Assembly: GCA_016215325.1 (NCBI GenBank)
Contig: JACRJV010000003.1
Coordinates: 36,191-100,190 of the forward strand
Source of the DNA: Candidatus Uhrbacteria bacterium
GTDB taxonomy: Bacteria > Patescibacteriota > Patescibacteriia > JACRJV01
Length of the DNA stretch: 64,000 nucleotides
Direction of reading: 5' to 3'
Shown here: positions 1 through 64,000 of the stretch, piece after piece
Layout of the letters: the number at the start of each line of letters is the position of its first letter
Position numbering within the stretch: the first letter of the stretch is position 1
The notes under the pieces: model-generated
Database searches by the model: none
The model's input: the letters and a program-made list of their open reading frames with translations, nothing else
Told to the model about the DNA's origin: nothing
Program-made: the position numbers and the translations under genes

Positions 1-84
1 TTGAACACGAGAGAACCAAAAAAAGTGTTCAAAAATAAAAATGGGAGAATCCATACGGCCTCTGCCAATGCAAAACGACCCATT

Positions 85-858
85 CTAGATCATGAGTTGC
101 CCGCCATTGATCACTATGTTGATTCCATTGAGATACGAAGTGTCTTCTGAACACAGAAACGCCGCAGCTGCGGCAACGTCGTTTGGTTCTGCGATCCGAT
201 GTAACGGGTTCTGTTGTGAAGAGAGTTCGATCAATTTCGATGGCACTTCTGAAAGTAAATCAGTCTTTACCATGCCCGGAGATATCATATTGACCGTGCA
301 CCGATATCGAGAAAGCTCAACGGACATTATCTTGGCAAATCCCATCAGGGCGTACTTTGCCGTGATGTAAGCCGCAAGGCCCCTGGGCGGCTTGCCGATG
401 CAATATTCGGTAAGAATAATAACAAAACGCGTTGGATTGCCCGCCACAAATTGCGACTGTAACGCCTGTACGATCTGCCAAATGCCCTGGACCTGTACTG
501 CGATATGAGATTCAAAATCTCGCCAAGCCGACTCAAGCAGCGGGGTATGCACGATGGGGAGGGTTGGCCCATACACCACCGCATCCAACTGAGGATGCTC
601 CACGCGAATCAACCTCATTGCTGCCTTAACACCTGATCCATCCAATAAATCTAGCGGGTAGAAAGCGACAGCCTTCCCACGGAGTTCGTCCCGTAGCGCT
701 TCCATTCGATCACTAGCATGTGCATATGTTGCACACACATAAAAACCTTCATCAAGCAGGCGCTTCACGATCGCACTCCCAATACCCCCACTTCCACCAA
801 TAATAAGTGCTGTTTTTTGTGGCACAAAATTACTCCGATACTCTTGCATTAGCCTCAC
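85..858 (-). CDS. Short-chain dehydrogenase/reductase (3-oxoacyl-ACP reductase-like)
   Basis: Rossmann motif IIGGSGGIGSAI and catalytic YxxxK (YITAK); length 257 aa typical of the SDR/FabG family. Confidence 0.8.
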   Translation of the reverse strand: MRLMQEYRSNFVPQKTALIIGGSGGIGSAIVKRLLDEGFYVCATYAHASDRMEALRDELRGKAVAFYPLDLLDGSGVKAAMRLIRVEHPQLDAVVYGPTLPIVHTPLLESAWRDFESHIAVQVQGIWQIVQALQSQFVAGNPTRFVIILTEYCIGKPPRGLAAYITAKYALMGFAKIMSVELSRYRCTVNMISPGMVKTDLLSEVPSKLIELSSQQNPLHRIAEPNDVAAAAAFLCSEDTSYLNGINIVINGGQLMI

Positions 859-1252
859 CGTCCACCATCACCTCATCCCCTTTTACTATTTCGGTCTTCA
901 TCGTGATGAGATGGACACTATCATGTTTTGCAATCACGGACCCGCGTACGATCACCGTATCATCGCAAAACATCGGCTTTCGAAATTCCAGGGTTTGACG
1001 CATGTATACCGCATTCCTTCCTGGACAATGCATCCCAATCAATGTTGAAAAAAGACTCGCCGCGAGCATGCCATGGACAATAGTATTACCAAACTGGCTT
1101 TTTGCGCCAAAGAAAGGATCTGTGTGGAGTGGATTGAAATCACCGGTGAACTTTGCAAATTGCATCACCATTTCGTTGGTAATGGTGCGCTCAAATTCAT
1201 ACACTGCACCAACCACAATATCCTCGTATCGCAATTGCGCTGCAGAATGCAT
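830..1252 (-). CDS. MaoC-like (R)-specific enoyl/hydroxyacyl dehydratase (hot-dog fold)
   Basis: 140 aa; FTGDFNPLHTD and HGML motifs characteristic of the MaoC/PhaJ hot-dog family. Confidence 0.7.
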   Translation of the reverse strand: MHSAAQLRYEDIVVGAVYEFERTITNEMVMQFAKFTGDFNPLHTDPFFGAKSQFGNTIVHGMLAASLFSTLIGMHCPGRNAVYMRQTLEFRKPMFCDDTVIVRGSVIAKHDSVHLITMKTEIVKGDEVMVDGEANARVSE

Positions 1253-1264
1253 AAGCCATGTGAT

Positions 1265-1513
1265 TCAAAGGTCGATCCCATGCTTGCGCAATGATGCTTT
1301 AATATCTCCCACATTTTTTACCGCGACAACCTCATCCATCGTAAAATTAACGTTGAACTGCGTTTCGAGCTCGGAGACGAGCATCAGTCCGTTATAGGAA
1401 TCCCAACGAGGTACGGTATCCGGACTTGTCTGATCTGTAACCTCCTGAGCTGAGATGCCGAGTATTTTTGAAAGAATAGAGTGCAATGTATTTATGTTGT
1501 CGTTTGCGCCCAT
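1265..1513 (-). CDS. Acyl carrier protein (stand-alone ACP)
   Basis: ~80 aa; phosphopantetheine-attachment-like WDSYNGLML segment (DS motif); sits between FkbH-like gene and MaoC dehydratase. Start trimmed to internal M. Confidence 0.6.
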   Translation of the reverse strand: MGANDNINTLHSILSKILGISAQEVTDQTSPDTVPRWDSYNGLMLVSELETQFNVNFTMDEVVAVKNVGDIKASLRKHGIDL

Positions 1514-3240
1514 ACTGTTGGGGTCTCTCCAGTGAGAACAGTAATACAATCAGGATACGGATACGATTGAACCCTCACATCGTACTCCCAACGCTGACCA
1601 CTGTCAACGCTTTCAGTACAGACGAAACCATTCTTTTTGTAAAAATCTTTCGCGGGGGAATTCTTCTTGGTGGGAATAAATTCGCCCACGATGGTTCGTA
1701 CGCCACTCGTCCGCGCCTGCTCTATGATATAGACGAGGAGCGCCTCTTCAATACGCCGACCAATGACACGGCAACTGAGCAGGAAGGTATCAATACGCCA
1801 CGACTTTCGCCCTGTTTCCACAATCGCCGCACCAATCGTCCCATGCTCCCCAAACTTATCACTTGCTTTAATAGAAACAATAAGGTGTGCCCCATCTTGG
1901 CTAAACCGCCGTATTTCGTCTTCGCTATAGCGCCGCGTCGTCATGTTGAATTGATTCGTTTTTTGTGTCAGCTGGGCAATCCGAGGGATTGTCATAGTGG
2001 TTGCCAGTTCAATGACGACCGTTATCTGGAGTCCGAGTAAATATTCCGTTATATCCGTCGCCGAGACCTCGAACGCTTTTCGCTGTCGCTGCTGCACATA
2101 CATTAGCCCCCGCTCCCAATCTTCTTCCGTCAACTGCAGGACGTTAAACACGTCGAGCTCTTGGAGCGTCTTGACATACAATGAGGGGTCGTTGGGGAGG
2201 TCGACCACCATTACTTCTGGTAAATATTCTTTCATCATCGTGCGATTGACCGGGTCATCATCAATAAACACCATACTATCAAGACCAATCCCGATCTCTT
2301 TGGCAAGCGAGCGCATATTCGCGACCTTATCCTCCCAATTGATCCGCATTGCCGCGAAATGTTGTTCCCGAAGTACCATATACGAGTGCTGCGAAAAAAC
2401 TTTTGCAACCTCATCAAAATTATTTTTACTATTCACTGCAAGGATCACGCCACGATGGTACAAGGCGAGTAGTGATTTTTGGAACTCCCAAAATGGGCGA
2501 CCCCCCGGAGTAGGCCCTACGGTAATCCCTTCTATCCCATCTTCGCCAAGGATCCCGCCCCATACCGTGTTGTCAAGATCAAGCACAACACATTTTTTAG
2601 TCTGACGGAGCATTGGTTTTATATAAGCCGTGTAGGCTCGCGCAAGCTCTGGCAGGTGGCGAGTATGAAGTTTGATATCTCCAAGATAATACATCTTAGA
2701 GTCAAGGATATGCCGTTTGCCAATGTTCGCACAAAATGCATCATAATCAAACAAGAACACCCGAAAATCGTCCTTGAACGACTCGCGCAGTTTCGCATTC
2801 AGCAGCTCTATCGATTCCTTAAAGCCAAATGGTTGTTTATGCTCCAGGATCCCCAACGGTGAATACACAGGGACTTCAAAATTATGTAACAACACTGTTG
2901 CAGAAGAATATCGCTTTATCGCTTCCACTAGCGAACTAATTTCTTGTATCTTATTCTCGGCCCATTGCCGCCGATCGCTATCTGACATGACATATGGGTG
3001 AAAATAGTAATCACCGAGAATCGACCGCGTATCAAGAAAAAGAATGACGAGTAGTGGCTCGAAGGCGTATAGACGGCTCTGTGGATCAAGGATTTCTTGT
3101 CCATACTGATTGTAACCACCCAAGTAGGTACGGTACGGAAGTCCACTCTCCTGGCATGCAAGACGGACCGCCTCTTCAACGCCACGGGCAGTAAAGCTCG
3201 AAAGAATCGCGATCGTGAACGCTTGTTCATGTTCGGTCAT
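1492..3240 (-). CDS. FkbH-like HAD-IIIC protein (glyceryl-ACP loading type) with N-terminal extension
   Basis: HAD motif VVLDLDNTVWGG, FkbH hallmark TQKTNQFNMTTRRY, GNAT-like C-terminal subdomain; 582 aa. Confidence 0.7.
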   Translation of the reverse strand: MTEHEQAFTIAILSSFTARGVEEAVRLACQESGLPYRTYLGGYNQYGQEILDPQSRLYAFEPLLVILFLDTRSILGDYYFHPYVMSDSDRRQWAENKIQEISSLVEAIKRYSSATVLLHNFEVPVYSPLGILEHKQPFGFKESIELLNAKLRESFKDDFRVFLFDYDAFCANIGKRHILDSKMYYLGDIKLHTRHLPELARAYTAYIKPMLRQTKKCVVLDLDNTVWGGILGEDGIEGITVGPTPGGRPFWEFQKSLLALYHRGVILAVNSKNNFDEVAKVFSQHSYMVLREQHFAAMRINWEDKVANMRSLAKEIGIGLDSMVFIDDDPVNRTMMKEYLPEVMVVDLPNDPSLYVKTLQELDVFNVLQLTEEDWERGLMYVQQRQRKAFEVSATDITEYLLGLQITVVIELATTMTIPRIAQLTQKTNQFNMTTRRYSEDEIRRFSQDGAHLIVSIKASDKFGEHGTIGAAIVETGRKSWRIDTFLLSCRVIGRRIEEALLVYIIEQARTSGVRTIVGEFIPTKKNSPAKDFYKKNGFVCTESVDSGQRWEYDVRVQSYPYPDCITVLTGETPTVWAQTTT

Positions 3241-3595
3241 ACAGAATCGTTACAAATGCAATCGCATATTCTTTGCTATGCGAAAGACTCACTGAAATCT
3301 GAAGGCTCTTTTGTTTTTTTGGCAATCGCATAAACGGTACCCCCTTCTCGTTGTTGCAAATCTCGATCGTGCAATACCCAACGGCATGGATTCCTATACT
3401 AGCAAGCGCTTTTACAGCGGCCTCTTTCCCACAAAACCGTACGGCTAAATGTTGGGCGGGATCTTTTTTCGAAAAACAATAATTGAGCTCTCGGATCGTA
3501 AAAATCCGTTCCAAAAAATGACGATCGTGCGTCCGACGGAGATGGCGAAACCGCGATATGGCTTCAATGTCAACCCCTATGCCAATACATTCCAT
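3227..3595 (-). CDS. acpS: Holo-ACP synthase (4'-phosphopantetheinyl transferase, AcpS type)
   Basis: IGIGVDIEAISRF and KEAAVKALA motifs; ~120 aa from internal start MECIGIG. Confidence 0.75.
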   Translation of the reverse strand: MECIGIGVDIEAISRFRHLRRTHDRHFLERIFTIRELNYCFSKKDPAQHLAVRFCGKEAAVKALASIGIHAVGYCTIEICNNEKGVPFMRLPKKQKSLQISVSLSHSKEYAIAFVTILYDRT

Positions 3596-3737
3596 GCGAA
3601 TAAATGAGAATCTAGACAGTTTGTTGTAGACACCGATACATAGAGAATATCGTACCACCCCCTGCTACTCGAGTCAAAAGCCAACTTGCACTCAATATAC
3701 CGCCCGAACACGCTCTCAAATTTCGATTCGCCATCGC

Positions 3738-3768
3738 TTGACAGTACACACCTCTGCTTTCATACTAT
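3738..3768 (+). promoter_or_regulatory. Candidate sigma70-like promoter for the plus-strand methyltransferase gene
   Basis: TTGACA (3738-3743), 19-nt spacer, TACTAT (3763-3768) in the divergent intergenic region; GGGGGG SD-like run ~10 nt before the GTG start. Confidence 0.3.
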
Positions 3769-3822
3769 GGAATACACGCGCTAGTCCGTTCCCGACCAGA
3801 CACTAGGGGGGTAGCGCCACCC

Positions 3823-4623
3823 GTGAACCATCCAAGAATCTTAATTAATCCATCGACTTTCCCTATGGAAATCCTCGATAGTCGGTATATAAAAAATACT
3901 CCGCAAGAAGAGCTTCAACGGAGAAAAGACTTCTTTACGTTATATAAAGATTGTCCGATACCAGACAATGAAATCCTCTATAACCTCGGGTTGTTTACTA
4001 ACCGGCAGACGCTCTCACGAATCTTATACATGAACGAATTGTACAAAAAAATTATCGAGGTGCATGGCGTTGTTATGGAATTTGGAGTGCGGTGGGGACA
4101 AAATCTTGCGTTGTTCGAATCGTTTCGCGGAATGTATGAGCCATACAACTTCAACCGTACACTCGTCGGGTTCGATACCTGGGAGGGATTCTCCTCGGTA
4201 GACCCAAAAGATGGAACTTCTGACATTGTCGCGACCGGTTCATTTTCTGTCACAAAGGGATATGAAGAATATCTAAACAAAGTTCTGGATTATCATGAAC
4301 ATGAAAGTCCTCTTTCCCATATCAAAAAATATCGTCTCGTCAAAGGGGATGCATCGGTGACGATCGACGAATATTTAAATGAGCACCCGGAGACAATTGT
4401 CGCGCTTGCCTATTTCGACTTTGATATTTATGCGCCGACGAAAAAATGTCTCGCGGCGATACGGGAGCGCCTCACAAAAGGAAGTATTGTTGCTTTTGAC
4501 GAACTGAATTGGCCAGGATTCCCGGGGGAGACGACGGCCCTGAAAGAAGTGTTCGCGCTCAATCGATACCATATTCGGCGCACTCCCTACAATCCCCATT
4601 ATGCGTACATCGTAATCGATTGA
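3823..4623 (+). CDS. TylF/MycF-like class I SAM-dependent O-methyltransferase
   Basis: VMEFGVRWGQN and D.D.Y..T...L......GSIVAFDE pattern resembling macrocin O-methyltransferase family; only plus-strand gene in the island. Confidence 0.5.
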   Translation: MNHPRILINPSTFPMEILDSRYIKNTPQEELQRRKDFFTLYKDCPIPDNEILYNLGLFTNRQTLSRILYMNELYKKIIEVHGVVMEFGVRWGQNLALFESFRGMYEPYNFNRTLVGFDTWEGFSSVDPKDGTSDIVATGSFSVTKGYEEYLNKVLDYHEHESPLSHIKKYRLVKGDASVTIDEYLNEHPETIVALAYFDFDIYAPTKKCLAAIRERLTKGSIVAFDELNWPGFPGETTALKEVFALNRYHIRRTPYNPHYAYIVID

Positions 4624-4640
4624 TCACACAACGAGAGATG

Positions 4641-5774
4641 TCAGAAATCATCGAGTGCAGAAAACAAAACGTCGACAGGGATCATGCGTTCCCACGGCGA
4701 ATCCTCCGGGATTTCTAATACCATTCTGGTCTCCTGAACCTCATATCCAAAAAGTGCAGCAGTGAGTACCCTTGAAACGCTCTGTGGGGTTACCCCCCGT
4801 AAAAGGCGTTCGTTAATAATCACCCCACGTTGCGCTAATTGCCGTCTCACGCATTCCATCAGGGGAGAATCATGATCAGTCGGATTAAGAATTTTTAAAA
4901 GATTCCCTCCATAGTGGGGGTGGCGGGTGAACGAAGAATAGGCGTGCCCCCGTAACATTCGAAGAGCAGGGTGTTCCTGTGGGAGACTCAGTCCGCGTAA
5001 TGCCGCCTCGAACACCGGAGAGGATTGTGAAAAAAAGACCGATGGATACCAGAGCTTGTAGTCAGGCAAAAGTGCAGCTTCGATAATTGTCCCAGCGGGT
5101 TCCGCTACGACATATCCAACAGGCAGAGAAGTAAAAGTATCAATACAAAGATATGCATCGAACCGTGCGGTGAATGAAGAATTCTTTATTTTTGACATCC
5201 AAAGTTCTTTTGGCCGTTCGAGGAATACCGAGAAGTATTGATTGATACTTCGATGCATCCGCTCAAGAAACGGGACATCACTATCCTTAATGCATCGAAA
5301 CTGAATTGACGTTGCTTGAGGATGGGGTGGATTAAGAAGACGAATGTTCTTCTCAACAGGGGTCCCCCAGAATCCATGCCGAACAAAGAAATGATCAACT
5401 GCTCGACGAGCAAAAATCAAACAAAAATCCAGTCCTCTGTTGCTCATCTCACTTAAAACAGATTGCGTCATAGAGTGGAAGACGGCCCCGCCCCTACGAT
5501 ACCGAGGTTCAACCACAATGGCTGCTATCCCCCCGACACTAAATTCTTGCCCAAAGACCATGAGGCGACGAGTCACGGTTCTTACTGCGCCGACGAGAGA
5601 ATCTCCTTCTTTGAGTATAAATAAATTTTTTTTATTCAGCGTCGAATCGTAAATGCGTGTCACATCAAAGACTTCCTTCGCGTGAAAATAAGAAGGTCCA
5701 TACGCTTTGTATAGGAGCTCATACGCCTCCTGCTCATCTTTCTTGCTACGCACCACACGCACCAGACCGACCAT
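4641..5774 (-). CDS. GNAT-family N-acetyltransferase, two-domain (Eis-like length)
   Basis: GNAT motif A region VVEPRYRRGGAVFHSM...GLDFCLIF; 377 aa. Confidence 0.5.
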   Translation of the reverse strand: MVGLVRVVRSKKDEQEAYELLYKAYGPSYFHAKEVFDVTRIYDSTLNKKNLFILKEGDSLVGAVRTVTRRLMVFGQEFSVGGIAAIVVEPRYRRGGAVFHSMTQSVLSEMSNRGLDFCLIFARRAVDHFFVRHGFWGTPVEKNIRLLNPPHPQATSIQFRCIKDSDVPFLERMHRSINQYFSVFLERPKELWMSKIKNSSFTARFDAYLCIDTFTSLPVGYVVAEPAGTIIEAALLPDYKLWYPSVFFSQSSPVFEAALRGLSLPQEHPALRMLRGHAYSSFTRHPHYGGNLLKILNPTDHDSPLMECVRRQLAQRGVIINERLLRGVTPQSVSRVLTAALFGYEVQETRMVLEIPEDSPWERMIPVDVLFSALDDF

Positions 5775-5813
5775 AGTATTACAAAGATGTTATTTCAAAC
5801 AACATTTATCCAT

Positions 5814-6884
5814 TTAGTGTGCACGGGATCGAATGATCGCACAGATCCGTCGGACGATCGTCTCCGTCCATTGTGCATGGCAACCAACCGCAAGCGAGAG
5901 ACGATAGTCGGGCTCAACCATATTACGGTTCCAGTCAAAATGCAACAGTGGAACTACAACGCGACAATCCTCCCAAATACTGCGTGACCACTCTTTAAGT
6001 TCGTTTTGACTCCCCTGGATAGGGATTGCGAAGGGGACGATATCTGAATCATCACAATGTGGAACGCGGTGGGGCAACATTTCTTGCGCAATCCACCAAA
6101 GGGTTCTTCGTCGCTGTCCTTCGCAAAGAAGTTCTTTCGTTGTTTGCGGAAGCGATCCCGCAGAACAATCTGGGAAGGGTATAAGTTCTGGAAGATATCC
6201 ATAAACCCCCTCGATATCATAACTCACATCCCCTATACTGTCCTCTTTTTTGTGCTTTCGATGGTATTGCCTGAGAATACGATGCGCTTTTTCGACCCAT
6301 ACACGTTGAACACCCTGATCCTGCCTTGAGGCGGTTGTCCAGGACTTCCATATCGCAGAGTTCCTGCTCACAATACCACCCCCCATCGCACAAGGAAACA
6401 ATTTAGAGAGGCTCACCACAGAAAGATCACCCCAACCCATAAGATACTCCCCTCTATATTGAGAAAAGAGAGTATTCGCCATGTTATTGATAATAATCCA
6501 TTTTTTTTTCTTTGCCAGTGCTTCGATACGATCAATGCGTTGTGGGAATCCAAATTGATGGTACACGAGAATGGCTCTTGTGCGTTTGGATGGGATGCGT
6601 GCCGGAAATGCAGTGCGTGCAAGGGCAGAAAGCACACAGTGCCCTAAAAATGGCGGGACGTAGGTCTCGTCATTCCGCTGGAACCCCAGTGCGCGTAAAC
6701 CAAAAACCATGGCAGCGCGAGCGCAAGAAAATGGATACAGGTCAACTCCCGTAGCGCTACGATATCCAGAAAGAAAAGACTGGAGAGTGCCAAATCCGCG
6801 TTTATATCCCGGATAGAGTGTAATCATACATCCACTATGCAAGTAGTTTCTCCCCAGCGAAGACGATAACAATCTTCCCTCCAA
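5814..6884 (-). CDS. DegT/DnrJ/EryC1-like (fold-type I PLP) protein, possibly degenerate
   Basis: Collinear with DegT core: KTRAILVYHQFGFP...SLSKLFPCAMGGGIV (Lys present, PLP Asp replaced by Asn). Confidence 0.4.
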   Translation of the reverse strand: MEGRLLSSSLGRNYLHSGCMITLYPGYKRGFGTLQSFLSGYRSATGVDLYPFSCARAAMVFGLRALGFQRNDETYVPPFLGHCVLSALARTAFPARIPSKRTRAILVYHQFGFPQRIDRIEALAKKKKWIIINNMANTLFSQYRGEYLMGWGDLSVVSLSKLFPCAMGGGIVSRNSAIWKSWTTASRQDQGVQRVWVEKAHRILRQYHRKHKKEDSIGDVSYDIEGVYGYLPELIPFPDCSAGSLPQTTKELLCEGQRRRTLWWIAQEMLPHRVPHCDDSDIVPFAIPIQGSQNELKEWSRSIWEDCRVVVPLLHFDWNRNMVEPDYRLSLAVGCHAQWTETIVRRICAIIRSRAH

Positions 6885-7848
6885 AACCTAATTTGAAAAA
6901 CTCGATGTTCCGCTCCTTATCGCTTCCCCCGTTCACCAATCCAAACTCAAAGTAGGAGCATCCTCGCCGTCGTGCCTCTTGAATTCCCGTCCAAAGACCA
7001 AGATGCCCAATACCGGAGCGAGAAGGATAGTCCGGATGCGTCGCCGCTGAGGCATAAAAGGCATGCTTGTTAAAATAATAAAACAGATATGCCCCGACGG
7101 TCTTTCCGGCATCTCGTACCAACACGAGATACGCCTGGCCGTGCTCAATCATCCGATACATGACATAAAAAGTCTCTTTTGGACGCGTCTCTCTCCCTGC
7201 GGCTAACGCATGGAGTATGTGATATTCTTCACATTGATCAATGGTATAATTTGTTGCGTCTATCACAACGGTCTCATACGTCCGTTGAGCTCGGTTGATG
7301 AGAGGCTTATACGATGAGCGCATATGCGCCCATATTCTCTGTTCTTCCCCGTCACATCGAAGCACGAGACCGTGAAGCGTCTTCGGACGATACCCAAACT
7401 CTTCAAGATTATTGTAAAAAAGATTGCCCTGCATTATTGTAGAGCAATCCATCAGAATACGGTGATGCTGTGCGCTGTGCGCTCGCGCAAGTACTGCGAT
7501 CCGATCAAATACTACTTGCCGCACCAAACGTCCCCGTTTCGTCTCCGGTTCATCTACAAAAACCGGGGCACGTAAATGCCAACTCTCTAAAAAGCTGTAA
7601 CTTCGAATCTCTTCCTCAGCAGTCAACCAAAGTGGGACAATCGCAACGGCATCCTTTTCGGCAACATCGACCACAACAAACGAGTCTTCTCTCAAAAGAC
7701 GTGCTCCAAGCACAAGCCGTTCGTATGCCCTCACCAAAGGGGTATAGAATGGCGATACACTTGAACGCTCCAATACTTCATTCCAATATGCTTCAAATTT
7801 CGTGTCAGAAGAATCGATACAGTTTAACATATCTGCCCGTGCACGCAC
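6835..7848 (-). CDS. FemAB-like / BioF2-like (Acetyltransf_6) acyl- or aminoacyl-transferase
   Basis: C-terminal YFEFGLVNGG...FFKLGFGG matches the FemAB-like GNAT-fold family terminal signature FKxxFGG. Confidence 0.55.
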   Translation of the reverse strand: MRARADMLNCIDSSDTKFEAYWNEVLERSSVSPFYTPLVRAYERLVLGARLLREDSFVVVDVAEKDAVAIVPLWLTAEEEIRSYSFLESWHLRAPVFVDEPETKRGRLVRQVVFDRIAVLARAHSAQHHRILMDCSTIMQGNLFYNNLEEFGYRPKTLHGLVLRCDGEEQRIWAHMRSSYKPLINRAQRTYETVVIDATNYTIDQCEEYHILHALAAGRETRPKETFYVMYRMIEHGQAYLVLVRDAGKTVGAYLFYYFNKHAFYASAATHPDYPSRSGIGHLGLWTGIQEARRRGCSYFEFGLVNGGSDKERNIEFFKLGFGGKIVIVFAGEKLLA

Positions 7849-7864
7849 CGTAGTATCTTACTGA

Positions 7865-9907
7865 TCATACAAATCTCATTTTTGCAATTCCTCCACTCAC
7901 CCGCTGGAGCGTCGCGATGTACGAGCTCAATTCATTTTCGGCAATAAGATGCCCCTGACCATCAGCAACCCCAATAACTTTGGTGGGGTGACTGATTGAA
8001 TCAACAACAATATCGCCCTTTTTCCCGAGCACCCCACCGGCGATAACATCCACCCCCTCTATAACTCCTCTGCCCATAATCCTCTGGACAAGTTCCTCTG
8101 TCTCTAGTGCATTAATAATTTCACCGGATAGGCCCGCGCGCATATCAACTCGGTAAACCGGGGTCCCTTTCTCATGACATTTCTCGATGGTATCGGAGTG
8201 AAGACTTCCCGGGCCGGCATCAATAACCATTCCACCCACCGCGAGATGATCAAGTATCGTGACATCGACGGTGGCCTCGAAATGCGTCAGCCCGACCAGG
8301 AGGTCCGTCGGTTCCCTGAGTTCTGAAGAAGTCGTAACACAGCGTACTCGAAACCCGCGATCCTCCAATTTCGATTGAAGTTTTGTCGCCGCTCGAAGAT
8401 TCCCCACAATCGCAATATTGATCCCCTCCGCCTCTGGGCAAAGTTGGCTTATCAAGGAGTCCACCGCACTGACCAACGCATCATAATCCTTGTAGGTGAG
8501 TATCTTACTTTTCGTAACTACTGTCTTGACACTGCGCACCATACCCATCAATGGCCCGTGAGAATGATCAACATCGACCATGATGTAATCCACAAGACCA
8601 TCAATACTCTTGGCGATCTCTACAGCTTGCGCTACGCTCGCAACTTCCGCATTCCCAATCACGTACACCGCATTCTGACGAATGAACGGAAAGCTGGCAC
8701 TCTGTTTCTTTTGATCTAATGTTCCCGCAATAGTAAAGACACCCAACTTCCCAGTTTTCTTTGCAAGCGATAAAATTTCTAGAGCAATACTTTTTGCAAG
8801 ACCGGCAATTCCCTCCCCCGCATGGGCGTTCACAAGTTCTTTAAAATCAAAATTAACATTCCAAGCCACTGACGTGGACGATGCTTCCTGCTTCATATGT
8901 TCAAGTTCCTGAGCAACCTTTTCTGCTAATTCATCGGTGACACTTACACGGTTGACTTCACTAATCTTTACGACCAGCTCTCGCGGGTCTAGGTGATATT
9001 TTTGAGCTACTCGATAAACAATCATTAAAAAACTCGAATGAAACTGAGCATACCCTAACGTCGCGCTTAAGGAATCAATACCTTTTTCGCCACTGCCCAT
9101 CATTGGTCGAATAATCTTATCTCCTAAATCCATGATATTGAAAAGATTAACCCCCGTGACGTACCCCATTTTCTCTAGGAGGACAACCAAGATCTCCGTT
9201 TGGGCATTGCCAACACTGCGACCCATTCCTTGGAGTGTCCCATCCACAAATGTTGCGCCCGCTCTCACTGCGCTGATCGTATTTGCAACAGCGAGCAGTA
9301 AATTATTGTGGCCATGAAATCCTACAGCAACGCCGATCTCATTTCGGATACGCGAAACGTAGGTCATAACTTCATCCGGCATCATACCTCCTGCGGAATC
9401 AACCACACTCACCACATCCGCTCCGAAATGCGCCGCTAACCCAGCCTTCTCCAGAAAAGCATCAATGGGGAGTGCATACGATTTCATGAGATTGGAGGAA
9501 ACCAACATCCCGAGCTCTTTTGCTCGTTTGATAAATGGCTCCGCCTGTTCCACTTCTGTCACGTTCGTGCCGATCCTCACAAACCCCATACCGTACTTGG
9601 CCCCGAGTTCGAGATCCTCAATGCGTCCAATGCCAGGGATACAAAACATCCCAAACTTTGCTTTCCGTAAGACCGCAGCGGCGGCCATCAAATATTGTTC
9701 ATCCGTCGCTGCCGCTACCCCATACCGTGGGGAACCGTTGAATCCTACCCCGTGTCCGATTTCGATAAATTCTACCCCGCAGCGCTCCAAACTACTTGCG
9801 ACCAGCGCCGTATCTTCTGGAGTAAATTGGTAGTCAATAGCGTAACTTCCATCCCGAAGAGTACACTCGAGAATATTGATTTTCTTGCTCGGCATGACCT
9901 CGCTCAT
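7865..9907 (-). CDS. HMGL-like (DRE-TIM) aldolase, 4-hydroxy-2-oxovalerate aldolase-like, fused to C-terminal Rossmann-like domain
   Basis: N-terminus ILECTLRDGSYAIDYQFT (DmpG/HMGL signature) and metal-binding HGHNN; C-terminal 300 aa has NIAIVGNLRA...VIDAGPG nucleotide-binding-like segments. Confidence 0.6.
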   Translation of the reverse strand: MSEVMPSKKINILECTLRDGSYAIDYQFTPEDTALVASSLERCGVEFIEIGHGVGFNGSPRYGVAAATDEQYLMAAAAVLRKAKFGMFCIPGIGRIEDLELGAKYGMGFVRIGTNVTEVEQAEPFIKRAKELGMLVSSNLMKSYALPIDAFLEKAGLAAHFGADVVSVVDSAGGMMPDEVMTYVSRIRNEIGVAVGFHGHNNLLLAVANTISAVRAGATFVDGTLQGMGRSVGNAQTEILVVLLEKMGYVTGVNLFNIMDLGDKIIRPMMGSGEKGIDSLSATLGYAQFHSSFLMIVYRVAQKYHLDPRELVVKISEVNRVSVTDELAEKVAQELEHMKQEASSTSVAWNVNFDFKELVNAHAGEGIAGLAKSIALEILSLAKKTGKLGVFTIAGTLDQKKQSASFPFIRQNAVYVIGNAEVASVAQAVEIAKSIDGLVDYIMVDVDHSHGPLMGMVRSVKTVVTKSKILTYKDYDALVSAVDSLISQLCPEAEGINIAIVGNLRAATKLQSKLEDRGFRVRCVTTSSELREPTDLLVGLTHFEATVDVTILDHLAVGGMVIDAGPGSLHSDTIEKCHEKGTPVYRVDMRAGLSGEIINALETEELVQRIMGRGVIEGVDVIAGGVLGKKGDIVVDSISHPTKVIGVADGQGHLIAENELSSYIATLQRVSGGIAKMRFV

Positions 9908-9914
9908 ACAATGT

Positions 9915-11009
9915 TTAAGTTACGGAACGTAACACTGCTTGTACGGTCCTGTTGATATCCTTCCGTGTGTAACGAGGATCAACCCATATGTTAAACATAT
10001 GATCCCCAACATACTCCGAATGCTTGAGTTTCTCGGGATGGACTTGGTAGAAACGATGGACGGGCGGATACCAATTGCTCACCTCTACGCCGCGCTTTCG
10101 TATCGCTTGCGCAATCTCATATTGTCGGTTTCCTCGCACGAGAAAACTGTATCGCCAATACACGCCTTGACCAACATACAGAGGATGGGTAATCGCCTCG
10201 TGATTGAGATGCGCTCGATAATGCGCAGCATATTCGTTTCGTTTTTTCACAATTGCGGGAAGGAGGGGGAGACAGCTATAGATCCGCTCAACCAACGTTG
10301 GACTCACATCACGAAACAAGAAAAGGTTTCGGAAAATCCAAGGAAACGAAGAATACAGAAAAGACAATTCGTTCCTTTCCCGTATCAGGGGAGCAAGGGT
10401 ATAGTACACCCGGCGATAGATGGTTTCAAGCTGATGATAATCATTTGCCTTCTGTGGAAGACGGCGCGCCAACGCGCGTATACGATCGAAGGACTCCTCG
10501 CTATCAAATAGGACGGCGCCCCCCCCGCCCGCGTCAAGAATCTTCGTGTGGCCAAAACTCAAAATAGAAAAATCGCCAAACGAACCCAATGGACTTCCGT
10601 TATAACTCCCCCCGAGTGCTTGTGCGACATCTTCGATGAGTGGCACGCGATACGAACGTGTCAACTCTCGTATACGATCGATATCCGTTGGATGTCCATA
10701 CAGATGCGGTAGCAGCACTGCTCGAACGGCTTTTTGTGTTTTTAACGCTCTTTCAAGAGCGACGGGGTCAAGATTAAAGTCGCGAAGTCGGACATCGCAA
10801 AATTCTGGCGTGAATCCTGCATACACAATAGCATTGACAACACTCGGACAAATAATCGCAGGGATTATGACGCATCCTTGTTCCGAGCCAAGAGATTGGA
10901 GTGCTAAAAAAATCGCCACAGTCCCGCGGCTTGTCACGATACAGTATCTCCGCCGGTGCATTTCTGCCAATCGCAGTTCAAGAGCGCGTTTGTGGAACAT
11001 TGGGGGCAT
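9915..11009 (-). CDS. DegT/DnrJ/EryC1/StrS family sugar aminotransferase
   Basis: IEDVAQALGGSY...SFGHTKILDAGGGGAV (PLP-Lys motif); start trimmed to internal Met to remove overlap with upstream gene. Confidence 0.8.
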   Translation of the reverse strand: MPPMFHKRALELRLAEMHRRRYCIVTSRGTVAIFLALQSLGSEQGCVIIPAIICPSVVNAIVYAGFTPEFCDVRLRDFNLDPVALERALKTQKAVRAVLLPHLYGHPTDIDRIRELTRSYRVPLIEDVAQALGGSYNGSPLGSFGDFSILSFGHTKILDAGGGGAVLFDSEESFDRIRALARRLPQKANDYHQLETIYRRVYYTLAPLIRERNELSFLYSSFPWIFRNLFLFRDVSPTLVERIYSCLPLLPAIVKKRNEYAAHYRAHLNHEAITHPLYVGQGVYWRYSFLVRGNRQYEIAQAIRKRGVEVSNWYPPVHRFYQVHPEKLKHSEYVGDHMFNIWVDPRYTRKDINRTVQAVLRSVT

Positions 11010-11919
11010 ATGAAATGTTCTTTTCTTGCACAAGCCGAGCGATATCGGCAATAGTGATGTATTGGAGCTCCCTCCCCTGTACTCGGGCTTCTTGTGAAAT
11101 AAAAACAATATTGGCTATTGCCTCCTTACAATCGAACGAAATGAGAGGATGTTTTGTACCTCGCTCCAACAACTCGGAGGGATGGACGATCGCGACCAAC
11201 AACTCTTCCTGTTGAATGCTCTGGACAATTGATTCTTTTACAATTGCATTGCGATAAGACAAATTGAGGTATCGAAACAAACCGCTGCGGTCATAACTCG
11301 CCTTCGTATAAATCATCGACATCGGTACCTCGAGAATCGGATGTGCGGGAGCGCTAGGGATTCTGTAATCGTGAAGTGACGGGAAATACGGTTCGCTTGG
11401 CGTTCCGGTCCAGTCTAATGTTCTTTCTCGATCATGACGAACTCTGCCCGGCAAGGCGGTAGAATCGACCCGGAGTCCCCACCCCGCGAGTGCGGCCATT
11501 AAAGAATTGCTGTGGAACGCATTGCCGACTCGCACAGAAGCGCAATGAACTTCTTGCTCTTGGAGCGCTTGGAATGATGCCTGAAGTTCATCCAACTCAG
11601 TGACATGAGGGTGCCAACCAATCTCATCACCGCACTGCGCGCGACCACGAAGAAACGTCTTGAATCGCTCAAATAGATAGAGCGATGTGCCATAGATCCG
11701 GTAGAGCCCCGTATCAGAACGCACAAACCAAGTAAATCTCGGCCGCCGACCTCTGGAATCTTCAAGACGCGCAGTATCCACTGCGGTAAGTAACGATGGA
11801 ATCCCCTGCTCAACCCCACGCCACGAAATATTCAGCGCGGGTCCAAATATTGAAGTGTCAAAATTATCGGGATCGAGATCAATGGTGATGGCAACATAGA
11901 GAGGTGATTCAGCCATATC
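10978..11919 (-). CDS. Polysaccharide deacetylase (CE4/NodB-like) family protein
   Basis: VAITIDLDPDNF N-terminal motif and His-rich segments (GWHPHV) typical of CE4 deacetylases; start trimmed to MAESPLY. Confidence 0.5.
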   Translation of the reverse strand, partial: DMAESPLYVAITIDLDPDNFDTSIFGPALNISWRGVEQGIPSLLTAVDTARLEDSRGRRPRFTWFVRSDTGLYRIYGTSLYLFERFKTFLRGRAQCGDEIGWHPHVTELDELQASFQALQEQEVHCASVRVGNAFHSNSLMAALAGWGLRVDSTALPGRVRHDRERTLDWTGTPSEPYFPSLHDYRIPSAPAHPILEVPMSMIYTKASYDRSGLFRYLNLSYRNAIVKESIVQSIQQEELLVAIVHPSELLERGTKHPLISFDCKEAIANIVFISQEARVQGRELQYITIADIARLVQEKNISYAPNVPQTRS

Positions 11920-12547
11920 ATTTTTTCCCCCAGCCTTGAAAATCTTTGTACAAATAAACGGCAAATTCAAAAAGGGGGTAATCGTGTCGGAGTGCCACCC
12001 TTTTTGTCAAGCTCTTACAAAAAGAAAAAATCTCTTCAGGACTATAATAATGCAAATGTGGTTCCTTAAAATCAACATACTTCGTCAGCATATCGATGAC
12101 GACCCCTTTCCGGCAAAGCGCATAACTGCGAGTGAGCACATCTCGCAGAACCTTCTCATTATCATTATACGCGAGCGCATTATTAAACGTTTGTGAAGAA
12201 ACGATGTAATCAAACGTACCAGGGACAGTGTCAGTCTGAATATCTGCAACAAGAAATGTCAGGTCAGGGAATTGTTCCTGGCAGATGTTTATAAATTGCG
12301 GACAAATGTCAATACCGGTGTATTGAACGTGAAGGCCCTGATCTTTGAGGTACGTATAGAAATCCGCGAATCCACACCCAATATCCAAGATCGATTGATC
12401 CTCAAGGTTGCCAACGTCGGCGAGCACCTTGAATCGCATTTGTTGGCGTTCGCGATTACCAGATGCTAAGGCCCTGACATCAACTCCATACGCCTCTAAG
12501 CGAACCTTATACCGTTCGATGATCCGCTGTTTATCTCTTGCATCCAT
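11918..12547 (-). CDS. Class I SAM-dependent methyltransferase
   Basis: SAM-binding motif ILDIGCGFADF followed by acidic loop YTGIDI; 209 aa. Confidence 0.7.
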   Translation of the reverse strand: MDARDKQRIIERYKVRLEAYGVDVRALASGNRERQQMRFKVLADVGNLEDQSILDIGCGFADFYTYLKDQGLHVQYTGIDICPQFINICQEQFPDLTFLVADIQTDTVPGTFDYIVSSQTFNNALAYNDNEKVLRDVLTRSYALCRKGVVIDMLTKYVDFKEPHLHYYSPEEIFSFCKSLTKRVALRHDYPLFEFAVYLYKDFQGWGKK

Positions 12548-12559
12548 ACTCCACTCACG

Positions 12560-13750
12560 CTATCCAAGTTCGATAACGACTGCTTGTTCGGCTTGGGCCA
12601 AACGAGCCTCGGCCTCTTCTGCGTTTTCGGCCATCGAAATGATGTGCCCGATGCGATCGGCACCAGAAGTTAATGTTCGCACGGGATCTCCGGGTTTCAC
12701 ATAGATCTCCATTTCATAGATTCCCTCCATCGCTCGTGCTGTTTCAACACCAGTGATGGCATGGATGCGCCCGCTAGACGGGGAGGCAAAGAATTTTATC
12801 GATGAAGCCAGTTGCTTCGTGGGGATGAGATCGGGCGGTAGGCCCAACGAAGCTTTAATCGTCGCTTGGATGAGATCAATACCAGAAATCATTGGGAGTA
12901 TGTCAGTAAAAACCTTGAACCCGGGGCCTCGCGCCGCTAGTTCAACTGGAACGGGTCCGTCTTTTGTCATCATGAGCTCCATATGCACTGGCCCAGTAGT
13001 AATTCCCACTGCAGTAATCGCATGCTTTGCCACAGCGATAATACGCTGTTGAACGAGAGAAGGATACCGCGATGGGAAGGTTACTTGAATATCTAAAAGG
13101 TAGGGTGGAGGTGTTCTTTTTTTATCAGAAAGACCAATGATACGAATCGTTCCCCGATCGACGAATGCCTCCACGCTCACTTCTATACCCTCCATAAAAT
13201 CTTCCACAACGACTTTCTTTTTCTGAGAATACCCAATGGCACATTCGTATGCTTCTTTCAACTCCATTTCATGGGTCACTTTTCGTACGCCCCGGCTGCC
13301 TGCACTATCCGCAGGCTTAACAACCACCGGCAGTCCGATTTTATCAACAACAGCAAGTAAGGTGGAAAAGTCTAAAACAGGGTATGATGTCGGGGAAGGT
13401 ACCCCGTGGGCCACAAATGCCTGACGCATGAGTGCTTTATCGGTACACCGCTCAGCGACTGACACCGGAATCCCGGGTAATTGGAGTGCTTCGGCAATCG
13501 CCGCAACCGTTTTTACCGTAACGTCGGAGGCAACTGTAACCACCCCGTCAATGGAACAGGAACGCGCTATCTCCAGATTTTGTTCAATATCCTTTACATC
13601 CACAACAAATGCTCTATCCGCATATCGTAACCCCGGCGCCTCTGCGCTCCCATCTGTTGCCACGACCGCGAGTCCCATCTTTTTTGCGGTCTGAATCCCC
13701 TTCAACTGGAAAGGGCCGGCGCCGATGCACAGAAGTGTTTTGGTGTTCAT
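12560..13750 (-). CDS. ATP-grasp domain ligase (carboxylate-amine ligase type)
   Basis: PVVVKPADSAGSRGV and EEFMEGIEVSVEAF-like ATP-grasp core; 396 aa; embedded between pseG-like and methyltransferase. Confidence 0.7.
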   Translation of the reverse strand: MNTKTLLCIGAGPFQLKGIQTAKKMGLAVVATDGSAEAPGLRYADRAFVVDVKDIEQNLEIARSCSIDGVVTVASDVTVKTVAAIAEALQLPGIPVSVAERCTDKALMRQAFVAHGVPSPTSYPVLDFSTLLAVVDKIGLPVVVKPADSAGSRGVRKVTHEMELKEAYECAIGYSQKKKVVVEDFMEGIEVSVEAFVDRGTIRIIGLSDKKRTPPPYLLDIQVTFPSRYPSLVQQRIIAVAKHAITAVGITTGPVHMELMMTKDGPVPVELAARGPGFKVFTDILPMISGIDLIQATIKASLGLPPDLIPTKQLASSIKFFASPSSGRIHAITGVETARAMEGIYEMEIYVKPGDPVRTLTSGADRIGHIISMAENAEEAEARLAQAEQAVVIELG

Positions 13751-14763
13751 ACTAATGATGCATGGCGTATGAGTTCCTTTCGGATAATCTCAAGCACGCG
13801 CTCTCTCCCGTGACCATCGACAAGTTGCTGTGCTCGATGACCCATGGCTTCGCGATCGTGCCAATGCTTAATAAGCCTCTGGACGCGTTGTACATGATTC
13901 CCCTGCGTTGTCTGCCGCGATTCTAGCAGAAGTACCCCTCCCTTCTTCGCAATGCTTCTGGCAAGCAGGAGTTCCGCATTATTTTGAGGAATAATCACAC
14001 ATGGACAACCGAGGGCCATTAATTCCGCCAAAGTGACTCCAGCTCCACAAAATGCGATATCGATGGAACCCATGAGCGCGCCCATCTCTTGAACATTCGT
14101 CTCGATTCTGTATCGATGGTTCTTCCCAAGCCGATATTCCACTCCTTTGCGAAATTTGGGTCCCACAATAACATACACGCTTACCGGAGGGTGTGCAAGA
14201 CGCTCAAGAATAGCAATGGATTTCTGCGTGTTATTGCGAGGGTCTGCACCGCCAAATGTCAATAACACCCGCCTGGCCATACCCTGAGAAAATGATTTTT
14301 GCTTCCGATACGACAGCACCTCGTCCCGCACAATAGAATACTCGAGCCCTTCATAAATTCTCCTAAACAAAACGCTTTGGCCCTTCTTTAGATTATGATT
14401 GTAAATGTTGATTGCCGCGCAGATGCGTGGATCTTGGTAGTAAAAATAATCAAGTGCGACTACCGGTGGGTGAGGAACGCCGTAGAATGACTCCATCATC
14501 CCCAGCGCATACGGCTTGTCATAGATAATCAGATTTGGGTAATAAGAAAGAATGGTCTGTCGGAGAGTACCCTGAACAATATTCCGCACACCCTCTTGCT
14601 GCAGTTTCCGATACACCTGCCTCGTTACCCCTGCTGCGTGAAAAATCACCTCATGGTTGAGTGCCAACGCACGATACAGACTGATATCGCGCACAATATG
14701 CCCCAAGCCTTGGAGGTGACTTCCGTAACTACTTATTAGAATAGTATAGTGTTGGTGTTTCAT
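13747..14763 (-). CDS. pseG: PseG-like UDP-sugar hydrolase (GT-B fold, MurG-like)
   Basis: ILISSYGSHLQGLGHIVRDISL matches the PseG N-terminal G-GH--RD motif; LLTFGGAD and C-terminal GAGVTLAEL collinear with C. jejuni PseG. Confidence 0.65.
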   Translation of the reverse strand: MKHQHYTILISSYGSHLQGLGHIVRDISLYRALALNHEVIFHAAGVTRQVYRKLQQEGVRNIVQGTLRQTILSYYPNLIIYDKPYALGMMESFYGVPHPPVVALDYFYYQDPRICAAINIYNHNLKKGQSVLFRRIYEGLEYSIVRDEVLSYRKQKSFSQGMARRVLLTFGGADPRNNTQKSIAILERLAHPPVSVYVIVGPKFRKGVEYRLGKNHRYRIETNVQEMGALMGSIDIAFCGAGVTLAELMALGCPCVIIPQNNAELLLARSIAKKGGVLLLESRQTTQGNHVQRVQRLIKHWHDREAMGHRAQQLVDGHGRERVLEIIRKELIRHASLV

Positions 14764-15818
14764 GCATCGAACGTATCCGTTGTCACCGGATCAAATGCTT
14801 CCATATTAACACGCGCCCGCTTCCCAATCACCCGATCGAGATCCTTCGGCAAAAGTCCAAGGGCAGGCCGCACGATGGAGAGCATTTCTCGCTTGATGAT
14901 GTCTCCTTTTTTAATGGCTCGATTAGTAAAGATACTCCTCCGCCCTCTCCTGTAATAGGTGAGTTCGCTTTCGGCAACGCATTTTTGTGGTCGACCAATT
15001 GCCTGTTCGACGTCCCGAATTCCGCGCACCATTGCCGCGAGCTCTGCCGGTTCAAGGGCGAACTTATGATCCGGTCCCGGAAGATTCCTATCCAGTGTAA
15101 AATGCTTTTCGTAAATACTCGCTCCTCGCGCAACCGCAGCGATAGGAATGGTGAGACCTATGGTGTGATCAGAATATCCGATCGGACACATGAACTGTTC
15201 ACGCATGACGTCCATGGCAGCCAGATGGAGATCATTCATCGGGGGAGGATATCCAACACCACAATGCAGGAGCGCATACTGTGTGTTGCCGGTTTGTTCC
15301 ACTGCTTCAACGGCATCCCGTATTTCTTCAATCGTCGCCATTCCTGTTGAAAGGATCAGCGGTTTTCCGGTCTGCGCCGTGTAGCGAATCAAGGGGAGGT
15401 GGGTAATCTCATACGACGCAATCTTATAAAATGGGGCGTCAATTGCCTCAAGTGCATCCACCGCGTCCTCATCGAAAGGAGTCGCCGCAAACATAATATC
15501 TCGCTGCTTCGCATACTCAGTAAGACGCGGTAACCATTCTCTCGGTAATTCGACCTTTCGATAGAGTTCATGGAGCGTTTTTCCATATCGTCCAAATGTG
15601 TCACTCCCAAGGTCGACGGTAGGATCCTGTGTAGCAGCGGCCATAGTGTCGGCAGAAAATACTTGAAATTTTACCACATCCGCTCCCGACTCTTTTGCCG
15701 CATCAATGAGTTGTAATGCTTGTTCAAAATTACGGTCATGGTTACTACCCGCTTCAGCAATTATAAAGCAGGGTGCGTTATCGCCAATGCGTCGCCCTTG
15801 TATTGTGAGTGCGTGCAT
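14760..15818 (-). CDS. pseI: Nonulosonic acid synthase (NeuB/PseI/LegI family) with SAF domain
   Basis: PCFIIAEAGSNHDRN signature, SAF C-terminal domain; 4-nt ATGA overlap with pseG-like gene. Confidence 0.85.
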   Translation of the reverse strand: MHALTIQGRRIGDNAPCFIIAEAGSNHDRNFEQALQLIDAAKESGADVVKFQVFSADTMAAATQDPTVDLGSDTFGRYGKTLHELYRKVELPREWLPRLTEYAKQRDIMFAATPFDEDAVDALEAIDAPFYKIASYEITHLPLIRYTAQTGKPLILSTGMATIEEIRDAVEAVEQTGNTQYALLHCGVGYPPPMNDLHLAAMDVMREQFMCPIGYSDHTIGLTIPIAAVARGASIYEKHFTLDRNLPGPDHKFALEPAELAAMVRGIRDVEQAIGRPQKCVAESELTYYRRGRRSIFTNRAIKKGDIIKREMLSIVRPALGLLPKDLDRVIGKRARVNMEAFDPVTTDTFDA

Positions 15819-15824
15819 AAGGTT

Positions 15825-16583
15825 TTACGATGAACCCTTCTCTGCGCTCAGTGACTTCAGGAGACCTTCATTACGAACAATATGACTGTTGGTTGCCATC
15901 ATCTCAGGATGTGCCGAAAGGTATTGCAGAACGTCTTCTCCTGTAAACTCCGGATGCCGCGGGTACAGGGCCTCAATAATTATTTTTACTACCTCAAAAT
16001 CCTCGGGCTCATCCACGGTAATCCGAAATCTGCTGTCATCGCTTCCATTGTCAAGGGTATGCTTACGAAAGAACTCAGAATGACGATGCAAATACAGTGT
16101 AGCATGCTCGCGCTCAGAAGGTTTTATCGCCTCTTTCCAAGCGCGCTCGAGTGCCGCCAATGTAAATATTTCACAATCAAGTCCTTCGGCAAATGTTGGA
16201 CCGCTATGAACAAAATCATACGCCCCATTCTGGAATGTCGTAACAAGCCGATCGACGATTTGAGGATCGATCAGTGGACAATCACCAGTAATCCGGACAA
16301 TTGGGTCAATCGAAAACCGCAAGGCAGTTTGATAATAGCGATCCAGCACATCCTGCTCTAATCCACGAAATACCGGAACGCGTTGCTGCGCGCAGAAATC
16401 CACAATTTGGTCATCCTCAACATTCGTCGTTGTCGCTACAATAATGCGATTAATTCCAGTTGCACGCCGGAGACGCTCAAGCTGATACTCAAGGAGGGGC
16501 CGACCAAGTACTGTTTTGAGTACTTTACCCGGAAGCCTTGTCGAAGTCATCCTCGCTTGGATAATTGCGCCGGTCGTGGCCAT
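15825..16583 (-). CDS. pseF: CMP-nonulosonic acid cytidylyltransferase (PseF/NeuA/SpsF family)
   Basis: N-terminal AIIQARMTSTRLPGKVL cytidylyltransferase motif; 252 aa. Confidence 0.8.
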   Translation of the reverse strand: MATTGAIIQARMTSTRLPGKVLKTVLGRPLLEYQLERLRRATGINRIIVATTTNVEDDQIVDFCAQQRVPVFRGLEQDVLDRYYQTALRFSIDPIVRITGDCPLIDPQIVDRLVTTFQNGAYDFVHSGPTFAEGLDCEIFTLAALERAWKEAIKPSEREHATLYLHRHSEFFRKHTLDNGSDDSRFRITVDEPEDFEVVKIIIEALYPRHPEFTGEDVLQYLSAHPEMMATNSHIVRNEGLLKSLSAEKGSS

Positions 16584-17512
16584 ACTAATGGATTTACTAT
16601 ACGTTCATTAATGTCCCGAAAGTGCTCACGTACATATCCGACAAGAGCCGGAGGGTATTCACGTTGCCAAGCCCGACAATTTGTCTCTACCTGGTCAAGG
16701 GTCTCAGCCCCAAACAAAATCTTTGCCTGTGGAAATGCCAGCTTCAAATAGCCAAACGCAAATTCCTGCCGCGTGAGCTCAAATATTCCTGCCGCCTCTT
16801 CAACAAGTTCGAGTGAAGGGCGAGCGAACGTCATTGTCTCAGGAAGTTGGCGCGAATCGATAAAGAGTAATCCTTGAAGAAATGCGCTTCGAATATAGAC
16901 CGTCGCGCTCTTTTTTTTCGCGAGCTCAAAAACCCCTGCACTCTCAAATCTCCTGTCTAAAATGTTGGTTGGAAGTTGAATTATGGTAAGCCCATCCAAC
17001 TCAAGTGCTCGGAGCGCTATGGAAGGAGTGTACACAGAAACCCCCACATAATCAACATAACCTTGAGAGACTAAATCCTTGAGTATTCTCCCCAACCCCT
17101 TCCCCCATAATCCAAGCAGTTCTTCGCGATGCAAAAGTACACCGTGGAGTTTCTTCACTCCAAGACGTACACACGACGCTTGGATCGCATCAGTAATTGC
17201 CCTCGCATCTAAGTAATCAAGGTTTGGATCGAGCTTTGTAATGAGCTTCGCCGTGCCCCCCGCGTTCAATACTCTAAGAGCTTCCCCTAAAACAGCTTCA
17301 CTCTCTCCATACCCCGGGGCAGTATCAAACTCGTCGATTCCGTGCTCCAAAGCAGTACGGACAATTTCTTCCGCTATCTCATGATTCGGCTGCCCATTTT
17401 TATTAGCGATGCCATAGGGCATACCAAGCTGCACTGTCCCAAGTACGAGTGCTGGAAGACTCTTTCTCGCGTTACTAGTCATATCATTATGCAAGACGCC
17501 GAAATCCTGCAT
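16547..17512 (-). CDS. Aldo/keto reductase
   Basis: LGTVQLGMPYG and DTAPGYGESE AKR motifs. Confidence 0.75.
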   Translation of the reverse strand: MQDFGVLHNDMTSNARKSLPALVLGTVQLGMPYGIANKNGQPNHEIAEEIVRTALEHGIDEFDTAPGYGESEAVLGEALRVLNAGGTAKLITKLDPNLDYLDARAITDAIQASCVRLGVKKLHGVLLHREELLGLWGKGLGRILKDLVSQGYVDYVGVSVYTPSIALRALELDGLTIIQLPTNILDRRFESAGVFELAKKKSATVYIRSAFLQGLLFIDSRQLPETMTFARPSLELVEEAAGIFELTRQEFAFGYLKLAFPQAKILFGAETLDQVETNCRAWQREYPPALVGYVREHFRDINERIVNPLVWPRPAQLSKRG

Positions 17513-18812
17513 TCGCAGGTTTACCGTTTAGCCTTTTTTCCACGTCTCCAGCACGAATTGCAACAGCGATTTCCCCAAACGCACGGTCCGTTGCCTCCAA
17601 ATACTTTACAACATGATCACTCGTATGTGCGTACATTGCATAGCAAAGATTGGATGCTAAAAATCCTTGCTCCAACATAAGCTGTACATATAATGCTTTG
17701 ATCGCCAGAGGATGTTCATGCTCAAAGTTGAAGTGACTTGCGGGATAAATACCGCCGACGTTGATTGTAAGGGCGTGACGCTGCGCAATCTGCTTCCAGC
17801 CCTCTTGTACCTGTTTCCCAATCTTAACCAAATGTTTACCTACATTCAACGTACGATGCTTCTGTATTGTGGCAAGCGCCGCCGTTGGCCCAACCCTCTC
17901 CGACCACATCGTGCTGCTCATAAACGTAAGTTCTGCAGCATCCATAAATTGCCCTTTCCCAATAACCGCAGCAATCGGATACCCATTCCCCATCGCCTTC
18001 GAGAACACCGCGATATCAGGAGTAAGTCCATACAAAAGATGGGCACCTCCGGAATTTAACCGGAACGCCGCGGACACTTCATCCACAACAAGGACAGCTC
18101 CTGCTTCATCCGCAAGCGCACGAACCCCCGGGAGAAATTCTGGCGTTGGGTCACTTCCTCGAATCGGTTCAATTACAATTGCCGCCAAATCCTTGCCGTG
18201 CTCTTTAATAATCGTTTTTAATATGTCAAGGCGGTTATAGGGGAACGGTACGACGGTGCCGCGAAGCCCTCGCGGCACTCCTCTTGGCTCTAACCCCGGA
18301 AGAAGAAGATCATTGAGTCCATCGGGTCGCTCAAGATTCACAGCAAGATACCAATCATTCCAACCATGGTACCCACAAACTGCCACAATATCACGACCAG
18401 TGAAGGCTCGTGCAATCCGAACCGCAATGGCCATCCCCTCCCCTCCTCCTCGCGCGAAACGCACCTTTTCTGCCCACGGATGAATCTCACAAAGCAAATC
18501 CGCGAGCTCGACTTCTTCAGGGCAATTCAGCGAGCTACTGGAGCCATTGTCTATAGCTGCTGTAACCGCGGCATTCACATCAGGATCGGCATACCCCAGC
18601 ACATTTGCACCAATCCCACCAATACTCATGTCAATGTACCGGTTGCCATCTAAGTCCCACACTTCCACCCCCTTCGCTCGCTGATAATACCCCGGCCATA
18701 CTCCAAGCGAAAACATGTCAGGACGCTTAGATAACAGCTGATTCATTCCTGGGATTCTACGTTTCGACGCTTCTTGCATTGCTAGACTTTTGGTGAGATT
18801 CATAAGCTTCAT
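17487..18812 (-). CDS. Class III aminotransferase, glutamate-1-semialdehyde aminomutase-like
   Basis: DLDGNRYIDMSIG, GGGEGMAIAVRIAR and VVDEV...FSKAMGNG (PLP-Lys) motifs; 441 aa. Confidence 0.75.
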   Translation of the reverse strand: MKLMNLTKSLAMQEASKRRIPGMNQLLSKRPDMFSLGVWPGYYQRAKGVEVWDLDGNRYIDMSIGGIGANVLGYADPDVNAAVTAAIDNGSSSSLNCPEEVELADLLCEIHPWAEKVRFARGGGEGMAIAVRIARAFTGRDIVAVCGYHGWNDWYLAVNLERPDGLNDLLLPGLEPRGVPRGLRGTVVPFPYNRLDILKTIIKEHGKDLAAIVIEPIRGSDPTPEFLPGVRALADEAGAVLVVDEVSAAFRLNSGGAHLLYGLTPDIAVFSKAMGNGYPIAAVIGKGQFMDAAELTFMSSTMWSERVGPTAALATIQKHRTLNVGKHLVKIGKQVQEGWKQIAQRHALTINVGGIYPASHFNFEHEHPLAIKALYVQLMLEQGFLASNLCYAMYAHTSDHVVKYLEATDRAFGEIAVAIRAGDVEKRLNGKPANAGFRRLA

Positions 18813-20941
18813 ATATGAGACCTAACGAGGGCGGTAATTTCGTCGATAACCCTGCCAACATCGCGATCTGTCATCAGCGGACTCAGCGGTATAGAGAGAC
18901 ACCGCCGATAATACTCTTCGGCACGAGGACAATCCCCCCAATGCGTCCCAAACTGCTGCTGATAAAAAGGTTGTGTATGGACAGGTATGTAGTGAACTTG
19001 GGTTTGGATTCCACGATTGTTTAGATGCACCATGCATTCCGCACGACTTCTTCCAATTTTTTCAAAATCGATTCCGAGGACATAGAGATGAAAAATACTT
19101 TCACAATCCGGTGACTCGAACGGTCTCTGAATGCATGGAAGGTCTTGAAAAGCGCTCTGGTATTGTCGGACAATGGCTCGTCTCCTTGTCTGAAATAATT
19201 CTAATTTAGCAATTTGCGAAATCCCCAACGCGCATTGGATATCGGTAAGACGGTAATTATAGCCAAGTTCTTGCTGTTCATAGTACCAAGGATTAACCAT
19301 ACCCTCCCCTGAGCCACTGAATCCCTGTTGAAGATACACAAACTCCTTGGGGTCATTGGTGATCCCATGGGACCGTAACTTCCGCACCATCCTATCCAAG
19401 ACCGGATCATTGGTAAGCACCGCTCCACCTTCTCCGGTTGTGATGTGTTTTACTGGATGAAAGCTCATCACTACCATATCAGAAAATCGACAGGAACCCA
19501 CCGGCGTACCCTTATACCGAGAACCGAACACATGGCAGGCATCTTCGATAATAACGATACGGTGCCGATACTTCGCCTCCGCTTCTTTCACAATCTGGGC
19601 AATTGATTCCATATCACAACTCTGCCCGGCAAAGTGGACTGGAATAACGGCCTTGGTGCGTTGCGTAATTTTGCGCGCAATCTCAGCTGGAGCGATATTA
19701 TACGTATGCGGATCGATATCCGCAAAGATAGGCCTCCCACCACAATACACAACACAGTTTGCCGAGGCGACAAAGGTGTTCGGAGAGGTGATCACTTCAT
19801 CTCCAGGTCCTATGCCCGCAGCACGACAAGCAAGATGTAACGCTGAGGTGCCGGAATTCACCGCCACTGCGTAGCGTGACTCTGTAACGTTAGATATCGC
19901 CTCTTCAAAATGCTTCACGCGAGGTCCTTGAGTAAGGTGAGTCGACTTCAATGCCACTGTCACCGCTTCAATGTCATCCCCATCGATAGTGTGTCTCCCA
20001 TACGAAAGATATTTAGAGGGCTGCCGTATCGTTCCCGAGTTACGAAGAATATCTGTTCTTTGGTAATCTTTATAAAAACGTTCAATGGAATCCTTGATTG
20101 TGGGCATCGGCGTTGCCAACGCGTGTTCTAACTTATCGACACATAGTGATAGATTATGGCCCCTTGTTGCCAAAAAAGTATGCTCACTTAAAGAGTGTTT
20201 GATCACTTGTGAGGGATCAAAGCCGAATGTTGTTGCAACGAGGCGGGCGAACTCATACTTCGAACATGAATCGTGTGTGCCAATATTGTAGATCCCTTGC
20301 AAATCAGCACGCAGGGCCCATTCAATCACTCGTGCAACGTCAACGGCATAGAGCGAAGAAAAAACCGCATCATAAAATCCAGAAACAATCTCTCCCCGTT
20401 GAAGACGATGGAGGATCCATTCCGCCAAACTCTCTTTACTGAGAATATTCCAGCCAAAAAAATTTGCCCTAAGAATCAAAGCTGCGCTGACTCGCTCACA
20501 TTCGCGCTCGCCAAAATACTTGGTGAGGCCATAATAATTCTGAGGCGCGACAGGATCCAATTCGGAGTAATCCCCCTTGGTGCCTTGATAGACAGCATCG
20601 GTTGATATGTACACGAGTTTCGTTGGGGTTCCTCTGATGGCCTCGACAACATGTTTCGTTGTGAGATGGTTCATCTGCTGGCAAAGAGCCGTCTCCCGTT
20701 CGCATTGATCGACATTGGTAAGGGACGCGCAGTGTATTACAACATCCGGTTGAATTTCACTCACGATTCGTCTCGCCTCTTGCTGCTCACTCAAGTCACA
20801 TTGAACTGTAGAGGCCCCCTCAATAATAAGAGGATGCTGCCAATACAACCCAATGATTTCAAACGTATCCTTTAAAAAAAGAGCGAGATTACTCCCGAGA
20901 AGTCCACTCACGCCGGTAATAAGGATGCGCTGACGGGCCAT
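18809..20941 (-). CDS. Bifunctional fusion: N-terminal RmlD-like NAD(P)-dependent sugar reductase + C-terminal PseC/DegT-like aminotransferase
   Basis: N-term ILITGVSGLLGSNL...YISTDAVY...YGLTKY (SDR extended YxxxK); C-term VIPVHFAGQSCDM...SFHPVKHITTGEGGAV (DegT PLP-Lys). Confidence 0.75.
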   Translation of the reverse strand: MARQRILITGVSGLLGSNLALFLKDTFEIIGLYWQHPLIIEGASTVQCDLSEQQEARRIVSEIQPDVVIHCASLTNVDQCERETALCQQMNHLTTKHVVEAIRGTPTKLVYISTDAVYQGTKGDYSELDPVAPQNYYGLTKYFGERECERVSAALILRANFFGWNILSKESLAEWILHRLQRGEIVSGFYDAVFSSLYAVDVARVIEWALRADLQGIYNIGTHDSCSKYEFARLVATTFGFDPSQVIKHSLSEHTFLATRGHNLSLCVDKLEHALATPMPTIKDSIERFYKDYQRTDILRNSGTIRQPSKYLSYGRHTIDGDDIEAVTVALKSTHLTQGPRVKHFEEAISNVTESRYAVAVNSGTSALHLACRAAGIGPGDEVITSPNTFVASANCVVYCGGRPIFADIDPHTYNIAPAEIARKITQRTKAVIPVHFAGQSCDMESIAQIVKEAEAKYRHRIVIIEDACHVFGSRYKGTPVGSCRFSDMVVMSFHPVKHITTGEGGAVLTNDPVLDRMVRKLRSHGITNDPKEFVYLQQGFSGSGEGMVNPWYYEQQELGYNYRLTDIQCALGISQIAKLELFQTRRRAIVRQYQSAFQDLPCIQRPFESPDCESIFHLYVLGIDFEKIGRSRAECMVHLNNRGIQTQVHYIPVHTQPFYQQQFGTHWGDCPRAEEYYRRCLSIPLSPLMTDRDVGRVIDEITALVRSHI

Positions 20942-20956
20942 ACCCCAGAGTGTTTA

Positions 20957-21991
20957 TCACTTTGGAACCTCATCCATCGACCATCGGATCTGCCCTTCTG
21001 CAATATCATGGGCAACCTGCGCGACGATCGAACGTAACTCTACAACACTCATCATCCAGGGGTTCGTTCCAGAATTATACTCAAAGTCCTCAGCACATTT
21101 TTGCACGTTTGGGTAGGAAAGGGCAGGGCTGGCGGCTGCATGCGGCTGGGCGATCACGTAGGAATGATCGAATTCCCAGGTGTGTCGAGCATCGTCCCGA
21201 CTAATGAGCAGCTCATGAATCTTTTCACCCGGACGAATGCCAACCACTTCTTGTCGACATTCCGGCGCCACCGCAGAAGCCAAATCGGTAATCTTCATTG
21301 ATGGAATTTTCGGTACAAAAATTTCTCCACCACGAGCGATCTCGAATACATTAAGAACAAAACGTACCCCTTGCTCAATAGTAATCCAAAAACGTGTCAT
21401 CTGCGGATCTGTGATGGGGAGCACACCTGTTTTGGATCGCTCTAAGAAAAATGGAATGACCGAACCACGGCTCCCGACCACATTACCGTATCGAACCACC
21501 GCGAAAATAGTTTCTTTCGACCCCCGATAAACATTCGCAGCAGTGAAGAGTTTATCTGAACAAAGTTTCGTTGCTCCATAGAGGTTGATAGGGTTACAGG
21601 CCTTATCAGTCGATAAAGCAACCACTTTTTTTACATTGGCAGTAAGCGCCGCCTCGATAATATTCATCGCTCCCAACACATTGGTTTTGATCGCTTCGGA
21701 GGGATTATATTCTGCCGCAGGTACCTGTTTGAGTGCCGCGGCATGAATAACATAATCAACCCCATCAAAGGCACGCAGGAGCCGTTCTTTGTCTCGGACA
21801 TCACCGATGAAATAACGAATACAGGGGTATTTCGATGTACTCCAACGTTGCGACATCTCGAATTGCTTTAACTCATCACGACTGAATACTATCAATCGCC
21901 TTGGTTTGTACTCTTGGAGTATCGCTTCGACCATCTTTTTCCCAAACGATCCTGTCCCCCCAGTAATGAGTACTGTTTTATCATTGAACAT
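20957..21991 (-). CDS. pseB: UDP-N-acetylglucosamine 4,6-dehydratase (inverting), PseB/FlaA1
   Basis: MFNDKTVLITGGTGSFGK N-terminus and overall collinearity with PseB/CapD short form. Confidence 0.9.
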   Translation of the reverse strand: MFNDKTVLITGGTGSFGKKMVEAILQEYKPRRLIVFSRDELKQFEMSQRWSTSKYPCIRYFIGDVRDKERLLRAFDGVDYVIHAAALKQVPAAEYNPSEAIKTNVLGAMNIIEAALTANVKKVVALSTDKACNPINLYGATKLCSDKLFTAANVYRGSKETIFAVVRYGNVVGSRGSVIPFFLERSKTGVLPITDPQMTRFWITIEQGVRFVLNVFEIARGGEIFVPKIPSMKITDLASAVAPECRQEVVGIRPGEKIHELLISRDDARHTWEFDHSYVIAQPHAAASPALSYPNVQKCAEDFEYNSGTNPWMMSVVELRSIVAQVAHDIAEGQIRWSMDEVPK

Positions 21992-22508
21992 AAGACGAAA
22001 TCGTTACTGTGGAACGAGGCGCATTGTCATGACCTCGAAACGCCCACCAACGATACATAAAAAAATTCCAACTAACCACGAATGGACCCGCAATAAGCTT
22101 TGCGATTATGTCATGGAAGCCCAAGAATTCAACACCGCTGTACAGAATCCCTTGAGCAATCGCAATACCACCAATGGTACTCATCACAAACTTCAGATAT
22201 TGAGCAGCACATCCACTCTGTTGTTGTTGGAACGCCCAATGTTTATTCCAAAAAAAACTCCACGTCACAACAATAGAAAATGAAATTCCGTTTGCTATCA
22301 AATAGTGCTCCTTCCAAAACATCCATCCACGAGTAAGCATCGAGTATATTGTAAAATCAATCAACGTATTCCCAACCCCGATAATGCCATACCGAATAAA
22401 GGAGTGAAACAAGGCAAGCACACGAACGTTGGTTTTAATTACGATAACAGATCGGCACCAAACGAACAACAACTCACAGTCGAAGGTACGAGACGTCCCG
22501 ACCCTCAA
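21981..22508 (-). CDS. GtrA-family membrane protein (polysaccharide synthesis/translocation associated)
   Basis: ~125-aa core with four predicted TM helices and RYGIIGVGNTLIDFTIY N-terminal GtrA pattern; true start probably a GTG/TTG downstream of the listed start (overlap with upstream gene). Confidence 0.5.
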   Translation of the reverse strand: MRVGTSRTFDCELLFVWCRSVIVIKTNVRVLALFHSFIRYGIIGVGNTLIDFTIYSMLTRGWMFWKEHYLIANGISFSIVVTWSFFWNKHWAFQQQQSGCAAQYLKFVMSTIGGIAIAQGILYSGVEFLGFHDIIAKLIAGPFVVSWNFFMYRWWAFRGHDNAPRSTVTISSYVQ

Positions 22509-23814
22509 ACAGTTGACCGCGAGAAAACACTCCCTTCACATCCATAAATACGCCGGGGTTATGCAGCAGGTATTCAAATTGCTGCGCATTCATTGAACGG
22601 AATACGCTGTGGGGCGAACACACCACCACGGCATCTGCTCGAGGGATATCGCGCAATTCCTGATAATACGAAATGGCACACGTCTCTCGGAGATCCTCGA
22701 TGGCAACAAGCGGATCGTAGCCACTGACCTTGACGCCGTACTCCTGCAATGCTCTTACGACGTCAAACGCTTTCGAGTTGCGAATATCGCGCACATCCTC
22801 TTTAAATGTAAGCCCCATGACCAGCACATGCGCATTTTGAATGGGTTTTCCCTGCTTAATAATCGCCTTCACTGTACGATCGGCCAAATGCTGCGCCATT
22901 GAATCATTAATATGCCGCCCGGCCAAAATCACCTGCGGGTCATAGCCTAGTTCTTGCGCTTTATGCGTTAAATAATACGGGTCAACCCCAATGCAATGCC
23001 CACCGACCAATCCGGGGGAATATTTATGGAAATTCCATTTGGTTCCGGCTGCATCAAGAACCTCACGCGTATCGATCCCAAGTTTCTCAAAAATCAACGA
23101 GCACTCATTGACGAGAGCAATGTTGAGGTCGCGTTGAATATTTTCAATCACTTTCGCCGCTTCCGCAGTTTTAATGTTGGATGCCCGGTGAACGCCATTG
23201 ACGCAAATGCGCCCATACACCATGGCAATTTTTTCAAGTGTTAGCGCATCCATCCCGGAAACAATTTTTACGATTTTATCAACGGTGTGTTCGTGATCAC
23301 CCGGATTGATGCGCTCCGGAGAGTACCCGATAAACCAATCCTTTCCGCACACCAACCCAGAACCCTTCTCAATAATCGGTACGCAGATATCTTCCGTGAC
23401 ACCCGGGTACACTGTCGATTCAAACACAACGATAGTCCCTGAACGGATATGGGCACCGATGGTTGTGGATACTTCAATCACCGGAGTTAAATCTGGTTGC
23501 TTTGCCTTTGTGATGGGTGTCGGCGGAGTCGCAATAATAAAATTCGCCCGCTCAAGTACTGCCGGGTCAGTGCTCAACTCAAGCATGCTCTCCGATAGCT
23601 GCTGCCGCGTTATCTCTCCGCCAGGATCATTACCGTCCTGAAGCGCCTTTACCCTTTTTTCGGAACGATTATACCCTATGACGGGCGCCCATTCGGTTCT
23701 GCCAAACGCCACTGCTAATGGCAAACCCACGTAACCCAAACCAACCACGGCTATCCGAGGTGTCCATGCAGGTTTTTCGATTTCGCTCTCAAGCCCGAGA
23801 GGAAGCATAGACAT
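22474..23814 (-). CDS. UDP-N-acetyl-D-hexosamine 6-dehydrogenase (WecC/WbpA/TviB nucleotide-sugar dehydrogenase family)
   Basis: IAVVGLGYVGLPLA NAD motif, catalytic GGHCIGVDP; 446 aa. Confidence 0.85.
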   Translation of the reverse strand: MSMLPLGLESEIEKPAWTPRIAVVGLGYVGLPLAVAFGRTEWAPVIGYNRSEKRVKALQDGNDPGGEITRQQLSESMLELSTDPAVLERANFIIATPPTPITKAKQPDLTPVIEVSTTIGAHIRSGTIVVFESTVYPGVTEDICVPIIEKGSGLVCGKDWFIGYSPERINPGDHEHTVDKIVKIVSGMDALTLEKIAMVYGRICVNGVHRASNIKTAEAAKVIENIQRDLNIALVNECSLIFEKLGIDTREVLDAAGTKWNFHKYSPGLVGGHCIGVDPYYLTHKAQELGYDPQVILAGRHINDSMAQHLADRTVKAIIKQGKPIQNAHVLVMGLTFKEDVRDIRNSKAFDVVRALQEYGVKVSGYDPLVAIEDLRETCAISYYQELRDIPRADAVVVCSPHSVFRSMNAQQFEYLLHNPGVFMDVKGVFSRGQLFEGRDVSYLRL

Positions 23815-23865
23815 CGTAGCAAGAGTAAAAGTAGTATAAACGAAGGCGTGACGACAAGCAAGGCC

Positions 23866-24834
23866 TCAATTCGACAATGCCGCTTGATAAGAGGATTGAT
23901 ACCATTCGATGAATCGGGGAATGCCTTCTTGGATTCTTGTCTTCGGCCCAAATCCTAAAAGCTCACGAGCCTTTGTAATATCTGCAGAGGTCGCTGGAAC
24001 GTCTCCTGGCTGGATGTCTTTATATATTTTTTTTGCCGTTTTTCCGACTTCGTTCTCGATGATGGTGATAAACTCCGTGAGTTGCTCGGTATGATTATTC
24101 CCAAGGTTGAGCACGTGGTATTCTCGGTCAGAGAGTTCTGTCGCGGCAACCGTGCCAAGGACAATATCATCGATATAGGTGAAATCTCGGCGCATGTCTC
24201 CCTTATTGTATACTTCAATAGGAGTGCCTTCGACAATCGCGCGTGTAAATTTGAATAACGCCATGTCTGGCCGACCCCATGGGCCATACACCGTAAAATA
24301 TCGCAAGCCAACGACAGGGAGGTGATAGAGATGGTGGTAGCTGTACGCCATGAGCTCGCACGCTTTTTTGGTTGCCGCATACGGCGAAATGGGGTGATCC
24401 ACTGGATCGTCTTCGGAGAACGGAAGCTTTTTATTATTCCCATACACCGAGGAACTGGACGCAAACACAAACCGTCCTACTCCACTGCGGACCGATAATT
24501 CAAGCATATTGGTCGTTCCACCGACATTCACTTCTTGGTATAACCGCGGATGTTCGAGTGACGCGCGCACCCCTGCGCGGGCCGCCAAGTGACACACCGC
24601 ATCAAAATGATACTGCCCAAAGACGCGCTCCAGCGCAGAGTAATCTCGAATATCTATACGATGGACTGGGATATCCAGCCCTTTGAGCAACACCTGAACC
24701 CGATCCTCTTTTAATTGCGGATCATAGTAATCGTTAAAGTCATCAACGATAACCACATGGTGCCCTCGCCGGCACAATTCCTTTGCCGTGTGGGAACCAA
24801 TAAACCCTGCTCCGCCGGTCACGAGGATGTTCAT
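23866..24834 (-). CDS. NAD-dependent epimerase, UDP-glucuronate 4-epimerase-like
   Basis: MNILVTGGAGFIGSH, YAATKKACE (YxxxK), collinear with Cap1J/UGA4E enzymes. Confidence 0.8.
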   Translation of the reverse strand: MNILVTGGAGFIGSHTAKELCRRGHHVVIVDDFNDYYDPQLKEDRVQVLLKGLDIPVHRIDIRDYSALERVFGQYHFDAVCHLAARAGVRASLEHPRLYQEVNVGGTTNMLELSVRSGVGRFVFASSSSVYGNNKKLPFSEDDPVDHPISPYAATKKACELMAYSYHHLYHLPVVGLRYFTVYGPWGRPDMALFKFTRAIVEGTPIEVYNKGDMRRDFTYIDDIVLGTVAATELSDREYHVLNLGNNHTEQLTEFITIIENEVGKTAKKIYKDIQPGDVPATSADITKARELLGFGPKTRIQEGIPRFIEWYQSSYQAALSN

Positions 24835-24836
24835 AG

Positions 24837-25625
24837 CTACTTAATCCTACCGCTCACTCTGTACCACACCATCCCCAACCTCTCATGGAGCCCTTGAGTT
24901 GATTGAGAAAAATATTCTATCTGCGGGAATAATGCCATGGGGGTTTGTCGTTTTCCTCGAGTGTAATAGTCAGTCGGTTCTGGGACGACATCAAGCTCTT
25001 GCGATTCCATGACGCGAACCGAACGAGGCATGTGGAATGCCGAGGTCACCAGAATAATCGAATACCCCTTTTTTGCTGGGATCCTCTTGCGCAGCCACTC
25101 TACAACGGCCTCGCCGCTTTCGGCGGTCGTCCGGGACCCGTCTTCAATAAAACACGAATCCCCAACCCCCGCAACAGCCGCGATTTCACAAGCGCGTCTT
25201 GCTTCGTACGAAGTTGTTTGGAAGGGGTCACCTGATCCCCCCGAATAGAGCATGGGAACGTTCCCGTTATACGATCGTGTAATCTCAATCCCCTTCCAGA
25301 GCCGGCGCCAACTGCTGCCGGAAAGCTCAACGATCTCATTGTTGCGGGGTACCGCCGCCCCGCCGGCCAACACCACAATCGCATCCACCGAATCCGCTGC
25401 CGGCAACGTTGAGGGAGCGGTATATTCATGTTCAAGACTTCCTAACAAAAGTTGTGCAGTGGGGCCGATGGACAAAAGATAATACACAAGAGCGGTGCAG
25501 AGCAAGAGGCGACTGCCCCATCGTCGGCCCTTGTGCACCCCCCACCATGCGGCCAGCATCCCCACCAACAGGAGTGTCGGGGGCAGGAAAAACGGCTTCA
25601 CGAGCTTCATGAGGAGGAATGCCAT
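24837..25625 (-). CDS. YdcF/ElyC/SanA-family (DUF218) membrane-anchored protein
   Basis: N-terminal TM helix then DAIVVLAGG...SAFHMPRS signature of DUF218. Confidence 0.6.
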   Translation of the reverse strand: MAFLLMKLVKPFFLPPTLLLVGMLAAWWGVHKGRRWGSRLLLCTALVYYLLSIGPTAQLLLGSLEHEYTAPSTLPAADSVDAIVVLAGGAAVPRNNEIVELSGSSWRRLWKGIEITRSYNGNVPMLYSGGSGDPFQTTSYEARRACEIAAVAGVGDSCFIEDGSRTTAESGEAVVEWLRKRIPAKKGYSIILVTSAFHMPRSVRVMESQELDVVPEPTDYYTRGKRQTPMALFPQIEYFSQSTQGLHERLGMVWYRVSGRIK

Positions 25626-25646
25626 ACCCAGTGGTCAACCACGATG

Positions 25647-26957
<1,311 letters not shown>

Positions 26958-26974
26958 CTACCATGCTATTAAGC

Positions 26975-27004
26975 AAAAAGAAAAGCGCTGCCCTCGGGTG
27001 ACCC
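26975..27004 (-). terminator. Rho-independent terminator-like hairpin downstream of ugd
   Basis: On minus strand GCTGCCC-(14 nt)-GGGCAGC followed by TTTTCTTTTTGC. Confidence 0.45.
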
Positions 27005-27184
27005 CCTGGGCAGCACGCGATTGAGATGAGTGTGATTAGTTCTCCTTCAGAGCCTGTCGTACATCCCCTTGGCCAGGATCTCCTCCTCGCGTAATCGGGT
27101 GCGTTGCTAAACAGGCGTACAAAAGATCGTCCTGATAAATCATGGCATTGCGTAGCGGCTGGGGAAGATGCGAACGCATAGGGC

Positions 27185-28477
27185 TCATGGCCGTCCGACG
27201 GAGTAATACTGGAACCCCATCTCCCGCATGTGCTGGGCGTCCAACATATTTCGGCCGTCAAAGACGATGGGGCTGATCATCCCCTGCTTGCACGCGGCCC
27301 ATGGCAAGCAGCGAAACTGCGGCCATTCGGTGAGCACCAGCACCGCGTGTGCTCCAGTAAAAACCTCCTCCGCTACCGGACAAACTTGTAACCGTGGAAT
27401 CTCCTGCATCGCTTTGTGCTCTGCCTGCGGATCATAGGCTACCACCCGCGCTCCTTGGTCATGGAGCCACCGGACAATATCAATCGAGGCGGATTGTCGA
27501 ATATCGTCGGTAAAGGGTTTGAAGGAAAGCCCCAGCACGCCGATGGTCTTGTCGCGTACTTCGCCCAAGGTTTTTTTAATCTTGCGGATAAATTGCCGGC
27601 GCTGCGCTTGATTGACTTCGATCACGGCTTTGAGGAGTTTAAATTCGTAATCATGCTCCAGAGCGATCGAATGGAGCGCCTGTGTGTCTTTGGGGAAACA
27701 CGACCCGCCATAACCAATGCCAGAGTGCAAAAATGCGCTGCCGATGCGAGGATCTAACCCCATCCCATACGCTACATCATCGACATTGGCGCCTACCTCA
27801 TCGCAAAGATTGGCGATTTCGTTGATAAACGAAATTTTGGTTGCCAAAAATGCATTCGAAGAATATTTAATAAGCTCGGCGCTGCGACGGTCTGTGACCA
27901 CGCGTTTGCCCGGCAACGGTCTGTGGAGCTCGAGTAGGGCCGAGCGCGCGCGAATGCTCTCGGTCCCAATGACAATACGATCGGGGTTGCGCAGATCGGC
28001 AAGCGCCGTCCCCTCCCGCAAAAACTCTGGGCAGGAAGCAACACTCATTGTTGATTGTTTGGACAGTCTTTTTTGAATAATCGCTTCGACTTTCTCCCCA
28101 GTGCCCACAGGCACTGTGCTCTTATTGACCACCACAGTATGATCTGCAAGCAATGGGGCAATCGTTTCGGCGACGGCAAACACTTGTGACAAATCCGCGC
28201 TGCCATCCTCTCGCGGAGGCGTGCCCACGCAGATCATCACAACAGAAGAGTCAGAGACCGCTCCCGCAAGGTCGGTCGTGGGCCGAAGAGTTCCCCGGTT
28301 AATCGTGTCTCGGACCGCTTCGGAAAGCCCCGGCTCATAGAAATCAACCTCTCCACGCTTGAGGGCTTCGAGCTTTTCGATGCTCCGACGCGCCAAATAC
28401 ACGGTGTGTCCGAGCTCGGCATACACCACTGCACTCGTGAGCCCCACGTATCCGGCGCCGATGATGGTAAGAGTCAT
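27185..28477 (-). CDS. ugd: UDP-glucose 6-dehydrogenase
   Basis: MTLTIIGAGYVGL NAD motif, catalytic GGSCFPKD, 430 aa. Confidence 0.9.
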   Translation of the reverse strand: MTLTIIGAGYVGLTSAVVYAELGHTVYLARRSIEKLEALKRGEVDFYEPGLSEAVRDTINRGTLRPTTDLAGAVSDSSVVMICVGTPPREDGSADLSQVFAVAETIAPLLADHTVVVNKSTVPVGTGEKVEAIIQKRLSKQSTMSVASCPEFLREGTALADLRNPDRIVIGTESIRARSALLELHRPLPGKRVVTDRRSAELIKYSSNAFLATKISFINEIANLCDEVGANVDDVAYGMGLDPRIGSAFLHSGIGYGGSCFPKDTQALHSIALEHDYEFKLLKAVIEVNQAQRRQFIRKIKKTLGEVRDKTIGVLGLSFKPFTDDIRQSASIDIVRWLHDQGARVVAYDPQAEHKAMQEIPRLQVCPVAEEVFTGAHAVLVLTEWPQFRCLPWAACKQGMISPIVFDGRNMLDAQHMREMGFQYYSVGRP

Positions 28478-28574
28478 ACTTAACGCAGCAAGATAAGTAA
28501 ATTAAGTAAAATAAGCCCCGTTTCGGTCGATGCTTGTCTCGCTTATCTTGATTAATTAACTCATCTTGCTAGAT
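28478..28574. repeat. Intergenic hairpin repeat, copy A (inverted orientation relative to B and C)
   Basis: AGCAAGATAAGTAAATTAAGTAAAATAAGC arms around loop CCCGTTTCGGTCGATGCTTGTCTC; core reverse-complementary to copies B and C. Confidence 0.6.
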
Positions 28575-29534
28575 TCAACGAATGAATACCCTGGCAATAA
28601 TCGGAATATACACCAACGCAAAGAGCGTACTTAAAAACACCGCAATCGCCGTCTTCTCCGGGTGGACTTTGAGCTCTGTGGCAAACGCCACCGCATTGGC
28701 CGCAAGGGGCACCACAGAGAGCAACATCATCACATTGAAGATCTCTTGAGTATAGGCATGAATAACAAGTTTGTCCAGAAGAATGACCAGTGTAATTAAC
28801 AGCGGCCAAGCCACAAATTTTGCCAAAAACGCGAGGGTGATAAACCTCATATCCACCGATGCCCAGCGGACAGTCGCAAGCCCCATCCCGACAATCATCA
28901 TCCCTAACAACGTATAAGCTCCCTTAAAATACCCGATAGCCGCCACAATATCCGGTCCCAACGGAATACGGAAAAAATTGAATAGCGCCCCCAACAAAAA
29001 CGCATACACGGTCGGCAGCCGCACCACGCGCCCGATACTCTGGGCGACCGTATGATGTCCGCGCGCGGTCACATAGAAACCCACTGTGTTTTCATAGAGG
29101 ATAATGCCGGTAATGCACAACACCGCAATGCTCAACGCTCCATTGCCAAACAGCACCAACACCATCGGCAACCCAAAGTAGCCGACATTGGCGGCTCCAG
29201 CAGAAAAGGCGAGAATATTTTTCGTGGGGTCATCCTGATAGAACGTCTTACCCAAAACAAAAAAAATTCCACAGAGTATGGAGGCAATCGCAAAAAAAAT
29301 CAGCGGCAAGCTAAAATAGGCGAGCGTCAAGGGCGCCGTCAGGACCCCGTAGAACACCACAACCGGAGCAATCGTATAAATGAGCAGCGACGCCAGAGTT
29401 TCTTTTTGCGCCCCAAGCTTGCGCGCCGCAACAAACCCCAGCACGATGATGGCATAGAGTGGCAGAATCTTGGAAATCAGCGTAAAAAAAACGATCATAC
29501 CGTCTCGAGGTATTCTGAAAGCGCTTCTTGCCAA
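28575..29534 (-). CDS. AEC-family (auxin efflux carrier-like) membrane transporter
   Basis: 319 aa, ~10 TM helices, overall resemblance to the PF03547 membrane transport family. Confidence 0.5.
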   Translation of the reverse strand: MARSAFRIPRDGMIVFFTLISKILPLYAIIVLGFVAARKLGAQKETLASLLIYTIAPVVVFYGVLTAPLTLAYFSLPLIFFAIASILCGIFFVLGKTFYQDDPTKNILAFSAGAANVGYFGLPMVLVLFGNGALSIAVLCITGIILYENTVGFYVTARGHHTVAQSIGRVVRLPTVYAFLLGALFNFFRIPLGPDIVAAIGYFKGAYTLLGMMIVGMGLATVRWASVDMRFITLAFLAKFVAWPLLITLVILLDKLVIHAYTQEIFNVMMLLSVVPLAANAVAFATELKVHPEKTAIAVFLSTLFALVYIPIIARVFIR

Positions 29535-30355
29535 CTGCGCAAGGGGGGCAATTTGGTTGTGCGCAGGATCGAAACCGCCGGGCGGCGGGCTTCGCGCTTG
29601 AGTGAATCAACGAGAGCACGTTCAATCATCGGCACAGCCTTGCCGCGCGCTTTAAGCCCTTCCGCAACCGTACAACCAAACTCATACCAATTGCACGATC
29701 CGTCGTTGGTGCGATGATAGATGCCGCCGGGGTATTTTTTTTCGATCATGTCCAACGATGCGCTCGCAAGGTCATCACTATACGTGGGGGAACTCACCTC
29801 TGCATCAATCAAACGGACTGTCTCGCCCTTCAACAGCCGCTCCACCACGATCTGAGGGAAACTGGGTTTTGAGCCTATCGAACTCCCGCGCGGCCCGAAC
29901 AGCCGGCTGGTGCGGATGCAATAATACCGGAGTCCCGCCTCGCCCATGAGCGCTTGCTCCCCTTCCCGTTTGGATTGACCGTAGGAGCTCAACGGATTGG
30001 GCTCGTCTTCTTCCGAATACCCATTCGGATTGTCACCATCAAAAACGTAGTCTGTGCTGTAGTGGACGAGGAGGATGTCGCGCACCTGGCAGGCGCGGGC
30101 AAGCAACGCCACCGCCCGGGCATTCAATCGCATTGCCGCGTCGCTCTCCTGTTCGGCCCGGTCCACCGCATTGTAGGCAGCGGTGTTGATCAAGACATCG
30201 GGCTTTGCGTGCTCGAGCGCCGACTCGATCGATTCGAGTATGGTAATGTCGCATTCGGCTTTCGAAAAAAACACCGCCGTATGATGCGGTGAGGATGCCA
30301 GTATTCGCTCAAAGGCGTTAGCAAGCGTTCCGCCAGCGCCGGTCAGCAATATCTT
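29495..30355 (-). CDS. rmlD: dTDP-4-dehydrorhamnose reductase
   Basis: MKILLTGAGG, YSTDYVFDG, YGQSK (YxxxK) RmlD signatures; start trimmed to MKILLTG. Confidence 0.85.
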   Translation of the reverse strand, partial: KILLTGAGGTLANAFERILASSPHHTAVFFSKAECDITILESIESALEHAKPDVLINTAAYNAVDRAEQESDAAMRLNARAVALLARACQVRDILLVHYSTDYVFDGDNPNGYSEEDEPNPLSSYGQSKREGEQALMGEAGLRYYCIRTSRLFGPRGSSIGSKPSFPQIVVERLLKGETVRLIDAEVSSPTYSDDLASASLDMIEKKYPGGIYHRTNDGSCNWYEFGCTVAEGLKARGKAVPMIERALVDSLKREARRPAVSILRTTKLPPLRSWQEALSEYLETV

Positions 30356-30458
30356 CATAGCTCGTAAGCAAGATAAGTAGATTAAGCGAGATAAGCTAGA
30401 CAAGCATCAACCCGAACGGGGCTTACTTTACTTAATTTACTTATCTCGCTTATCTTGC
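30356..30458. repeat. Intergenic hairpin repeat, copy B
   Basis: AAGCAAGATAAGTAGATTAAGCGAGATAAGC ... ACAAGCATCAACCCGAACGGGGCTTACTTTACTTAATTTACTTATCTCGCTTATCTTGCTT; nearly identical to copy C. Confidence 0.6.
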
Positions 30459-30914
30459 TTATCGATTCTGGATACTCCAATCAAACCCGATCTTCGGGTC
30501 GTCCCAGGCGATCCGGCCTTCATCAGGGTCCTTCGTGTTATAGGCCTCGGTGGTGTGGTAGAGCAACAACACCGGCTTGGTGCCGAGTACCTGGTAGCCA
30601 TGTGCAACGCCCTTGGGAATGCGGATCGCCAAGGGGTTTTCTTCGCCCGTCACGACGGTGTCGATTTGGCCGCTGGTGGGTGAATCCGACCGAGTATCGT
30701 ATAAGACAACGCGCGCCATGCCTTGCGCAATGTACCAAATATCGTCTTGCTTTTTGTGGAAATGGAACGCCTTAATCACGCCCGGATTAGTGATCGACGC
30801 CGAAGTCTGCTTAACATCCGCAAACACCGGTTCACCGGCCTTGATAATTTCGCGGAAATATCCGCGATCATCCACGTGGGTTTCGAGTTTTTTGATGACG
30901 ACTCCGTTGAGCAT
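30459..30914 (-). CDS. rmlC: dTDP-4-dehydrorhamnose 3,5-epimerase (short cupin form)
   Basis: 151 aa; RGYFREI, HFHKKQDD and VAHGYQVL motifs of RmlC. Confidence 0.85.
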   Translation of the reverse strand: MLNGVVIKKLETHVDDRGYFREIIKAGEPVFADVKQTSASITNPGVIKAFHFHKKQDDIWYIAQGMARVVLYDTRSDSPTSGQIDTVVTGEENPLAIRIPKGVAHGYQVLGTKPVLLLYHTTEAYNTKDPDEGRIAWDDPKIGFDWSIQNR

Positions 30915-31008
30915 AACGTGGTAAGATGAGTAAAATAAGCGAGATAAGCAAGATAAGCTACAAGCATCGACGGAATGGGGCTTACTTTACTTAATTTACT
31001 TATCTCGC
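30915..31008. repeat. Intergenic hairpin repeat, copy C
   Basis: AAGCGAGATAAGCAAGATAAGCTACAAGCATCGACGGAATGGGGCTTACTTTACTTAATTTACTTATCTCGCTTATCTTGCTT. Confidence 0.6.
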
Positions 31009-31935
31009 TTATCTTGCTTTTCGTTGTCGAAACCAAGCTACAGTTTTTTCGATCCCCTCTTCCAGGGCGACCTCTGGATTCCACCGCAATTGCTCCTTGG
31101 CTTTATGGGAATCAATCGCGCTCTTGCGCTGTTCGCCCTCTTTGGCCGGACCATGAGCAATGGAGGGTTTATACCCTGCCGCGCGAGCGACGAGTCGAGC
31201 AACAGTGTTGATAGAGCACTGTCGTCCGGTCCCAATGTTATAGATTCCATTTTTTTTACTCTTTACTGCTGCAATGTTTGCTCGCACGATATCATCCACA
31301 AACACAAAGTCGCGTGTTTGCCGCCCATCACCGTTAATAACGGGCCCACTACCCGTCAGCATCTTCTGCGCAAAGATAGCGATAACGCCTGCTTCACCGC
31401 TGCTATTCTGCCGCGGGCCATACACATTGGCATACCGCAAGGCAACCCATCGGCACCTGCTGCGAGCCCCAGTATAACGGAGATAATGCTCTCCGGCAAG
31501 CTTGCCGATCCCATAGGGTGATGCGGGGGATGGGGCAGCAGATTCTAATGTCGGAAGAGGAGTTCCGTCTCCATACACTGCGCCACCGCTGGACGCAAAC
31601 ACAATGTTCGTTACCCCGGCATGCTCACACGCTGCCAACAGCCGGATGGTCCCCAAAATATTCGTTTGCGCATCAAATACGGGATCCTGGACCGAACGCC
31701 GCACATCCATTTGTGCAGCATGATGGAATACTGCTTGGGGTTTAACGTCACGGACAATTTTTTCCAGTCGAGACGAACGGATGTCGAGCTTGTAGAACAT
31801 TGCCTGTGCATTAATGTTCCGCCGGGATCCCGTTGATAAATCGTCAACGATAACCACGCGATGCTCCTGTGCGATCAGCGCATCAACAATATGGGATCCG
31901 ATAAACCCGGCGCCGCCGGTGACTAATATATTCAT
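31009..31935 (-). CDS. NAD-dependent epimerase/dehydratase, UDP-glucose 4-epimerase-like
   Basis: MNILVTGGAGFIGSH, SGGAVYG, YGIGKLAGE (YxxxK); start trimmed to MNILVTGG. Confidence 0.8.
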   Translation of the reverse strand: MNILVTGGAGFIGSHIVDALIAQEHRVVIVDDLSTGSRRNINAQAMFYKLDIRSSRLEKIVRDVKPQAVFHHAAQMDVRRSVQDPVFDAQTNILGTIRLLAACEHAGVTNIVFASSGGAVYGDGTPLPTLESAAPSPASPYGIGKLAGEHYLRYTGARSRCRWVALRYANVYGPRQNSSGEAGVIAIFAQKMLTGSGPVINGDGRQTRDFVFVDDIVRANIAAVKSKKNGIYNIGTGRQCSINTVARLVARAAGYKPSIAHGPAKEGEQRKSAIDSHKAKEQLRWNPEVALEEGIEKTVAWFRQRKAR

Positions 31936-31940
31936 AATAT

Positions 31941-33045
31941 TTACAATTTTTCCGACTTCCGCCATCTCAGATACGCCTCCTCAAACGCCATCAAATCTCC
32001 GTCCAACACTTCATCTGGTTGCCGGCTTTCATATTCTGTCCGATGGTCCTTCACCAGTTTATACGGCTGCAGAACATACGACCGAATTTGGTTGCCCCAC
32101 TCCGCACTCACCAACTCACCGCGAATGGCATTGCGCTGCTTCAATTCTTCCTGCCGCTTTCGCTGAAGCAGCCGAGCCTTTAAAATACTCATGGCCGTTT
32201 CTTTATTTTGCAGCTGGCTGCGTTCATTCTGGCAGCTCACAGTGATCCCGGTGGGAAGATGCACAACGCGAACGGCGGAATATGTTGTTTGCACCGATTG
32301 CCCTCCATGACCGCCGGACAAAAACGTATCAATGCGCAAATCCTTGGGATCAATCTCAATGTTATCGACAGCTTCCAGTTCGGGCATTACTTCGACCATG
32401 GCAAATGAGGTATGCCGCATTTGTTCTGCGTCGAACGGGGAAATTCGGACCAAGCGATGAACGCCATGCTCGCCTTTGAGCCACCCGTACGCCGTCTGAC
32501 CGGTCACCGCAATCGTCACATTTTTAATCCCAGCAATGTCGCCGGGCGTTCGGTCGATTGTCCGCGCCGAATACTCTAACCTCCCGATAAATTTGGTCAT
32601 CATGCGCTCAAGCATTTGCGCCCAGTCCATGGCTTCGGTCCCCCCCGAGCCGGCATAAATCGTGACAATGGCGTTGCGATGATCATATTGCTCATCAAAG
32701 AAGAGGGCAAATTCCATGGTACCCAAATCTCCTTCTAGGCGGGCCGCATCGCTTTTGAGCTCGTCCAAGAGCGTGACATCGCGCTCTTTAGCATCCTCTT
32801 GGGCGATTTCCAGCGCGCCCAGAATGTCCCCATGGAGTCGTTCCCATCGCTCAATTTCTTTTGCAATTGCACTCGCGGTCTTTGAGATATTGCCAGCACG
32901 GGATGAATTAGCCCAAAAATCGGGTTCATTCATTTGCGTTTGCAGTCCGATTAATTGTTCCTTTTTCCCAGCAATGTCAAAGAAACCCCCCCAGGTCTTC
33001 TGCCCTGTGGAGGAGGAGAGTTAATTGTTTGATGATTTCATCCAT
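31941..33045 (-). CDS. prfB: Peptide chain release factor 2, with programmed +1 frameshift
   Basis: SPF tripeptide (RISPFDAE) and GGQ motif; upstream short frame MDEIIKQLTLLLHRAEDLGGFL ends at CTT TGA C preceded by GGGGGGG (minus strand; plus coords ~32974-32992), +1 frame continues DIAGKKEQLIGLQTQMNEP. Confidence 0.85.
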
Positions 33046-33059
33046 ACCACGTGTTCGTG

Positions 33060-34391
33060 CTACTGCTTAAACTCACCGAGTTCCACCTTCACTTCCATTA
33101 TGTTGTCACCCCGCATCACCTTGAAGGTTACACGATCGCCCGGCTGGAATTGGGCAATCATAGATCCCAACGGCGATTGCGTCGTGACATCCTTGCCGTT
33201 GACGGAGACGATGACATCCCCTTCTTTGAGTCCTGCTTTATCTGCCGGAGAACCCGGAACCACCGCCAGATCTTGACCCTCCGCACCGCGGCTAATGTAC
33301 GCGCCATGATCCACCGCTAAACGCTTTACCGCTGCAAAATCTTTATCAATCAGGAGATATCGCACGCCAACCCACGGTCGGACGATGCGGCCATACTTTT
33401 GGACGCTCTCCAACACCTGCTTGGCCAGATTGCTGGGGATGGCGAACCCAATAGACTGTCCGCCTTGATTGATCGCCGTGTTGATGCCGATCACTGCCCC
33501 GTCGAGCGTTAAGAGCGGCCCCCCGGAGTTCCCGGGGTTAATCGCGGCATCGGTCTGGAGCGCTTGCTCGATCACTTCACTGCCTCCGCCCAACTGCGAA
33601 CCGGCCACGATCCGCCGACCAAGTCCCGAGATCACCCCTTTCGTGACAGTGTTTTGGTATTGTGAAAGCGTATTGCCAATGGCAATCACGGTTTGACCAA
33701 TGCGGATAACGCCAGAATCCCCTAATGGCAGTGCCGGATACTTCCCCTCTGGCAAACGGGCAACGGCCAAATCGTTGATCGGATCGACCGCGACCACGGT
33801 AAGGTCTTTCGATTCCCCGGAAGAAAGAACCGCAATATATCGAGCGCTCTGGTCACCGATAACGTGTTTATTGGTCAATACCAGCCCATCCTCGGACACA
33901 ATAAACCCGGTGCCTCCGCCGACAATCCGCTCTTGATTAGGTGCATCATTTTCCGAACCAGGCTGTGGTTCTACTTCCTGGAAAAAGAATGGGCTGCCAA
34001 AGGGGCTAGTGAAGAAATCATTAAAGGGGGTAACCACAGTACGTCGTTCTGATCCCTTCTTCCGGATTTGTATGCTAATGACCGATGGACTCGCGCGGCT
34101 CACCACATCCTCTACCACCCGATCCGTGTCGCTGCTGACAATTGCCGGGGGTTTTTCTATTGTCGGGGTGGGAGCCGGAGCGGCACCCGGCGCCGGGGCC
34201 AACAAGGCTGAACCGGCCACCAAGCCACCAAAGACGCCACCGATAAAGCCAATCATGAGCGTGGAAAGTTGTTTTTTTGATTCGAACATACGTTCGAGTA
34301 AATCCAGTAAATCCGGTGAAGTCCGCTGGCCAATCAGCACCCTCCGCAAGACCCGGCCTATGGGCTGATCGGGTTCGCTGAATTTACTCAT
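33060..34391 (-). CDS. htrA: HtrA/DegP-family serine protease with PDZ domain
   Basis: Catalytic TNKHVI (His), D, GNSGGPL (Ser) and C-terminal PDZ; N-terminal TM anchor. Confidence 0.9.
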   Translation of the reverse strand: MSKFSEPDQPIGRVLRRVLIGQRTSPDLLDLLERMFESKKQLSTLMIGFIGGVFGGLVAGSALLAPAPGAAPAPTPTIEKPPAIVSSDTDRVVEDVVSRASPSVISIQIRKKGSERRTVVTPFNDFFTSPFGSPFFFQEVEPQPGSENDAPNQERIVGGGTGFIVSEDGLVLTNKHVIGDQSARYIAVLSSGESKDLTVVAVDPINDLAVARLPEGKYPALPLGDSGVIRIGQTVIAIGNTLSQYQNTVTKGVISGLGRRIVAGSQLGGGSEVIEQALQTDAAINPGNSGGPLLTLDGAVIGINTAINQGGQSIGFAIPSNLAKQVLESVQKYGRIVRPWVGVRYLLIDKDFAAVKRLAVDHGAYISRGAEGQDLAVVPGSPADKAGLKEGDVIVSVNGKDVTTQSPLGSMIAQFQPGDRVTFKVMRGDNIMEVKVELGEFKQ

Positions 34392-34676
34392 CTACGGTAT
34401 TAATCGATCGCACAGCAATCGGCATTCTTTTGCGCTGAATGAAGAAGATGCCGTTGACGAACCCGCGCTCGGCATCAATGATCGAATCGACTCCACAGCA
34501 GGCTTTAATGCCTGTACAATCGGAATGCTGAATACCACCACCAAAGCAATGGGTAATATGTTAAACACGATCACCCGAAACATCGTCCATTGCCGAGACC
34601 GGCGGAGGTCTTTCTGAATTTTGGAGAGCGACCCTTCTATTGCTTGGAGGCGTTGTTCGAGAACGTTGGATTCCAT
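34392..34676 (-). CDS. Hypothetical small membrane protein
   Basis: ORF with coiled-coil-like N-term and one TM helix (FNILPIALVVVFSIPIV); no family recognised. Confidence 0.3.
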   Translation of the reverse strand: MESNVLEQRLQAIEGSLSKIQKDLRRSRQWTMFRVIVFNILPIALVVVFSIPIVQALKPAVESIRSLMPSAGSSTASSSFSAKECRLLCDRLIP

Positions 34677-34782
34677 AACCTGCAAATAACACGAACACAA
34701 CGAATGGTTGATGCGAATACCGCAAATACGTGATATCGCATTCATGGTATTCGTATGGCAAATCGTGGTGTTCGTGTTTTAT

Positions 34783-35991
34783 TCATCGCCCGATTTTTTT
34801 CCGCAAAAAGGCAGGAATATCGAGTTCATCATCCGACGGGTCGATAGAGGGCACTGGGGAGGAAACAGAGGACGTTGGTCGAGAAGACGCGCTTTTCTGG
34901 CTCATCGAGACAGCGCTACTGCCCGCATTATTCGGTTGATGTTGCGACCGCGGGGGAACCGTTTCGGTGCGCAGCAACGAAGAGAAAATCGTTCGTTCCG
35001 CTTTTGGGCTTTCGGCTTTGCTGGCGGTGCTCAATGGCCCAAATCCGGTGGCTACGACGGTAATGCGAATGCGATCCTTATATTCGTCATCAATCACCGT
35101 GCCCCATATAATCTTCGCGTTTTTATCCGCTGCTTCGGTGATGAGTGTGGAGGCCTCATGCACTTCTTGCATGGTGAGATCTTTCCCGCCGGTAATGGTG
35201 AACAATAATCCCTTCGCCCCCTGGATCGAAACATCGAGCAGTGGGCTGGCAATGGCCGCCTGCGCCGCTTTGACGGCCCGCTTCTCCCCGGTACCCTCGC
35301 CAATCCCCATGAGTGCTGATCCCGCCTCCTTCATGATGGTTTTGACATCAGCAAAATCAACATTAATATTGCCTGAAATCGTGATCACTTCGGCAATGCC
35401 CTGAACCCCTTGCCGTAGCACCTCGTTGACGATCCCAAATGCTTCGAGCAAGGTGGTCTTTGCATCCGCCACCTGCAGCACCCGATCGTTGGGGATGGTG
35501 ATAACGGTGTCAACCTTACCAATGAGGTCCTGATGCCCGCGATCCGCGATGTTCGCGCGTTGCGCTCCTTCGAACGAAAATGGTTTGGTGACCACGCCCA
35601 CAGTGAGCGCTCCCAGATCGCGCGCAATATCAGCAACAATGGGTGCTGCCCCGGTACCCGTACCGCCGCCCAAGCCGCACGTCACAAATACCATGTCTGC
35701 GCCTTTCAGCGCATCGCGAATTTCATTTTGGTTTTCTTCGGCCGCCCGTCGGCCCACTTCGGGGTCCATTCCGGCTCCCAATCCCCTTGTCACTGTCTTG
35801 CCAATATGGATCTTACTTCCGGCGTTGGAACTTAACAACGCCTGGGCGTCGGTGTTGATTGCCACGAACTCCACGCCTTTTACCTTCGACTGGATCATCC
35901 AATTGATGGTGGAACCGCCACTTCCCCCGACACCAACAACTTTAATTCGCGCAAATTGTACGCCTTGTGTTTTAGAATCCATAGCAATCAT
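34783..35991 (-). CDS. ftsZ: Cell division GTPase FtsZ
   Basis: GVGGSGGSTIN and tubulin signature GGGTGTGAAP; disordered C-terminal tail ending DIPAFLRKK. Confidence 0.95.
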   Translation of the reverse strand: MIAMDSKTQGVQFARIKVVGVGGSGGSTINWMIQSKVKGVEFVAINTDAQALLSSNAGSKIHIGKTVTRGLGAGMDPEVGRRAAEENQNEIRDALKGADMVFVTCGLGGGTGTGAAPIVADIARDLGALTVGVVTKPFSFEGAQRANIADRGHQDLIGKVDTVITIPNDRVLQVADAKTTLLEAFGIVNEVLRQGVQGIAEVITISGNINVDFADVKTIMKEAGSALMGIGEGTGEKRAVKAAQAAIASPLLDVSIQGAKGLLFTITGGKDLTMQEVHEASTLITEAADKNAKIIWGTVIDDEYKDRIRITVVATGFGPLSTASKAESPKAERTIFSSLLRTETVPPRSQHQPNNAGSSAVSMSQKSASSRPTSSVSSPVPSIDPSDDELDIPAFLRKKIGR

Positions 35992-36012
35992 GTATTGACT
36001 TATTAGTTTACT

Positions 36013-36047
36013 CGTTTATTCGAGTTCGCTAAACGAGTAAATCAATA
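36013..36047. promoter_or_regulatory. Perfect 12-bp inverted repeat upstream of ftsZ
   Basis: TTTACTCGTTTA-(11 nt)-TAAACGAGTAAA, 22-56 nt upstream of the ftsZ start on the minus strand. Confidence 0.3.
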
Positions 36048-36190
36048 CACCAATAATCAGTAAATCAATGGATGCGTTGTCACTGTAACATAATTCACCA
36101 TTACAGGGCAACTCCTGAAAATTGCTTACATCAGAGCCGATTTCACGTTTTTACAGCGTCCGCCGAAACAACGATGTGCGCCCTCTCTCC

Positions 36191-37474
36191 CTACCACGGC
36201 AGCATGTCCCGTAACTTACCAATGAGCTCCATGGGTTTTTTTTGGAATGACCCGACCATCGTTGCAAGCCCCTTCCCCCACCCACCCGTGCTGCCCCCTT
36301 GTGCACGGCTGGACCATAACAACAACCCAAGCACTTGCGCCATTTCCAGTCCGCGCACATCTTCCGCCCCCTCGATCCCCGACGGCGGCATCATCGCGAG
36401 AGCAGCGGGGAGTTTGAGCACTCGTTTTGCAACATCCGCAATCCCATCCAAGAACGCCCCGCCGCCGCAGAGGATGGCGCCCCCTGGCAACATCCCGCTC
36501 CTGTCCATCTTCTTTAATTCCTTGTCGACCATTTCAAAAAGCTCCTCAACGCGGGCTTCAATAATTTCTGCGACAGACCGTTTAGAAAATGTCCCCGTGT
36601 TCTGCATGTCCCCAACGTCTTCCCAACTGACCTCGTCGCGTTTGGATGTCCGATCCACCAGTGCCGTCCCATGTTCTCGCTTAATCCGCTCTGCCACGTC
36701 CAACGATGTCCGCAAGCCAATCGCAATATCGCCGGTCACGTGGTTACTGCCCACCGGCAACACGGCGGCATGGAGGACGTTGCCATCTTCAAAAACGATC
36801 AATGAGGTGGTAGAAAATCCAATGTTGATCAGCACCGAACCCACATCCCGCGCTCGTTTGTCCAGCATTGCTTCTGCGCCAGCAAGCGCGCTAAATACCA
36901 CATCATCAATCTCGCACCCTGTCCGATACAGCGCCTTCGTCAAATTGCGCATATGGCTCGTGGGCGCATAAATGATTTCCGCATCCACCTCAAGACGGGT
37001 GCCCACCATCCCCACAGGGTCGATGACGCCCGCTTGCCCATCGACCGCAAACGTGCGTGGCAACACATGCAACATTTCATAATTCGGCGGAGTCGTAATT
37101 GTTTGTGCCGCCTCTACCACTCGGTCGACATCTTCTGATTTTATCTCTCCGTTGACTTTGGATACAGCAACAAGACCCCGCGAGCTTTGCATGAATAATT
37201 GTGGGAATCCAATGGTGATGTTCGCCCGAGTGAGGGGGACGCCAATTAATCGCTCCGCTTTCTCCAGAGCGCTGGATAATGTCGCAACCACATCATCGAC
37301 ATTCGAAACAACCCCTTTTTGCATCCCCTCGGTCGGATGCACAAGGCTGCCCAGAAGATGCAATCCTGCACTCTTCTGGTCGGATCCTTCAATCAGTTCG
37401 GCGATTGCAATTTTGATGGTAGAGGACCCGATATCGATCCCCGCGATGGTAAGCTGTGCCATAGATTTCCTCAA
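36191..37474 (-). CDS. ftsA: Cell division protein FtsA
   Basis: Actin-fold motifs GIDIGSSTIKIAI and LCGGGAFLDGI; 4-nt overlap with dgkA. Confidence 0.9.
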   Translation of the reverse strand: MRKSMAQLTIAGIDIGSSTIKIAIAELIEGSDQKSAGLHLLGSLVHPTEGMQKGVVSNVDDVVATLSSALEKAERLIGVPLTRANITIGFPQLFMQSSRGLVAVSKVNGEIKSEDVDRVVEAAQTITTPPNYEMLHVLPRTFAVDGQAGVIDPVGMVGTRLEVDAEIIYAPTSHMRNLTKALYRTGCEIDDVVFSALAGAEAMLDKRARDVGSVLINIGFSTTSLIVFEDGNVLHAAVLPVGSNHVTGDIAIGLRTSLDVAERIKREHGTALVDRTSKRDEVSWEDVGDMQNTGTFSKRSVAEIIEARVEELFEMVDKELKKMDRSGMLPGGAILCGGGAFLDGIADVAKRVLKLPAALAMMPPSGIEGAEDVRGLEMAQVLGLLLWSSRAQGGSTGGWGKGLATMVGSFQKKPMELIGKLRDMLPW

Positions 37475-37827
37475 TTATACCCTAGCACGGGATAAAACAA
37501 CAACATGCCAATGATCACAGCGGCAATGCTGCAAACCAGCACAGCAGCAGCGCTCACGTCTTTCAAAATCTGGACGGATTTTGAAAGACGCGGGTGCATG
37601 ACATCCGCCAACATCTCAATAGCTGTATTAATGAGCTCCGCAACAATCACCATTGCGATCGTGACGACTAAAAGCCCAATTTCCAACGCGCTCTTGCCTG
37701 CCAACAGAGCAACGATAAGGATGAGCCCAGCGACAATCGTGTGGATGCGAACGTTTGGCTGATTATGATACGCGGCAACTAAACCAGCAAGAGCATGCTT
37801 CAAGCTGTCACGAAAGGGACGAGGCAT
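37471..37827 (-). CDS. dgkA: Diacylglycerol/undecaprenol kinase DgkA family
   Basis: ~118 aa, three TM helices, NTAIEMLAD-type DgkA motif; ATG start at 37827 preferred over the listed TTG at 37839. Confidence 0.75.
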   Translation of the reverse strand: MPRPFRDSLKHALAGLVAAYHNQPNVRIHTIVAGLILIVALLAGKSALEIGLLVVTIAMVIVAELINTAIEMLADVMHPRLSKSVQILKDVSAAAVLVCSIAAVIIGMLLFYPVLGYN

Positions 37828-37905
37828 AATCAATTTCAAATTTTAGATTTGAGATTTTAGATTGTCTGTTGCAGTAATCCGCAATCGTCAACCTAAAATC
37901 TGCAA
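37828..37905. promoter_or_regulatory. Conserved intergenic motif copy 1 (upstream of dgkA)
   Basis: ATTTTAGATTTGAGATTTTAGATT...AATCCGCAATCGTCAACCTAAAATCTGCAAT; ~90% identical to a second copy at 51784-51866. Confidence 0.4.
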
Positions 37906-38301
37906 TTACTGGTACGGATTCCATCCCAATACCTTCTGCTCAAGCCTCTCCATCGTTCTCGCCTGCTGGCCACCGTGTTCATGATCATATCCAAGGATAT
38001 GCAGTGCGGCATGGACAATAAGGTGTTGCGTGCGCTGGATCATCTTCGGTCGAGGCACTTCTTGGGCGATCACCGCCGGACATACGATAATGTCGCCCAT
38101 CACTGTACGCTTATTCCCCCACCCGATGGACAGAACATTGGTCGGGCGATCAACCCCCCGATATGCGCGATTCAGTGCCCGCATCCGCTGCCGCCCGACT
38201 GCCGTAATGCTCAACCGAGCCGATCGCTTAAGCACGCGGTTTAAACCCGCCATAAGCTCCGCGACATCGAGCCCAGGACGTATACTCGTTAAAACGATCA
38301 C
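37906..38301 (-). CDS. ybeY: rRNA maturation endoribonuclease YbeY
   Basis: HLIVHAALHILGYDHEH zinc-binding motif. Confidence 0.85.
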   Translation of the reverse strand: MIVLTSIRPGLDVAELMAGLNRVLKRSARLSITAVGRQRMRALNRAYRGVDRPTNVLSIGWGNKRTVMGDIIVCPAVIAQEVPRPKMIQRTQHLIVHAALHILGYDHEHGGQQARTMERLEQKVLGWNPYQ

Positions 38302-38302
38302 A

Positions 38303-39520
38303 TTAAAAGTTCCAAAATGCTTTTATCGTCGGGATCTGGAAACTGGCAACCATCATGGCATACAGCTGTTTATACGAGGCAACGGTTTCGCCCGCGGCAT
38401 GGTATTGAATCGAAATAAACCACCGAGACCCACCGGAGGTCACGTCGAAGACAGTCAGCAGACCAGTAGGGCTCGTGATACCGGTAAGCCCTGACTTTGT
38501 GGAAACAGATTTGATTTGCGATGCCGACACGTCCGTGTGTTGCGAAAGATACCATTGCTGCGCAGTAACCGATTGGGTATTGACAACGGCGCTGACCGTC
38601 ACCGACGGACCCGTGGGAGACGTGAATACAATTTCATCGCCCGTGCTGGATGTAGACCGTGCCACCCAGGCCGATGGGTACAACAATTCATAGCCCACAC
38701 TCGGATGATGATATTTGTTGACAATGGTCGTCTCCCAAATCTTTTTGGATGAATCGGGACTGTTGGGGCTAAACAGATTTAAGACTTCTTTGCCGTCAGA
38801 AAACCCATCTTGATCCGTATCGGGATTACTAGGGTCCGTGCCAAATACGATTTCTTCCGAATCACTGAACGCGTCCGTGTCCGTATCGACGGCGGCGGTA
38901 AGCGGAGAATCCTTTGTGTCGGCTTGCACTGTTGGAGGGGTTGCTGTTGTATCGGTTGTTGTTCCCGTTGGAGTATTGGCGGCGCCTGTTGTCGTCCCAT
39001 TAGTTGCTGAATTCGTTCCTGCTGCAGACGCGCCCCCTGTCGCCGAACCGACTGGAGCAGTCCCCGTTGTCGAAGGATCTTGGCCAGAAGGCTTGACAGC
39101 GGTGGAGTCGGGAGCTGTTGATGGGGGGTTGCTCGCTGAGGTATCGGGAGGTGTTGGTGTCGGCGCCGAGTTAGATGGCGACGTCTTGGCGATCTCGGGC
39201 GTTGGTTCATTCGTTCCCAAACGATTCTGTACAAGCATGCTAATACCCACAATCGCCCCTCCAACGACAATCACGACGAGGGTGACGAGCCCGATTTTTT
39301 TCCATGGGAGACTTGCCTTGGGCGGAATGAAAAACTTGGATGGCATGACGGTGACATGTTCTTCCTGAATAAGCGGTGTGCCACCCGCCGGTTTTACAGA
39401 AGGCGCAGATGCGGGTTGAGCAGCGGGAGTTGCAGTGGGAGCAACCGGAGCAGGCGATGCCGGAGGAGCACCCGTGCCGCTGCCGACAGTGGGCAAGTTG
39501 GGTGGAGCAGAGTCGAACAT
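38303..39520 (-). CDS. Pro/Thr/Ala-rich membrane-anchored protein with C-terminal globular domain (hypothetical)
   Basis: Single TM (LVTLVVIVVGGAIVGISMLV), ~170-aa low-complexity P/T/A/S linker, acidic DxDxD motifs (DPSNPDTDQDGFSDGKE). Confidence 0.5.
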   Translation of the reverse strand: MFDSAPPNLPTVGSGTGAPPASPAPVAPTATPAAQPASAPSVKPAGGTPLIQEEHVTVMPSKFFIPPKASLPWKKIGLVTLVVIVVGGAIVGISMLVQNRLGTNEPTPEIAKTSPSNSAPTPTPPDTSASNPPSTAPDSTAVKPSGQDPSTTGTAPVGSATGGASAAGTNSATNGTTTGAANTPTGTTTDTTATPPTVQADTKDSPLTAAVDTDTDAFSDSEEIVFGTDPSNPDTDQDGFSDGKEVLNLFSPNSPDSSKKIWETTIVNKYHHPSVGYELLYPSAWVARSTSSTGDEIVFTSPTGPSVTVSAVVNTQSVTAQQWYLSQHTDVSASQIKSVSTKSGLTGITSPTGLLTVFDVTSGGSRWFISIQYHAAGETVASYKQLYAMMVASFQIPTIKAFWNF

Positions 39521-39586
39521 ACGCGTTAGGAATGAAGAGATAAGCCTGCCTGCCGGCAGGGAGATAACGAATGTTACGATTGAACA

Positions 39587-42500
39587 TTACGGTTTATTGA
39601 GGCGCAACAAATTGGCATTGCACCCATTTGCTCCAATAGATTTGGCAACATTCGAAGCAACACCGTTGACAAACGGGCCGGGAGTCAGTGCGCTAAACGG
39701 ATCCCCAATCTCCCGGTCGCGGCTAAACCCAGGACGACTGGACGGCCATACCTCAAAGAATGTTCCCAAATACCCATCGGCGATAGATGGTACGTTATTC
39801 GGGCCTTTTGCGCTATAGACATACGCGCGAGCATTGCCGGCACTGGGGCATTGGAAGTTTTTTGCTGCCTCATCCCAGCACGTTTGCGGGTCGTGCGGAC
39901 GATTGCATCCGACAAAGTAATTGAGTGGATCACTTGCGATCCGCGGCCCTCCATCAAGATTCTCTTTCAGGGTCTCCTGCCAGCTCGGCCACGTACTGTA
40001 GCTTAACCCACGAATGAACGTCCCGGCGGTGAGTTCGGGGAATTTGCTGTTTTGCGTGGCATAATTCTTGAGACGCACTTCCAAATCACGCAAGTCAGAA
40101 GCCCGCCGCACATCGCGTTTTAGCGCAGTGCGCACCCCAGGATCGTCAATATTAAGCGCGAACTTCCAACGATTGAGCAGCTGTGGGACAACGGATTGCA
40201 TTTCTTTGCGGGCATCCTTTGTGATCGAGAGCAGATACACGTTCGTAAAGAGCTGCTTATATCGTGAACGGGCAGTCATACCATCAGAACCGACAACTGT
40301 ATTATCAAGCACGTCATCATCGCGCAAGCGGGCCATTGTATAATACCACGTATCCCCTTCCTGGATACCATCCACGCAGTCTTCGCCCTCGGGCAATGTC
40401 GGTGCGTAGGTCCGTCGATTCTGGCAATCAATACTGCTGACGCTCGCGCGGTCGGCGCGAGGATTTACAACCGCGTTCGACTCCAAATACCAGCGAGCCG
40501 CGGAGAATTGTTGGCCATTTTGCATCACCGTGAGAGCAATCAAATCAGGCGCACCTGGTTCTCGGAAGTAGAATTGCTTCAATCGCTGGCTGGCAGGGGT
40601 TCGAAGCCGCGGCAATTCGACGCTTTGCAACCGAAGATCTGGCAACAACTTGGGCATTGCGTAGACTTTAATCGAGCTCAATATTCCGGATGCACCCTCA
40701 TTGTCTGCAATGCGATACCGCGGTTCGATGGATTGCGAAATGGGCGCCACCGGCACATTCAAGCCGCTCCCCTGCCGAAGCCATGTTACACTCACCGGCA
40801 TGACCATCGTCCTGGAGAGGGTCCCTTGGCCTACCGTCACCGTGATGTTGGCCGTACCGTTGCCAACAGAACTGATGGCGAGTTGCTCGCTCCCGAGCCC
40901 CGGCTCATCCTGTCCGGAGTGGATTCTGACAATGTTGTTGTTGCCGTCAGATGATGCCCAGGTATAGGTCAGTCCGGTCTTAATTTGTGTGCCATTTTGA
41001 TCGTAGCCCTCTACCTTAAATAAGTGTTGATTTCCCGCTGTCGCCGGATCATCGTCGTCGCTACAGCGATCGCCCACACACGAAAATGCATCACTGCGCA
41101 CTTCTTCCAACGGCACTCCATCGCGGCAGTACCCAATCGAGAACGATTGATATTGACCATTGATGCTCTGTTCCCCCGGAATCCGGCTGAAGTTACCGCT
41201 GCGCAAATGCATGGTCGCGTCATACTGATTAAAGAGGAAGCGATTGGCATAATCTCGAGTGTCGTCAAAGGGGAATGCCCCCACTTGCGATGGCCAGGGA
41301 TGCTCACAGGGGAAGACCTCAACATTAAGTGAGCGCGTTGCCGATGTCCCACCTTGCGCATAAACGCCATCGCCCTCCGCGGTAAATCGAATCGTCGATG
41401 TCCCAGCATCCCCATTTGCGGTGACATACACGCCGCTTAATCGATTGCTTGCATGGATCGAATTGGGCAAAACAGTCCATTGCGCAGATGTGCTTGGCTT
41501 TGGCTCGAGACGCTGATAGAAGCCCAATTGTTTGTTGAGCATATTGGCGGGCGTACCGCTCAAATCCGACAATGTGAGGAGGGTATCGAGCCGCGGATTT
41601 GAAGGGATCACCTCTGCGCGCACATCCAGCCATAACGGTTGTGTGCCTTCTTGATCGGCATAGGCTTGCAAAAGATAACGATGTTGAACACCCGTCCGCC
41701 CTTTGAGCCCATAATAGCAATTCTCCCACTGCGCGAACGGATCGGACGCGCTGTAATTGATGAGCCGGCTCATTGCCTGCCAGTAGTCCGCCGCTGCCGG
41801 GTCCGGACATACGGTATTTGCGGGCCCATCCATGTCATCAGGGCAGGTATCACGACCAGCGCACAAGAAACTGTCGCTATAGATATTAGTAAGTGGTAAC
41901 TCCTCGTCGGCCGTTGTTGCCCGCTGCAACCGCAGCTGGCGCAACATACCAAGGCTTTGCGGCGCGATAAGATCCAATCGCTTCACTTCGCCGCCAAGCC
42001 CTATGGTCAATGAATTATTCGTCTCGTCTGTTTCTTCCACGGATCGCAACCCATCAAGATCAAGGCGAACCGACCGATATGTTGCGAGTGATTGTGTCGG
42101 ATCCTGGAAGACAACATCCACCACCGCATCCGGATCGAGTGGAGAATCCAGCGGCGGGATCACTCCGGAGCCACCCGGAATGGGGGTTGCAAACGTTGAC
42201 TCTTTAAATATTCCATTTTCATACAATAAGGCGGCAAAATTCTGTGTCACCACCCCAGGCCCCAGGTTGATGGCCCGGAACTTCAGCTTCCATATCCCGC
42301 CTTCTTCAAACCGTTCAAAGGGGCTGGCGGTAAATGCCAAATCCGGAAGATTGCGACCCACAATAACCTGACGACCATTGTTTTCTTCGTCGGATTCTTG
42401 GATCATGTTGTCGCGATAGCTTGGATTCCCCCGTATCTGCGTGACAACATATTCAGAACTCGAATCTGGAAAAACTTCCGTATCCTGATCCAACGAATCC

Positions 42501-45500
42501 AGGACCACGCGCAATGCATTCGGTTGGTTCACATTAATATCAGATGGCAAGATAAATTGCAGCGTCAGTGTTGCGCCAGGATCCATCCGCTTCGGCTCTT
42601 GTCTTGGCCATGTATCGAGCCACAAGAGTTTGTTGTTCCAATAGATGCTCACCGGGAAATCCCGCATTGCAGCGATGGACCCTTGATTTTTTATGACCAC
42701 CTGTCCATAGTGCGTCCGCCGTATCATACCGGAACAAACGGGTAAATTTGCACTCGCGCCATCACAAGTCAACGCGCTTAACGATTCGATTGTAAGGTCG
42801 GGGAGCCGCGGCCCTTGATCAATCCCCGCATACGCCAAGGTGATCCAATTATTGACGGACGATCCGGCGCTACTGAATCCTGGCAGGCCCCATGCCGATA
42901 TTCCCAAATACCCTTCGGGATAGTTATGGGCGATGGCAATCTCCGGCAGTGAATTAACGCGGATCTGCGAATCCGCACGGTCGCCGTTTACTTCGAACGC
43001 AAGGTTCGTAAAGGATCCAATCCACCAGTCTAGCGCGGCCTCAATTTCATGGGCATCCCGTTGCTCGTCGCTCGTGGGCGTCGCGATATCGTAGACACGG
43101 ATACGGTACTGATGTTGTGCTTGCCCATCGCGCGCGTACTCGTCTCTGCCGCCAGTGGGGAACGGCCGATTCTGGGAATCGAAGATTTCAACCGACCGAA
43201 CCAATGGCAACGCAACCGTGACCCGCATGGTTTTGCGCGCCGAACGACCATTGATTTGCCGCGCGATCACGGTCACATCAAAGCTGCCGTTGTCTACCGG
43301 CGTTGCGAACAAATCATCCCCTTGATTGGTGCTCTGCCGTTGATGATTGCTTAACTGAACGCCCGCGACACCCGAAGAACCTTGTCCAACAGCCCACTCG
43401 AACGACGCATCGAGCCGACAATCACCATCGGCACTGCAGGCTTGCGCACTCCACCGATGTTGCACTCCCGGATCAGAACCCCGATCATCGGCGCAACGCG
43501 TCCCCCCACAGGCAAACGAGTCGCTCGTTGCCGGGGTATCAGGGCCAGGATCCACAATAATGTTGACATGATCGAGCAGTTTCGGTCCCGGACCAATTTC
43601 CATGGTCGCAGATGCGTTATTGGAAAGCTCGGAATCGCCCACAGCATTATAGGCAAGGATGCGGTAGTGATAGGGGACATCCTGTTGCACGGTCCGATCG
43701 CGGTAGTCTCGCTCCATGGGGTTGACAAATGTCGCCACCAGACAGAAGGCGCCGCTGCCAGAACCGGGAGTTGTCGGACAGGGATTGGTGGGCAGAGGTA
43801 ACTCCGGCTCATCAGCAATAACGGAATCATCCCTGTACAAGCGGAATCCGAGCACCCCCGGACCAGAAGGATGCGGTGACCATTCGAGCGCAATCGTCCC
43901 GTCATCCGCCCATGCGCTTAAATTTGGTCGGTACGGTTCTGTTCCGTCATGTTCGCAATCCGGACAAATTTTACCACTGGCCGGGTCGGATAATGGCGAG
44001 AGTCCCCACTCGTTATAGGCCAAGATGCGATAATGATAGAGGAGATTCGATCGCACAGCGTCATCGCCGTATCGTGTTTGACTGCGGTCAAATACGCCGA
44101 CCAAACAGAGTTGATCGCCAGCGGCCGAGCCTTGAGCGCCGCACGAGGTGGTCGGCAGCGTCGCGAGCTCATCGGGGATCGGCTGGCGGGATCGATACAA
44201 TCGATACTCGTCAAATGGGGCACCCTCGGTATTCGGCAGCCATCGCACTTCAACCGCCTGGCCGTCATCCGTGGCCGAAAGATCGTCCGGTTTAAACGGG
44301 GCCATCCCGATCACTGTGGCGCACTCTTCTATTGTCGCTTCCCCTTCGCCCATCGCATTATAGGCGGCAACCTGATAACACATCACGGACCCCGGGGCGA
44401 GCCCTTCGTCATCGATCACCGTCTCGCTTACTTGTCGTAAGAAAGCAAAACTCCCGCCGTTGCCGTTGCGGCGATAGATGCGGAATCCCAGAATTGCACC
44501 CGTGCCCGATGAGGCCGGAGCTTGCCATCGGATCGTCGCGTGCTCCACGAGTCCTTGGACGGTCAGTGTACGAGGGACTCCTGGCACTTCACCCACCGCC
44601 GTGGGGGTCGCACATTCTTCGCTCGCGGCAACGCCTTCGCCTTGCTGATTATGGGCGCTTACCGCATAGCAATAGACGCGGCCGTTGGCAAGCCCAGAGT
44701 CCTCCAGACGAAGATTCGTGAGCGTCGTCACATCCTTCAAATAGATCAGCGCTCCGTCGTTGCCTTCACGGCGATACACCGTGTACTTGCCAATCGCAGT
44801 CGTGCCGGCGCTTGCAGGCGCTTCCCATGTGAGGACGATGCGGCGATCCAATCCATCCGCAACAACATTCCGTGGCATTCCTGGAACCACCCCCGACGCC
44901 GTTGGAGTTGCGCACCGTTGGTCGGTGACCTCCCCTTCGCCGTGACCGTTCACCGCAGAAACGGCGTAACAATAGACAGTGCCGTTCTCCAGGTTCGCGT
45001 CGTCAAGCAAGAGCGCTGCCGCATTGTCAACATTTCTATAAAAAACCTGCTCTCCGGCATTGCCCACCTTGCGATACACCGTATACTGATCGATGGGAGA
45101 TGAACCGGCGGAAAGCGGTGGCTGCCATGTAATGCGGATGTTCTCATCCGCGGGAGCTGCCGCCAAGTTCCGAGGAATGCCCGGGACGCTATTGCAGGTC
45201 GTACACATGCTCGCGCTAGCGGGATTGGACAACGGCGAATCCCCGACACCATTATACGCCAGGATACGATAATGGTAGACAGTATCCGGCTTTACCGCAC
45301 CATCAACAGCGGTTTCGGCATCTTCCGCAATTGTTGCAGGAACCAAGCAGAACGCATCACTGGCAGTGCTCGCGTTTGCCCCGCAAGAATCGGTCGGCAA
45401 CGAGGTCGGCGCATCCGGGATTGCTTGGCGCGATCGATACAATCGGAACCCTGTCGGCCTCGCTCCCGCAGGACTCACAGACCACGAGAGCGTAAGCGCA

Positions 45501-48500
45501 GCGGCATTGAGCGGACTATTGGTTGCGGTTAAATCCTGGGGCGCAAACGGCGCACCACTGCCGCCGTCCTCGTATTGGCACGTTGCGTCGCATCCATCGC
45601 CATTATTGCGGTTGCCATCATCGCACTGCTCGCCGGGATTAATGGCATTGTTGCCACATAGCTGCGGGTTCTCTAACTCGCATTGTGCGCTGCATCCATC
45701 GCCATTGCTGGTATTGCCATCATCGCACTGCTCGCCGCTATCGATATCCCCGTTGCCGCACGAAGGTCCTGTGCCAATTGTTGCCTTGGCAAATGCATTA
45801 TTCGAGGACGGCGAGTCACCGGCATCGTTGAATGCGAGAATACGGTAGTGATAGATGGTCCCCACAACTACTGCTTGATCAGAGTAATCTTGTGCAGACT
45901 CCTCAAACCGCGACACAAAACAAAATGCAGCGCTTGCGGATGCAGAATCGGTGCCACAGGAAACAGTCGGCAGATTTTCCACTTCGTCCGGTATGGCCTG
46001 GGTGGAACGGTACAGTCGATACCCTTTGGGCGCAGCCCCGTTGGAATTGGATTGCCACACAAGGTGAACACTGCCCGCGCCCTCTGTCGCAGAAAGTACG
46101 GGCGGGAATGGACGCGTTCCATCCTTGCCGCAGGTGGGGCATGCCTTGGCGCTGGCAGGATTTGAGAGCGCCGAATCCCCATCCGCGCCAATCCCAAGAA
46201 TGCGATAATGATACAAAACGTTGGATGTAACGGCGCGGTCGCGATATTCGCGATCCCCTGCCGCAAGGGCACCACTGGCGAGACAGAATGCATCGCTGGC
46301 ATTTTCTTGGCTTGTTCCGCAAGAAACGGTTGGCAACGGCAATGCCGGCTCATCCGGGATTTGGGATCGGGATCGGTACAATCGATATCCGGTCGGCTGT
46401 GGGCCTTGGCTGTTGGGATCCCATTGGATAATGGTGGCGGTTACTCCATCGGTCGCGGTGAGCGTGGGCGGGAATGGTTCGGCGCCCGTGTGGCCACACG
46501 TCGAACAGGTTTTTGCGCTGCCCGCATTGGAAAGCGCGGAATCGCCCGCATCGTTATATCCCAAAATACGGTAGTGGTAGAGCGTATTGGGCTTAATTGC
46601 TCCATCATTGTAATGACGGATATTGCCTTCGAATTGACTCACTCGGCAGAATTCGTTATTAGCATTGCTCGCATTGTTCCCGCAAGAAACGGTCGGCAAC
46701 GATACAGGAGCGTCGAGTATAGGCTGAGTGGATCGATAGAGAGTGAACCCTATTGGCTGGGGCCCATACGGATTCGGGACCCAATCTACGGCGATCCGGC
46801 TGCTTCCATCCGTTGCTGCAAGGTCCGGTGGATATGGTACCGTTTCTTGCCCTTCGGTGCGCTGGCATGTATTCGTACAACCAACACCCGATTTTCCATT
46901 TTGTCCCCCGGCATCGCACTGCTCGCCCGGATCAACTCGATTGTTCCCACACAGCTTAGCGTCTTCTAATTGACACGAACCACTGCACCCATCCCCATCG
47001 CTAGTGTTGCCATCATCGCATTGTTCTCCTCGGGCAGATTGGACCGTCCCATCCCCGCATTCTTCCCCATAACATTGATCTCCAATCAAGACAGGACGCT
47101 CAAGTGGGCAATCAACTACGTTGCACACTTGGCAATCAGCTCCACCGCAATCAATGCCCGTCTCGTCGGCATCTTGGATGCCATTGGCGCAATGCCCTCC
47201 TCCCAGTCCTCCGCAAGAGCGGCAATCTGCCCCTCCGCAATCCACATTGGTCTCATCCGCATCCCTGCGCAAATTAGTACAGTGGCCGCCCACACAGGTG
47301 TTGGTGACTGGATCGCAGGTTTGCCCGTTTTGGCAATCGACATCGGATCGACATTGCGGTGGTCGGCATGACCCGTCGATACATTGCATGCCATACGGGC
47401 AATCCACATCAGTGGAACACAGCGGCACGCAAATGTTGAGCAGCGTGTTGCAGATTTCGCCATCGCGGCAATCATCGTTGCTATCGCAACCCGGGGGCCG
47501 GCATTGTCCAGAACGCAGATCACAAATAAATCCAGGGCGGCAATCGCTGTCTGCCCGACATTCTTGCCCATTATCCGCGCTCTGGCACCGACCGTTGACG
47601 CAGCGGCCGAACGGGCAATCGGCATCCACCGAGCATTGGAGATCTCGACTCGTTAATATATCAAACGGCAACCCATTGGAGGCGACCTCTGCTTGATCGG
47701 ACACTGTCTTCAACCCCCATGGGCACACGCCACGGAAGGTGACCCAACGGCATTCTTGTCGGATGTTGTAGTGGATCACGGTGCGCAATACGACGTCGTC
47801 GCTTTCGGCGGAATCTGGCACTCGCCATCGCACGCTTTCGGGCGTCCAGCTTTGATAGCGCGCATCGAGCCGACCAAGGGTAACCCCCCGAGCATCGGAA
47901 GCCTTACCAAAACGCACACCGCGCGCGACAATAGAATCACCCGTCAATCCATACGATGGGATCAGCCGACAGAGCCCAGGACCAATCGGATCTTGCGTCA
48001 GCGTGAACGCCCCGCTCTGTTGCGGTTTGGTGGTGAGCGCGCCCGCCGGGGTGGTCGGAGCGGTTGTCAACCGAACCAATCCATTTTTTGCGCCCTTGGG
48101 GATTTGGACAATAACCCAGCGATCAGACCACGCAGATCCCGCACACTCTTCCGGCAATATGGCTTGGGCGTCGTCCGTGGGATCTTTGGGGTCTCCTTCA
48201 AAAATCACTTTGCCCGGCACATATCCAAAATTTCCACCGATGATCGTCATCCACCCGCCCTCTGGGCCCCGGTCTGGACTCAAATGATCAATAAACGGGT
48301 CCATGGTAAATGTCACAGGGTTAGATTGGTTCTTGACGACCGTTGCAAGGACATACCCCGTACGCGACCGATTGGGCACCTCCACTTCTGCGCTCGCATC
48401 GGACCACGAACCATATTTCTCCACCGGAATGCCAATAAATTTTACAACGCTGTCTTGGCGCGTATCGCCCAAGTTGTCACCACGCAACGCAACCGGGTCG

Positions 48501-49894
48501 GTGACGGCTCCATGATCTGGATCAAGAGTGCAGACCGCTGGACGAATTGTAGTGTTGGAGGTAAAGGGCCGGACGTTGCTCGTCCCCGCGCTGGTTGTCA
48601 CCGTAACGGGATAGGATCCCAGCTTGAGCGTCGGCGGCGCTTGCGCAATGATTTCGTTATTGGACCATCGCGAACATCCTAAGCCCGCAGGAAGATCGCC
48701 AAACTTGACAATGCTGGTATCCTGCGAACGGCCAAAATTCTTCCCTGTGATCGTAACATAGGTATTTGCATAACTGGCAGCGATCCCGTTATCCGGCGTA
48801 ATGGCGGTGATGATGGGTTTGCCTTCCACGCAAATGCCGCCGACACAATATCGTGAAGCGCAGTCATAATTAAACCGGCATTCGGCCCCTAACGGAAGCC
48901 CGGGTGTTGGTGTAAATGTCCACGCATAGGTGCACGAAAGCGCCTTGGGCGGATCAAACGTGACGGTAATGGGGTCCAACATTGTCCCATTGCCATCCGT
49001 GTCATACAACCGCACCTGCAACTTGGCCGTTTGGCCGACTTTCTTGCCAATCGTACTCCAGGTGATGGTAAGCACGCCGTTGGCCGAAGGGTCGAATGCG
49101 CTCCATGCGACAGGAGAGCCGTCCGACAGCAACACCCCATGCGAAATCGCGCGATCATCCGTAGCGCCCACCAGCACGATCACTTGGTCATTGGCAGACA
49201 CATGGCTGCCGTCCCGCGGCGTTATCCACGAGCCCGTTGGTGCGATCGTATCGATCCCGGTGCCAATACTGATTTCGCGTTCACACGGGTGTTGATTGGA
49301 ACAACTCAAACTCGCCCCCGAACGATTGCGGATATCTGCCCCCTTAAGCGCAATGCCCACACGAGCGTTGTCCGAAAAGCACCCTTGCTTAGGGGAAGCC
49401 GCACAGGAGGCTGCGGGGTGAAACTCCATCCACGAAACCGCCGCATTCGCGTCCGTCGGAGCGAGCGCCCATGCGCCCGGCAGTAACGCATTGTTCACTG
49501 TGACACTGGCCAATGTACCAAAGTCACGCACACTTGCCTCATTCAGTGGCTGTGAAAAGAATAAACGAATTGCTGCATTGGACGGCGCTGCCGTTATGGC
49601 AGGCGTTATCGCCGACAAATAAAATGTTCCAACCGGCGGCAACACTGTTTGGGGCAGGATCGGCGTGACCGTTATCGTTGGTTGCGGTCGCGTGAGCCAC
49701 CAACCGAATGTAAGAGAAATTAACAGCCCCACCACTGTTATGGCTCCAGATACCGTCATTTTCCGTACTGAATTGACACCCGTCGGATCGATTGTTTCGC
49801 TGCTCTTCTCTCTCCACGCAACAACAAATGCGCCGGCGCCGACGAGCGTAGAAATAATCGCAAGAGATTCGATGAACCAAAGGAAGATTCTCAT
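39587..49894 (-). CDS. Giant (3435 aa) cell-surface protein: N-terminal anchor, IPT/TIG domains, Myxococcus-type Cys-rich repeats, Fn3-like repeat array, large beta-rich C-terminal region
   Basis: Uninterrupted 10.3-kb ORF; GEQCDDGNTSDGDGCSGSCQLE-type Cys-rich repeats (x4); >=8 repeats with YHYRIL(A/G)YN..GDS.LSN.ASA; three classical Fn3 units (TVYRK...YCYAVSA.N..GEG). Confidence 0.8.
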   Translation of the reverse strand: MRIFLWFIESLAIISTLVGAGAFVVAWREKSSETIDPTGVNSVRKMTVSGAITVVGLLISLTFGWWLTRPQPTITVTPILPQTVLPPVGTFYLSAITPAITAAPSNAAIRLFFSQPLNEASVRDFGTLASVTVNNALLPGAWALAPTDANAAVSWMEFHPAASCAASPKQGCFSDNARVGIALKGADIRNRSGASLSCSNQHPCEREISIGTGIDTIAPTGSWITPRDGSHVSANDQVIVLVGATDDRAISHGVLLSDGSPVAWSAFDPSANGVLTITWSTIGKKVGQTAKLQVRLYDTDGNGTMLDPITVTFDPPKALSCTYAWTFTPTPGLPLGAECRFNYDCASRYCVGGICVEGKPIITAITPDNGIAASYANTYVTITGKNFGRSQDTSIVKFGDLPAGLGCSRWSNNEIIAQAPPTLKLGSYPVTVTTSAGTSNVRPFTSNTTIRPAVCTLDPDHGAVTDPVALRGDNLGDTRQDSVVKFIGIPVEKYGSWSDASAEVEVPNRSRTGYVLATVVKNQSNPVTFTMDPFIDHLSPDRGPEGGWMTIIGGNFGYVPGKVIFEGDPKDPTDDAQAILPEECAGSAWSDRWVIVQIPKGAKNGLVRLTTAPTTPAGALTTKPQQSGAFTLTQDPIGPGLCRLIPSYGLTGDSIVARGVRFGKASDARGVTLGRLDARYQSWTPESVRWRVPDSAESDDVVLRTVIHYNIRQECRWVTFRGVCPWGLKTVSDQAEVASNGLPFDILTSRDLQCSVDADCPFGRCVNGRCQSADNGQECRADSDCRPGFICDLRSGQCRPPGCDSNDDCRDGEICNTLLNICVPLCSTDVDCPYGMQCIDGSCRPPQCRSDVDCQNGQTCDPVTNTCVGGHCTNLRRDADETNVDCGGADCRSCGGLGGGHCANGIQDADETGIDCGGADCQVCNVVDCPLERPVLIGDQCYGEECGDGTVQSARGEQCDDGNTSDGDGCSGSCQLEDAKLCGNNRVDPGEQCDAGGQNGKSGVGCTNTCQRTEGQETVPYPPDLAATDGSSRIAVDWVPNPYGPQPIGFTLYRSTQPILDAPVSLPTVSCGNNASNANNEFCRVSQFEGNIRHYNDGAIKPNTLYHYRILGYNDAGDSALSNAGSAKTCSTCGHTGAEPFPPTLTATDGVTATIIQWDPNSQGPQPTGYRLYRSRSQIPDEPALPLPTVSCGTSQENASDAFCLASGALAAGDREYRDRAVTSNVLYHYRILGIGADGDSALSNPASAKACPTCGKDGTRPFPPVLSATEGAGSVHLVWQSNSNGAAPKGYRLYRSTQAIPDEVENLPTVSCGTDSASASAAFCFVSRFEESAQDYSDQAVVVGTIYHYRILAFNDAGDSPSSNNAFAKATIGTGPSCGNGDIDSGEQCDDGNTSNGDGCSAQCELENPQLCGNNAINPGEQCDDGNRNNGDGCDATCQYEDGGSGAPFAPQDLTATNSPLNAAALTLSWSVSPAGARPTGFRLYRSRQAIPDAPTSLPTDSCGANASTASDAFCLVPATIAEDAETAVDGAVKPDTVYHYRILAYNGVGDSPLSNPASASMCTTCNSVPGIPRNLAAAPADENIRITWQPPLSAGSSPIDQYTVYRKVGNAGEQVFYRNVDNAAALLLDDANLENGTVYCYAVSAVNGHGEGEVTDQRCATPTASGVVPGMPRNVVADGLDRRIVLTWEAPASAGTTAIGKYTVYRREGNDGALIYLKDVTTLTNLRLEDSGLANGRVYCYAVSAHNQQGEGVAASEECATPTAVGEVPGVPRTLTVQGLVEHATIRWQAPASSGTGAILGFRIYRRNGNGGSFAFLRQVSETVIDDEGLAPGSVMCYQVAAYNAMGEGEATIEECATVIGMAPFKPDDLSATDDGQAVEVRWLPNTEGAPFDEYRLYRSRQPIPDELATLPTTSCGAQGSAAGDQLCLVGVFDRSQTRYGDDAVRSNLLYHYRILAYNEWGLSPLSDPASGKICPDCEHDGTEPYRPNLSAWADDGTIALEWSPHPSGPGVLGFRLYRDDSVIADEPELPLPTNPCPTTPGSGSGAFCLVATFVNPMERDYRDRTVQQDVPYHYRILAYNAVGDSELSNNASATMEIGPGPKLLDHVNIIVDPGPDTPATSDSFACGGTRCADDRGSDPGVQHRWSAQACSADGDCRLDASFEWAVGQGSSGVAGVQLSNHQRQSTNQGDDLFATPVDNGSFDVTVIARQINGRSARKTMRVTVALPLVRSVEIFDSQNRPFPTGGRDEYARDGQAQHQYRIRVYDIATPTSDEQRDAHEIEAALDWWIGSFTNLAFEVNGDRADSQIRVNSLPEIAIAHNYPEGYLGISAWGLPGFSSAGSSVNNWITLAYAGIDQGPRLPDLTIESLSALTCDGASANLPVCSGMIRRTHYGQVVIKNQGSIAAMRDFPVSIYWNNKLLWLDTWPRQEPKRMDPGATLTLQFILPSDINVNQPNALRVVLDSLDQDTEVFPDSSSEYVVTQIRGNPSYRDNMIQESDEENNGRQVIVGRNLPDLAFTASPFERFEEGGIWKLKFRAINLGPGVVTQNFAALLYENGIFKESTFATPIPGGSGVIPPLDSPLDPDAVVDVVFQDPTQSLATYRSVRLDLDGLRSVEETDETNNSLTIGLGGEVKRLDLIAPQSLGMLRQLRLQRATTADEELPLTNIYSDSFLCAGRDTCPDDMDGPANTVCPDPAAADYWQAMSRLINYSASDPFAQWENCYYGLKGRTGVQHRYLLQAYADQEGTQPLWLDVRAEVIPSNPRLDTLLTLSDLSGTPANMLNKQLGFYQRLEPKPSTSAQWTVLPNSIHASNRLSGVYVTANGDAGTSTIRFTAEGDGVYAQGGTSATRSLNVEVFPCEHPWPSQVGAFPFDDTRDYANRFLFNQYDATMHLRSGNFSRIPGEQSINGQYQSFSIGYCRDGVPLEEVRSDAFSCVGDRCSDDDDPATAGNQHLFKVEGYDQNGTQIKTGLTYTWASSDGNNNIVRIHSGQDEPGLGSEQLAISSVGNGTANITVTVGQGTLSRTMVMPVSVTWLRQGSGLNVPVAPISQSIEPRYRIADNEGASGILSSIKVYAMPKLLPDLRLQSVELPRLRTPASQRLKQFYFREPGAPDLIALTVMQNGQQFSAARWYLESNAVVNPRADRASVSSIDCQNRRTYAPTLPEGEDCVDGIQEGDTWYYTMARLRDDDVLDNTVVGSDGMTARSRYKQLFTNVYLLSITKDARKEMQSVVPQLLNRWKFALNIDDPGVRTALKRDVRRASDLRDLEVRLKNYATQNSKFPELTAGTFIRGLSYSTWPSWQETLKENLDGGPRIASDPLNYFVGCNRPHDPQTCWDEAAKNFQCPSAGNARAYVYSAKGPNNVPSIADGYLGTFFEVWPSSRPGFSRDREIGDPFSALTPGPFVNGVASNVAKSIGANGCNANLLRLNKP
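43597..46837 (-). repeat. Intragenic tandem array of ~130-150-aa Fn3-like repeat units inside the giant gene (approximate bounds)
   Basis: Recurrent motif PxGYRLYRS...P.(L)PT.SCG...AFC...YHYRILAYN..GDS.LSNPASA at regular spacing between aa ~1020 and ~2100. Confidence 0.55.
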
Positions 49895-49995
49895 GAATGA
49901 TCTAATAATTTATTCATTTCTTAGTTTATTGTGTCGCGCCCGATCAATACATTAATAAACCAATAAATGAGTAAACAATTAAACCAATAAATATG

Positions 49996-51471
49996 TTATG
50001 GTCCTTCGCATTGCGCAAAACAATTTTGGTAAATATCTTCAACATCGGATGAAATGAGCCCCTGCAGAACCGCTGCTGCCGCAAAAGGCGCATGGGTTAT
50101 CGATATGGTTGATTGCTGTGCGGTGAAGTTTGTCCCCACCCGCGCTCGCCACGCTCCATCGCCTCCGAGACGAACACTGCGGCGATCAACCGATCCCGCG
50201 CGCAGAATGGTCGAAAAACGAGCGTTCACCGGCGTGTTGGGATCAATGCCGCTAGAATCAGGGCTGGGCTGGACTTCCACGATCCGCGGAGTCGATTGGT
50301 TGAGTTGTTGCCCTGTTGAATAGGAGACTAATGCTTTTGATTGCGCTGGCAGGAGGTTGCCCTGAAAATCTCGCACACCAACACGGGGGTAACTATTGGG
50401 GTCGACAGCGCGCACCCACACGCTCACAGCGCCGACAAACGGGAAGCAGCGCACATCCCGCCGGCATTGATTTTGCCCACACCTTCCGGCCGGGAAGAAT
50501 TCCGTCAAGCGCTCACCCTCGGCGACCGTCCATTGGCCCTCTGATGCGGTCTTGCCGACCCGCACCTCCAACCCGCTTTCAAAACTCAAGGGGTCAATCA
50601 TCGTATTCCAGGCCAATTGAATGCCCGCGTTGGCGGCCACATTGGTCGACCCCGATCGAGGGAATGTTTCCCCAAGCATGGGAGGATTACGATTCTCCGA
50701 CTGGCCCACCGTAAACGACCATCGATAGACACCCTCGGCGCCAAACAATGGCTGGCCGTCTGCAGTGCGCAATCCTTTCAACTCAACAAATATCTTGGTC
50801 TCCCGTGCACCGGTACTCAAATTTTTCAGCGGGTCCAAGGCAAACACCGTGGCAGCGCTATTGGACCTGGCGCGCGCAGCGACCAACGGTCCGGGGCTGG
50901 CGATACTCCCCCCTTGCCAGATGCGGACAAAACGATCAGAAGCGAGATCATCTGCGAGATCCGATGTGGTTCGGTCGTCAATAATTGTTTTCCGATCCAT
51001 CGATTGATCAAACCACAAGTAAAGAGAAGAATTGGAAGGAATTGAACTTGCGTCTCGTTCAGGCCAATGCCGATCGATTGTCAATATCTTCACCGCGCCC
51101 ACGGACTGTGATCGTTCAATATTAGCGGGTGCGCTCGTGAGAGGCCGTGATACCCGCCAAAGCGCGGCAATCACTGTTGCCGCGATCATCACGGCGCTTG
51201 CAATAGACCAGATAATGACGGGTTGCATTGATCGCTGCTGTTCGACCCCGCTGCCGTCGACCGGCACCGCACGGTAGTAGCTCCACTCCTGCGCCGCTTT
51301 TATGATGCATCCCACCGCAATAATGCCAAAAACCATTGCCAATATAATAGCAATGGTTGGGCGCACATACACGGCCGTTTGTGCCAATACAGGCAACGGC
51401 ATCAGCAATGCGACAATTGCGATCACTCGAGTTCGAACGTTCACAGACGATCGTTGGTACAAAGGGGACAA
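49996..51471 (-). CDS. Hypothetical polytopic membrane protein with large extracytoplasmic domain
   Basis: 491 aa; three N-terminal TM segments then soluble domain; immediately upstream (same strand) of the giant surface protein gene. Confidence 0.45.
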   Translation of the reverse strand: MSPLYQRSSVNVRTRVIAIVALLMPLPVLAQTAVYVRPTIAIILAMVFGIIAVGCIIKAAQEWSYYRAVPVDGSGVEQQRSMQPVIIWSIASAVMIAATVIAALWRVSRPLTSAPANIERSQSVGAVKILTIDRHWPERDASSIPSNSSLYLWFDQSMDRKTIIDDRTTSDLADDLASDRFVRIWQGGSIASPGPLVAARARSNSAATVFALDPLKNLSTGARETKIFVELKGLRTADGQPLFGAEGVYRWSFTVGQSENRNPPMLGETFPRSGSTNVAANAGIQLAWNTMIDPLSFESGLEVRVGKTASEGQWTVAEGERLTEFFPAGRCGQNQCRRDVRCFPFVGAVSVWVRAVDPNSYPRVGVRDFQGNLLPAQSKALVSYSTGQQLNQSTPRIVEVQPSPDSSGIDPNTPVNARFSTILRAGSVDRRSVRLGGDGAWRARVGTNFTAQQSTISITHAPFAAAAVLQGLISSDVEDIYQNCFAQCEGP

Positions 51472-51525
51472 GCACCGATTGCACCACGCAAATCCGCACC
51501 ATCCGTAGTCGTGGTCGACAGTCGA

Positions 51526-51765
51526 TCAACGCGAAAATTTACGTTTCTTGGGTTCTGGCAATTTTCCAATCCGGGCCAGATATTCATTGTGGCTGACAAC
51601 ATCGTTCCGACGCAACGCTGACTCTCGCTGTTGTGCTTTGCTTTTTGGACTTTTGTAAAAACGGATCTTCCGCGCTTCGATCAACCGTCCGCTTTGGATG
51701 AGAACACGGTTAAACCGTCGCAAGAATCCTTCGAACGCTTCTCCTTTTTTTCGTTTGACGAGCAT
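51526..51765 (-). CDS. rpsU: 30S ribosomal protein S21
   Basis: Basic 79-aa protein LRRFNRVLIQSG...IEARKIRFY; perfect SD AAGGAGGTGA 7 nt upstream of ATG at 51765. Confidence 0.8.
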   Translation of the reverse strand: MLVKRKKGEAFEGFLRRFNRVLIQSGRLIEARKIRFYKSPKSKAQQRESALRRNDVVSHNEYLARIGKLPEPKKRKFSR

Positions 51766-51783
51766 ACTAATCACCTCCTTCAA

Positions 51784-51866
51784 AATTCATTGCAAATTTT
51801 ATATTTGAGATTTCAGATTATCCATTATTAATGAATCTGCAATCGGCAATCTAAAATCTGCAATAA
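51784..51866. promoter_or_regulatory. Conserved intergenic motif copy 2 (upstream of rpsU), contains TAAAAT -10-like box
   Basis: ATTTTATATTTGAGATTTCAGATT...AATCTGCAATCGGCAATCTAAAATCTGCAAT; shares ~75-nt core with copy 1. Confidence 0.4.
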
Positions 51867-52190
51867 TCAAACATTTCCAATGTTCCCGCTTAACAAATGA
51901 ATATGCAAATGATCAACGATTTGACCGGCTCCTCGGCCAGTGTTAATGACCGTTTTATATCCCGCTTCTACTAATCCCAACGTGCGCGCCACCATCTGCA
52001 CCGTCGATAAACCGGACTCTAGCAGTGCTTGATCCATTGCCTGTTCCAAGCTCTCGATGTGTGTTTTACTCACGAGCAACACGTGCGTCTTGGCTTTGGG
52101 ATGAATGTCATCAATGGCGATCCACATCTCATTTTGCCATCGAATCGTCGCCCCTAGGGATCCATCGATAATTCTACAAAAGATGCACAT
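51867..52190 (-). CDS. HIT-family (histidine triad) nucleotide hydrolase
   Basis: CIFCRI N-terminus and HLHIHLL triad motif. Confidence 0.85.
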   Translation of the reverse strand: MCIFCRIIDGSLGATIRWQNEMWIAIDDIHPKAKTHVLLVSKTHIESLEQAMDQALLESGLSTVQMVARTLGLVEAGYKTVINTGRGAGQIVDHLHIHLLSGNIGNV

Positions 52191-52211
52191 ATTGTATAGG
52201 CCGTAGAGATC

Positions 52212-53600
52212 CTATGGGACCGATTGTTGTCCCTCCAATTTCTTCCGCAACACTTCAACGACCTTTTTCCGATCAATAATTTCCTGAACTCCGCCCTCCA
52301 TGTCCCGAATAAGCAGCGTGCCATCTAATACTTCCTTCTGCCCGAGGATGACGGTATAGAGCACGCCCAGGCGATTCGCACGCTCTAACTGCCCTTTGAG
52401 CCCATCCTTCGAAAATTGTTCTGCCACCGCAATGCCATCATTGCGTAGTCGTTCAACGATCCCGAGACCTTGCCGGCGGGCCTGTTCCCCGAGCTGCGCA
52501 AAGAATATTTTAACCCCCTTGCCATTTGCGCTTTGTTCGCCAGCCGATTTCTCTTTGAGCGCATTCACGATGCGATCAACACCCAACGAGAACCCGACTG
52601 CTGGCGTCGGTCGACCACCCAACAATTCCACCAAGCCGTCATATCGCCCGCCTCCACCCAATGCATCTTGCCGACCTTCTTGGTTAGGCAGATACAGTTC
52701 AAATACAGTCTTCGTGTAATAGTCAAGACCGCGCACGAGCGATGGCGTGAGCTCGTAACTTATTTCCAACTCATCGCAATATTCAAGGACGCGAACAAAA
52801 TGTTCTTTGCATTCCGGACAGAGGCTGTCCACAATTTGGGGAGCCTCTTCTTTGAGCGGAGTGCATTGCTCTTCTTTGCAGTCCAACAGTCGCAGCGGGT
52901 TGCGCACAAGGCGACGTTTGCAGTCCTCGCACAAACGGGAACGACGACCGCGGTAGTAGGCAACCAATTGTTCAATATATTTTGGCCGACACACTGGGCA
53001 GCCGGTAGAGTTAATATTCATCGTGGGTATTAACCCGACCCGTCGCAAGATCGCCACGGCCGCCCCAGCCAGTTGAGCATCAATGACCGGATGTTGATCG
53101 CCGAGCGCTTCGCCGCCAATTTGGAAAAACTGTCGGTATCGTCCTGCTTGCGGACGGTCATGCCGGAACATCGGCCCCCAATACCAGACGCGAACCGGTT
53201 GGGGTAATGAGATCATCCCATGACGGATGTATGCACGCGCGACCGATGCGGTTGCTTCGGGCCGCAACGCCACACGCGCTCCACCGGGATCTTCAAATGC
53301 GTACATCTCCTTCTCAATAACATCCGTGACCTTTCCAATAGAGCGCTGGAACAAACTCACCTCTTCCAAAATCGGCGTTTCAATTCGATCGAATTCGCGA
53401 ACATCAAACTCTTGGACACTCGCATCATAGAGCCGTCGCCAAAACGCTTGCTCGGATGGGAGAACATCACGCATCCCGCGCACAAGCTGCGGACCGCCAC
53501 CCGTGGGAGCTGCCACAACAGCAGCATTGGCGGACGCCACCGCTGCAAACGGTGCTGTTGATACACGCTTTTGATGTTTAGGCGCCCGGTTTGAACTCAT
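52212..53600 (-). CDS. hisS: Histidyl-tRNA synthetase
   Basis: Class II aaRS motifs (FRHDRPQAGRYRQF, GGGGRYDGL), C-terminal anticodon-binding domain; Cys-rich insertion (CPVC...CEDCK...CPEC). Confidence 0.9.
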   Translation of the reverse strand: MSSNRAPKHQKRVSTAPFAAVASANAAVVAAPTGGGPQLVRGMRDVLPSEQAFWRRLYDASVQEFDVREFDRIETPILEEVSLFQRSIGKVTDVIEKEMYAFEDPGGARVALRPEATASVARAYIRHGMISLPQPVRVWYWGPMFRHDRPQAGRYRQFFQIGGEALGDQHPVIDAQLAGAAVAILRRVGLIPTMNINSTGCPVCRPKYIEQLVAYYRGRRSRLCEDCKRRLVRNPLRLLDCKEEQCTPLKEEAPQIVDSLCPECKEHFVRVLEYCDELEISYELTPSLVRGLDYYTKTVFELYLPNQEGRQDALGGGGRYDGLVELLGGRPTPAVGFSLGVDRIVNALKEKSAGEQSANGKGVKIFFAQLGEQARRQGLGIVERLRNDGIAVAEQFSKDGLKGQLERANRLGVLYTVILGQKEVLDGTLLIRDMEGGVQEIIDRKKVVEVLRKKLEGQQSVP

Positions 53601-54268
53601 AACGGATAGGACGGTGTAGTTACAATAGTAACGCGAGTAAACGGCCAGCCGCGGAAAAAGACCTTGCCCACGATCGCGGTGAATGGAATGGGGCCGAAGT
53701 CTTCCGAATCAAAACTAACATCGCGATTATCTCCCAAAACAAAAAATTGGTTTGACGAAAGCATGTAATCGGATTCATCTTGCGCAAAATATCCACGACC
53801 CGGTGCGATGTAGGGCTCTTGGAGGCGAACGCCCTGCGGGTACTCTTTGTTCTTGATAGTGACGCCATTATCGCTCAACACGACCGTTTCGCCGGGCAAC
53901 CCAATAACCCGCTTAATCAAATAATCGCCTCGGCTGTTGCCACACTGCGCGATCTCACATCGGAACACAATCGTCTCCCCTCGCAGCGGCATCCGACCAC
54001 CGGCCAGCGCCTTGTGACTAACAGGAGATCGCAATCCGTACGTGATTTCATCAATGAGCAAATAATCATTTTCAATATAGTTCGGGTACATTGATGCCCC
54101 TTGAACATAAAATGGCTGAACCAAGAACAACCGAATCGGGACAATCAGGGCGATGGAAATCAAAATAATTTTGACCAACTCCCAGATAAAATTCAATCCT
54201 TCCCGCATTGCGCCCTTTTGTCCGTCCATACCATGTCGATTATGTTCGTTTACGTCAATTGATTCCAC
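53597..54268 (-). CDS. lepB: Signal peptidase I
   Basis: GASMYP (Ser box), KRVIGLPGE (Lys box), GDNRDVSFDS box E. Confidence 0.85.
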   Translation of the reverse strand: MESIDVNEHNRHGMDGQKGAMREGLNFIWELVKIILISIALIVPIRLFLVQPFYVQGASMYPNYIENDYLLIDEITYGLRSPVSHKALAGGRMPLRGETIVFRCEIAQCGNSRGDYLIKRVIGLPGETVVLSDNGVTIKNKEYPQGVRLQEPYIAPGRGYFAQDESDYMLSSNQFFVLGDNRDVSFDSEDFGPIPFTAIVGKVFFRGWPFTRVTIVTTPSYPL

Positions 54269-54272
54269 CCAA

Positions 54273-54346
54273 TGGGTGCATCTGGACTCGAACCAGAGAC
54301 CTCTGTCGTGTGAGGACAGCGCTCTAACCAGCTGAGCTATGCACCC
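54273..54346 (-). tRNA. tRNA-Val (anticodon CAC)
   Basis: 74-nt cloverleaf: GGGTGCA acceptor, D-arm GCTC/GAGC, anticodon stem CTGTC/GACAG with loop CTCACAC, T-arm TCTGG-TTCGAGT-CCAGA; no encoded CCA. Confidence 0.8.
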
Positions 54347-54477
54347 GTACCAATCCTATCTTTAGTGGCACCGTCAATATCAAAAAGTCTCGTCGAGCAC
54401 TGGTTATCCACTCAACAGATCATCTAAAATATAACAGAACTCACCCCAAATAGCAAATCGATTTATCCCTTCTCATT

Positions 54478-54630
54478 GGACGCTCTGGTGCCCGATGGAA
54501 TTTAGCGAGGACTGTCTGATGCGAACCACGACTGGCGGCCGTTGATTGCGGTCGGTGCCGGTCGTGGTGGTACCGATCAACGATCGGGACGCAAGTTCCG
54601 CAGCAAATCCCATCGGGCACCAGAGCGTCC
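54478..54630 (+). other. 151-nt GC-rich structured element bounded by perfect 21-bp inverted repeats (candidate ncRNA or MITE-like element)
   Basis: GGACGCTCTGGTGCCCGATGG at 54478-54498 and its exact reverse complement at 54610-54630; internal nested stems (CGTTGAT/ATCAACG, ACCACGAC/GTCGTGGT, GGGAC-GCAA-GUUCC hairpin); G-U pairs favour plus-strand RNA. Confidence 0.35.
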
Positions 54631-54640
54631 CCATTTTCAC

Positions 54641-54669
54641 TTGAATCGTCACGTCAAACACCGTATAAT
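54641..54669 (+). promoter_or_regulatory. Near-consensus sigma70 promoter for the LCP gene
   Basis: TTGAAT (54641-54646), 17-nt spacer, TATAAT (54664-54669), ~50 nt upstream of the ATG at 54719. Confidence 0.5.
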
Positions 54670-54718
54670 AGCTCACAATGCCACACTGGAACAGTGATTG
54701 CCGTGTGGTTCATAAATT

Positions 54719-56152
54719 ATGCAACCAATTTCTCCGATAAATTTTCTCCATGAGCACCAGAATACGCAACGCAGCAGGACGCGGCGCCGCGCGGGCGTGT
54801 TGGCCGCTGTGGGCATCATTGCCGCGATCCTCTCTTCACCAACGCTGCGTCGCCCACTACTGCCCCCATCTGTCGAACGTGTTGTGGGATCGGTGGAGCA
54901 ATTTTCTATTTTCCACCTTGCTTCTAGCGCGGATCGGTTGCTGCAGGGCGAGCAAGAAGATCGCATTAATATTCTCTTATTGGGTGTCGGCGGCGAAAAT
55001 CATGACGGTGCGTGGCTGACCGACACGATTATGTTGGCTAGTTTGAAACCCAGCACAAAACAAGTCGCGCTTCTTTCACTGCCACGAGATATGGTGGTAC
55101 CCACGCAAAACGGACAATGGCGCAAAATCAACTCTGTCCACGCTGATGCGGAGCTGACCAGTCTGGGTGCGGGCCTTGGAGCGATCCAATCGACCACTGA
55201 GTCCATCACTGGACTCACCGTACCGTATGTTGTTCGCATTGACTTCCAAGGATTCACAAAGTTGATCGATGAGCTGGGTGGAATCGATATCAATGTAGAA
55301 CGGACAGTAGAGGACTACCATTACCCCATCCTGGGGGCAGAAGAAGATCCGATCTATGCCAACCGTTACGAACATCTTGTCATTCCCAAAGGATTTCAAC
55401 ACATGGATGGGGAACTCGCGCTCAAGTTTGTACGCAGCCGATATGCGCTGGGGGCCGAAGGATCGGATTTTTCGCGCTCCCGACGGCAACAGCAAGCACT
55501 CTCGGCAGTCAAGGAGAAGGTGTTGAGTGCCTCCACGCTCCTCTCGCCCCGCAAAGTGACGGCGATTTTAAATCTTTTGCAACAACATACTGCCACCACG
55601 TTCGAAGTATGGGAGATGCTGCGACTTCGACAATTAATCGACGGTGTGGATACGGGCAACATCGCGCTGACCGTATTGGACGACAGCCCATCTTCTCCCC
55701 TGGCCTCCAGCCGCGGCATCGATGGCGCCTACATCCTTGTCCCCAAAGGGGGGAATTTTGAACGCATCCAGCAAATGGCCCAGGTCATGTTCGAGGGCCG
55801 AGAATTGATCCGACCGGAATTTGGACAACAACCTTCCGCTTCCCCGACACGGCTGACCGGCGTCAAGATGAGCGTTGAGGTCCTCAATGGGACGACGCTG
55901 CCCGGATACGCGACCCGAATTGCCCAACTTCTCGAAACCAATGGCTTGAGCGTTAACTCTGTCGGCAATGCTCCCGTGCGCGATGCGACCGCAACGATAG
56001 TCTATATGAATGGTTCCACTCAAACTCTGGAAACAACGGCCAACCGTATCGCCCGATTGGTGGGGGGCGCTGTCAGTAGTGACATTCCACCATGGTTGCG
56101 GCAATATAAGAGTGCAAGCCCGATCGTCATTGTATTAGGACCGGAGCAGTAA
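54719..56152 (+). CDS. LytR/CpsA/Psr (LCP) family glycopolymer transferase with C-terminal LytR_C domain
   Basis: TM anchor, INILLLGVGGENHDGAWLTDTIMLASL and LSLPRD LCP motifs. Confidence 0.85.
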   Translation: MQPISPINFLHEHQNTQRSRTRRRAGVLAAVGIIAAILSSPTLRRPLLPPSVERVVGSVEQFSIFHLASSADRLLQGEQEDRINILLLGVGGENHDGAWLTDTIMLASLKPSTKQVALLSLPRDMVVPTQNGQWRKINSVHADAELTSLGAGLGAIQSTTESITGLTVPYVVRIDFQGFTKLIDELGGIDINVERTVEDYHYPILGAEEDPIYANRYEHLVIPKGFQHMDGELALKFVRSRYALGAEGSDFSRSRRQQQALSAVKEKVLSASTLLSPRKVTAILNLLQQHTATTFEVWEMLRLRQLIDGVDTGNIALTVLDDSPSSPLASSRGIDGAYILVPKGGNFERIQQMAQVMFEGRELIRPEFGQQPSASPTRLTGVKMSVEVLNGTTLPGYATRIAQLLETNGLSVNSVGNAPVRDATATIVYMNGSTQTLETTANRIARLVGGAVSSDIPPWLRQYKSASPIVIVLGPEQ

Positions 56153-56163
56153 AGTACCCCATT

Positions 56164-57558
56164 ATGTTGATTCGTTCCAAACCATTCGTCCGCCCATTGA
56201 TTGTTCTCGTCGGCAGAACAAATGTTGGCAAATCCACGCTCTATAATCGACTCACACAGCGTGGACAATCTATTGTCTCCGCCATCCCCGCTACAACGCG
56301 GGATATTTTATTCGGGACGTGCCATTGGCAAGGGCGGTTGGCAACAATTGTCGACACGGGCGGACTTTCGTATGCGCCAAATACAACAAGTCACTTCAAA
56401 CGTGCTCGCGAGCGCGAACGGATCGCAGATCCATTCTTGTCCGCTGTACAGACCAAGGTCTTAGACGTGATCGCCATAGCTGATCATGTCTGCTTAGTCG
56501 TCGATGCCATGGAGGGATTGACCGCTGCCGACCAACAATGGGCGCAATACCTCAAGGGACGCACTATACCCCTGACTGCAATTGTAAACAAAGCCGACCG
56601 TTTATCGGCCCGTTATAACGCAGCAGAATTTACCAAATTAGGCATCCCGAATTGTTTTGCTGTTTCCGGCACCAATGGCAGCGGCCTGGGTGATTTGCTC
56701 GATCATTTGCTCAACGCACCAACCGAGTCAATCGACGACCAACAAGCTCCATCGGTCGCGATTGTTGGCAAACCGAATGTCGGGAAATCAACATTATATA
56801 ACGCATTGATTGGACGCGATGAATCAATTGTTTCCCCGCTGCCGCACACCACTCGGGAACCTCACCGTCGGCGAGCATTGTTCGATGAATGGGAGGTCGA
56901 TATTATTGATACTGTTGGATTGAGGAAAAAATCAAAACAAGAATTCCATCTTGAAAAAATTGGCGCGCAAAAAACACTAGCCACCCTTACAACTGCTCAC
57001 GTGGTGCTCCTGGTGATCGATCCCTTTGACGAAGGAATCTCCAACCAGGACCAAGATCTCGGCCGGATGATCCAAGAGCGCAACCTTGCCACCATCATTG
57101 TCGTTAATAAATCGGACCATCGGCACGCAGCGCTTCACCCGTCGACCATAGAGCAAAAAATCCGCCGGCTCTTCCCCCACCTTTCCTTTGCGCCGCTGCT
57201 GCTTATCTCTGCACAGGAAAAGAAAGGTATTGGAGCGCTTGCCAACATGATCAAACGCGTCCACGCCAATTACACGCGAACGGTCGACGATGAAACGCTG
57301 GGCAACATTCTTTCCAGCCTTGTCCTCTTCCCCTCGGCATCAAAACAAAAACGCCCAAGCGGTATCCGCCTGAAGGCCGTGGGTGCCAATCCCCCCGAAT
57401 TCCTGTTGATGCAGCGCAAAAAAACCAAAACCCCCATTGCCATTATTAACATTATTGAAACCCGCTTGCGCCAACAACTAGACCTCTTGGGGACACCCAT
57501 CAAGATCCATGTTCGCCGACCCGTCGGCAGCCACCGTCACGAGAGAGGTCAAGAATAA
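56164..57558 (+). CDS. der: Ribosome-associated GTPase Der (EngA), tandem G domains + KH-like domain
   Basis: Two P-loops (GRTNVGKST, GKPNVGKST) with DTGG/DTVG motifs. Confidence 0.9.
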   Translation: MLIRSKPFVRPLIVLVGRTNVGKSTLYNRLTQRGQSIVSAIPATTRDILFGTCHWQGRLATIVDTGGLSYAPNTTSHFKRARERERIADPFLSAVQTKVLDVIAIADHVCLVVDAMEGLTAADQQWAQYLKGRTIPLTAIVNKADRLSARYNAAEFTKLGIPNCFAVSGTNGSGLGDLLDHLLNAPTESIDDQQAPSVAIVGKPNVGKSTLYNALIGRDESIVSPLPHTTREPHRRRALFDEWEVDIIDTVGLRKKSKQEFHLEKIGAQKTLATLTTAHVVLLVIDPFDEGISNQDQDLGRMIQERNLATIIVVNKSDHRHAALHPSTIEQKIRRLFPHLSFAPLLLISAQEKKGIGALANMIKRVHANYTRTVDDETLGNILSSLVLFPSASKQKRPSGIRLKAVGANPPEFLLMQRKKTKTPIAIINIIETRLRQQLDLLGTPIKIHVRRPVGSHRHERGQE

Positions 57559-57577
57559 CATACAACCTCAATTCTCT

Positions 57578-59143
57578 ATGATGAAACCTTTTTCAGTGCC
57601 TCGCGGCGTTGTCGATATGCTCACCGTTGCCTTTGGGAGCTTCTGTTTGATGGTGATTGAGCTCATTGCCGGGCGCATCATGGCGCCCACGCTGGGGGTT
57701 TCGATTTATACATGGACTAGCATCATCGCCGTCATCCTCGCCGGTATTACCCTTGGCAATGCAGCGGGAGGGATGGTCGCCGACCGTGCGGGATCGCGGT
57801 CAACCCTCGGCAAAATCTTTATTGTTTCGGGCCTCGCCACGCTCATGATTGTCTATACCGGTCGCACCATGGACCGATACTTTGCCGGCAGCATGGAATC
57901 TCTGCTATTTAGCACACTCTATTATTCCATCATGGTATTCCTTCCGCCTGCGTTTTTCTTAAGTTTTGTCACGCCAATGGTGGTTAAGCTCGCGCTCACC
58001 GACCTTGCAAAAACCGGTACAACGGTGGGACGGCTCTATGCGTCCAGTGCAGCAGGTTCGATCTTGGGTACGGTGATGACGGGATATTTTTTTATCGAAT
58101 GGTTCGGGACCACCGCGATTGCCAATGGCATTGCGCTGTCGCTGGTGGTTGTGGGGCTCCTCCACCTTGGCAATGTGCAATTGCTCAAAAGCCGGAGTTT
58201 CCCGCTCGTCCTGCTGTTGTTCCTCGGCTCATGGGCGCTCCCAAGCTCCTGCACCCGAGAAAGTCAGTATTATTGCATTATCATAAAACCATGGGAACTG
58301 CCGGGCGGTAGCACTGGCAGCATTGTTCGACTCGATCATCTTGTCTATAGCTTTCTCCTGCCGGATGATCGAACAGGGGTCGCAATGCTCGGCTATAGCT
58401 ACGAACGAGCATTCGCACAATTGGTGGCAATGGAGCAAACAACTGCGGATCCCTTCCGAGCATTTTATATTGGCGGCGGCGGATATGTCGGGCCACGCTA
58501 CTTTACTGCCGTCTATCCCAACAGCGACAACACTGTTTCAGAGATTGATCCCGTTGTGACCCAAGTGAACAAAGATTTGCTTTCTCTGCCCACAAGCGAG
58601 CGGCTACGCACAGTTAACCAAGATGCCCGAATAGCGTTGAAACAAATGTCCCCAGAAACAAAGTATGACTACATTTTTGGGGATGCGTTTAATGATTTCG
58701 CGGTTCCGTACCACTTGACGACCCGAGAATTTAACCAGTTGGTCAAAGCTCACCTTACCCCCGACGGCTGGTACGCACTGAACGTGATCGACGATCCACG
58801 TTCTGGACGATTTGTTTCTTCCATTGTGAAGACGTTGGAACAAGATTTCAGCAATGTCACTCTCATGCCAGATCCGAGTCAGGCGCCAATCAATCATCGC
58901 ACAACATTTGTGGTGCTTGCGTCGGATGCTGCGTTAGACCGCGAACGTTGGAACAAGGCGAAATTACCGGTCGAAATCCCAGACATGGTGGCCAACACCA
59001 CGACAGGGACGAGTTCAGAAACAATGATGCTTTCCGATCCCAAAGGGCTCAATGCGTGGATCGCTCAAAAAAACGCAATCGTGTTAACAGACAATTTCGT
59101 CCCGGTTGATACCATGGTGGCTCCGCTATTTACAAGGCGGTAA
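57578..59143 (+). CDS. Membrane-fused spermidine synthase-like (polyamine aminopropyltransferase family) protein
   Basis: N-terminal ~7-TM domain then SpeE-like SAM fold with IGGGGY and FDFxD-like motifs; start moved to MMKPFSV to clear der. Confidence 0.6.
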   Translation: MMKPFSVPRGVVDMLTVAFGSFCLMVIELIAGRIMAPTLGVSIYTWTSIIAVILAGITLGNAAGGMVADRAGSRSTLGKIFIVSGLATLMIVYTGRTMDRYFAGSMESLLFSTLYYSIMVFLPPAFFLSFVTPMVVKLALTDLAKTGTTVGRLYASSAAGSILGTVMTGYFFIEWFGTTAIANGIALSLVVVGLLHLGNVQLLKSRSFPLVLLLFLGSWALPSSCTRESQYYCIIIKPWELPGGSTGSIVRLDHLVYSFLLPDDRTGVAMLGYSYERAFAQLVAMEQTTADPFRAFYIGGGGYVGPRYFTAVYPNSDNTVSEIDPVVTQVNKDLLSLPTSERLRTVNQDARIALKQMSPETKYDYIFGDAFNDFAVPYHLTTREFNQLVKAHLTPDGWYALNVIDDPRSGRFVSSIVKTLEQDFSNVTLMPDPSQAPINHRTTFVVLASDAALDRERWNKAKLPVEIPDMVANTTTGTSSETMMLSDPKGLNAWIAQKNAIVLTDNFVPVDTMVAPLFTRR

Positions 59144-59154
59144 ATACTCTTTAT

Positions 59155-59739
59155 ATGCACGTTATCGTCGGTTTGGGCAACCCGGGGAAAGAATATGCAT
59201 TCACGCGCCACAACGTTGGCTGGTTGGCGCTCGACAAAATTTCTCATGACCGATGGAAATTGGATAAACGCGCGAACGCGGAAACGTTAAAAGTTTCGGT
59301 CGGAGATACGCCCGTTCTGTTGGTGAAGCCGCAAACCTTCATGAACAATTCCGGTGTGGCGGCACAATCAATAATAAATACCTACAGGCGACAAACTACA
59401 ATCGACAAGCTCGTCGTCATCCACGACGACATCGACCTCGCGCTCGGAACGATCCGTGTGAGCCACGGGAGTTCCTCGGGGGGGCACAAAGGAGTGCGAT
59501 CGATTATCAATCACTTGGACACAAGGAATTTTTGGAGAGTACGCATTGGAATCCGATCAATGCAAATATCAGATATCAGATATCAAATATCAGATCGGAT
59601 TGATACGCCTGATTTTGTGCTTAATAAATTTTCAAAAGAAGAACAGAGGTTTTTACCCAACATTTTAGAAAATGTCGTTACGATTGTTGAGGAGATGCTC
59701 ACGAAAAAACCTTCGGTAAAGACGGTACATGTCCGATAA
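59155..59739 (+). CDS. pth: Peptidyl-tRNA hydrolase (with in-frame repeat-encoded loop insertion)
   Basis: VIVGLGNPGKEYAFTRHNVGW signature; internal TATCAGA x4 heptamer tandem repeat at 59567-59594. Confidence 0.9.
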   Translation: MHVIVGLGNPGKEYAFTRHNVGWLALDKISHDRWKLDKRANAETLKVSVGDTPVLLVKPQTFMNNSGVAAQSIINTYRRQTTIDKLVVIHDDIDLALGTIRVSHGSSSGGHKGVRSIINHLDTRNFWRVRIGIRSMQISDIRYQISDRIDTPDFVLNKFSKEEQRFLPNILENVVTIVEEMLTKKPSVKTVHVR

Positions 59740-59742
59740 GGG

Positions 59743-59805
59743 TGTATACAAAAAAACTTCCGGCTGGATGGGTAGAAACCATAGCCGGGAGTTCTTTTGT
59801 ATACT
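59743..59805. terminator. Bidirectional terminator-like hairpin between convergent pth and hypothetical gene
   Basis: GTATACAAAAAAACTTCCGGC ... GCCGGGAGTTCTTTTGTATAC, ~21-bp stem (2 mismatches) with A/T runs at both bases. Confidence 0.5.
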
Positions 59806-59821
59806 AACCAAATGCCAGATG

Positions 59822-60460
59822 TTATTCCTTCGGTAAATATCTTCCGCGATTATCCTCCGATCCCGCTATGGCAACCCACTTCGCGATAATACCTAACAGC
59901 TTTTTCTGTCGCTCAATATAGGCGGCAAACTCTTTCTTGCGTTGATCAGAGGTCTTTTTATCTTTTGGTGCCCGGTAATCATCATCGTGATACCCTGCAG
60001 CAAGGGTATTCCGCGCTTTATCAACAGAGTTAATAAATTCCCGGAGTGCGCTCATGAAAAATTGATCACCCCCATGCTTTTTTGCTCCGGCAATGAATTC
60101 TTTGTTCATGTTTTCAATTCGTTCCATCAACTCTTGGGTTCTGGCTTCCCTCTGGTCAATCTCAGAAAAACCGAGACGCGCGCAGGCCTTATCGATATCA
60201 GAGCAGTAGCGATGGAGCCCAATGTCGCGAATATGACCAACTCCTTTTTCGACCGTCTTTAATTCTGCTGCGATAGCGGGCTGACGATCGAATGGGGTTT
60301 CGGGGTTCGATTGCGTCATTACTTCTGCATACGCATTCTGCATCGAAACCAAAGCACTAAATCCAACTATTATTTTGGCACTTTGGACCTTCTCCCGCAG
60401 CGCCTGCATAAAAGATTTTCCTTCATCATTCTCAACGCTGCCCGATTGTTCAAATTTCAT
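59822..60460 (-). CDS. Hypothetical protein (212 aa, charged, no recognised domain)
   Basis: Clean ORF with ATG start; no SD; internal hydrophobic segment AKIIVGFSALVSMQNAYA near N-terminus. Confidence 0.4.
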   Translation of the reverse strand: MKFEQSGSVENDEGKSFMQALREKVQSAKIIVGFSALVSMQNAYAEVMTQSNPETPFDRQPAIAAELKTVEKGVGHIRDIGLHRYCSDIDKACARLGFSEIDQREARTQELMERIENMNKEFIAGAKKHGGDQFFMSALREFINSVDKARNTLAAGYHDDDYRAPKDKKTSDQRKKEFAAYIERQKKLLGIIAKWVAIAGSEDNRGRYLPKE

Positions 60461-60619
60461 AATAAATAAAGATTAATGAAGATGACCTGGGGTTCGCCCC
60501 AGAGAGCTGGCCGACCGGTGGCAGGAACGTACCCAATGCTGGGACACTCCTACACTTGCGGGATAGGGCTAAGGAGGGGTTGCCCGCACCCTACCTTCGG
60601 ACAGCGCACTAAGGCGAAT

Positions 60620-60656
60620 AAGAAAAAAGCAAATTGTGCGCGCCGCTGCGCGCTCC
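60620..60656 (-). terminator. Rho-independent terminator downstream of secF
   Basis: Minus strand GCGCGC-AGCG-GCGCGC followed by ACAATTTGCTTTTTTCTTATT. Confidence 0.5.
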
Positions 60657-60683
60657 GAAATTTTACACTTTGCGCTTTGAGCT

Positions 60684-61616
60684 TTACATTTTTCGTCGTT
60701 GTTCCCACTCCTGCCACGCCACGAGCAATGGGCTGGCGATAAAAATGGAGCTGTAGGTCCCAAAGAATACGCCGATCAATAAGGTCAAAATAAAGTCTCG
60801 AATCGTTTCACCGCCAAAGAACAGTGTTGTCGCAAGAATAATCAATAACGTGACAGAGGTGTTGATGGAGCGAATAAACGTTTCGTTGACACTGCGGTTG
60901 ACCACCTCTGCAAACGCCAGGTTGCGATGCTTTAGTAAATTCTCCCGGGTTCGATCAAATACCACAATGGTATCATGGACCGAAAAGCCTAAGATGGTCA
61001 ACAAGGCAACAACCAGGAGGGCATTGGCCTCGTAGCCATAGAGGCGCCCCATGAGTGCAAACGCGCCCGTCGGAATGATTACGTCGTGCAACAACGCAAC
61101 AATCGTTGCCACGCCGTATTTCCAGCTCTTCACTGGGTACGAGACTTTACGGAATGACCAAGTGATGAGCAACACAATGCCGATGATCGCAAAGATGATC
61201 GCCCAAATCGTTTTGCGCCGGAGTTCGCTGCCAATAATAGGCCCGACCGTTTCAAACTGATCTTCTGTGACACGAGGGTTTTTGGGATCCTGCCCGGGGA
61301 ACGTTTTTTGAAGCGCGGGCAACACTTGATCATGTTCAGTGCTCGTCAGTGGCCGAGTGCGCAACGTAAACGAATTGTCCCCCACCGGGCTTATCGAGAT
61401 CGTATCAAGGTTTAATCCGCCCAGTGCATCATGGGTCGCTTGAACGTTGGGCCGCTCTCCGACGAAGCTCACTTCTATCGCGGTCCCGCCGGTAAAATCA
61501 ATACCAGGCTTCAGCCCCCACAGCAGCAACGCAATAATGCTGGCCACAACTAATGCCCCCGAAATCATGAAATAAATTTTTCGATGGGAAATGATGGGAA
61601 ACGTCATACCATTCAT
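60684..61616 (-). CDS. secF: Protein translocase subunit SecF
   Basis: GIDFTGG and 6-TM topology characteristic of SecF; directly downstream of secD. Confidence 0.9.
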   Translation of the reverse strand: MNGMTFPIISHRKIYFMISGALVVASIIALLLWGLKPGIDFTGGTAIEVSFVGERPNVQATHDALGGLNLDTISISPVGDNSFTLRTRPLTSTEHDQVLPALQKTFPGQDPKNPRVTEDQFETVGPIIGSELRRKTIWAIIFAIIGIVLLITWSFRKVSYPVKSWKYGVATIVALLHDVIIPTGAFALMGRLYGYEANALLVVALLTILGFSVHDTIVVFDRTRENLLKHRNLAFAEVVNRSVNETFIRSINTSVTLLIILATTLFFGGETIRDFILTLLIGVFFGTYSSIFIASPLLVAWQEWEQRRKM

Positions 61617-63761
61617 TTATTGGTTTATTGGTTTATTGACGCGGGCAAACATCCAATGGTGTCTTTGCACCCAGGGTAAAATCCATTTGAGCAGTGTCCG
61701 AGTGACCGTAATAGCGGAAAATAAACTTACGATAATGCCCAACGCCAAGGTAATAGCAAACCCTTTAATATTACTTGAGCTAAACGTATAGAGAATAACA
61801 CAGGTGATCAAACTCGATGCGTTTGAATCTCGGATCGAGGTCCAAGCGCGCCCAAACCCTTCGCGCAAGGCTTCAGTCAACGGTTTACCCCATCGCAATT
61901 CTTCTTTCATGCGCTCGAAAATCAGAATATTTGCATCAACGGCCATTCCGATAGACAGCAGCACACCTGCGATACCCGCAAATGTCAAGGTAATTCCCGC
62001 AATCTTAAATACACTCAACAATACTGCCGTGTAGAGGAGGAGGGCGCCACTGGCGAGCACGCCAGGCAATCGGTAGAGCAGAATCATAAACAGGATGATC
62101 GCGATCACACCGTATATCCCTGCTTTCAAACTCTTTGCGATAGATTCTGCCCCCAAGCTTGCTCCCACAATTTGCTGATTGAGCAAGTTGATTGGCACGG
62201 GCAATGCTCCGGCATTCAACCGTTGCGCCAATAATTTTGCTTCGGGCACAGTGAAGCTGCCCGTGATGACCGCTCGCCCCCCATCGATTTGCGATTGCAC
62301 CCGCGGAACACTAATGGGGCTGCCATCTAAAAAGATGGCGATGGGTTTGCCGATATTGCGCTTCGTGAGCTCGGAGAATAATTTCCCACCCTCATCATCA
62401 AATTGAATGCTCACTGTGGGCTCCCCGGTATTGGGGTCGAACTCTACTGCCGCTTTCTCTAACTGCTTCCCGCCGAGACCGGTATATTGGAAATCATCTT
62501 GTGGCCCTAAGATGTCTTCTTTCAAGGTCTTTCGTGTTGTGATGCGATACAAATGATACTCCGGCGTCTTCGAAGTCACCAAGCGTTCACCAGTTTTATA
62601 AATCAAATGGAACCCGAAGTCTGTTTCTACGGGCCCCACAATAGAGCCCACCGAGGCCTCAAAGGCGGCATCCTCAAACGGTTTGGTCATGGCGCCCACG
62701 CCAAAAAAATCTAAATCTCCACCGTTGGTCTTGGCGGTGGGATCCGTAGAGTTTTCTTTTGCTAAATCTGCAAAGTTGTCTTTAGTTGCCTTGGATTTGA
62801 GTTCTTCGATTTTTTTATCGGCTTCGGCACGGGTTGACTTGCTCTCACAGCGTTGCTTGCCTTCAAAGCAAACCAACAAGTGGCTCGCTCGCACTTCTTT
62901 GACTTTATTATTGACCGATTCGACCCGCACAACATTGTAAGCGTCAGCAGTTTCCACGACCCGCGGGAAGATGTATGGCGGTTTTTGCGGAGATGACTTT
63001 ATCGCTTTGACAAGATCGCCCAGTTGCGGATTGTCTTCTTTCACAAGACCTAAATCCCCCTTGGCGGTGACGACGCCGATCCCTTCGTTTTTGGCTTCAA
63101 ATACTGTTGTAAAATCGGCTCCGGGCTTGAGCGCCTCTTTGAGGATCTCATCGGCTCGCTTCTTGGCCTCTGCGTTTTTCTGTTCAATTTCTTTCTTCTG
63201 CTGCTCGGTAAGTTCTGTGGCGGGGTTCGGGTTCTGTTCTTTGAATTCGAGCAGCGGCGTCTCGCCAATGAGTTTAATAGCTTGATTAATATCTTGGATG
63301 CCAGCGAGCTCCACAATCACCCGCCAATGATCGCCGACTTTCGCCGTTTGGATCAATGGTTCCGCAACGCCAAAGGCATTCACGCGACGTTCGATCACGT
63401 CGCGCACGCCATCGAGTGCCGATGACTGTTCGTTGCCAGGGACCTTGGACACATCGGCCTCATAAACGAGCCGTGTCCCCCCCTTGAGATCCAACCCCAA
63501 ACGATATGGTGTGTCAGGGAACTTCTTCCAAGGCCATGCAATATTGTCGAGGACCCAATTCCCCTGTTGTGGCGCGGCGTAACCGGCAGAAAGAACGAAT
63601 AGCACCGCTAATGCGGCGACGGCCCACCAAATGCGGGCGCGAGGGGTATGGAAAAGGCTTGAAAATCCTTTGGAAGCGGAAGAGAATCGACTTGCCATAT
63701 TCACTTCACTAAGTTGCCAAACAATGGGACTAGTATACGCCGAAAATTGCGGCTGCGTCAA
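61617..63761 (-). CDS. secD: Protein translocase subunit SecD carrying an inserted parvulin-type PPIase domain
   Basis: SecD TM/P1 architecture plus internal segment VRASHLLV...GGDLDFFGVGAMTKPFEDAAFEASVGSIVGPVETDFGFHLI matching the PpiC/parvulin rotamase signature; 714 aa. Confidence 0.8.
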   Translation of the reverse strand: MTQPQFSAYTSPIVWQLSEVNMASRFSSASKGFSSLFHTPRARIWWAVAALAVLFVLSAGYAAPQQGNWVLDNIAWPWKKFPDTPYRLGLDLKGGTRLVYEADVSKVPGNEQSSALDGVRDVIERRVNAFGVAEPLIQTAKVGDHWRVIVELAGIQDINQAIKLIGETPLLEFKEQNPNPATELTEQQKKEIEQKNAEAKKRADEILKEALKPGADFTTVFEAKNEGIGVVTAKGDLGLVKEDNPQLGDLVKAIKSSPQKPPYIFPRVVETADAYNVVRVESVNNKVKEVRASHLLVCFEGKQRCESKSTRAEADKKIEELKSKATKDNFADLAKENSTDPTAKTNGGDLDFFGVGAMTKPFEDAAFEASVGSIVGPVETDFGFHLIYKTGERLVTSKTPEYHLYRITTRKTLKEDILGPQDDFQYTGLGGKQLEKAAVEFDPNTGEPTVSIQFDDEGGKLFSELTKRNIGKPIAIFLDGSPISVPRVQSQIDGGRAVITGSFTVPEAKLLAQRLNAGALPVPINLLNQQIVGASLGAESIAKSLKAGIYGVIAIILFMILLYRLPGVLASGALLLYTAVLLSVFKIAGITLTFAGIAGVLLSIGMAVDANILIFERMKEELRWGKPLTEALREGFGRAWTSIRDSNASSLITCVILYTFSSSNIKGFAITLALGIIVSLFSAITVTRTLLKWILPWVQRHHWMFARVNKPINQ

Positions 63762-63776
63762 CCGCTTATTCGTTGA

Positions 63777-64000
63777 TTAGTTGACAACGGTCTTGTGAGT
63801 ATCGAGGTATCGCTCAATCGTATCCAGCATCTTATGGTACCCGGCATCCGAAAGATTATATATAAAATCATCATGGAACCCTTTTTTTACATTCGTCCCC
63901 GCATCCAGTACTCGATATTTCCCCTTAAACGATTCTAACGAAATTCGCCCTCCTCCATTGACATATGCCGCGTCGTAAAAGCTTTGAAAAGCATCCTTGA
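63777..64000 (-). CDS. Partial CDS (C-terminal 73 codons, 5' end outside window), unassigned
   Basis: Open frame to window edge ending ...DTIERYLDTHKTVVN*, 15 nt upstream of secD start. Confidence 0.3.
   Translation of the reverse strand, partial: KDAFQSFYDAAYVNGGGRISLESFKGKYRVLDAGTNVKKGFHDDFIYNLSDAGYHKMLDTIERYLDTHKTVVN

What the first reader, a model, noticed from the sequence alone, without database searches (positions are those of the whole stretch)
85..3658. ACP-dependent acyl-donor module (FkbH-like loader, ACP, AcpS, MaoC dehydratase, SDR reductase) embedded in a nonulosonic-acid glycan island
Five consecutive, translationally coupled genes encode an FkbH-type HAD-IIIC enzyme, a stand-alone ACP, its phosphopantetheinyl transferase, a hot-dog dehydratase and an SDR ketoreductase/oxidase. 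FkbH-family enzymes are established to dephosphorylate 1,3-bisphosphoglycerate and tether glyceryl to an ACP. Here the module sits next to pseB/C/G/I/F homologues, two methyltransferases and GNAT/FemAB-like transferases. That suggests synthesis of an ACP-bound glyceroyl or hydroxyacyl unit, possibly O-methylated, that is transferred to an amino group of a pseudaminic-acid-like sugar. N-glyceroyl and di-O-methylglyceroyl nonulosonic acids are known chemically (Tannerella, Campylobacter glycans), but an FkbH/ACP route to them has not, to my knowledge, been described.
Basis: partly seen in the sequence, partly recalled or inferred. Interest (0 to 1): 0.75.

Follow-up and report, generated by a model that had tools for sequence, protein, structure and literature searches.

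The report
Carrier-protein acyl donor for surface sugars
Five adjacent genes in an uncultured Candidatus Uhrbacteria bacterium encode a self-contained carrier-protein system that most likely turns a glycolysis intermediate into a three-carbon hydroxy-acid (lactyl, possibly glyceroyl) used to decorate a sialic-acid-like surface sugar; this chemistry is known from antibiotic synthesis but has not been shown for sugars.

Summary
Window 85-3658 (minus strand) carries AcpS, an FkbH-type loader, a small ACP, a MaoC dehydratase and a FabG-like SDR. All pass curated HMM cut-offs, keep their catalytic motifs, and overlap or nearly abut. They sit at the edge of a low-GC island holding PseB, PseC and PseI.

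In 84 related loci, FkbH plus ACP lies among glycan genes and never beside a PKS or NRPS megasynthase. This holds across CPR bacteria, archaea, Omnitrophota, Firmicutes and Acidobacteria. A nonulosonic-acid synthase is within 10 kb in only 12 of the 84.

The likely end product is not glyceroyl. A PKS of the FR901464 producer carries the same four domains fused, MaoC-SDR-FkbH-ACP. There a DH-KR pair converts glyceryl-S-ACP into lactyl-S-ACP. So lactyl-ACP, via pyruvoyl-ACP, is the best guess.

The transferase and the acceptor are unresolved. The neighbouring GNAT/FemAB/DegT-like trio is an independent cassette, and the adjacent methyltransferase is CalS11-like, a sugar O-methyltransferase type.

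In the open-access literature I found no glycan-linked FkbH route. The only mention is the uncharacterised cj1302 of Campylobacter jejuni.

Verdict: a new variant of a known kind; interest about 0.6.

The parts
3227..3658 (-). AcpS-type phosphopantetheinyl transferase. The ORF starts at a GTG at 3658; the probable start is the ATG at 3595, giving 122 aa. It would convert apo-ACP to holo-ACP.
   Evidence: PF01648 E 1.5e-19. TIGR00516 scores 72.4 against a cut-off of 59.8. Its end overlaps the FkbH start by 14 nt. An AcpS is linked to the module in 7 of 7 CPR and 11 of 17 archaeal loci, but in 0 of 7 Firmicutes and 1 of 44 other bacterial loci.
1492..3240 (-). FkbH-like loader, 582 aa. It has three parts: an N-terminal FkbH_N domain, a HAD-IIIC phosphatase domain, and a C-terminal GNAT-fold transferase domain with an invariant Cys490.
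   Evidence: TIGR01686 E 1.1e-90, 304 bits against a cut-off of 146.65. PDB 3slr (BF1531 N-terminal part) E 2e-50. HAD motifs and S-C-R are at least 95% conserved in 83 homologues. AF2 model plus Foldseek: residues about 400-560 match many GNATs with target-normalised TM 0.6-0.75.
1265..1513 (-). Dedicated acyl carrier protein, 82 aa. The predicted phosphopantetheine site is Ser39, in W-D-S.
   Evidence: PF00550 scores 24.1 bits against a gathering score of 20.8. W-D-S is at least 90% conserved in 54 family members. An ACP directly follows FkbH in most of the 84 loci. It is far below the housekeeping AcpP cut-offs.
830..1252 (-). MaoC-type hot-dog dehydratase, 140 aa. Proposed role: dehydrate glyceryl-S-ACP to enol-pyruvoyl/pyruvoyl-S-ACP.
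   Evidence: PF01575 E 1.2e-20. G-D-x-x-x-H is conserved in 25 homologues. It is 31% identical (E 5e-11) to the MaoC domain at the N-terminus of the FkbH-containing PKS of Burkholderia sp. FERM BP-3421.
85..858 (-). FabG-like SDR ketoreductase. The probable start is the ATG at 849. Proposed role: reduce pyruvoyl-S-ACP to lactyl-S-ACP.
   Evidence: PF13561 E 6e-38. Best solved-structure hits are FabG and acetoacetyl-CoA reductases. Y164/K168 are conserved, with Thr150 in the catalytic Ser position. It co-occurs with MaoC in 15 of 24 MaoC loci, p=2e-7. It aligns weakly to the adh_short domain of the same PKS.
3823..4623 (+). Divergently transcribed CalS11-like O-methyltransferase. It is possibly linked to the module, and its target is unresolved (sugar hydroxyl or acyl hydroxyl).
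   Evidence: PDB 4gf5/3tos CalS11 (TDP-rhamnose 3'-O-methyltransferase) E 4e-63. A 63%-identical homologue lies between FkbH and ACP in L011.
4641..7848 (-). Trio of GNAT/Eis-like (5774..4641), degenerate DegT/PLP_IMCC1989-like (6884..5814) and FemAB-like (7848..6835) genes. These are the only acyltransferase candidates in the window, but they form an independent cassette.
   Evidence: Pfam and NCBIfam hits. The same trio occurs in nonulosonic-acid islands with no FkbH within 10 kb (L086, L087). A FemAB-like gene of the same family lies two genes upstream of the module in L022.
13747..21991 (-). Pseudaminic-acid core, the probable acceptor pathway: PseG-like 14763..13747, PseI 15818..14760, cytidylyltransferase 16583..15825, aldo-keto reductase, GSA-aminotransferase-like, RmlD-PseC fusion 20941..18809, PseB 21991..20957. 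There is no PseH.
   Evidence: PseB, PseC and PseI exceed their NCBIfam equivalog cut-offs. The PseG-like and PseF-like genes do not.

Best explanation
The five genes form a self-contained, carrier-protein-based factory for a three-carbon acyl donor.

Proposed steps:
1. AcpS converts the dedicated ACP to its holo form. This is inferred from family membership.
2. The FkbH-like enzyme takes 1,3-bisphosphoglycerate. Its HAD domain removes the 3-phosphate, and its GNAT-fold domain with the invariant Cys passes the glyceryl group to the ACP. This is inferred from the established activity of FkbH enzymes; motifs and fold are shown here.
3. The MaoC dehydratase removes water from glyceryl-S-ACP, giving enol-pyruvoyl/pyruvoyl-S-ACP.
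4. The FabG-like SDR reduces the 2-keto group to lactyl-S-ACP. Steps 3 and 4 are inferred by analogy with the FR901464/lankacidin loading chemistry.
5. A transferase that is not identified passes the lactyl group to an amino group of a nucleotide-sugar intermediate of the island. The most economical acceptor is the 4-amino group of the Pse precursor, because no PseH is encoded. That would give a 7-N-lactyl pseudaminic acid. This step is speculative.
For: 1. All five proteins pass curated cut-offs and keep their catalytic residues.
2. The FkbH C-terminal domain is a GNAT fold, with the invariant Cys at the beta4/alpha3 cofactor-binding position.
3. The gene order AcpS-FkbH-ACP-MaoC-SDR recurs in L003, L004, L005, L019, L022, L063, L088 and L089. 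The order MaoC-SDR-FkbH-ACP occurs in L038 and L040. These loci come from CPR bacteria, archaea, Firmicutes and environmental contigs with no assigned taxon.
4. The neighbours are glycosyltransferases, sugar aminotransferases, flippases, Wzy and NeuB/PseI. No ORF exceeds 1214 aa in the 84 loci, so there is no PKS or NRPS.
5. A PKS of Burkholderia sp. FERM BP-3421 begins MaoC(10-98)-adh_short(280-467)-FkbH(about 545-1033)-PP-binding(1156-1217)-KS. This strain is the FR901464 producer (PMC5640593). [quoted passage not shown] 2014; PMC6162330).
6. MaoC and SDR co-occur (15 of 24 MaoC loci, p=2e-7). MaoC never co-occurs with the alternative methylmalonyl-CoA-epimerase-like partner (0 of 24 against 14 of 60, p=0.008). 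This fits alternative tailoring branches of one glyceryl-ACP intermediate.
7. Other loci place dedicated acyltransferases directly after the module: AAC(3)-like (PF02522, E 1e-43, including a MaoC-AAC(3) fusion in L012), E2-type, hexapeptide, MBOAT and small GNATs.
8. C. jejuni 11168 makes 5-N-(2,3-di-O-methylglyceroyl)-Pse. Its flagellar glycosylation locus holds an FkbH-domain gene (cj1302), an aminopeptidase-like gene (cj1295) genetically tied to that modification, and an N-acetyltransferase (cj1296/7) (PMC7099621; PMC3068675).
Against: - No biochemistry exists for any glycan-associated FkbH.
- The window's MaoC and SDR are only 31% and 21% identical to the PKS domains. Functional equivalence is therefore an analogy, not orthology.
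- I know of no reported N-lactyl nonulosonic acid.
- Nine of 24 MaoC loci show no SDR in range, which would leave a pyruvoyl product.
- The SDR has Thr where the catalytic Ser is expected.
- No dedicated transferase is visible. The window has no AAC(3)-like, DUF4910, MBOAT, E2-type or hexapeptide partner, and the neighbouring GNAT trio occurs without FkbH elsewhere.
- The module lies at the window edge, so the next gene is unseen.
- The module also occurs in many loci with no nonulosonic-acid genes, so the acceptor could be another amino sugar, or a hydroxyl group.
Confidence: 0.5

Rival explanations
1. The final donor is glyceryl-ACP, possibly O-methylated, giving N-glyceroyl or O-methylglyceroyl pseudaminic acid. 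MaoC and SDR would act on something else, for example the sugar or a different acyl chain.
For: N-glyceroyl and di-O-methylglyceroyl Pse exist (PMC5378307; PMC3068675). The C. jejuni locus has an FkbH gene. A methyltransferase lies next to the module, and its 63%-identical homologue sits between FkbH and ACP in L011. Most FkbH-ACP loci (about 60 of 84) have neither MaoC nor SDR and presumably deliver glyceroyl.
Against: Here MaoC and SDR overlap or abut the ACP gene in one operon, and they co-vary with the module across phyla. The same four domains are fused in a PKS loader whose chemistry goes on to lactyl. The methyltransferase is CalS11-like, a sugar O-methyltransferase type.
Confidence: 0.2
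2. The FabG-like SDR and MaoC carry out ordinary beta-carbon processing of a short fatty-acyl chain on the ACP, for example a 3-hydroxybutyryl group, which is a common N-acyl group on Pse. The FkbH-like protein would load a different substrate.
For: The SDR's best matches are FabG and acetoacetyl-CoA reductases. MaoC enzymes normally act on 3-hydroxyacyl thioesters. 3-Hydroxybutyryl Pse derivatives are well known (my own knowledge).
Against: No ketosynthase, thiolase or acyl-ACP ligase lies in the gap-free island 85-32000 or next to the module in related loci. The FkbH HAD and Cys motifs are intact. Making 3-hydroxybutyryl does not need a dehydratase.
Confidence: 0.1
3. The SDR oxidises glyceryl-ACP, as in the methoxymalonyl-ACP pathway, towards 2-hydroxy-3-oxopropionyl- or hydroxymalonyl-ACP. 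That product is then methylated and transferred.
For: The FkbH/FkbJ/FkbK/FkbI/FkbG logic is established (PMC7489565). A methyltransferase is adjacent.
Against: No FkbI-type acyl-CoA dehydrogenase and no FkbK-type 3-hydroxyacyl-CoA dehydrogenase is present. A MaoC dehydratase has no role in that route. The methyltransferase is not FkbG-like but CalS11-like.
Confidence: 0.05
4. The module has nothing to do with the glycan. It would make a small lipid or metabolite and lie next to the island by chance.
For: The module sits at the edge of the island and of the window. No transferase has been identified.
Against: Glycan genes flank the module in essentially every related locus examined, across many phyla. 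The module has the same low GC as the island.
Confidence: 0.05

Closest known systems
Lactyl-S-ACP starter-unit module of FR901464 and lankacidin polyketide synthases (DH*-KR*-FkbH-ACP)
   Same: It has the same four domain families: MaoC-type dehydratase, adh_short reductase, FkbH and ACP. I saw this directly in a PKS of the FR901464 producer. The proposed chemistry is also the same: 1,3-bisphosphoglycerate to glyceryl-ACP, then pyruvoyl-ACP, then lactyl-ACP (PMC4765723).
   Different: Here the four parts are discrete small proteins with their own AcpS. No ketosynthase follows. The context is sugar biosynthesis. Sequence identity to the PKS domains is low (31% and 21%). I did not verify by accession that the PKS I examined is the fr9 loader itself.
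FkbGHIJK methoxymalonyl-ACP pathway and the tetronate 'glycerate-utilisation operon'
   Same: [quoted passage not shown]
   Different: There is no FkbI/FkbK-type dehydrogenase, no FkbG-type methyltransferase and no FabH-like tetronate-forming enzyme. The downstream user would be a glycan acyltransferase rather than a PKS.
Campylobacter jejuni NCTC 11168 flagellar glycosylation genes cj1295-cj1302, which yield 5-N-(2,3-di-O-methylglyceroyl)-Pse
   Same: An FkbH-domain gene sits in a pseudaminic-acid locus. Many relatives of the window module are followed by an AAC(3)-like N-acyltransferase and a DUF4910/DUF2172 aminopeptidase-like protein. These match the published descriptions of cj1296/7 and cj1295.
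   Different: The window has neither the AAC(3)-like nor the DUF4910 partner, but it does have MaoC and SDR. As far as I could find, the role of cj1302 has never been tested. I did not test the equivalence of DUF4910 proteins and Cj1295 with sequences.
Vibrio cholerae O1 tetronate acylation of perosamine (wbeK-N genes)
   Same: A dedicated gene set in an O-antigen locus builds a hydroxy-acid that N-acylates an amino sugar (PMC3441752). An ACP is involved, from my own knowledge.
   Different: That system uses an adenylating ligase-type activation (WbeL has an ATP-binding domain) and makes a C4 acid. No FkbH is involved.
Dlt system (DltA/DltC/DltB) for D-alanylation of teichoic acids
   Same: A small dedicated carrier protein donates an acyl group to a cell-surface polymer. 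MBOAT genes lie next to FkbH-ACP in L017, L019 and L063 and in Sinorhizobium meliloti pSymB.
   Different: Loading there is by an adenylation enzyme, not FkbH. There is no MBOAT in this window.

Membership tests
FkbH family (TIGR01686; HAD-IIIC glyceryl transferase/phosphatase) | Profile match above the curated cut-off over the FkbH domain | tested here: met
   TIGR01686 scores 304.1 bits against 146.65 over residues 214-539. TIGR01681 scores 66.3 against 35.75.
FkbH family (TIGR01686; HAD-IIIC glyceryl transferase/phosphatase) | HAD catalytic motifs: DxDxT, the S/T motif, Lys, and DD | tested here: met
   D221-L-D-N-T225, S271, K305 and D327-D328 are at least 95% conserved in 83 homologues.
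FkbH family (TIGR01686; HAD-IIIC glyceryl transferase/phosphatase) | C-terminal transferase domain with a conserved cysteine that carries the glyceryl group (the role of the Cys is recalled from the OzmB work) | tested here: met
   Invariant S489-C490-R491-x-x-G-R, within a GNAT-fold domain. That this is the catalytic residue is an inference.
FkbH family (TIGR01686; HAD-IIIC glyceryl transferase/phosphatase) | Cognate carrier protein with a phosphopantetheine serine | tested here: met
   The ACP gene overlaps the FkbH stop. PF00550 is above its gathering score. W-D-S is conserved in 54 homologues.
FkbH family (TIGR01686; HAD-IIIC glyceryl transferase/phosphatase) | Formation of glyceryl-S-ACP from 1,3-bisphosphoglycerate | not testable with these tools
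   Needs an enzyme assay with intact-protein MS.
Lactyl-ACP forming loader (FR901464/lankacidin type) | Dehydratase, ketoreductase, FkbH and ACP acting together | tested here: met
   The domain set is MaoC, adh_short, FkbH and PP-binding, both in the window and in the FERM BP-3421 PKS.
Lactyl-ACP forming loader (FR901464/lankacidin type) | Specific relatedness of the dehydratase and reductase to the characterised DH* and KR* | tested here: inconclusive
   MaoC is 31% identical (E 5e-11). SDR is 21% identical (E 6e-6). They are the same families, but orthology is not shown.
Lactyl-ACP forming loader (FR901464/lankacidin type) | Delivery to a ketosynthase as a polyketide starter | tested here: not met
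   No KS lies in the island or in the 84 related loci, where the largest ORF is 1214 aa.
Methoxymalonyl-ACP pathway (FkbGHIJK) | FkbK-type 3-hydroxyacyl-CoA dehydrogenase, FkbI-type acyl-CoA dehydrogenase and FkbG-type O-methyltransferase | tested here: not met
   None is found among the island genes. The only adjacent methyltransferase is CalS11-like.
Pseudaminic acid pathway (PseB, C, H, G, I, F) | PseB, PseC and PseI equivalogs | tested here: met
   Scores of 506 against 407.75, 491.2 against 423.5, and 345.7 against 340.25.
Pseudaminic acid pathway (PseB, C, H, G, I, F) | PseH N-acetyltransferase | tested here: not met
   No PseH hit for any island protein, and the gene row 85-22508 has no gap.
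Pseudaminic acid pathway (PseB, C, H, G, I, F) | PseG hydrolase and PseF cytidylyltransferase equivalogs | tested here: inconclusive
   The PseG model scores 69.4 against 153.55. The PseF model scores 25.2 against 205.7. Related proteins are present but below cut-off.
Cj1295-type glycan acyl-exchange cassette (AAC(3)-like N-acyltransferase plus DUF4910/DUF2172 protein next to FkbH-ACP) | Presence of the AAC(3)-like and DUF4910 partners | tested here: not met
   They are present in 11 and 8 related loci. tblastn finds neither in the 64-kb window.

The most novel reading that the evidence does not exclude
AcpS-FkbH-ACP, with or without MaoC-SDR, is a mobile and self-sufficient carrier-protein cassette. 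It has spread into lineages that otherwise have little or no ACP-based metabolism: CPR bacteria, and archaea including DPANN lineages. There it supplies lactyl, pyruvoyl or glyceroyl groups for surface glycans. That would mean an undescribed class of N- or O-acyl glycan modifications and an ACP-dependent pathway in archaea. It would also explain the long-unassigned origin of glyceroyl-type substituents on pseudaminic and legionaminic acids.
Probability: 0.3. Interest if true: 0.75.

Novelty: new variant of a known kind. Interest (0 to 1): 0.6.

Why it matters
Acyl decorations on nonulosonic acids and other amino sugars shape phage, antibody and lectin recognition. The genetic origin of the glyceroyl-type groups is explicitly unresolved (PMC5378307).

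This module gives a concrete, testable route from a glycolytic intermediate, through a carrier protein, to the sugar. The comparative data indicate it is not a curiosity of one genome. The family has thousands of members, placed among glycan genes in all 84 loci examined, in bacteria and archaea. It comes with interchangeable tailoring enzymes (epimerase-like, or dehydratase plus reductase) and interchangeable transferases.

It also links a polyketide-loading chemistry to cell-surface biology. It further suggests why genome-reduced CPR and archaeal lineages would carry an ACP and AcpS at all.

Tried and rejected
1. I tried to see the gene downstream of the SDR, beyond the window start. Exact-protein look-ups found either nothing or only a 2.2-kb contig ending inside the SDR. 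An exact 54-nt scan of metagenome contigs found nothing. The downstream gene is therefore unknown.
2. I tested whether the GNAT/Eis-like neighbour is the module's transferase. Its family is rare (17 proteins). In L086 and L087 it sits in a PLP_IMCC1989/FemAB-like/GNAT trio with no FkbH nearby. I rejected it as a dedicated partner. It shows no similarity to the proteins that follow the module in Acidobacteria or in L003.
3. The promoter and terminator scan of 1-4000 was not above chance for promoters, and no terminator-like site lies downstream of the SDR stop.
4. I considered the methoxymalonyl-type oxidation route and fatty-acid-type 3-hydroxyacyl synthesis. I rejected them because the dehydrogenases and the ketosynthase are missing.
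5. I followed an FkbH-like hit on Sinorhizobium meliloti Rm41 pSymB, hoping it lay in the Pse K-antigen region. Instead it is an MBOAT-linked variant next to a Capsule_synth gene.
6. One literature query was badly framed and gave nothing useful. The queries that required FkbH found only PKS/NRPS papers plus one mention of cj1302.
7. The whole-protein AF2 model has only moderate confidence (pLDDT 70.6), with the HAD core poorly modelled. I used only the well-modelled C-terminal domain.

Full report
**What is in the sequence**

On the minus strand of window 85-3658 lie five genes in one row.
- A phosphopantetheinyl transferase, 3658..3227. The probable start is the ATG at 3595.
- A 582-aa FkbH-like protein, 3240..1492.
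- An 82-aa carrier protein, 1513..1265.
- A 140-aa MaoC hot-dog protein, 1252..830.
- A FabG-like short-chain reductase, 849/858..85.

All five pass curated thresholds.
- PF01648 scores 70.5 bits, and TIGR00516 scores 72.4 against a cut-off of 59.8.
- TIGR01686 'FkbH domain' scores 304.1 against 146.65. TIGR01681 (HAD-IIIC) scores 66.3 against 35.75.
- PF00550 scores 24.1 against 20.8.
- PF01575 scores 73.7, and PF13561 scores 131.2.

The junctions are -14, -22, +12 and -20 nt. A gene call on an identical short public contig gives the same ACP and SDR starts.

The exact FkbH-like protein is on record as 'HAD-IIIC family phosphatase [Candidatus Uhrbacteria bacterium]' on a 109-kb contig.

**Catalytic equipment**

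I aligned 83 full-length homologues of the FkbH-like protein.
- At least 95% conserved are the HAD motifs (DLDNT 221-225, S271, K305, DD 327-328).
- Also conserved are a C-terminal QLTQKTNQFN block and S489-C490-R491-x-x-G-R.

The only solved relative is the N-terminal, phosphatase-containing part of Bacteroides fragilis BF1531 (3slr, E 2e-50).

An AlphaFold model has moderate overall confidence (pLDDT 70.6) but good confidence for residues about 400-560. Foldseek matches that C-terminal part to many GNAT acyltransferases, with target-normalised TM 0.6-0.75. The invariant Cys sits at the end of strand 4, where GNATs bind the pantetheine pyrophosphate.

The other four proteins also keep their key residues.
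- The ACP family keeps W-D-S.
- The MaoC family keeps the hydratase G-D-x-x-x-H.
- The SDR keeps its glycine-rich loop and Y164-x-x-x-K168, with Thr150 in the usual Ser position.

**Context in the window**

Genes run without gaps from 85 to about 32 kb.
- PseB, PseC (fused to an RmlD-like domain) and PseI exceed their NCBIfam equivalog cut-offs.
- A PseG-like protein and a cytidylyltransferase do not reach theirs.
- No PseH is present.

The first 24 kb have 46-49% GC, against 52-58% further on. The nonulosonic-acid part therefore looks acquired.

Next to the module are:
- a divergently transcribed methyltransferase;
- a trio of GNAT/Eis-like, degenerate DegT-like and FemAB-like genes.

**Comparative evidence**

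The FkbH-like protein has more than 7,900 relatives with E <= 1e-20. They are 53-69% identical even in Woesearchaeota and Omnitrophota.

I collected 84 loci with up to 10 kb of flank. I then clustered their ORFs. Counts out of the 84 loci:

| Feature | Loci |
|---|---|
| ACP present | 54 by clustering, 67 by tblastn |
| MaoC | 24-28 |
| AcpS | 24-25 |
| SDR | 19-21 |

Where an ACP is present it usually follows FkbH directly. The full order AcpS-FkbH-ACP-MaoC-SDR recurs in CPR bacteria and in environmental contigs with no assigned taxon. In archaeal loci the order is FkbH-ACP-MaoC-SDR, with AcpS on the opposite strand. In Firmicutes loci the order is MaoC-SDR-FkbH-ACP.

The surroundings are glycosyltransferases, sugar dehydratases and aminotransferases, WbpA/B/D/E/I-like genes, flippases, Wzy and deacetylases. 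The largest ORF in any locus is 1214 aa, so no PKS or NRPS is present.

The module is not tied to nonulosonic acids. A NeuB/PseI homologue lies within 10 kb in only 12 of 84 loci.

One caveat applies. These loci are the closest relatives of the window protein. PKS-type FkbH proteins are more distant, at 28-31% identity in Streptomyces and Burkholderia plasmids.

**Partners that recur with the module**

Several acyltransferase types sit directly after the module in different loci.
- An AAC(3)-like N-acyltransferase (PF02522, E 1e-43) in 11 loci. L012 carries a MaoC-AAC(3) fusion.
- An E2-type acyltransferase in three archaeal loci.
- Hexapeptide transferases in 13 loci.
- MBOATs in 3 loci.
- Small GNAT-like proteins in the closest relatives L004 and L089.

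Two further partners recur.
- The AAC(3)-like gene is often followed by a DUF4910/DUF2172 'aminopeptidase-like' protein (8 loci; p=3e-5 for co-occurrence).
- A methylmalonyl-CoA-epimerase-like glyoxalase-fold protein occurs in 14 loci and never together with MaoC (0 of 24 against 14 of 60, p=0.008).

MaoC and SDR go together (15 of 24 MaoC loci, p=2e-7).

I read this as one intermediate with alternative tailoring branches and interchangeable transferases.

AcpS is linked to the module in 7 of 7 CPR and 11 of 17 archaeal loci. It is linked in 0 of 7 Firmicutes and 1 of 44 other bacterial loci. This fits hosts that lack a housekeeping AcpS; that archaea generally lack ACP is from my own knowledge.

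**What the product is likely to be**

The decisive lead for the next steps came from a tblastn search against plasmids.
- One hit lies inside a 4,929-aa megasynthase on plasmid p1 of Burkholderia sp. FERM BP-3421.
- That strain is the FR901464 producer (PMC5640593).
- The protein begins MaoC_dehydratase (10-98), adh_short (280-467), the FkbH-like stretch (about 545-1033), PP-binding (1156-1217) and then a ketosynthase.
- These are the same four families that the window encodes as separate proteins.

[quoted passage not shown] 2014; see also PMC6162330).

By analogy, the window's MaoC would dehydrate glyceryl-ACP to pyruvoyl-ACP, and the SDR would reduce it to lactyl-ACP. Identity to the PKS domains is low: 31% for MaoC and 21% for the SDR. 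This is therefore an analogy of domain logic, not shown orthology. I did not verify by accession that this PKS is the fr9 loader.

**What remains open: transferase, acceptor and methylation**

- The window has none of the dedicated partner transferases.
- The GNAT/Eis-like neighbour belongs to a rare family. In other nonulosonic-acid islands it travels with the DegT-like and FemAB-like genes and without any FkbH. The trio is therefore an independent cassette, though it could still be used.
- The module ends 84 nt from the window start, and I could not recover the flanking DNA.
- Because PseH is missing, the 4-amino group of the Pse precursor is the most economical acceptor. This is speculation.
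- The adjacent methyltransferase is a close relative of CalS11, a TDP-rhamnose 3'-O-methyltransferase (E 4e-63), and rhamnose genes lie in the island. Yet a 63%-identical homologue sits between FkbH and ACP in L011. Its target is undecided.

**Relation to the literature**

The searches that required FkbH terms returned only PKS/NRPS papers. The one exception is a remark that cj1302, in the C. jejuni flagellar glycosylation locus, has an FkbH domain (PMC7099621).

In that strain, Pse carries a 5-N-(2,3-di-O-methylglyceroyl) group. The modification depends on cj1295, an 'aminopeptidase-like polysaccharide biosynthesis protein'. Beside it lies the N-acetyltransferase cj1296/7 (PMC3068675). These descriptions match the DUF4910 and AAC(3)-like partners found here, although I did not compare sequences.

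A 2026 study still treats cj1295 as a putative transferase and does not discuss cj1299-cj1302. For Tannerella forsythia Pse5Am7Gra, the genetic basis of the glyceroyl group is called 'a major challenge' (PMC5378307).

Subscription-only papers were not searchable. Absence of prior description is therefore probable, not certain.

**Verdict**

- It is probably wrong in the final acyl group, which is more likely lactyl than glyceroyl.
- It is too specific about nonulosonic acids, the transferases and O-methylation.
- This is a new variant of a known kind: polyketide-style starter-unit chemistry redeployed as discrete proteins in glycan loci, widespread and uncharacterised.
- Interest is about 0.6.

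Noticed in passing
window 1-24000 versus 24000-58000: GC content is 46-49% in the nonulosonic-acid part of the island and 51-58% in the following housekeeping and surface-protein region. This suggests the Pse/FkbH part was acquired horizontally.
   Followed up: partly
window 4641-7848; L086 7674-11119; L087 546-3843: A conserved trio of a PLP_IMCC1989 (DegT-like) protein, a FemAB/Acetyltransf_6-like protein and an Eis-like GNAT recurs in nonulosonic-acid islands, with an ATP-grasp protein, a methyltransferase and a NeuB or cytidylyltransferase gene. It is independent of FkbH and its function is unknown.
   Followed up: partly
window 7865-9907 (minus): A 680-aa protein has an N-terminal half that is a 4-hydroxy-2-oxovalerate aldolase (TIGR03217 scores 300 against a cut-off of 286). 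It is fused to an unassigned C-terminal half of about 340 aa, inside the sugar island.
   Followed up: no
window 18809-20941 (minus): PseC (residues 312-704, above the equivalog cut-off) is fused to an N-terminal RmlD-like reductase domain (residues 5-292).
   Followed up: no
L012 9632-10867: A single 411-aa ORF fuses a MaoC-like domain to an AAC(3)-like N-acyltransferase directly after FkbH-ACP. This fusion links the dehydratase to the N-acyl transfer step.
   Followed up: partly
L017, L019, L063; L090 8187-13650 (Sinorhizobium meliloti Rm41 pSymB): MBOAT membrane O-acyltransferases lie next to FkbH-ACP. In S. meliloti pSymB the row is MBOAT, an unknown 438-aa protein, a 687-aa FkbH-like protein and a 112-aa ORF, close to a Capsule_synth gene. 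This suggests a Dlt-like extracytoplasmic O-acylation variant.
   Followed up: partly
84 related loci (L001-L084): The MaoC dehydratase and a methylmalonyl-CoA-epimerase-like glyoxalase-fold protein are mutually exclusive partners of FkbH-ACP (0 of 24 against 14 of 60). The epimerase-like protein could invert C2 of glyceryl-ACP.
   Followed up: partly
window 85-858, residue 150 of the SDR: The position of the catalytic Ser of classical SDRs is Thr, and this is conserved in at least 70% of the 21 family members.
   Followed up: no
window 39587-49894 (minus) and 49996-51471: A 3,435-aa protein carries fn3, TIG, CARDB and DUF4215 domains, followed by a Big_5 protein. These are probable giant surface proteins and possible glycosylation targets.
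   Followed up: no
window 25647-26924 (minus): An S-adenosylhomocysteine hydrolase sits among the sugar genes. It may serve the island's methyltransferases.
   Followed up: no

What the first reader, a model, noticed from the sequence alone, without database searches (positions are those of the whole stretch)
13747..21991. Pseudaminic-acid-type nonulosonic acid pathway (pseB, pseC-like, pseG, pseI, pseF) in a small-genome, probably monoderm bacterium
Recognisable homologues of PseB (MFNDKTVLITGGTGSFGK), a DegT aminotransferase, PseG (G-GH--RD motif), NeuB-family synthase (PCFIIAEAGSNHDRN) and a CMP-transferase are contiguous and co-oriented, with 4-nt start/stop overlaps. A canonical PseH N-acetyltransferase is absent, so the N-acyl group is likely supplied by the neighbouring GNAT/FemAB/FkbH systems. 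The product is probably a cell-wall glycopolymer or protein glycan attached by the LCP enzyme at 54719-56152.
Basis: partly seen in the sequence, partly recalled or inferred. Interest (0 to 1): 0.6.

Follow-up and report, generated by a model that had tools for sequence, protein, structure and literature searches.

The report
Pseudaminic-acid-type sugar operon with extra enzymes
A tiny-genome groundwater bacterium (Candidatus Uhrbacteria) carries a real operon for a pseudaminic-acid-type nine-carbon surface sugar, and inside it sits a widespread but uncharacterised three-enzyme cassette that probably converts the activated sugar into a rarer, extra-aminated form.

Summary
The genes are real and lie at the stated coordinates, all on the minus strand. 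The interval holds seven ORFs, not five.

- **Firmly identified:** PseB and PseC both pass NCBIfam equivalog cut-offs.
- **Weaker matches:** the NeuB-family synthase only just passes the PseI cut-off. The PseG-like protein is divergent, but its family profile hits C. jejuni PseG best (E 9e-21), not MurG or a 2-epimerase.
PseC is fused to an intact RmlD-like reductase domain. A GSAM-like class-III aminotransferase (AT-III) and an aldo/keto reductase (AKR) lie between PseC and the cytidylyltransferase.
- **Mislabelled:** the "pseF" is SpsF-type, not PseF.
- **Absent:** no PseH is present.

AKR, the SpsF-type cytidylyltransferase and AT-III form a cassette found in more than 600 species and many viral contigs. 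It also occurs as AKR::SpsF::AT-III fusion proteins. AKR and Gfo/Idh/MocA oxidoreductases are mutually exclusive partners of SpsF–AT-III (p = 3e-10). Published EpaAB and ElaABC systems modify C8 of CMP-nonulosonates with the same enzyme classes.

I infer that the cassette oxidises and then transaminates CMP-Pse, probably at C8. This is untested. The host is Candidatus Uhrbacteria. The proposed link to the LCP enzyme has no support.

The parts
20957..21991 (-). PseB, UDP-GlcNAc 5-inverting 4,6-dehydratase (344 aa)
   Evidence: TIGR03589 scores 506 bits against a cut-off of 407.75. Best PDB match is H. pylori FlaA1 2gn4 at 371 bits, against Pen 6bwc at 243 and PglF-type at about 130. The STDK...YGATK motif is present. 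NCBI names it MBI5134711.1 'UDP-N-acetylglucosamine 4,6-dehydratase (inverting)'.
20060..20941 (-). RmlD-like extended-SDR domain, the N-terminal half of the 710-aa fusion ORF 18809-20941
   Evidence: RmlD_sub_bind Pfam match E 2e-44 over aa 5-294. TIGR01214 scores 147 bits, below its cut-off of 224. Best PDB match is RmlD 3sc6 at 99 bits. The motifs TGVSGLLGS, ISTDAVY and YGLTK are intact. NCBI leaves this domain unannotated.
18830..20008 (-). PseC aminotransferase domain, the C-terminal half of the same fusion ORF
   Evidence: TIGR03588 scores 491 bits against a cut-off of 423.5. The LegC-family model scores 242 against 420. Full-length fusion homologues share 53-58% identity over 98-100% of the query.
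17487..18812 (-). GSAM-like class-III (fold-type I) aminotransferase, 'AT-III' (441 aa)
   Evidence: Aminotran_3 Pfam match E 2e-39. It is below every NCBIfam cut-off. PDB matches are GSAM at about 170 bits and GenB C-6' aminotransferases at about 140 bits. The PLP lysine in FSKALGNGYP is conserved. It is 67-68% identical to proteins of other phyla.
16547..17512 (-). Aldo/keto reductase (321 aa; NCBI start gives 311 aa)
   Evidence: Aldo_ket_red Pfam match E 9e-25. D, Y, K and H residues at the expected positions can be read in the sequence. Homologous domains are fused to SpsF-like, RmlD::PseC and AT-III domains.
15825..16583 (-). SpsF-type CTP_transf_3 cytidylyltransferase, the presumed CMP-nonulosonate synthetase (252 aa)
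   Evidence: CTP_transf_3 Pfam match E 6e-30. The PseF model scores only 25 bits against a cut-off of 205.7. Best PDB match is 6oew 'cytidylyltransferase' at 150 bits. The conserved AIIQARMxSxRLPGK N-terminus requires the 252-aa start. No other cytidylyltransferase was detected in the window.
14760..15818 (-). NeuB-family nonulosonate synthase, PseI-like (352 aa)
   Evidence: PseI model TIGR03586 scores 345.7 against 340.25 (pass). The NeuB model TIGR03569 scores 357.3 against 399.65 (fail). Identity is 39.9% to B. subtilis SpsE, 35.1% to PseI 8h2c and 33.0% to NeuB. NCBI names it 'pseudaminic acid synthase'.
13747..14763 (-). Divergent PseG/SpsG-type UDP-sugar hydrolase (338 aa)
   Evidence: TIGR03590 scores 69 bits, below its cut-off of 153.5. 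The family profile's best PDB hit is C. jejuni PseG 3hbm, E 9e-21, over the full length. G19, G21, H22 and R25 are invariant in the family alignment. The AF2 model (pLDDT 83) has a GT-B fold.
12560..13750 (-). ATP-grasp L-amino-acid-ligase-type enzyme, translationally coupled to the PseG-like gene; candidate N-acylating or aminoacylating enzyme
   Evidence: LAL_C2 Pfam match E 1e-22 and ATP-grasp_4 E 1e-18. It overlaps the PseG-like gene by 4 nt. SpsF::ATP-grasp fusions exist elsewhere.
11918..12547 (-). Class I SAM-dependent methyltransferase
   Evidence: Methyltransf_25 Pfam match E 2e-12.
4641..11108 (-). Tailoring genes: second DegT-type aminotransferase (9915-11108), 4-hydroxy-2-oxovalerate-aldolase-like 680-aa protein (7865-9907), FemAB-like GNAT (6835-7848), PLP-enzyme-like protein (5814-6884), GNAT_9 protein (4641-5774)
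   Evidence: Searches give hits to TIGR04421 (FemAB_IMCC1989), TIGR04422 and PRK08195 (322 bits). Homologues of the FemAB-like, PLP-like and GNAT_9 genes co-occur with AT-III and AKR in L018 and L007.
85..3658 (-). ACP-based acyl-donor set: AcpS-like PPTase, FkbH, ACP-like ORF, MaoC-like ORF, SDR
   Evidence: FkbH TIGR01686 scores 304 bits. The SDR matches adh_short_C2. The ACP, MaoC and AcpS assignments rest on motif reading only.
21981..23814 (-). Upstream genes in the same orientation: GtrA-like membrane protein and TviB-like UDP-GlcNAc 6-dehydrogenase
   Evidence: TviB model 427 bits, below its cut-off of 592.

Best explanation
The operon makes a CMP-activated 5,7-diamino-3,5,7,9-tetradeoxy-nonulosonic acid of the pseudaminic (L-glycero-L-manno) series and then modifies it.

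**Steps backed by family tests**
1. [quoted passage not shown]
2. The PseC domain aminates C4.
3. A PseG-type hydrolase removes UDP.
4. A PseI-like synthase condenses the free sugar with PEP.

**Steps inferred**
- The C4 amine is acylated by a non-PseH enzyme. Candidates are the coupled ATP-grasp ligase, the FemAB-like and GNAT proteins, or the FkbH/ACP system.
- The SpsF-type cytidylyltransferase replaces PseF and makes the CMP-sugar.
- The AKR and the class-III aminotransferase work together with that cytidylyltransferase at the nonulosonate or CMP-nonulosonate level. The AKR oxidises a secondary hydroxyl, C8 by analogy with EpaA/EpaB and ElaA. The aminotransferase then converts the ketone to an amine. 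The product would be a 5,7,8-triamino-type nonulosonate, which the downstream acyl, aminoacyl and methyl transferases decorate.

The role of the RmlD-like domain is not resolved.

**How sure I am, by part**
- About 0.85 that this is a Pse-type CMP-nonulosonate operon.
- About 0.6 that AKR and AT-III act on the (CMP-)nonulosonate.
- About 0.35 that the outcome is amination at C8.
For: **Core pathway**
- PseB and PseC pass equivalog cut-offs. PseB is FlaA1-type.
- The PseG family profile hits 3hbm best.
- The synthase passes the PseI cut-off and fails the NeuB cut-off.

**Cytidylyltransferase**
- It is the only cytidylyltransferase detected in the island.
- B. subtilis SpsF, and sps-like PseF genes of Clostridium, are treated as CMP-nonulosonate synthetases (PMC7439481; PMC13317340).

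**The cassette**
- AKR, SpsF and AT-III lie adjacent in most of 51 genomic and 46 viral loci that carry AT-III plus SpsF. PseB and PseC usually lie upstream and NeuB downstream.
- Fusion proteins exist as AKR::SpsF::AT-III, SpsF::AT-III, SpsF::AKR, Gfo/Idh/MocA::SpsF, SpsF::NeuB and RmlD::PseC::AKR.
- Among the 97 loci with AT-III plus SpsF, 36 have AKR only, 38 have Gfo/Idh/MocA only, 1 has both and 22 have neither. About 15 with both would be expected (Fisher p = 3.4e-10). The exclusion also holds separately in the genomic and viral sets.

**Precedents**
- EpaA (CTP_transf_3::AKR) with EpaB converts Pse5Ac7Ac to its 8-epimer, shown by NMR (PMC12053666).
- ElaA (Gfo/Idh/MocA) is proposed to oxidise C8-OH of CMP-Leg (PMC13656337).
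- An 8-amino-3,5,7,8,9-pentadeoxy-nonulosonic acid occurs in the Flexibacter (Tenacibaculum) maritimus O-antigen (PMC3210612).
- AT-III's relatives include sugar aldehyde/ketone aminotransferases such as GenB.
Against: - No enzyme here has been assayed. The position attacked (C8) rests on analogy only.
- The AKR could be the reductase rather than the oxidase of a C8 epimerisation, as one reading of EpaA allows.
- 22 of the 97 loci have neither AKR nor Gfo/Idh/MocA. Some of these (Blautia schinkii L081, Bacteroidales L037 and L039) also lack PseC. There AT-III may simply aminate the PseB-derived ketone.
- About 20 AT-III homologues sit in loci with no nonulosonate genes.
- The synthase is closest in the PDB to SpsE, which is assigned to a legionaminic pathway. 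In a crude NJ tree it falls outside the clade of the solved PseI.
- The PseG-like protein is below its NCBIfam cut-off.
- Loci used for the exclusivity test are not phylogenetically independent.
- I could not obtain the EpaA sequence, so orthology with the window's pair is untested.
Confidence: 0.5

Rival explanations
1. C8 epimerisation instead of amination. The SpsF-type transferase plus AKR act as a split EpaA. A second redox enzyme (the RmlD-like SDR domain, or the SDR at 85-858) plays EpaB. The product would be CMP-8-epi-pseudaminic acid. AT-III would serve another purpose, such as making an acyl or aminoacyl substituent.
For: - The EpaA architecture (CTP_transf_3::AKR) with an SDR partner yields 8ePse.
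- SpsF::AKR fusions without AT-III are common.
- An intact extra SDR domain is present in the operon.
Against: - AT-III is fused directly to SpsF, and to AKR::SpsF, in many proteins.
- AKR and Gfo/Idh/MocA exclude each other as partners of AT-III. This fits one oxidase feeding a transaminase better than a two-redox-enzyme epimerase.
- The SDR at 85-858 sits with FkbH, ACP and AcpS.
- The RmlD-like domain is absent from most cassette loci, present in 13 of 51.
Confidence: 0.2
2. A plain pseudaminic acid pathway. AKR, AT-III and the RmlD-like domain would be unrelated passengers, or would only make the N-acyl donor (for example a hydroxy- or amino-acyl group from a semialdehyde). The nonulosonate skeleton would be ordinary Pse with an unusual N7 acyl group.
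For: - Loci such as L015 contain a complete PseB, PseC, GNAT, PseG, NeuB and SpsF set, with AKR and AT-III as extras.
- AT-III resembles enzymes acting on small amino-aldehydes, GSAM and GntE.
- About 20 homologues occur outside nonulosonate loci.
- PseH is missing here, so an alternative acyl route is needed.
Against: - Rosetta-stone fusions tie both enzymes to the cytidylyltransferase, not to any acyltransferase or ligase.
- The AKR/Gfo-Idh-MocA exclusivity mirrors published CMP-nonulosonate oxidoreductases.
Confidence: 0.15
3. A legionaminic-acid-type (or other stereoisomer) pathway of the B. subtilis Sps kind, because the synthase, cytidylyltransferase and hydrolase are SpsE-, SpsF- and SpsG-like.
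For: - The best solved relative of the synthase is SpsE, at 234 bits and 39.9% identity.
- SpsF-like and SpsG-like partners are present. JGI names a homologue of the PseG-like protein SpsG.
- Sps genes are assigned to Leg synthesis (PMC7439481).
Against: - The first two enzymes set the stereochemistry, and they are PseB (5-inverting) and PseC by curated cut-offs. LegB and LegC models score far below theirs.
- The Sps pathway starts with a PglF-like retaining dehydratase, which is absent from the operon.
- Clostridium Pse clusters also use sps-like PseC, PseF and PseG.
Confidence: 0.07

Closest known systems
Canonical CMP-pseudaminic acid pathway PseB-PseC-PseH-PseG-PseI-PseF (Campylobacter jejuni, Helicobacter pylori)
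   Same: PseB and PseC are clear members by NCBIfam equivalog cut-offs. A PseG-type hydrolase and a PseI-like synthase follow. The start from UDP-GlcNAc and the overall chemical logic are the same.
   Different: - There is no PseH.
- The cytidylyltransferase is SpsF-type, not PseF-type.
- PseC is fused to an RmlD-like reductase domain.
- Two extra enzymes (AKR and a class-III aminotransferase) are embedded in the operon.
- PseG is below its family cut-off.
EpaA/EpaB of Acinetobacter baumannii prophages (Pse5Ac7Ac to 8-epi-Pse5Ac7Ac; PMC12053666)
   Same: EpaA is a CTP_transf_3::Aldo_ket_red fusion. The window encodes these two domains as adjacent genes. Homologous fused proteins share 31-44% identity over 88-99% of the concatenated window pair. 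Both systems act downstream of a Pse pathway.
   Different: The partner here is a PLP aminotransferase rather than the SDR EpaB. I therefore predict amination rather than epimerisation. Direct similarity to EpaA could not be measured.
ElaA/ElaB/ElaC of A. baumannii KL49 and Vibrio vulnificus (CMP-Leg to CMP-8-epi-Leg; PMC13656337)
   Same: The logic matches: a cytidylyltransferase, then oxidation of C8-OH on the CMP-sugar. In about half of the related loci, Gfo/Idh/MocA enzymes of the ElaA type replace the AKR next to SpsF and AT-III.
   Different: ElaB is a NeuA/PseF-type transferase. The keto intermediate is re-reduced by an SDR, not transaminated. That system belongs to the Leg series, not the Pse series.
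Bacillus subtilis SpsC-G/SpsM legionaminic acid pathway (PMC7439481)
   Same: The window has SpsE-like, SpsF-like and SpsG-like enzymes and uses UDP-linked intermediates.
   Different: Sps starts with a retaining PglF-like dehydratase and has an SpsD acetyltransferase. It has no AKR, no AT-III and no RmlD-like domain.
Kdo8N formation by KdnB (alcohol oxidase) and KdnA (aminotransferase) in Shewanella; gentamicin GenQ/GenB1 (both recalled from memory, not checked here)
   Same: Both convert a sugar hydroxyl to an amine by a two-step dehydrogenase-plus-transaminase route. This is the chemistry I propose for AKR plus AT-III.
   Different: The enzyme families and substrates differ. Those systems act on primary alcohols.

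Membership tests
Pseudaminic acid pathway | [quoted passage not shown] | tested here: met
   TIGR03589 scores 506 bits against 407.75. FlaA1 2gn4 scores 371 bits, above Pen at 243. The [ST]DK...Yx3K motif is present.
Pseudaminic acid pathway | PseC: UDP-4-keto-6-deoxy-L-AltNAc C4 aminotransferase | tested here: met
   TIGR03588 scores 491 bits against 423.5 over aa 312-704 of the fusion. LegC scores 242 against 420.
Pseudaminic acid pathway | PseH: GNAT N-acetyltransferase for the C4 amine | tested here: not met
   No hit to TIGR03585, the PseH model number as I recall it, appeared among the families listed for the 20 window proteins scanned against NCBIfam. tblastn with the Acetyltransf_3 GNATs typical of related loci finds nothing in the window.
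Pseudaminic acid pathway | PseG: UDP-sugar hydrolase with a catalytic His in an N-terminal GxGHxxR motif | tested here: inconclusive
   It is below the curated cut-off, 69 against 153.5. The family profile nevertheless hits C. jejuni PseG best and over the full length (E 9e-21), with the motif aligned and invariant. The fold search shows only a generic GT-B fold.
Pseudaminic acid pathway | PseI: pseudaminic acid synthase | tested here: inconclusive
   TIGR03586 scores 345.7 against 340.25, a marginal pass. Identities are 39.9% to SpsE, 35.1% to PseI and 33.0% to NeuB. In the NJ tree it lies outside the clade of the solved PseI.
Pseudaminic acid pathway | PseF: CMP-pseudaminic acid synthetase of the NeuA/PseF type | tested here: not met
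   TIGR03584 scores 25 bits against 205.7. The protein is SpsF/KdsB-like. No NeuA-like gene is in the window.
Sialic acid (Neu5Ac) pathway | NeuB synthase above cut-off plus a NeuC hydrolysing 2-epimerase | tested here: not met
   TIGR03569 scores 357.3 against 399.65. No 2-epimerase was found. The PseG-family profile scores about 20 bits on 2-epimerases.
EpaA/EpaB-type CMP-nonulosonate C8 modification | CTP_transf_3 domain coupled to an Aldo_ket_red domain | tested here: met
   The genes 15825-16583 and 16547-17512 are adjacent and overlapping. Fused homologues are abundant. The EpaA architecture is taken from PMC12053666.
EpaA/EpaB-type CMP-nonulosonate C8 modification | Classical SDR partner (EpaB/AciE-like) next to the transferase | tested here: not met
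   The adjacent partner is a class-III aminotransferase. The only classical SDR (85-858) lies 15 kb away beside FkbH, ACP and AcpS.
EpaA/EpaB-type CMP-nonulosonate C8 modification | Sequence orthology to EpaA (SBS22546.1), and activity on C8 | not testable with these tools
   The EpaA sequence is not in any collection I could query. The phage database gave no AKR hit.
Pen/Pal two-enzyme variant (Bacillus thuringiensis) | A Pen-type 5,6-dehydratase followed by Pal | tested here: not met
   The dehydratase is FlaA1/PseB-type, not Pen-type. No chain named Pal appears among the 60 best solved relatives listed for the RmlD-like domain.

The most novel reading that the evidence does not exclude
The conserved cassette of AKR (or Gfo/Idh/MocA), SpsF-type cytidylyltransferase and class-III aminotransferase may be the so far unknown biosynthetic route to 8-amino (5,7,8-triamino) nonulosonic acids. 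It would activate a Pse-type sugar with CMP, oxidise C8-OH and transaminate the ketone. If so, this chemistry is spread across hundreds of bacterial and archaeal species, CPR bacteria and many phages and giant viruses. Such sugars would then be far more common on microbial and viral surfaces than the single known example from Tenacibaculum maritimum suggests.
Probability: 0.3. Interest if true: 0.75.

Novelty: new variant of a known kind. Interest (0 to 1): 0.55.

Why it matters
Nonulosonic acids decorate flagella, pili, S-layers, capsules and O-antigens. They also control recognition by phages and immune systems.

- **An unexplored pathway variant.** This operon shows that a common 'Pse cluster' architecture is not the textbook six-enzyme pathway. 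Automatic annotation hides the difference. NCBI calls the cytidylyltransferase a 'glycosyltransferase family protein', calls the hydrolase 'hypothetical', and omits the RmlD-like domain.
- **A testable assignment.** The embedded redox, aminotransferase and cytidylyltransferase cassette is widespread in bacteria, archaea and viruses. No paper found in the held library characterises it as a unit. Comparative evidence gives it a concrete, testable function.
- **Relevance to CPR biology.** For CPR/Patescibacteria, which live attached to host cells, a heavily tailored acidic surface sugar is a candidate factor in attachment or phage evasion. The one targeted search of the held library (pseudaminic + Patescibacteria) returned nothing relevant.

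Tried and rejected
1. **Pen/Pal hypothesis for PseB plus the RmlD-like domain.** Rejected. The dehydratase is FlaA1-type and no chain named Pal appears among the 60 listed solved relatives of the domain. The Pen/Pal papers themselves were not held.
2. **Neighbourhood of AT-III homologues outside nonulosonate loci.** No conserved neighbours were found, so this was uninformative.
3. **Foldseek of the PseG-like model against the PDB.** It returned only a generic GT-B fold, with MurG, UGTs, 2-epimerases and PseG at similar E-values. The profile-sequence search was decisive instead.
4. **Search for EpaA in the phage collection.** The AKR gave no hit, and the SpsF-like protein gave two unannotated marine viral hits. 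The IMG/VR scan found many SpsF-like loci, but none could be named as Acinetobacter.
5. **Synthase phylogeny.** With only three solved references and a neighbour-joining tree it does not settle Pse versus Leg.
6. **Tenacibaculum maritimum O-antigen paper.** It mentions a second locus with dehydratase, aminotransferase, oxidoreductase and acetyltransferase genes. It does not give enough detail to test for the cassette.
7. **N-methyl-glutamyl idea.** From memory, ATP-grasp plus methyltransferase might add an N-methyl-glutamyl group as in C. botulinum Leg5GluNMe7Ac. That sugar is only mentioned in passing in a held paper. The idea was not tested.
8. **LCP link.** No evidence was found. The LCP gene is in a housekeeping neighbourhood.

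Full report
**What is in the interval.** All genes in 85-34391 read on the minus strand. Between 13747 and 21991 there are seven ORFs, listed here in transcription order.

| Coordinates | Length | Identity |
|---|---|---|
| 20957-21991 | 344 aa | PseB |
| 18809-20941 | 710 aa | RmlD-like::PseC fusion |
| 17487-18812 | 441 aa | class-III aminotransferase (AT-III) |
| 16547-17512 | 321 aa | aldo/keto reductase (AKR) |
| 15825-16583 | 252 aa | SpsF-type cytidylyltransferase |
| 14760-15818 | 352 aa | NeuB-family synthase |
| 13747-14763 | 338 aa | PseG-like hydrolase |

Four-nucleotide overlaps occur at 18809-18812, 14760-14763 and 13747-13750. The last one couples the next gene, an ATP-grasp ligase at 12560-13750.

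**Family assignments.**
- **PseB.** TIGR03589 scores 506 bits (cut-off 407.75). Its best solved relative is H. pylori FlaA1 at 371 bits, against 243 for the Pen 5,6-dehydratase and about 130 for PglF.
- **The fusion ORF.** Residues 5-294 are an RmlD-like extended SDR. TIGR01214 scores 147 bits, below its cut-off. The best solved relative is RmlD 3sc6. The nucleotide-binding glycines, the STD motif and YxxxK are intact. Residues 312-704 are PseC: TIGR03588 scores 491 bits (cut-off 423.5), while LegC scores 242 (cut-off 420).
- **AT-III.** It is GSAM-like and below every curated cut-off. Solved relatives are GSAM (about 170 bits) and the gentamicin C-6' aminotransferases (about 140 bits).
- **AKR.** It matches Aldo_ket_red (E 9e-25).
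- **Cytidylyltransferase.** It matches CTP_transf_3 but scores 25 bits on PseF (cut-off 205.7). Its best solved relative is the unnamed 'cytidylyltransferase' 6oew.
- **Synthase.** It passes PseI narrowly (345.7 against 340.25) and fails NeuB (357.3 against 399.65).
- **PseG-like protein.** It scores 69 bits on PseG (cut-off 153.5) and 42 on MurG.

The synthase is not a sialic-acid NeuB by the curated cut-off. KDO8P/DAHP-type enzymes score only about 20-30 bits. It cannot, however, be placed firmly. It is 39.9% identical to B. subtilis SpsE, 35.1% to the solved PseI and 33.0% to N. meningitidis NeuB. In a neighbour-joining tree it groups with synthases from other RmlD::PseC and AKR clusters, outside the clade of the solved PseI.

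For the PseG-like protein, sequence search against solved structures found nothing. An AlphaFold model (pLDDT 83) matched GT-B enzymes of all kinds equally well. A profile built from its eleven detectable homologues was decisive. It hits C. jejuni PseG 3hbm at E 8.8e-21 over nearly the full length, with the N-terminal IGxGHxxR motif aligned. MurG reaches about 49 bits on the C-terminal half only, and 2-epimerases about 20 bits. The protein is therefore a divergent PseG/SpsG-type hydrolase.

**PseH.** None of the 20 window proteins scanned against NCBIfam returned a PseH-model hit. The Acetyltransf_3 GNATs that accompany related clusters have no homologue in the window.

Candidate replacements nearby:
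- the coupled ATP-grasp ligase of the L-amino-acid-ligase type;
- a methyltransferase;
- a second DegT-type aminotransferase;
- an aldolase-like protein;
- a FemAB-like GNAT (TIGR04421-like);
- a PLP-enzyme-like protein (TIGR04422-like);
- a GNAT_9 protein;
- an FkbH, ACP, AcpS, MaoC and SDR set.

Which of these acylates N7 is not known.

**Organism.** The exact proteins are in NCBI as Candidatus Uhrbacteria bacterium (MBI5134700-MBI5134711) on a 109-kb contig.

NCBI names PseB, PseC and 'pseudaminic acid synthase'. It calls the cytidylyltransferase a 'glycosyltransferase family protein' and the hydrolase 'hypothetical'. It starts PseC at residue 279, which leaves the RmlD-like domain unannotated. 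Full-length fusions of about 715 aa, at 53-58% identity over 98-100% of the query, fill the 120 best hits listed; 7,737 proteins in all passed E ≤ 0.001. So the fusion is real.

The island (1-24 kb) has 47.9% GC, against 52.7% for the rest of the window. AT-III is 67-68% identical to proteins of Omnitrophota, Chloroflexi and Nitrospirae-type contigs. This suggests horizontal acquisition.

**The cassette.** A scan of one genome per species with an AT-III alignment found at least 600 species, covering many bacterial phyla, Methanoregula and nine CPR genomes among the best 80.

Within ±10 kb of those 80 loci, the following co-occur:

| Gene | Loci (of 80) |
|---|---|
| SpsF-like | 54 |
| NeuB | 50 |
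| PseB | 45 |
| PseC | 42 |
| AKR | 35 |
| RmlD-like domain | 15 |

The usual order is PseB, PseC, AKR, SpsF, AT-III, (PseG), NeuB. Some loci, such as L015, have a complete PseB, PseC, GNAT, PseG, NeuB and SpsF set plus AKR and AT-III. The two are therefore additions to the pathway, not replacements.

A search with the concatenated SpsF-like and AKR sequences found many fusion proteins:
- SpsF::AKR
- AKR::SpsF::AT-III
- SpsF::AT-III
- Gfo/Idh/MocA::SpsF
- SpsF::NeuB
- SpsF::GNAT and GNAT::AKR::SpsF
- SpsF::ATP-grasp

An RmlD::PseC::AKR protein also exists. An IMG/VR scan found 80 viral contigs with SpsF-like genes. Of these, 46 have an adjacent AT-III, mostly as SpsF, AT-III, PseB, DegT, NeuB.

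Clustering of neighbouring ORFs showed that a Gfo/Idh/MocA oxidoreductase is common where AKR is absent. Among the 97 loci with AT-III plus SpsF:

| Oxidoreductase partner | Loci |
|---|---|
| AKR only | 36 |
| Gfo/Idh/MocA only | 38 |
| Both | 1 (about 15 expected) |
| Neither | 22 |

Fisher's exact test gives p = 3.4e-10 overall, 7e-4 for the genomic set and 3.6e-4 for the viral set. The loci are not phylogenetically independent.

**Comparison with published systems.**
- EpaA of A. baumannii prophages is a CTP_transf_3::Aldo_ket_red protein. Together with the SDR EpaB it converts Pse5Ac7Ac to 8-epi-Pse5Ac7Ac, shown by NMR (PMC12053666).
- In ElaABC, a cytidylyltransferase makes CMP-Leg. The Gfo/Idh/MocA enzyme ElaA is proposed to oxidise C8-OH, and the SDR ElaC reduces the ketone from the other face (PMC13656337).
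- A Vibrio Pse cluster has an SpsF::AKR protein and no NeuA (PMC7371886).
- L. pneumophila Sg6/12 O-antigen clusters list PseG, a 'GSA aminomutase', an SpsF-like gene, an AKR, DegT and CapD (PMC3694923).
- Clostridium Pse clusters use sps-like PseC, PseF and PseG (PMC13317340).

None of these papers assigns a role to the class-III aminotransferase.

**Inference.** The AKR here, or Gfo/Idh/MocA elsewhere, supplies a ketone on the CMP-nonulosonate. AT-III converts that ketone to an amine. C8 is the likely site, by analogy with EpaAB and ElaABC. An 8-amino-3,5,7,8,9-pentadeoxy-nonulosonic acid of manno configuration is known from the Flexibacter (Tenacibaculum) maritimus O-antigen (PMC3210612). 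The several acyl, aminoacyl and methyl transferases downstream would then have two free amines to decorate.

This is an inference from gene linkage and analogy. No step has been assayed.

**What does not fit.**
- The RmlD-like domain is catalytically intact, yet it would compete with PseC for the same UDP-4-keto sugar. In other loci it is a separate gene after PseB, sometimes directly before NeuB with no PseC nearby.
- Minimal clusters such as PseB, SpsF, AT-III, NeuB in Blautia schinkii have no DegT-type aminotransferase and no oxidase. There AT-III may aminate the PseB-derived ketone.
- About 20 AT-III homologues lie in unrelated contexts.

**Fate of the sugar.** No nonulosonate transferase was identified. 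Three ORFs in or near the island have no significant family match: 10978-11970, 3823-4623 and 38303-39520. The LCP gene at 54719-56152 lies on the other strand beyond ftsZ, ftsA, a 3435-aa surface protein, hisS and lepB. Nothing connects it to the operon.

**Verdict.**
- The Pse-type reading is supported for the first two enzymes and is reasonable for the rest.
- The most notable content of the interval is the AKR, SpsF-type cytidylyltransferase and class-III aminotransferase cassette, together with the RmlD::PseC fusion.
- I rate it a new variant of a known kind, of moderate interest.

Noticed in passing
window 85-3658 (-): The 3' end of the island holds an SDR (85-858), a MaoC-like hotdog ORF (830-1252), a 94-aa ACP-like ORF (1265-1549), FkbH (1492-3240) and an AcpS-like phosphopantetheinyl transferase (3227-3658). 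Together they look like an ACP-tethered glyceryl-type acyl-donor system. The ACP, MaoC and AcpS calls rest on motif reading only.
   Followed up: partly
window 31941-32982 (-): The RF2 gene (prfB) ORF lacks its N-terminus. The classical CTTTGAC +1 frameshift site sits at 32976-32982, just upstream. This is probably the usual programmed frameshift.
   Followed up: partly
window 39587-49894 (-): A 3435-aa protein carries fibronectin-III, TIG, CARDB and DUF4215 domains. It is a giant surface protein and a possible glycosylation target of the island's product.
   Followed up: no
window 18809-20941 (-): The public NCBI annotation calls only a 432-aa PseC. It leaves the 278 upstream in-frame codons (the RmlD-like domain) without any protein record.
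   Followed up: yes
L086-L165 (IMG/VR viral contigs): Dozens of viral contigs, including giant-virus MAGs, carry SpsF-like, AT-III, PseB, DegT and NeuB genes. Gfo/Idh/MocA, GNAT and methyltransferase genes often accompany them. Viruses appear to encode this pathway variant frequently.
   Followed up: partly
L081 8182-12459 (Blautia schinkii DSM 10518); L037, L039: These loci hold minimal four-gene sets of PseB, SpsF-like, AT-III and NeuB. Within ±10 kb there is no DegT aminotransferase, PseG, PseH or oxidoreductase. In Blautia the set sits beside a Wzx flippase, an AMP-binding enzyme and a DUF218 protein.
   Followed up: partly
window 1-24000 versus 24001-64000: The glycan island has 47.9% GC against 52.7% for the housekeeping part of the window. 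Its AT-III is 67-68% identical to proteins from unrelated phyla. Horizontal acquisition is likely.
   Followed up: partly
window 61617-63761 (-): SecD carries an inserted PPIC-type peptidyl-prolyl isomerase domain (aa 275-390) between its P1 subdomains.
   Followed up: no
window 22474-31965 (-): Further nucleotide-sugar genes lie upstream: a TviB-like UDP-GlcNAc 6-dehydrogenase, a GalE/TviC-like epimerase, a DUF218 protein, AdoHcy hydrolase, UDP-glucose dehydrogenase, RmlD, RmlC and another epimerase/dehydratase. The surface glycan probably also contains uronic acids and rhamnose. DUF218 also recurs next to NeuB in other loci.
   Followed up: no
window 57509-59143 (+): This ORF is a fused MFS transporter/spermidine synthase-like protein (NF037959, 398 bits).
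   Followed up: no

What the first reader, a model, noticed from the sequence alone, without database searches (positions are those of the whole stretch)
18809..20941. Unusual gene fusion: RmlD-like sugar reductase fused to a PseC-type aminotransferase
A single 710-aa ORF joins an N-terminal extended-SDR domain (GxxGxxG, YxxxK; closest resemblance to dTDP-4-dehydrorhamnose reductase) to a C-terminal DegT/PseC aminotransferase, immediately after pseB. The 4-keto intermediate made by PseB could be either reduced or transaminated. Fusing both activities would create a branch point or a two-step conversion not present in canonical Pse/Leg pathways.
Basis: partly seen in the sequence, partly recalled or inferred. 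Interest (0 to 1): 0.5.

Follow-up and report, generated by a model that had tools for sequence, protein, structure and literature searches.

The report
RmlD-like reductase fused to PseC aminotransferase
A real and widely conserved two-enzyme fusion in a sialic-acid-like (pseudaminic acid type) sugar pathway, whose extra reductase half belongs to an unstudied enzyme subfamily that accompanies such pathways in many uncultured bacteria and has no assigned role.

Summary
Window 18809-20941 (-) is one uninterrupted 710-aa ORF. It has an RmlD-type extended-SDR domain (aa 1-295), a disordered ~16-aa linker, and a PseC aminotransferase (aa 312-710, above NCBI's PseC cutoff). It lies 15 nt after a canonical pseB.

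It is not an assembly artefact and it is not rare. At least 119 independent protein clusters, and 38 of 80 species-level genome loci recovered, carry the same fusion. Catalytic Ser/Tyr/Lys and the PLP lysine are invariant. The public record of this contig hides the fusion by starting the gene at Met279.

The reductase half is not true RmlD (150 bits, cutoff 224) and not a Pal orthologue. It belongs to a distinct subfamily (~1,200 clusters at 50% identity) that is usually stand-alone. It is wedged after a PseB- or LegB-type dehydratase and/or directly before NeuB, as an extra gene in otherwise complete Pse or Leg clusters. The fused form co-occurs strongly with a class-III aminotransferase, an aldo/keto reductase and an SpsF-like cytidylyltransferase.

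Most likely (about 0.4) it is an NAD(P)H 4-ketoreductase acting on the PseB product, which makes the protein a branch point. Biochemistry is untested and rival roles remain. Moderate interest.

The parts
18809..20941 (-). Whole 710-aa fusion ORF (stop codon 18809-18811)
   Evidence: Full-length homologues at 53-58% identity and 98-100% coverage.
20057..20941 (-). N-terminal RmlD-like extended-SDR domain, aa 1-295
   Evidence: Pfam RmlD_sub_bind 152 bits. rmlD equivalog 150 bits, cutoff 224. Best PDB match is RmlD 3sc6. AF2 pLDDT is mostly 90-98.
20894..20914 (-). NAD(P)-binding glycine motif TGVSGLLG (G10, G13, G16)
   Evidence: Invariant or nearly invariant in 120 fusion sequences and in 40 subfamily members.
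20519..20605 (-). Catalytic region Ser113-Thr114-Asp115 ... Tyr137-x3-Lys141
   Evidence: Aligns with STD...YxxxK of RmlD structures. S113, D115, Y137 and K141 are invariant in 120 sequences; residue 114 is Thr in 99 and Ser in 21.
20009..20056 (-). Inter-domain linker, aa 296-311
   Evidence: pLDDT below 50 for aa 297-309. Mean identity to homologues is 17%, against 48% for the N-domain and 62% for the C-domain. No stop or frameshift.
20105..20107 (-). Met279, the internal start used by the public annotation (MBI5134710.1, 432 aa)
   Evidence: This position is Leu in 91 of 120 homologues, so it is not a conserved start.
18812..20008 (-). C-terminal PseC aminotransferase domain, aa 312-710
   Evidence: TIGR03588 at 491 bits, cutoff 423.5. 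Foldseek to ArnB and H. pylori PseC 2fn6, TM 0.92-0.94 of target.
19448..19450 (-). Lys498 in the SFHPVKHITTGEGG motif (PLP Schiff-base lysine of DegT-family enzymes)
   Evidence: Invariant in 120 sequences. Its assignment as the Schiff-base lysine rests on knowledge of the family.
20957..21991 (-). pseB, UDP-GlcNAc 4,6-dehydratase (inverting)
   Evidence: TIGR03589 at 506 bits, cutoff 408. 371 bits to FlaA1 2gn4 vs 243 bits to Pen 6bwc.
17487..18812 (-). Class-III (GSA-aminomutase-like) aminotransferase; its start overlaps the fusion's stop in an ATGA overlap
   Evidence: Co-occurs with the fused form in 18/21 loci, against 3/28 for the stand-alone form.
16547..17512 (-). Aldo/keto reductase
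   Evidence: Fused to SDR::PseC in P0111. Present in 12/21 fused loci vs 3/28 stand-alone loci.
15825..16583 (-). SpsF-like CTP_transf_3 cytidylyltransferase (presumed CMP-nonulosonate synthetase; not PseF by model)
   Evidence: SpsF role described in PMC7439481.
14760..15818 (-). NeuB-family nonulosonate synthase
   Evidence: PseI model 345.7 bits, cutoff 340; NeuB model 357 bits, cutoff 400.
13747..14763 (-). Divergent PseG-like UDP-sugar hydrolase
   Evidence: TIGR03590 at 69 bits (cutoff 154) and Glyco_tran_28_C at 29.5 bits.

Best explanation
SHOWN: the ORF encodes a genuine, selectively maintained bifunctional protein. An RmlD-clade extended SDR with intact cofactor and catalytic motifs is flexibly tethered to a bona fide PseC aminotransferase. 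It is translated from one operon with pseB upstream, and with a class-III aminotransferase, an aldo/keto reductase, an SpsF-like CMP-transferase, a NeuB/PseI-type synthase and a PseG-like hydrolase downstream. INFERRED: PseB converts UDP-GlcNAc to UDP-2-acetamido-2,6-dideoxy-beta-L-arabino-hex-4-ulose. The C-domain transaminates C4 to give the normal pseudaminic acid precursor. The N-domain, like every characterised catalytic member of its clade, uses NAD(P)H to reduce the same C4 ketone to a hydroxyl, giving a UDP-6-deoxy-L-HexNAc. The fusion is therefore a branch-point enzyme that splits one unstable intermediate into a 4-amino and a 4-hydroxy product. The 4-hydroxy product would serve either as a second glycan building block or, after hydrolysis and NeuB condensation, as a 7-hydroxy-9-deoxy nonulosonic acid. 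The N-domain belongs to a distinct, uncharacterised SDR subfamily that accompanies nonulosonate clusters in many phyla. The fusion to PseC is one labile arrangement of it.
For: Reality of the fusion.
Both domains are under purifying selection. 68 N-domain and 133 C-part columns are at least 95% conserved, and the window keeps 66 and 130 of them.
RmlD-clade membership: the subfamily profile scores 184-204 bits to RmlD and MAT2B structures, against at most 85 bits to other SDRs. The Pfam RmlD_sub_bind match runs end to end. S/T-Y-K and GxxGxxG are invariant.
Coupling to the dehydratase product: PseB lies directly upstream in 22/27 fused and 12/38 stand-alone loci. The SDR also follows LegB-type dehydratases (L020, L038). 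The PseB-SDR pair persists without PseC in Scalindua L006, beside a LegB-LegC set.
It is an extra gene in otherwise complete Pse sets (window, L026, L028) and a complete Leg set (L038), as expected for a side branch.
Rare SDR::GT2 fusions suggest the product can go straight to a glycosyltransferase.
The flexible linker and pTM of 0.57 fit two independent active sites sharing a diffusible substrate.
A trideoxy (7-hydroxy) nonulosonate exists in nature, the fusaminic acid counterpart (PMC7371886).
Against: No enzyme of this subfamily has been assayed. Fusing two enzymes that compete for one substrate is unusual; fusions more often join consecutive steps.
In 18/42 stand-alone loci the SDR lies directly before NeuB. 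In L090 the cassette SDR-NeuB-GNAT-CTase has no dehydratase or aminotransferase within 10 kb, which ties it to the synthase rather than to PseB.
A PseH-like GNAT, which needs a 4-amino group, travels with the SDR.
The tight link of the fused form to a class-III aminotransferase and an AKR (p = 1.4e-7 and 1.2e-3) is not explained by a simple branch.
The N-domain fails the RmlD equivalog cutoff. It does not match the NCBIfam model for the known reductase of this very ketone (NF047837, no hit at E <= 0.01).
Confidence: 0.4

Rival explanations
1. Late-acting modifier. The SDR domain does not touch the PseB product. It reduces (or oxidises) a later intermediate such as the free or CMP-activated nonulosonic acid, or a keto-acyl group on its nitrogen. 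It works with the aldo/keto reductase, the class-III aminotransferase and the GNAT to make a new derivative or stereoisomer. Fusion to PseC only ensures co-expression or complex formation.
For: SDR-NeuB adjacency occurs in 18/42 stand-alone loci. There is a self-contained SDR-NeuB-GNAT-CTase(-Maf) cassette next to flagellar genes or flanked by housekeeping genes. The fused form is strongly associated with the class-III AT and the AKR. A triple fusion SDR::PseC::AKR exists, and a CTase::AKR fusion is reported in Vibrio (PMC7371886). The partner NeuB, GNAT and CTase all fall below the curated NeuB/PseI, PseH and PseF cutoffs, suggesting a different product. SDR-type dehydrogenases are proposed to convert CMP-legionaminic acid to acinetaminic acids (PMC5595891).
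Against: Canonical nonulosonates and their CMP esters have no free ketone for an RmlD-type reductase. All characterised catalytic members of the RmlD clade act on NDP-4-keto-6-deoxyhexoses. This reading does not explain why the gene so often directly follows a PseB- or LegB-type dehydratase.
Confidence: 0.25
2. In-line two-step enzyme. The SDR domain prepares the substrate of the fused PseC. One version is analogous to B. thuringiensis Pal, which turns the Pen product into the 4-keto sugar. Another is analogous to ArnA-type C4 oxidation ahead of ArnB. The fusion would then join consecutive reactions.
For: The gene and domain order dehydratase - SDR - aminotransferase mirrors pen-pal-pam (PMC5109656, PMC8987622, PMC7439481). 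The same order is seen in Leg-type loci (L038, L020). Fusions usually link sequential steps. Pen and PseB share the same catalytic motif, so sequence alone cannot fully exclude Pen-like behaviour.
Against: Pal (6bwl) matches the subfamily profile at only 67.5 bits, over the Rossmann half only, against 184-204 bits for RmlD and MAT2B. The window's PseB is much closer to FlaA1/PseB than to Pen (371 vs 243 bits) and passes the PseB equivalog cutoff, so the 4-keto sugar should already be made. The short RmlD architecture is typical of reductases with exchangeable cofactor, not of redox-neutral enzymes. The SDR also occurs without any adjacent aminotransferase.
Confidence: 0.12
3. Non-catalytic module. 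The SDR domain is an NAD(P)(H)-binding regulatory or scaffolding domain, as MAT2B (an RmlD-fold protein) is for methionine adenosyltransferase. It would tune PseC or NeuB activity to redox state.
For: MAT2B structures score almost as well as RmlD against the subfamily profile (188 vs 198-204 bits). The SDR travels with NeuB even without a dehydratase.
Against: The catalytic Ser, Tyr and Lys are invariant across 120 fusions and 40 diverse stand-alone members, together with many pocket residues. This is the pattern of an active enzyme.
Confidence: 0.05
4. Artefact. A frameshift, a misassembly or a read-through call joins two separate genes.
For: The public annotation of this contig calls only a 432-aa PseC.
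Against: The reading frame is uninterrupted. 119 full-length homologues from independent assemblies and 38 fused ORFs in species-representative genomes exist. Both domains are conserved. Met279 is not conserved as a start.
Confidence: 0.01

Closest known systems
PseC (UDP-4-amino-4,6-dideoxy-N-acetyl-beta-L-altrosamine transaminase; H. pylori HP0366, PDB 2fn6)
   Same: The C-terminal 399 aa pass the curated PseC model (491 bits, cutoff 423.5). They have the same fold and the invariant PLP lysine, and they follow pseB in a cluster with a PseI-type synthase.
   Different: Canonical PseC is a stand-alone protein of about 375 aa. Here it carries a 295-aa SDR domain at its N-terminus.
RmlD (dTDP-4-dehydrorhamnose reductase; PDB 3sc6, 2ggs, 1kbz)
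   Same: It is the closest solved fold and sequence. The Pfam RmlD_sub_bind match runs end to end, with the same GxxGxxG and STD...YxxxK catalytic residues.
   Different: It scores below the RmlD equivalog cutoff (150 vs 224). There are no rmlA/B/C genes in the cluster. Genuine rfbD genes reach only about 100-120 bits, whereas subfamily members reach 180-330 bits. The context is UDP-HexNAc and nonulosonate genes, not dTDP-rhamnose.
Pen/Pal/Pam seven-enzyme Pse pathway of Bacillus thuringiensis
   Same: An extra SDR gene lies between the PseB-like dehydratase and the aminotransferase, in the same gene order (PMC5109656, PMC8987622).
   Different: Pal is a GalE-like SDR related only at superfamily level (67.5 bits). 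The dehydratase here is PseB-like, not Pen-like. Pal is not fused to Pam.
4,6-dehydratase plus 4-reductase routes to 6-deoxy-HexNAc (WbvB/WbvR, FnlA/FnlB, Pdeg/Preq for UDP-QuiNAc)
   Same: The logic is the same as in the leading explanation: a UDP-HexNAc 4-keto intermediate is reduced at C4 by a separate SDR (own knowledge; UDP-QuiNAc route in PMC4514872, listed).
   Different: No homology could be tested for WbvR or Preq because no reference sequences were available. The NCBIfam model for the FnlB/WbcJ-type reductase of this ketone does not match. None of those reductases is fused to an aminotransferase or embedded in a nonulosonate cluster.
Vibrio B9-25K2 Pse-type nab cluster (Sci Rep 2020, PMC7371886)
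   Same: It is a Pse-type cluster with PseB and PseC, an SpsF-like cytidylyltransferase fused to an aldo/keto reductase, and an extra 'dehydrogenase'. The authors flagged these as of unknown function.
   Different: The arrangement there is a CTase::AKR fusion with a separate dehydrogenase, rather than SDR::PseC. I could not verify whether that dehydrogenase belongs to the same SDR subfamily.

Membership tests
PseC (TIGR03588 equivalog) | Whole-protein score at or above the curated cutoff | tested here: met
   491.2 bits vs cutoff 423.5, aa 312-704 on profile positions 2-378 of 380.
PseC (TIGR03588 equivalog) | Fold-type I sugar aminotransferase fold with the PLP-binding lysine | tested here: met
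   Foldseek TM 0.92-0.94 (of target) to ArnB and PseC 2fn6/2fnu. Lys498 is invariant in 120 sequences.
PseC (TIGR03588 equivalog) | Encoded with pseB and a pseudaminic acid synthase | tested here: met
   PseB at 506 bits (cutoff 408) directly upstream. A NeuB-family gene scores 345.7 bits on the PseI model (cutoff 340).
PseC (TIGR03588 equivalog) | Transaminates UDP-2-acetamido-2,6-dideoxy-beta-L-arabino-hex-4-ulose | not testable with these tools
   Needs an enzyme assay.
RmlD (dTDP-4-dehydrorhamnose reductase, TIGR01214) | Whole-protein score at or above the curated cutoff | tested here: not met
   150 bits for the isolated N-domain vs cutoff 224. NF007440 at 61 bits vs cutoff 308.
RmlD (dTDP-4-dehydrorhamnose reductase, TIGR01214) | Extended-SDR reductase motifs: GxxGxxG and Ser/Thr-Tyr-Lys | tested here: met
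   G10/G13/G16, S113/T114, Y137 and K141 align with RmlD 3sc6 and are invariant.
RmlD (dTDP-4-dehydrorhamnose reductase, TIGR01214) | Genomic association with rmlA, rmlB and rmlC | tested here: not met
   No NTP_transferase (RmlA), RmlB or dTDP_sugar_isom (RmlC) gene among the 20 cluster genes scanned. The neighbours are Pse-pathway genes.
Pal (B. thuringiensis UDP-6-deoxy-GlcNAc-5,6-ene 4-oxidase/5,6-reductase/5-epimerase) | Orthology to Pal (PDB 6bwl) | tested here: not met
   67.5 bits over profile positions 3-150 only, rank 24, vs 184-204 bits for RmlD and MAT2B.
Pal (B. thuringiensis UDP-6-deoxy-GlcNAc-5,6-ene 4-oxidase/5,6-reductase/5-epimerase) | Partner dehydratase of the Pen (5,6-dehydratase) type | tested here: inconclusive
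   The window's PseB scores 371 bits to FlaA1 vs 243 bits to Pen. However, Pen and PseB share the same catalytic motif, so function cannot be read from sequence alone (PMC8987622).
FnlB/WbcJ-type UDP-2-acetamido-2,6-beta-L-arabino-hexul-4-ose reductase (NF047837) | Match to the curated model | tested here: not met
   Absent from the list of families matching the N-domain at E <= 0.01.
WbvR/QnlB-type UDP-HexNAc 4-reductase | Sequence relationship to a characterised member | not tested
Nonulosonate-associated RmlD-like SDR subfamily (uncharacterised; defined here) | At least ~150 bits to subfamily members, clearly above the score to true RmlD; motifs ITGxSGLLGxNLA, HCA..CE, YIS[TS]DxVY, NxYGxxKxxGE, RxNxFGWN, KxSxxEW | tested here: met
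   180-332 bits to the 150 best representatives, against 99 bits to the best RmlD structure. Motifs shown.
Nonulosonate-associated RmlD-like SDR subfamily (uncharacterised; defined here) | Encoded next to a PseB/LegB-type dehydratase and/or a NeuB-family synthase | tested here: met
   Gene-order census of 87 loci.

The most novel reading that the evidence does not exclude
The RmlD-like SDR marks a third, unrecognised and very widespread type of nonulosonic acid pathway. It has a canonical PseB but non-canonical synthase, GNAT, aminotransferase and CMP-transferase, plus one or two extra reductases. It would make a sugar not yet described from these organisms, for example a 7-hydroxy-9-deoxy ('trideoxy', fusaminic-type) nonulosonate or a new stereoisomer. 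It is used on flagellins and cell surfaces from gut Clostridia to anammox bacteria, CPR bacteria and DPANN archaea. The SDR::PseC fusion would be the enzyme that decides between the 7-amino and 7-hydroxy series.
Probability: 0.25. Interest if true: 0.7.

Novelty: new variant of a known kind. Interest (0 to 1): 0.5.

Why it matters
Nonulosonic acids (sialic, legionaminic and pseudaminic acids) decorate flagella, capsules and S-layers and shape recognition by hosts, phages and immune systems. Their pathways are thought to be well understood as six-enzyme routes. This work shows that a large part of environmental and gut diversity carries an extra, conserved RmlD-like reductase, here fused to PseC. 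It is often accompanied by an aldo/keto reductase and a class-III aminotransferase, and none of these has an assigned step. The fusion gives a compact recombinant target in which a transaminase of known function is tethered to the unknown reductase, so the reductase's substrate can be tested directly with PseB and UDP-GlcNAc. The case also exposes a systematic annotation blind spot. PGAP names these proteins only as PseC, and in this very contig it truncates the gene, so the reductase domain is invisible in public records.

Tried and rejected
1. Frameshift or artefact: rejected.
2. True RmlD of a rhamnose pathway: rejected. It is below the equivalog cutoff, there are no rmlABC genes, and plasmid and chromosomal rfbD genes score only ~100-120 bits.
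3. Pal orthologue, or a Pen/Pal split of the PseB step: homology rejected. It is kept only as a low-probability functional analogy.
4. SDR + AKR as a replacement for the PseG hydrolase: rejected. PseG-like genes co-occur with both in at least 10 loci and in the window.
5. A single origin of the fusion: not supported. Fused and stand-alone SDRs interleave in an NJ tree, although resolution is low.
6. A fixed inter-domain channel: no support. The linker is disordered and pTM is 0.57.
7. Literature searches for PseC+RmlD+fusion, nonulosonic + dTDP-4-dehydrorhamnose reductase, WbvR, and fusaminic acid biosynthesis found no description of this enzyme or subfamily. The two primary Pen/Pal papers were not held.
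8. Exact-sequence look-ups of the window protein and of P0001 in the contig index found nothing.
9. The first genome scan, with a 40-sequence alignment, failed for lack of a conserved stretch. It was repeated with 8 sequences.
10. The regex count of 'AT3' also matched 'GNAT3' and is disregarded.
11. The AKR has no solved relative at E <= 1e-10.

Full report
**1. The observation**

The window contains a single ATG-initiated ORF at 18809..20941 on the minus strand, encoding 710 aa.
- Pfam places RmlD_sub_bind end to end on aa 5-294 (152 bits) and DegT_DnrJ_EryC1 on aa 319-702 (397 bits).
- NCBIfam places the PseC equivalog TIGR03588 on aa 312-704 at 491 bits (cutoff 423.5). The rmlD equivalog scores only 147-150 bits (cutoff 224).
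- The junction DNA reads straight through, with no stop or frame change.
- The gene starts 15 nt after the stop of a canonical pseB (TIGR03589, 506 bits, cutoff 408). Its stop overlaps the ATG of the next gene in an ATGA overlap, as in a translationally coupled operon.

**2. Is the fusion real?**

- Of the 120 best hits among 5.8 billion proteins, 119 are full-length fusions (698-1043 aa, 53-58% identity, 98-100% coverage). They come from independent NCBI, JGI, ENA and Logan assemblies of Desulfobacteraceae, Nitrospirae, Ca. Scalindua and others. JGI already labels them 'PseC transaminase/dTDP-4-dehydrorhamnose reductase'.
- A scan of one genome per GTDB species with the SDR domain returned 80 loci. 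In 38 of them the SDR and a PseC of at least 390 bits lie in one stop-free ORF.
- Across 120 sequences, 68 N-domain and 133 C-part columns are at least 95% conserved. The window's copy keeps 66 and 130 of them.
- G10/G13/G16, Ser113, Asp115, Tyr137, Lys141 and the PLP lysine Lys498 are invariant. The linker is only 17% identical on average.
- AlphaFold2 with a 99-sequence alignment folds both domains confidently (mean pLDDT 87). The linker 297-309 is disordered and pTM is 0.57, which means a flexible tether rather than a fixed interface. No solved structure covers both halves.
- The one 100%-identical public protein (MBI5134710.1, 'Candidatus Uhrbacteria bacterium') is only 432 aa because it was started at Met279. 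That residue is Leu in most homologues. PGAP names full-length homologues simply as PseC. The fusion is thus hidden in the public annotation.

**3. What the N-domain is**

- Its closest solved relatives are RmlD enzymes (3sc6, 99 bits; catalytic STD...YxxxK aligned) and the RmlD-fold protein MAT2B.
- An exhaustive HMMER search of 1.84 billion representatives found 1,224 clusters at E <= 1e-30. The best 150 score 180-332 bits and are mostly stand-alone proteins of about 300 aa at 31-49% identity. This is far above what genuine RmlD reaches: 99 bits to the best RmlD structure and about 100-120 bits for plasmid-borne rfbD genes.
- It is therefore a distinct RmlD-like subfamily, not RmlD itself (equivalog cutoff failed; no rmlABC genes nearby).
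- It is not an orthologue of Pal, the second SDR of the seven-enzyme B. thuringiensis Pse pathway. Pal (6bwl) scores 67.5 bits over the Rossmann half only, against 184-204 bits for RmlD and MAT2B (pathway described in PMC5109656, PMC8987622 and PMC7439481).
- The window's PseB is much closer to H. pylori FlaA1/PseB (371 bits) than to Pen (243 bits).
- The N-domain does not match the NCBIfam model of the FnlB/WbcJ-type reductase of the same ketone.
- Other fusions of the subfamily exist: GNAT::SDR, SDR::GT2 (three clusters) and a 1043-aa SDR::PseC::AKR.

**4. Genomic context**

I profiled 87 loci with iterated searches seeded from the window's genes.
- The fused form has the consensus order PseB - SDR::PseC - class-III aminotransferase - AKR - SpsF-like CTase - (PseG) - NeuB - GNAT. 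This is the window's own order.
- In fused loci with enough flanking sequence, PseB is directly upstream in 22/27. The class-III aminotransferase is present in 18/21, the CTase in 18/21, NeuB in 16/21 and the AKR in 12/21.
- In stand-alone loci the class-III aminotransferase and the AKR are each present in only 3/28. Fisher tests give p = 1.4e-7 and 1.2e-3.
- The stand-alone SDR appears in four arrangements:
  - PseB-SDR-NeuB-GNAT-AKR-DegT-CTase, in gut metagenomes L085/L086, the isolate Desulfuribacillus stibiiarsenatis L087 and Bacteroidota L082.
  - A compact SDR-NeuB-GNAT-CTase cassette. It sits beside FlaG/FliD/FliS in the isolate Helicovermis profundi, beside flagellin and a Maf-type transferase in a Lachnospiraceae MAG, and between housekeeping genes only in an Oscillospiraceae MAG.
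  - Inserted between LegB and LegC of a complete Campylobacter-type legionaminic acid cluster (L038).
  - As a PseB-SDR pair without PseC, next to LegB-LegC, in Scalindua L006.
- A PseC that passes the strong-match criterion is never found unfused next to this SDR.
- In an NJ tree the basal clades are stand-alone, and fused and stand-alone forms interleave. Fusion and fission have therefore occurred repeatedly, though resolution is limited.
- In the cassettes PseB is canonical (527 bits). The synthase, GNAT, DegT and CTase all fall below the NeuB/PseI, PseH, PseC and PseF cutoffs.
- The literature held here contains no description of an RmlD-like enzyme in nonulosonate clusters. The nearest remark is a Vibrio Pse-type cluster with an SpsF-like CTase::AKR fusion and an extra 'dehydrogenase' of unknown function (PMC7371886). 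A GSA-aminomutase-like gene between PseG and a cytidylyltransferase is also reported in Legionella serogroup 6 (PMC3694923).

**5. How it most likely works**

Shown: this is a bifunctional protein with an intact RmlD-type reductase site and an intact PseC site, co-transcribed with pseB.

Inferred from the RmlD clade (my own knowledge of RmlD and related NDP-4-keto-6-deoxyhexose 4-reductases): the N-domain uses NAD(P)H to reduce a C4 ketone of a nucleotide-linked 6-deoxy sugar. The only such ketone made in this operon is the PseB product, UDP-2-acetamido-2,6-dideoxy-beta-L-arabino-hex-4-ulose, which is also the PseC substrate.

The protein would thus partition that intermediate between a 4-amino sugar (leading to a pseudaminic-type acid) and a 4-hydroxy sugar (a UDP-6-deoxy-L-HexNAc). 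The 4-hydroxy sugar would be used as a donor or turned by NeuB into a 7-hydroxy-9-deoxy nonulosonate. A trideoxy counterpart of fusaminic acid shows that such sugars exist (PMC7371886).

Support:
- The SDR is positioned behind dehydratases of two different types.
- It is an 'extra' gene in otherwise complete Pse and Leg sets.
- The PseB-SDR pair survives without PseC.
- The tether is flexible.

I put this at about 0.4, because four things remain unexplained:
- Competing enzymes are rarely fused.
- The SDR is at least as tightly linked to NeuB as to PseB.
- A PseH-like GNAT travels with it.
- The strong link of the fused form to a class-III aminotransferase and an AKR is not accounted for.

Rival explanations:
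- A late-acting reductase that works on the nonulosonate or its N-acyl group together with the AKR and class-III AT (0.25).
- An in-line Pal- or ArnA-like step feeding PseC (0.12).
- A MAT2B-like non-catalytic module (0.05).
- An artefact (0.01).

**6. Comparison with what is known, and verdict**

The C-domain is a member of PseC by every testable criterion. The N-domain works like, but is not a member of, RmlD. It is neither Pal nor the FnlB/WbcJ type. It belongs to an uncharacterised subfamily associated with nonulosonate clusters.

The finding is a new variant of a known kind: a Pse-type pathway with an additional, fused reductase. The architecture itself is already present, unstudied, in public databases, so it is not categorically new. 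Interest is moderate (0.5). A glycobiologist would not be astonished by another SDR in a sugar cluster. However, the breadth of the subfamily, the absence of any assigned step and the ready testability make it a worthwhile target. If the subfamily defines a new nonulosonate series (probability about 0.25), interest would rise to about 0.7.

Noticed in passing
window 20105-20107 (Met279 of the ORF 18809-20941): The public protein record for this contig (MBI5134710.1, Candidatus Uhrbacteria MAG) starts the gene at an internal Met and is only 432 aa, so the SDR domain is unannotated. PGAP names full-length homologues only as PseC.
   Followed up: yes
window 15825-18812 (three genes, minus strand): A trio of class-III (GSA-aminomutase/GenB-like) aminotransferase, aldo/keto reductase and SpsF-like cytidylyltransferase follows the fusion. 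It is statistically tied to the fused form (18/21 vs 3/28 loci for the aminotransferase). The function of the aminotransferase and the AKR in a nonulosonate pathway is unknown.
   Followed up: partly
L001 10001-13132 (protein P0111): A 1043-aa triple fusion SDR::PseC::AKR. Other fusions occur in the same pathway family: NeuB::CTase (L014, L018), CTase::class-III AT (L032), PseG::GNAT (L028), GNAT::SDR (P0252) and SDR::GT2 (P0168, P0390, P0391).
   Followed up: partly
window 1492-13750: Downstream of the PseG-like gene lie a LAL-type ATP-grasp ligase, a methyltransferase, an ORF with no Pfam match, two partial-match DegT-like genes, a 680-aa HMGL-like/DmpG_comm aldolase-type protein, FemAB-like and other GNATs, and an FkbH-like protein. 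No PseH-type (Acetyltransf_3) GNAT was seen in the scanned cluster genes (window 1.5-25.6 kb). This suggests an unusual N-acyl (possibly aminoacyl, methylated) substituent on the sugar.
   Followed up: no
window 1-24000 vs 24000-58000: The glycan gene island has lower G+C (0.46-0.50) than the adjoining housekeeping region (0.51-0.58). This is compatible with horizontal acquisition.
   Followed up: no
window 39587-49894 (-): A 3,435-aa ORF with fn3, IPT/TIG, CARDB and DUF4215 repeats is probably a giant cell-surface protein and a candidate glycosylation target. An LCP-family (LytR_cpsA_psr) ligase lies at 54719-56152.
   Followed up: no
window 61617-63761 (-): A SecD/SecF-type protein carries a PPIC-type peptidyl-prolyl isomerase domain between the SecD N-terminal P1 segment and the P1 head. 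This is an unusual-looking architecture and I did not examine it further.
   Followed up: no
window 21981-24834 and 27185-28477: Upstream of pseB lie a GtrA-family membrane protein, a TviB-like UDP-GlcNAc 6-dehydrogenase (427 bits, below the TviB cutoff of 592) and a GalE/TviC-like epimerase. A second UDP-glucose/GDP-mannose dehydrogenase lies further on. These suggest that an N-acetylhexosaminuronic acid is made alongside the nonulosonate.
   Followed up: no
L089 8267-11495; L091 10001-14587; L090 10001-13215: A minimal four-gene cassette CTase/SDR/NeuB/GNAT (plus a Maf-type MptE-like transferase in L091) sits next to flagellar genes in Clostridia. In L090 it is flanked only by housekeeping genes, with no dehydratase or aminotransferase within 10 kb.
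   Followed up: partly
L038 8960-16721: A complete Campylobacter-type legionaminic acid cluster (LegB, LegC, NeuC-type epimerase, NeuB, PglD-like acetyltransferase, PtmE-like NTP-transferase with a CBS domain, CMP-transferase) has the RmlD-like SDR inserted between LegB and LegC.
   Followed up: partly
L062 (Nanoarchaeota MAG), L044 and L012 (Parcubacteria/Uhrbacteria MAGs): The SDR-containing nonulosonate clusters also occur in DPANN archaea and CPR bacteria. These organisms have very reduced genomes, so the investment in this surface sugar is notable.
   Followed up: no
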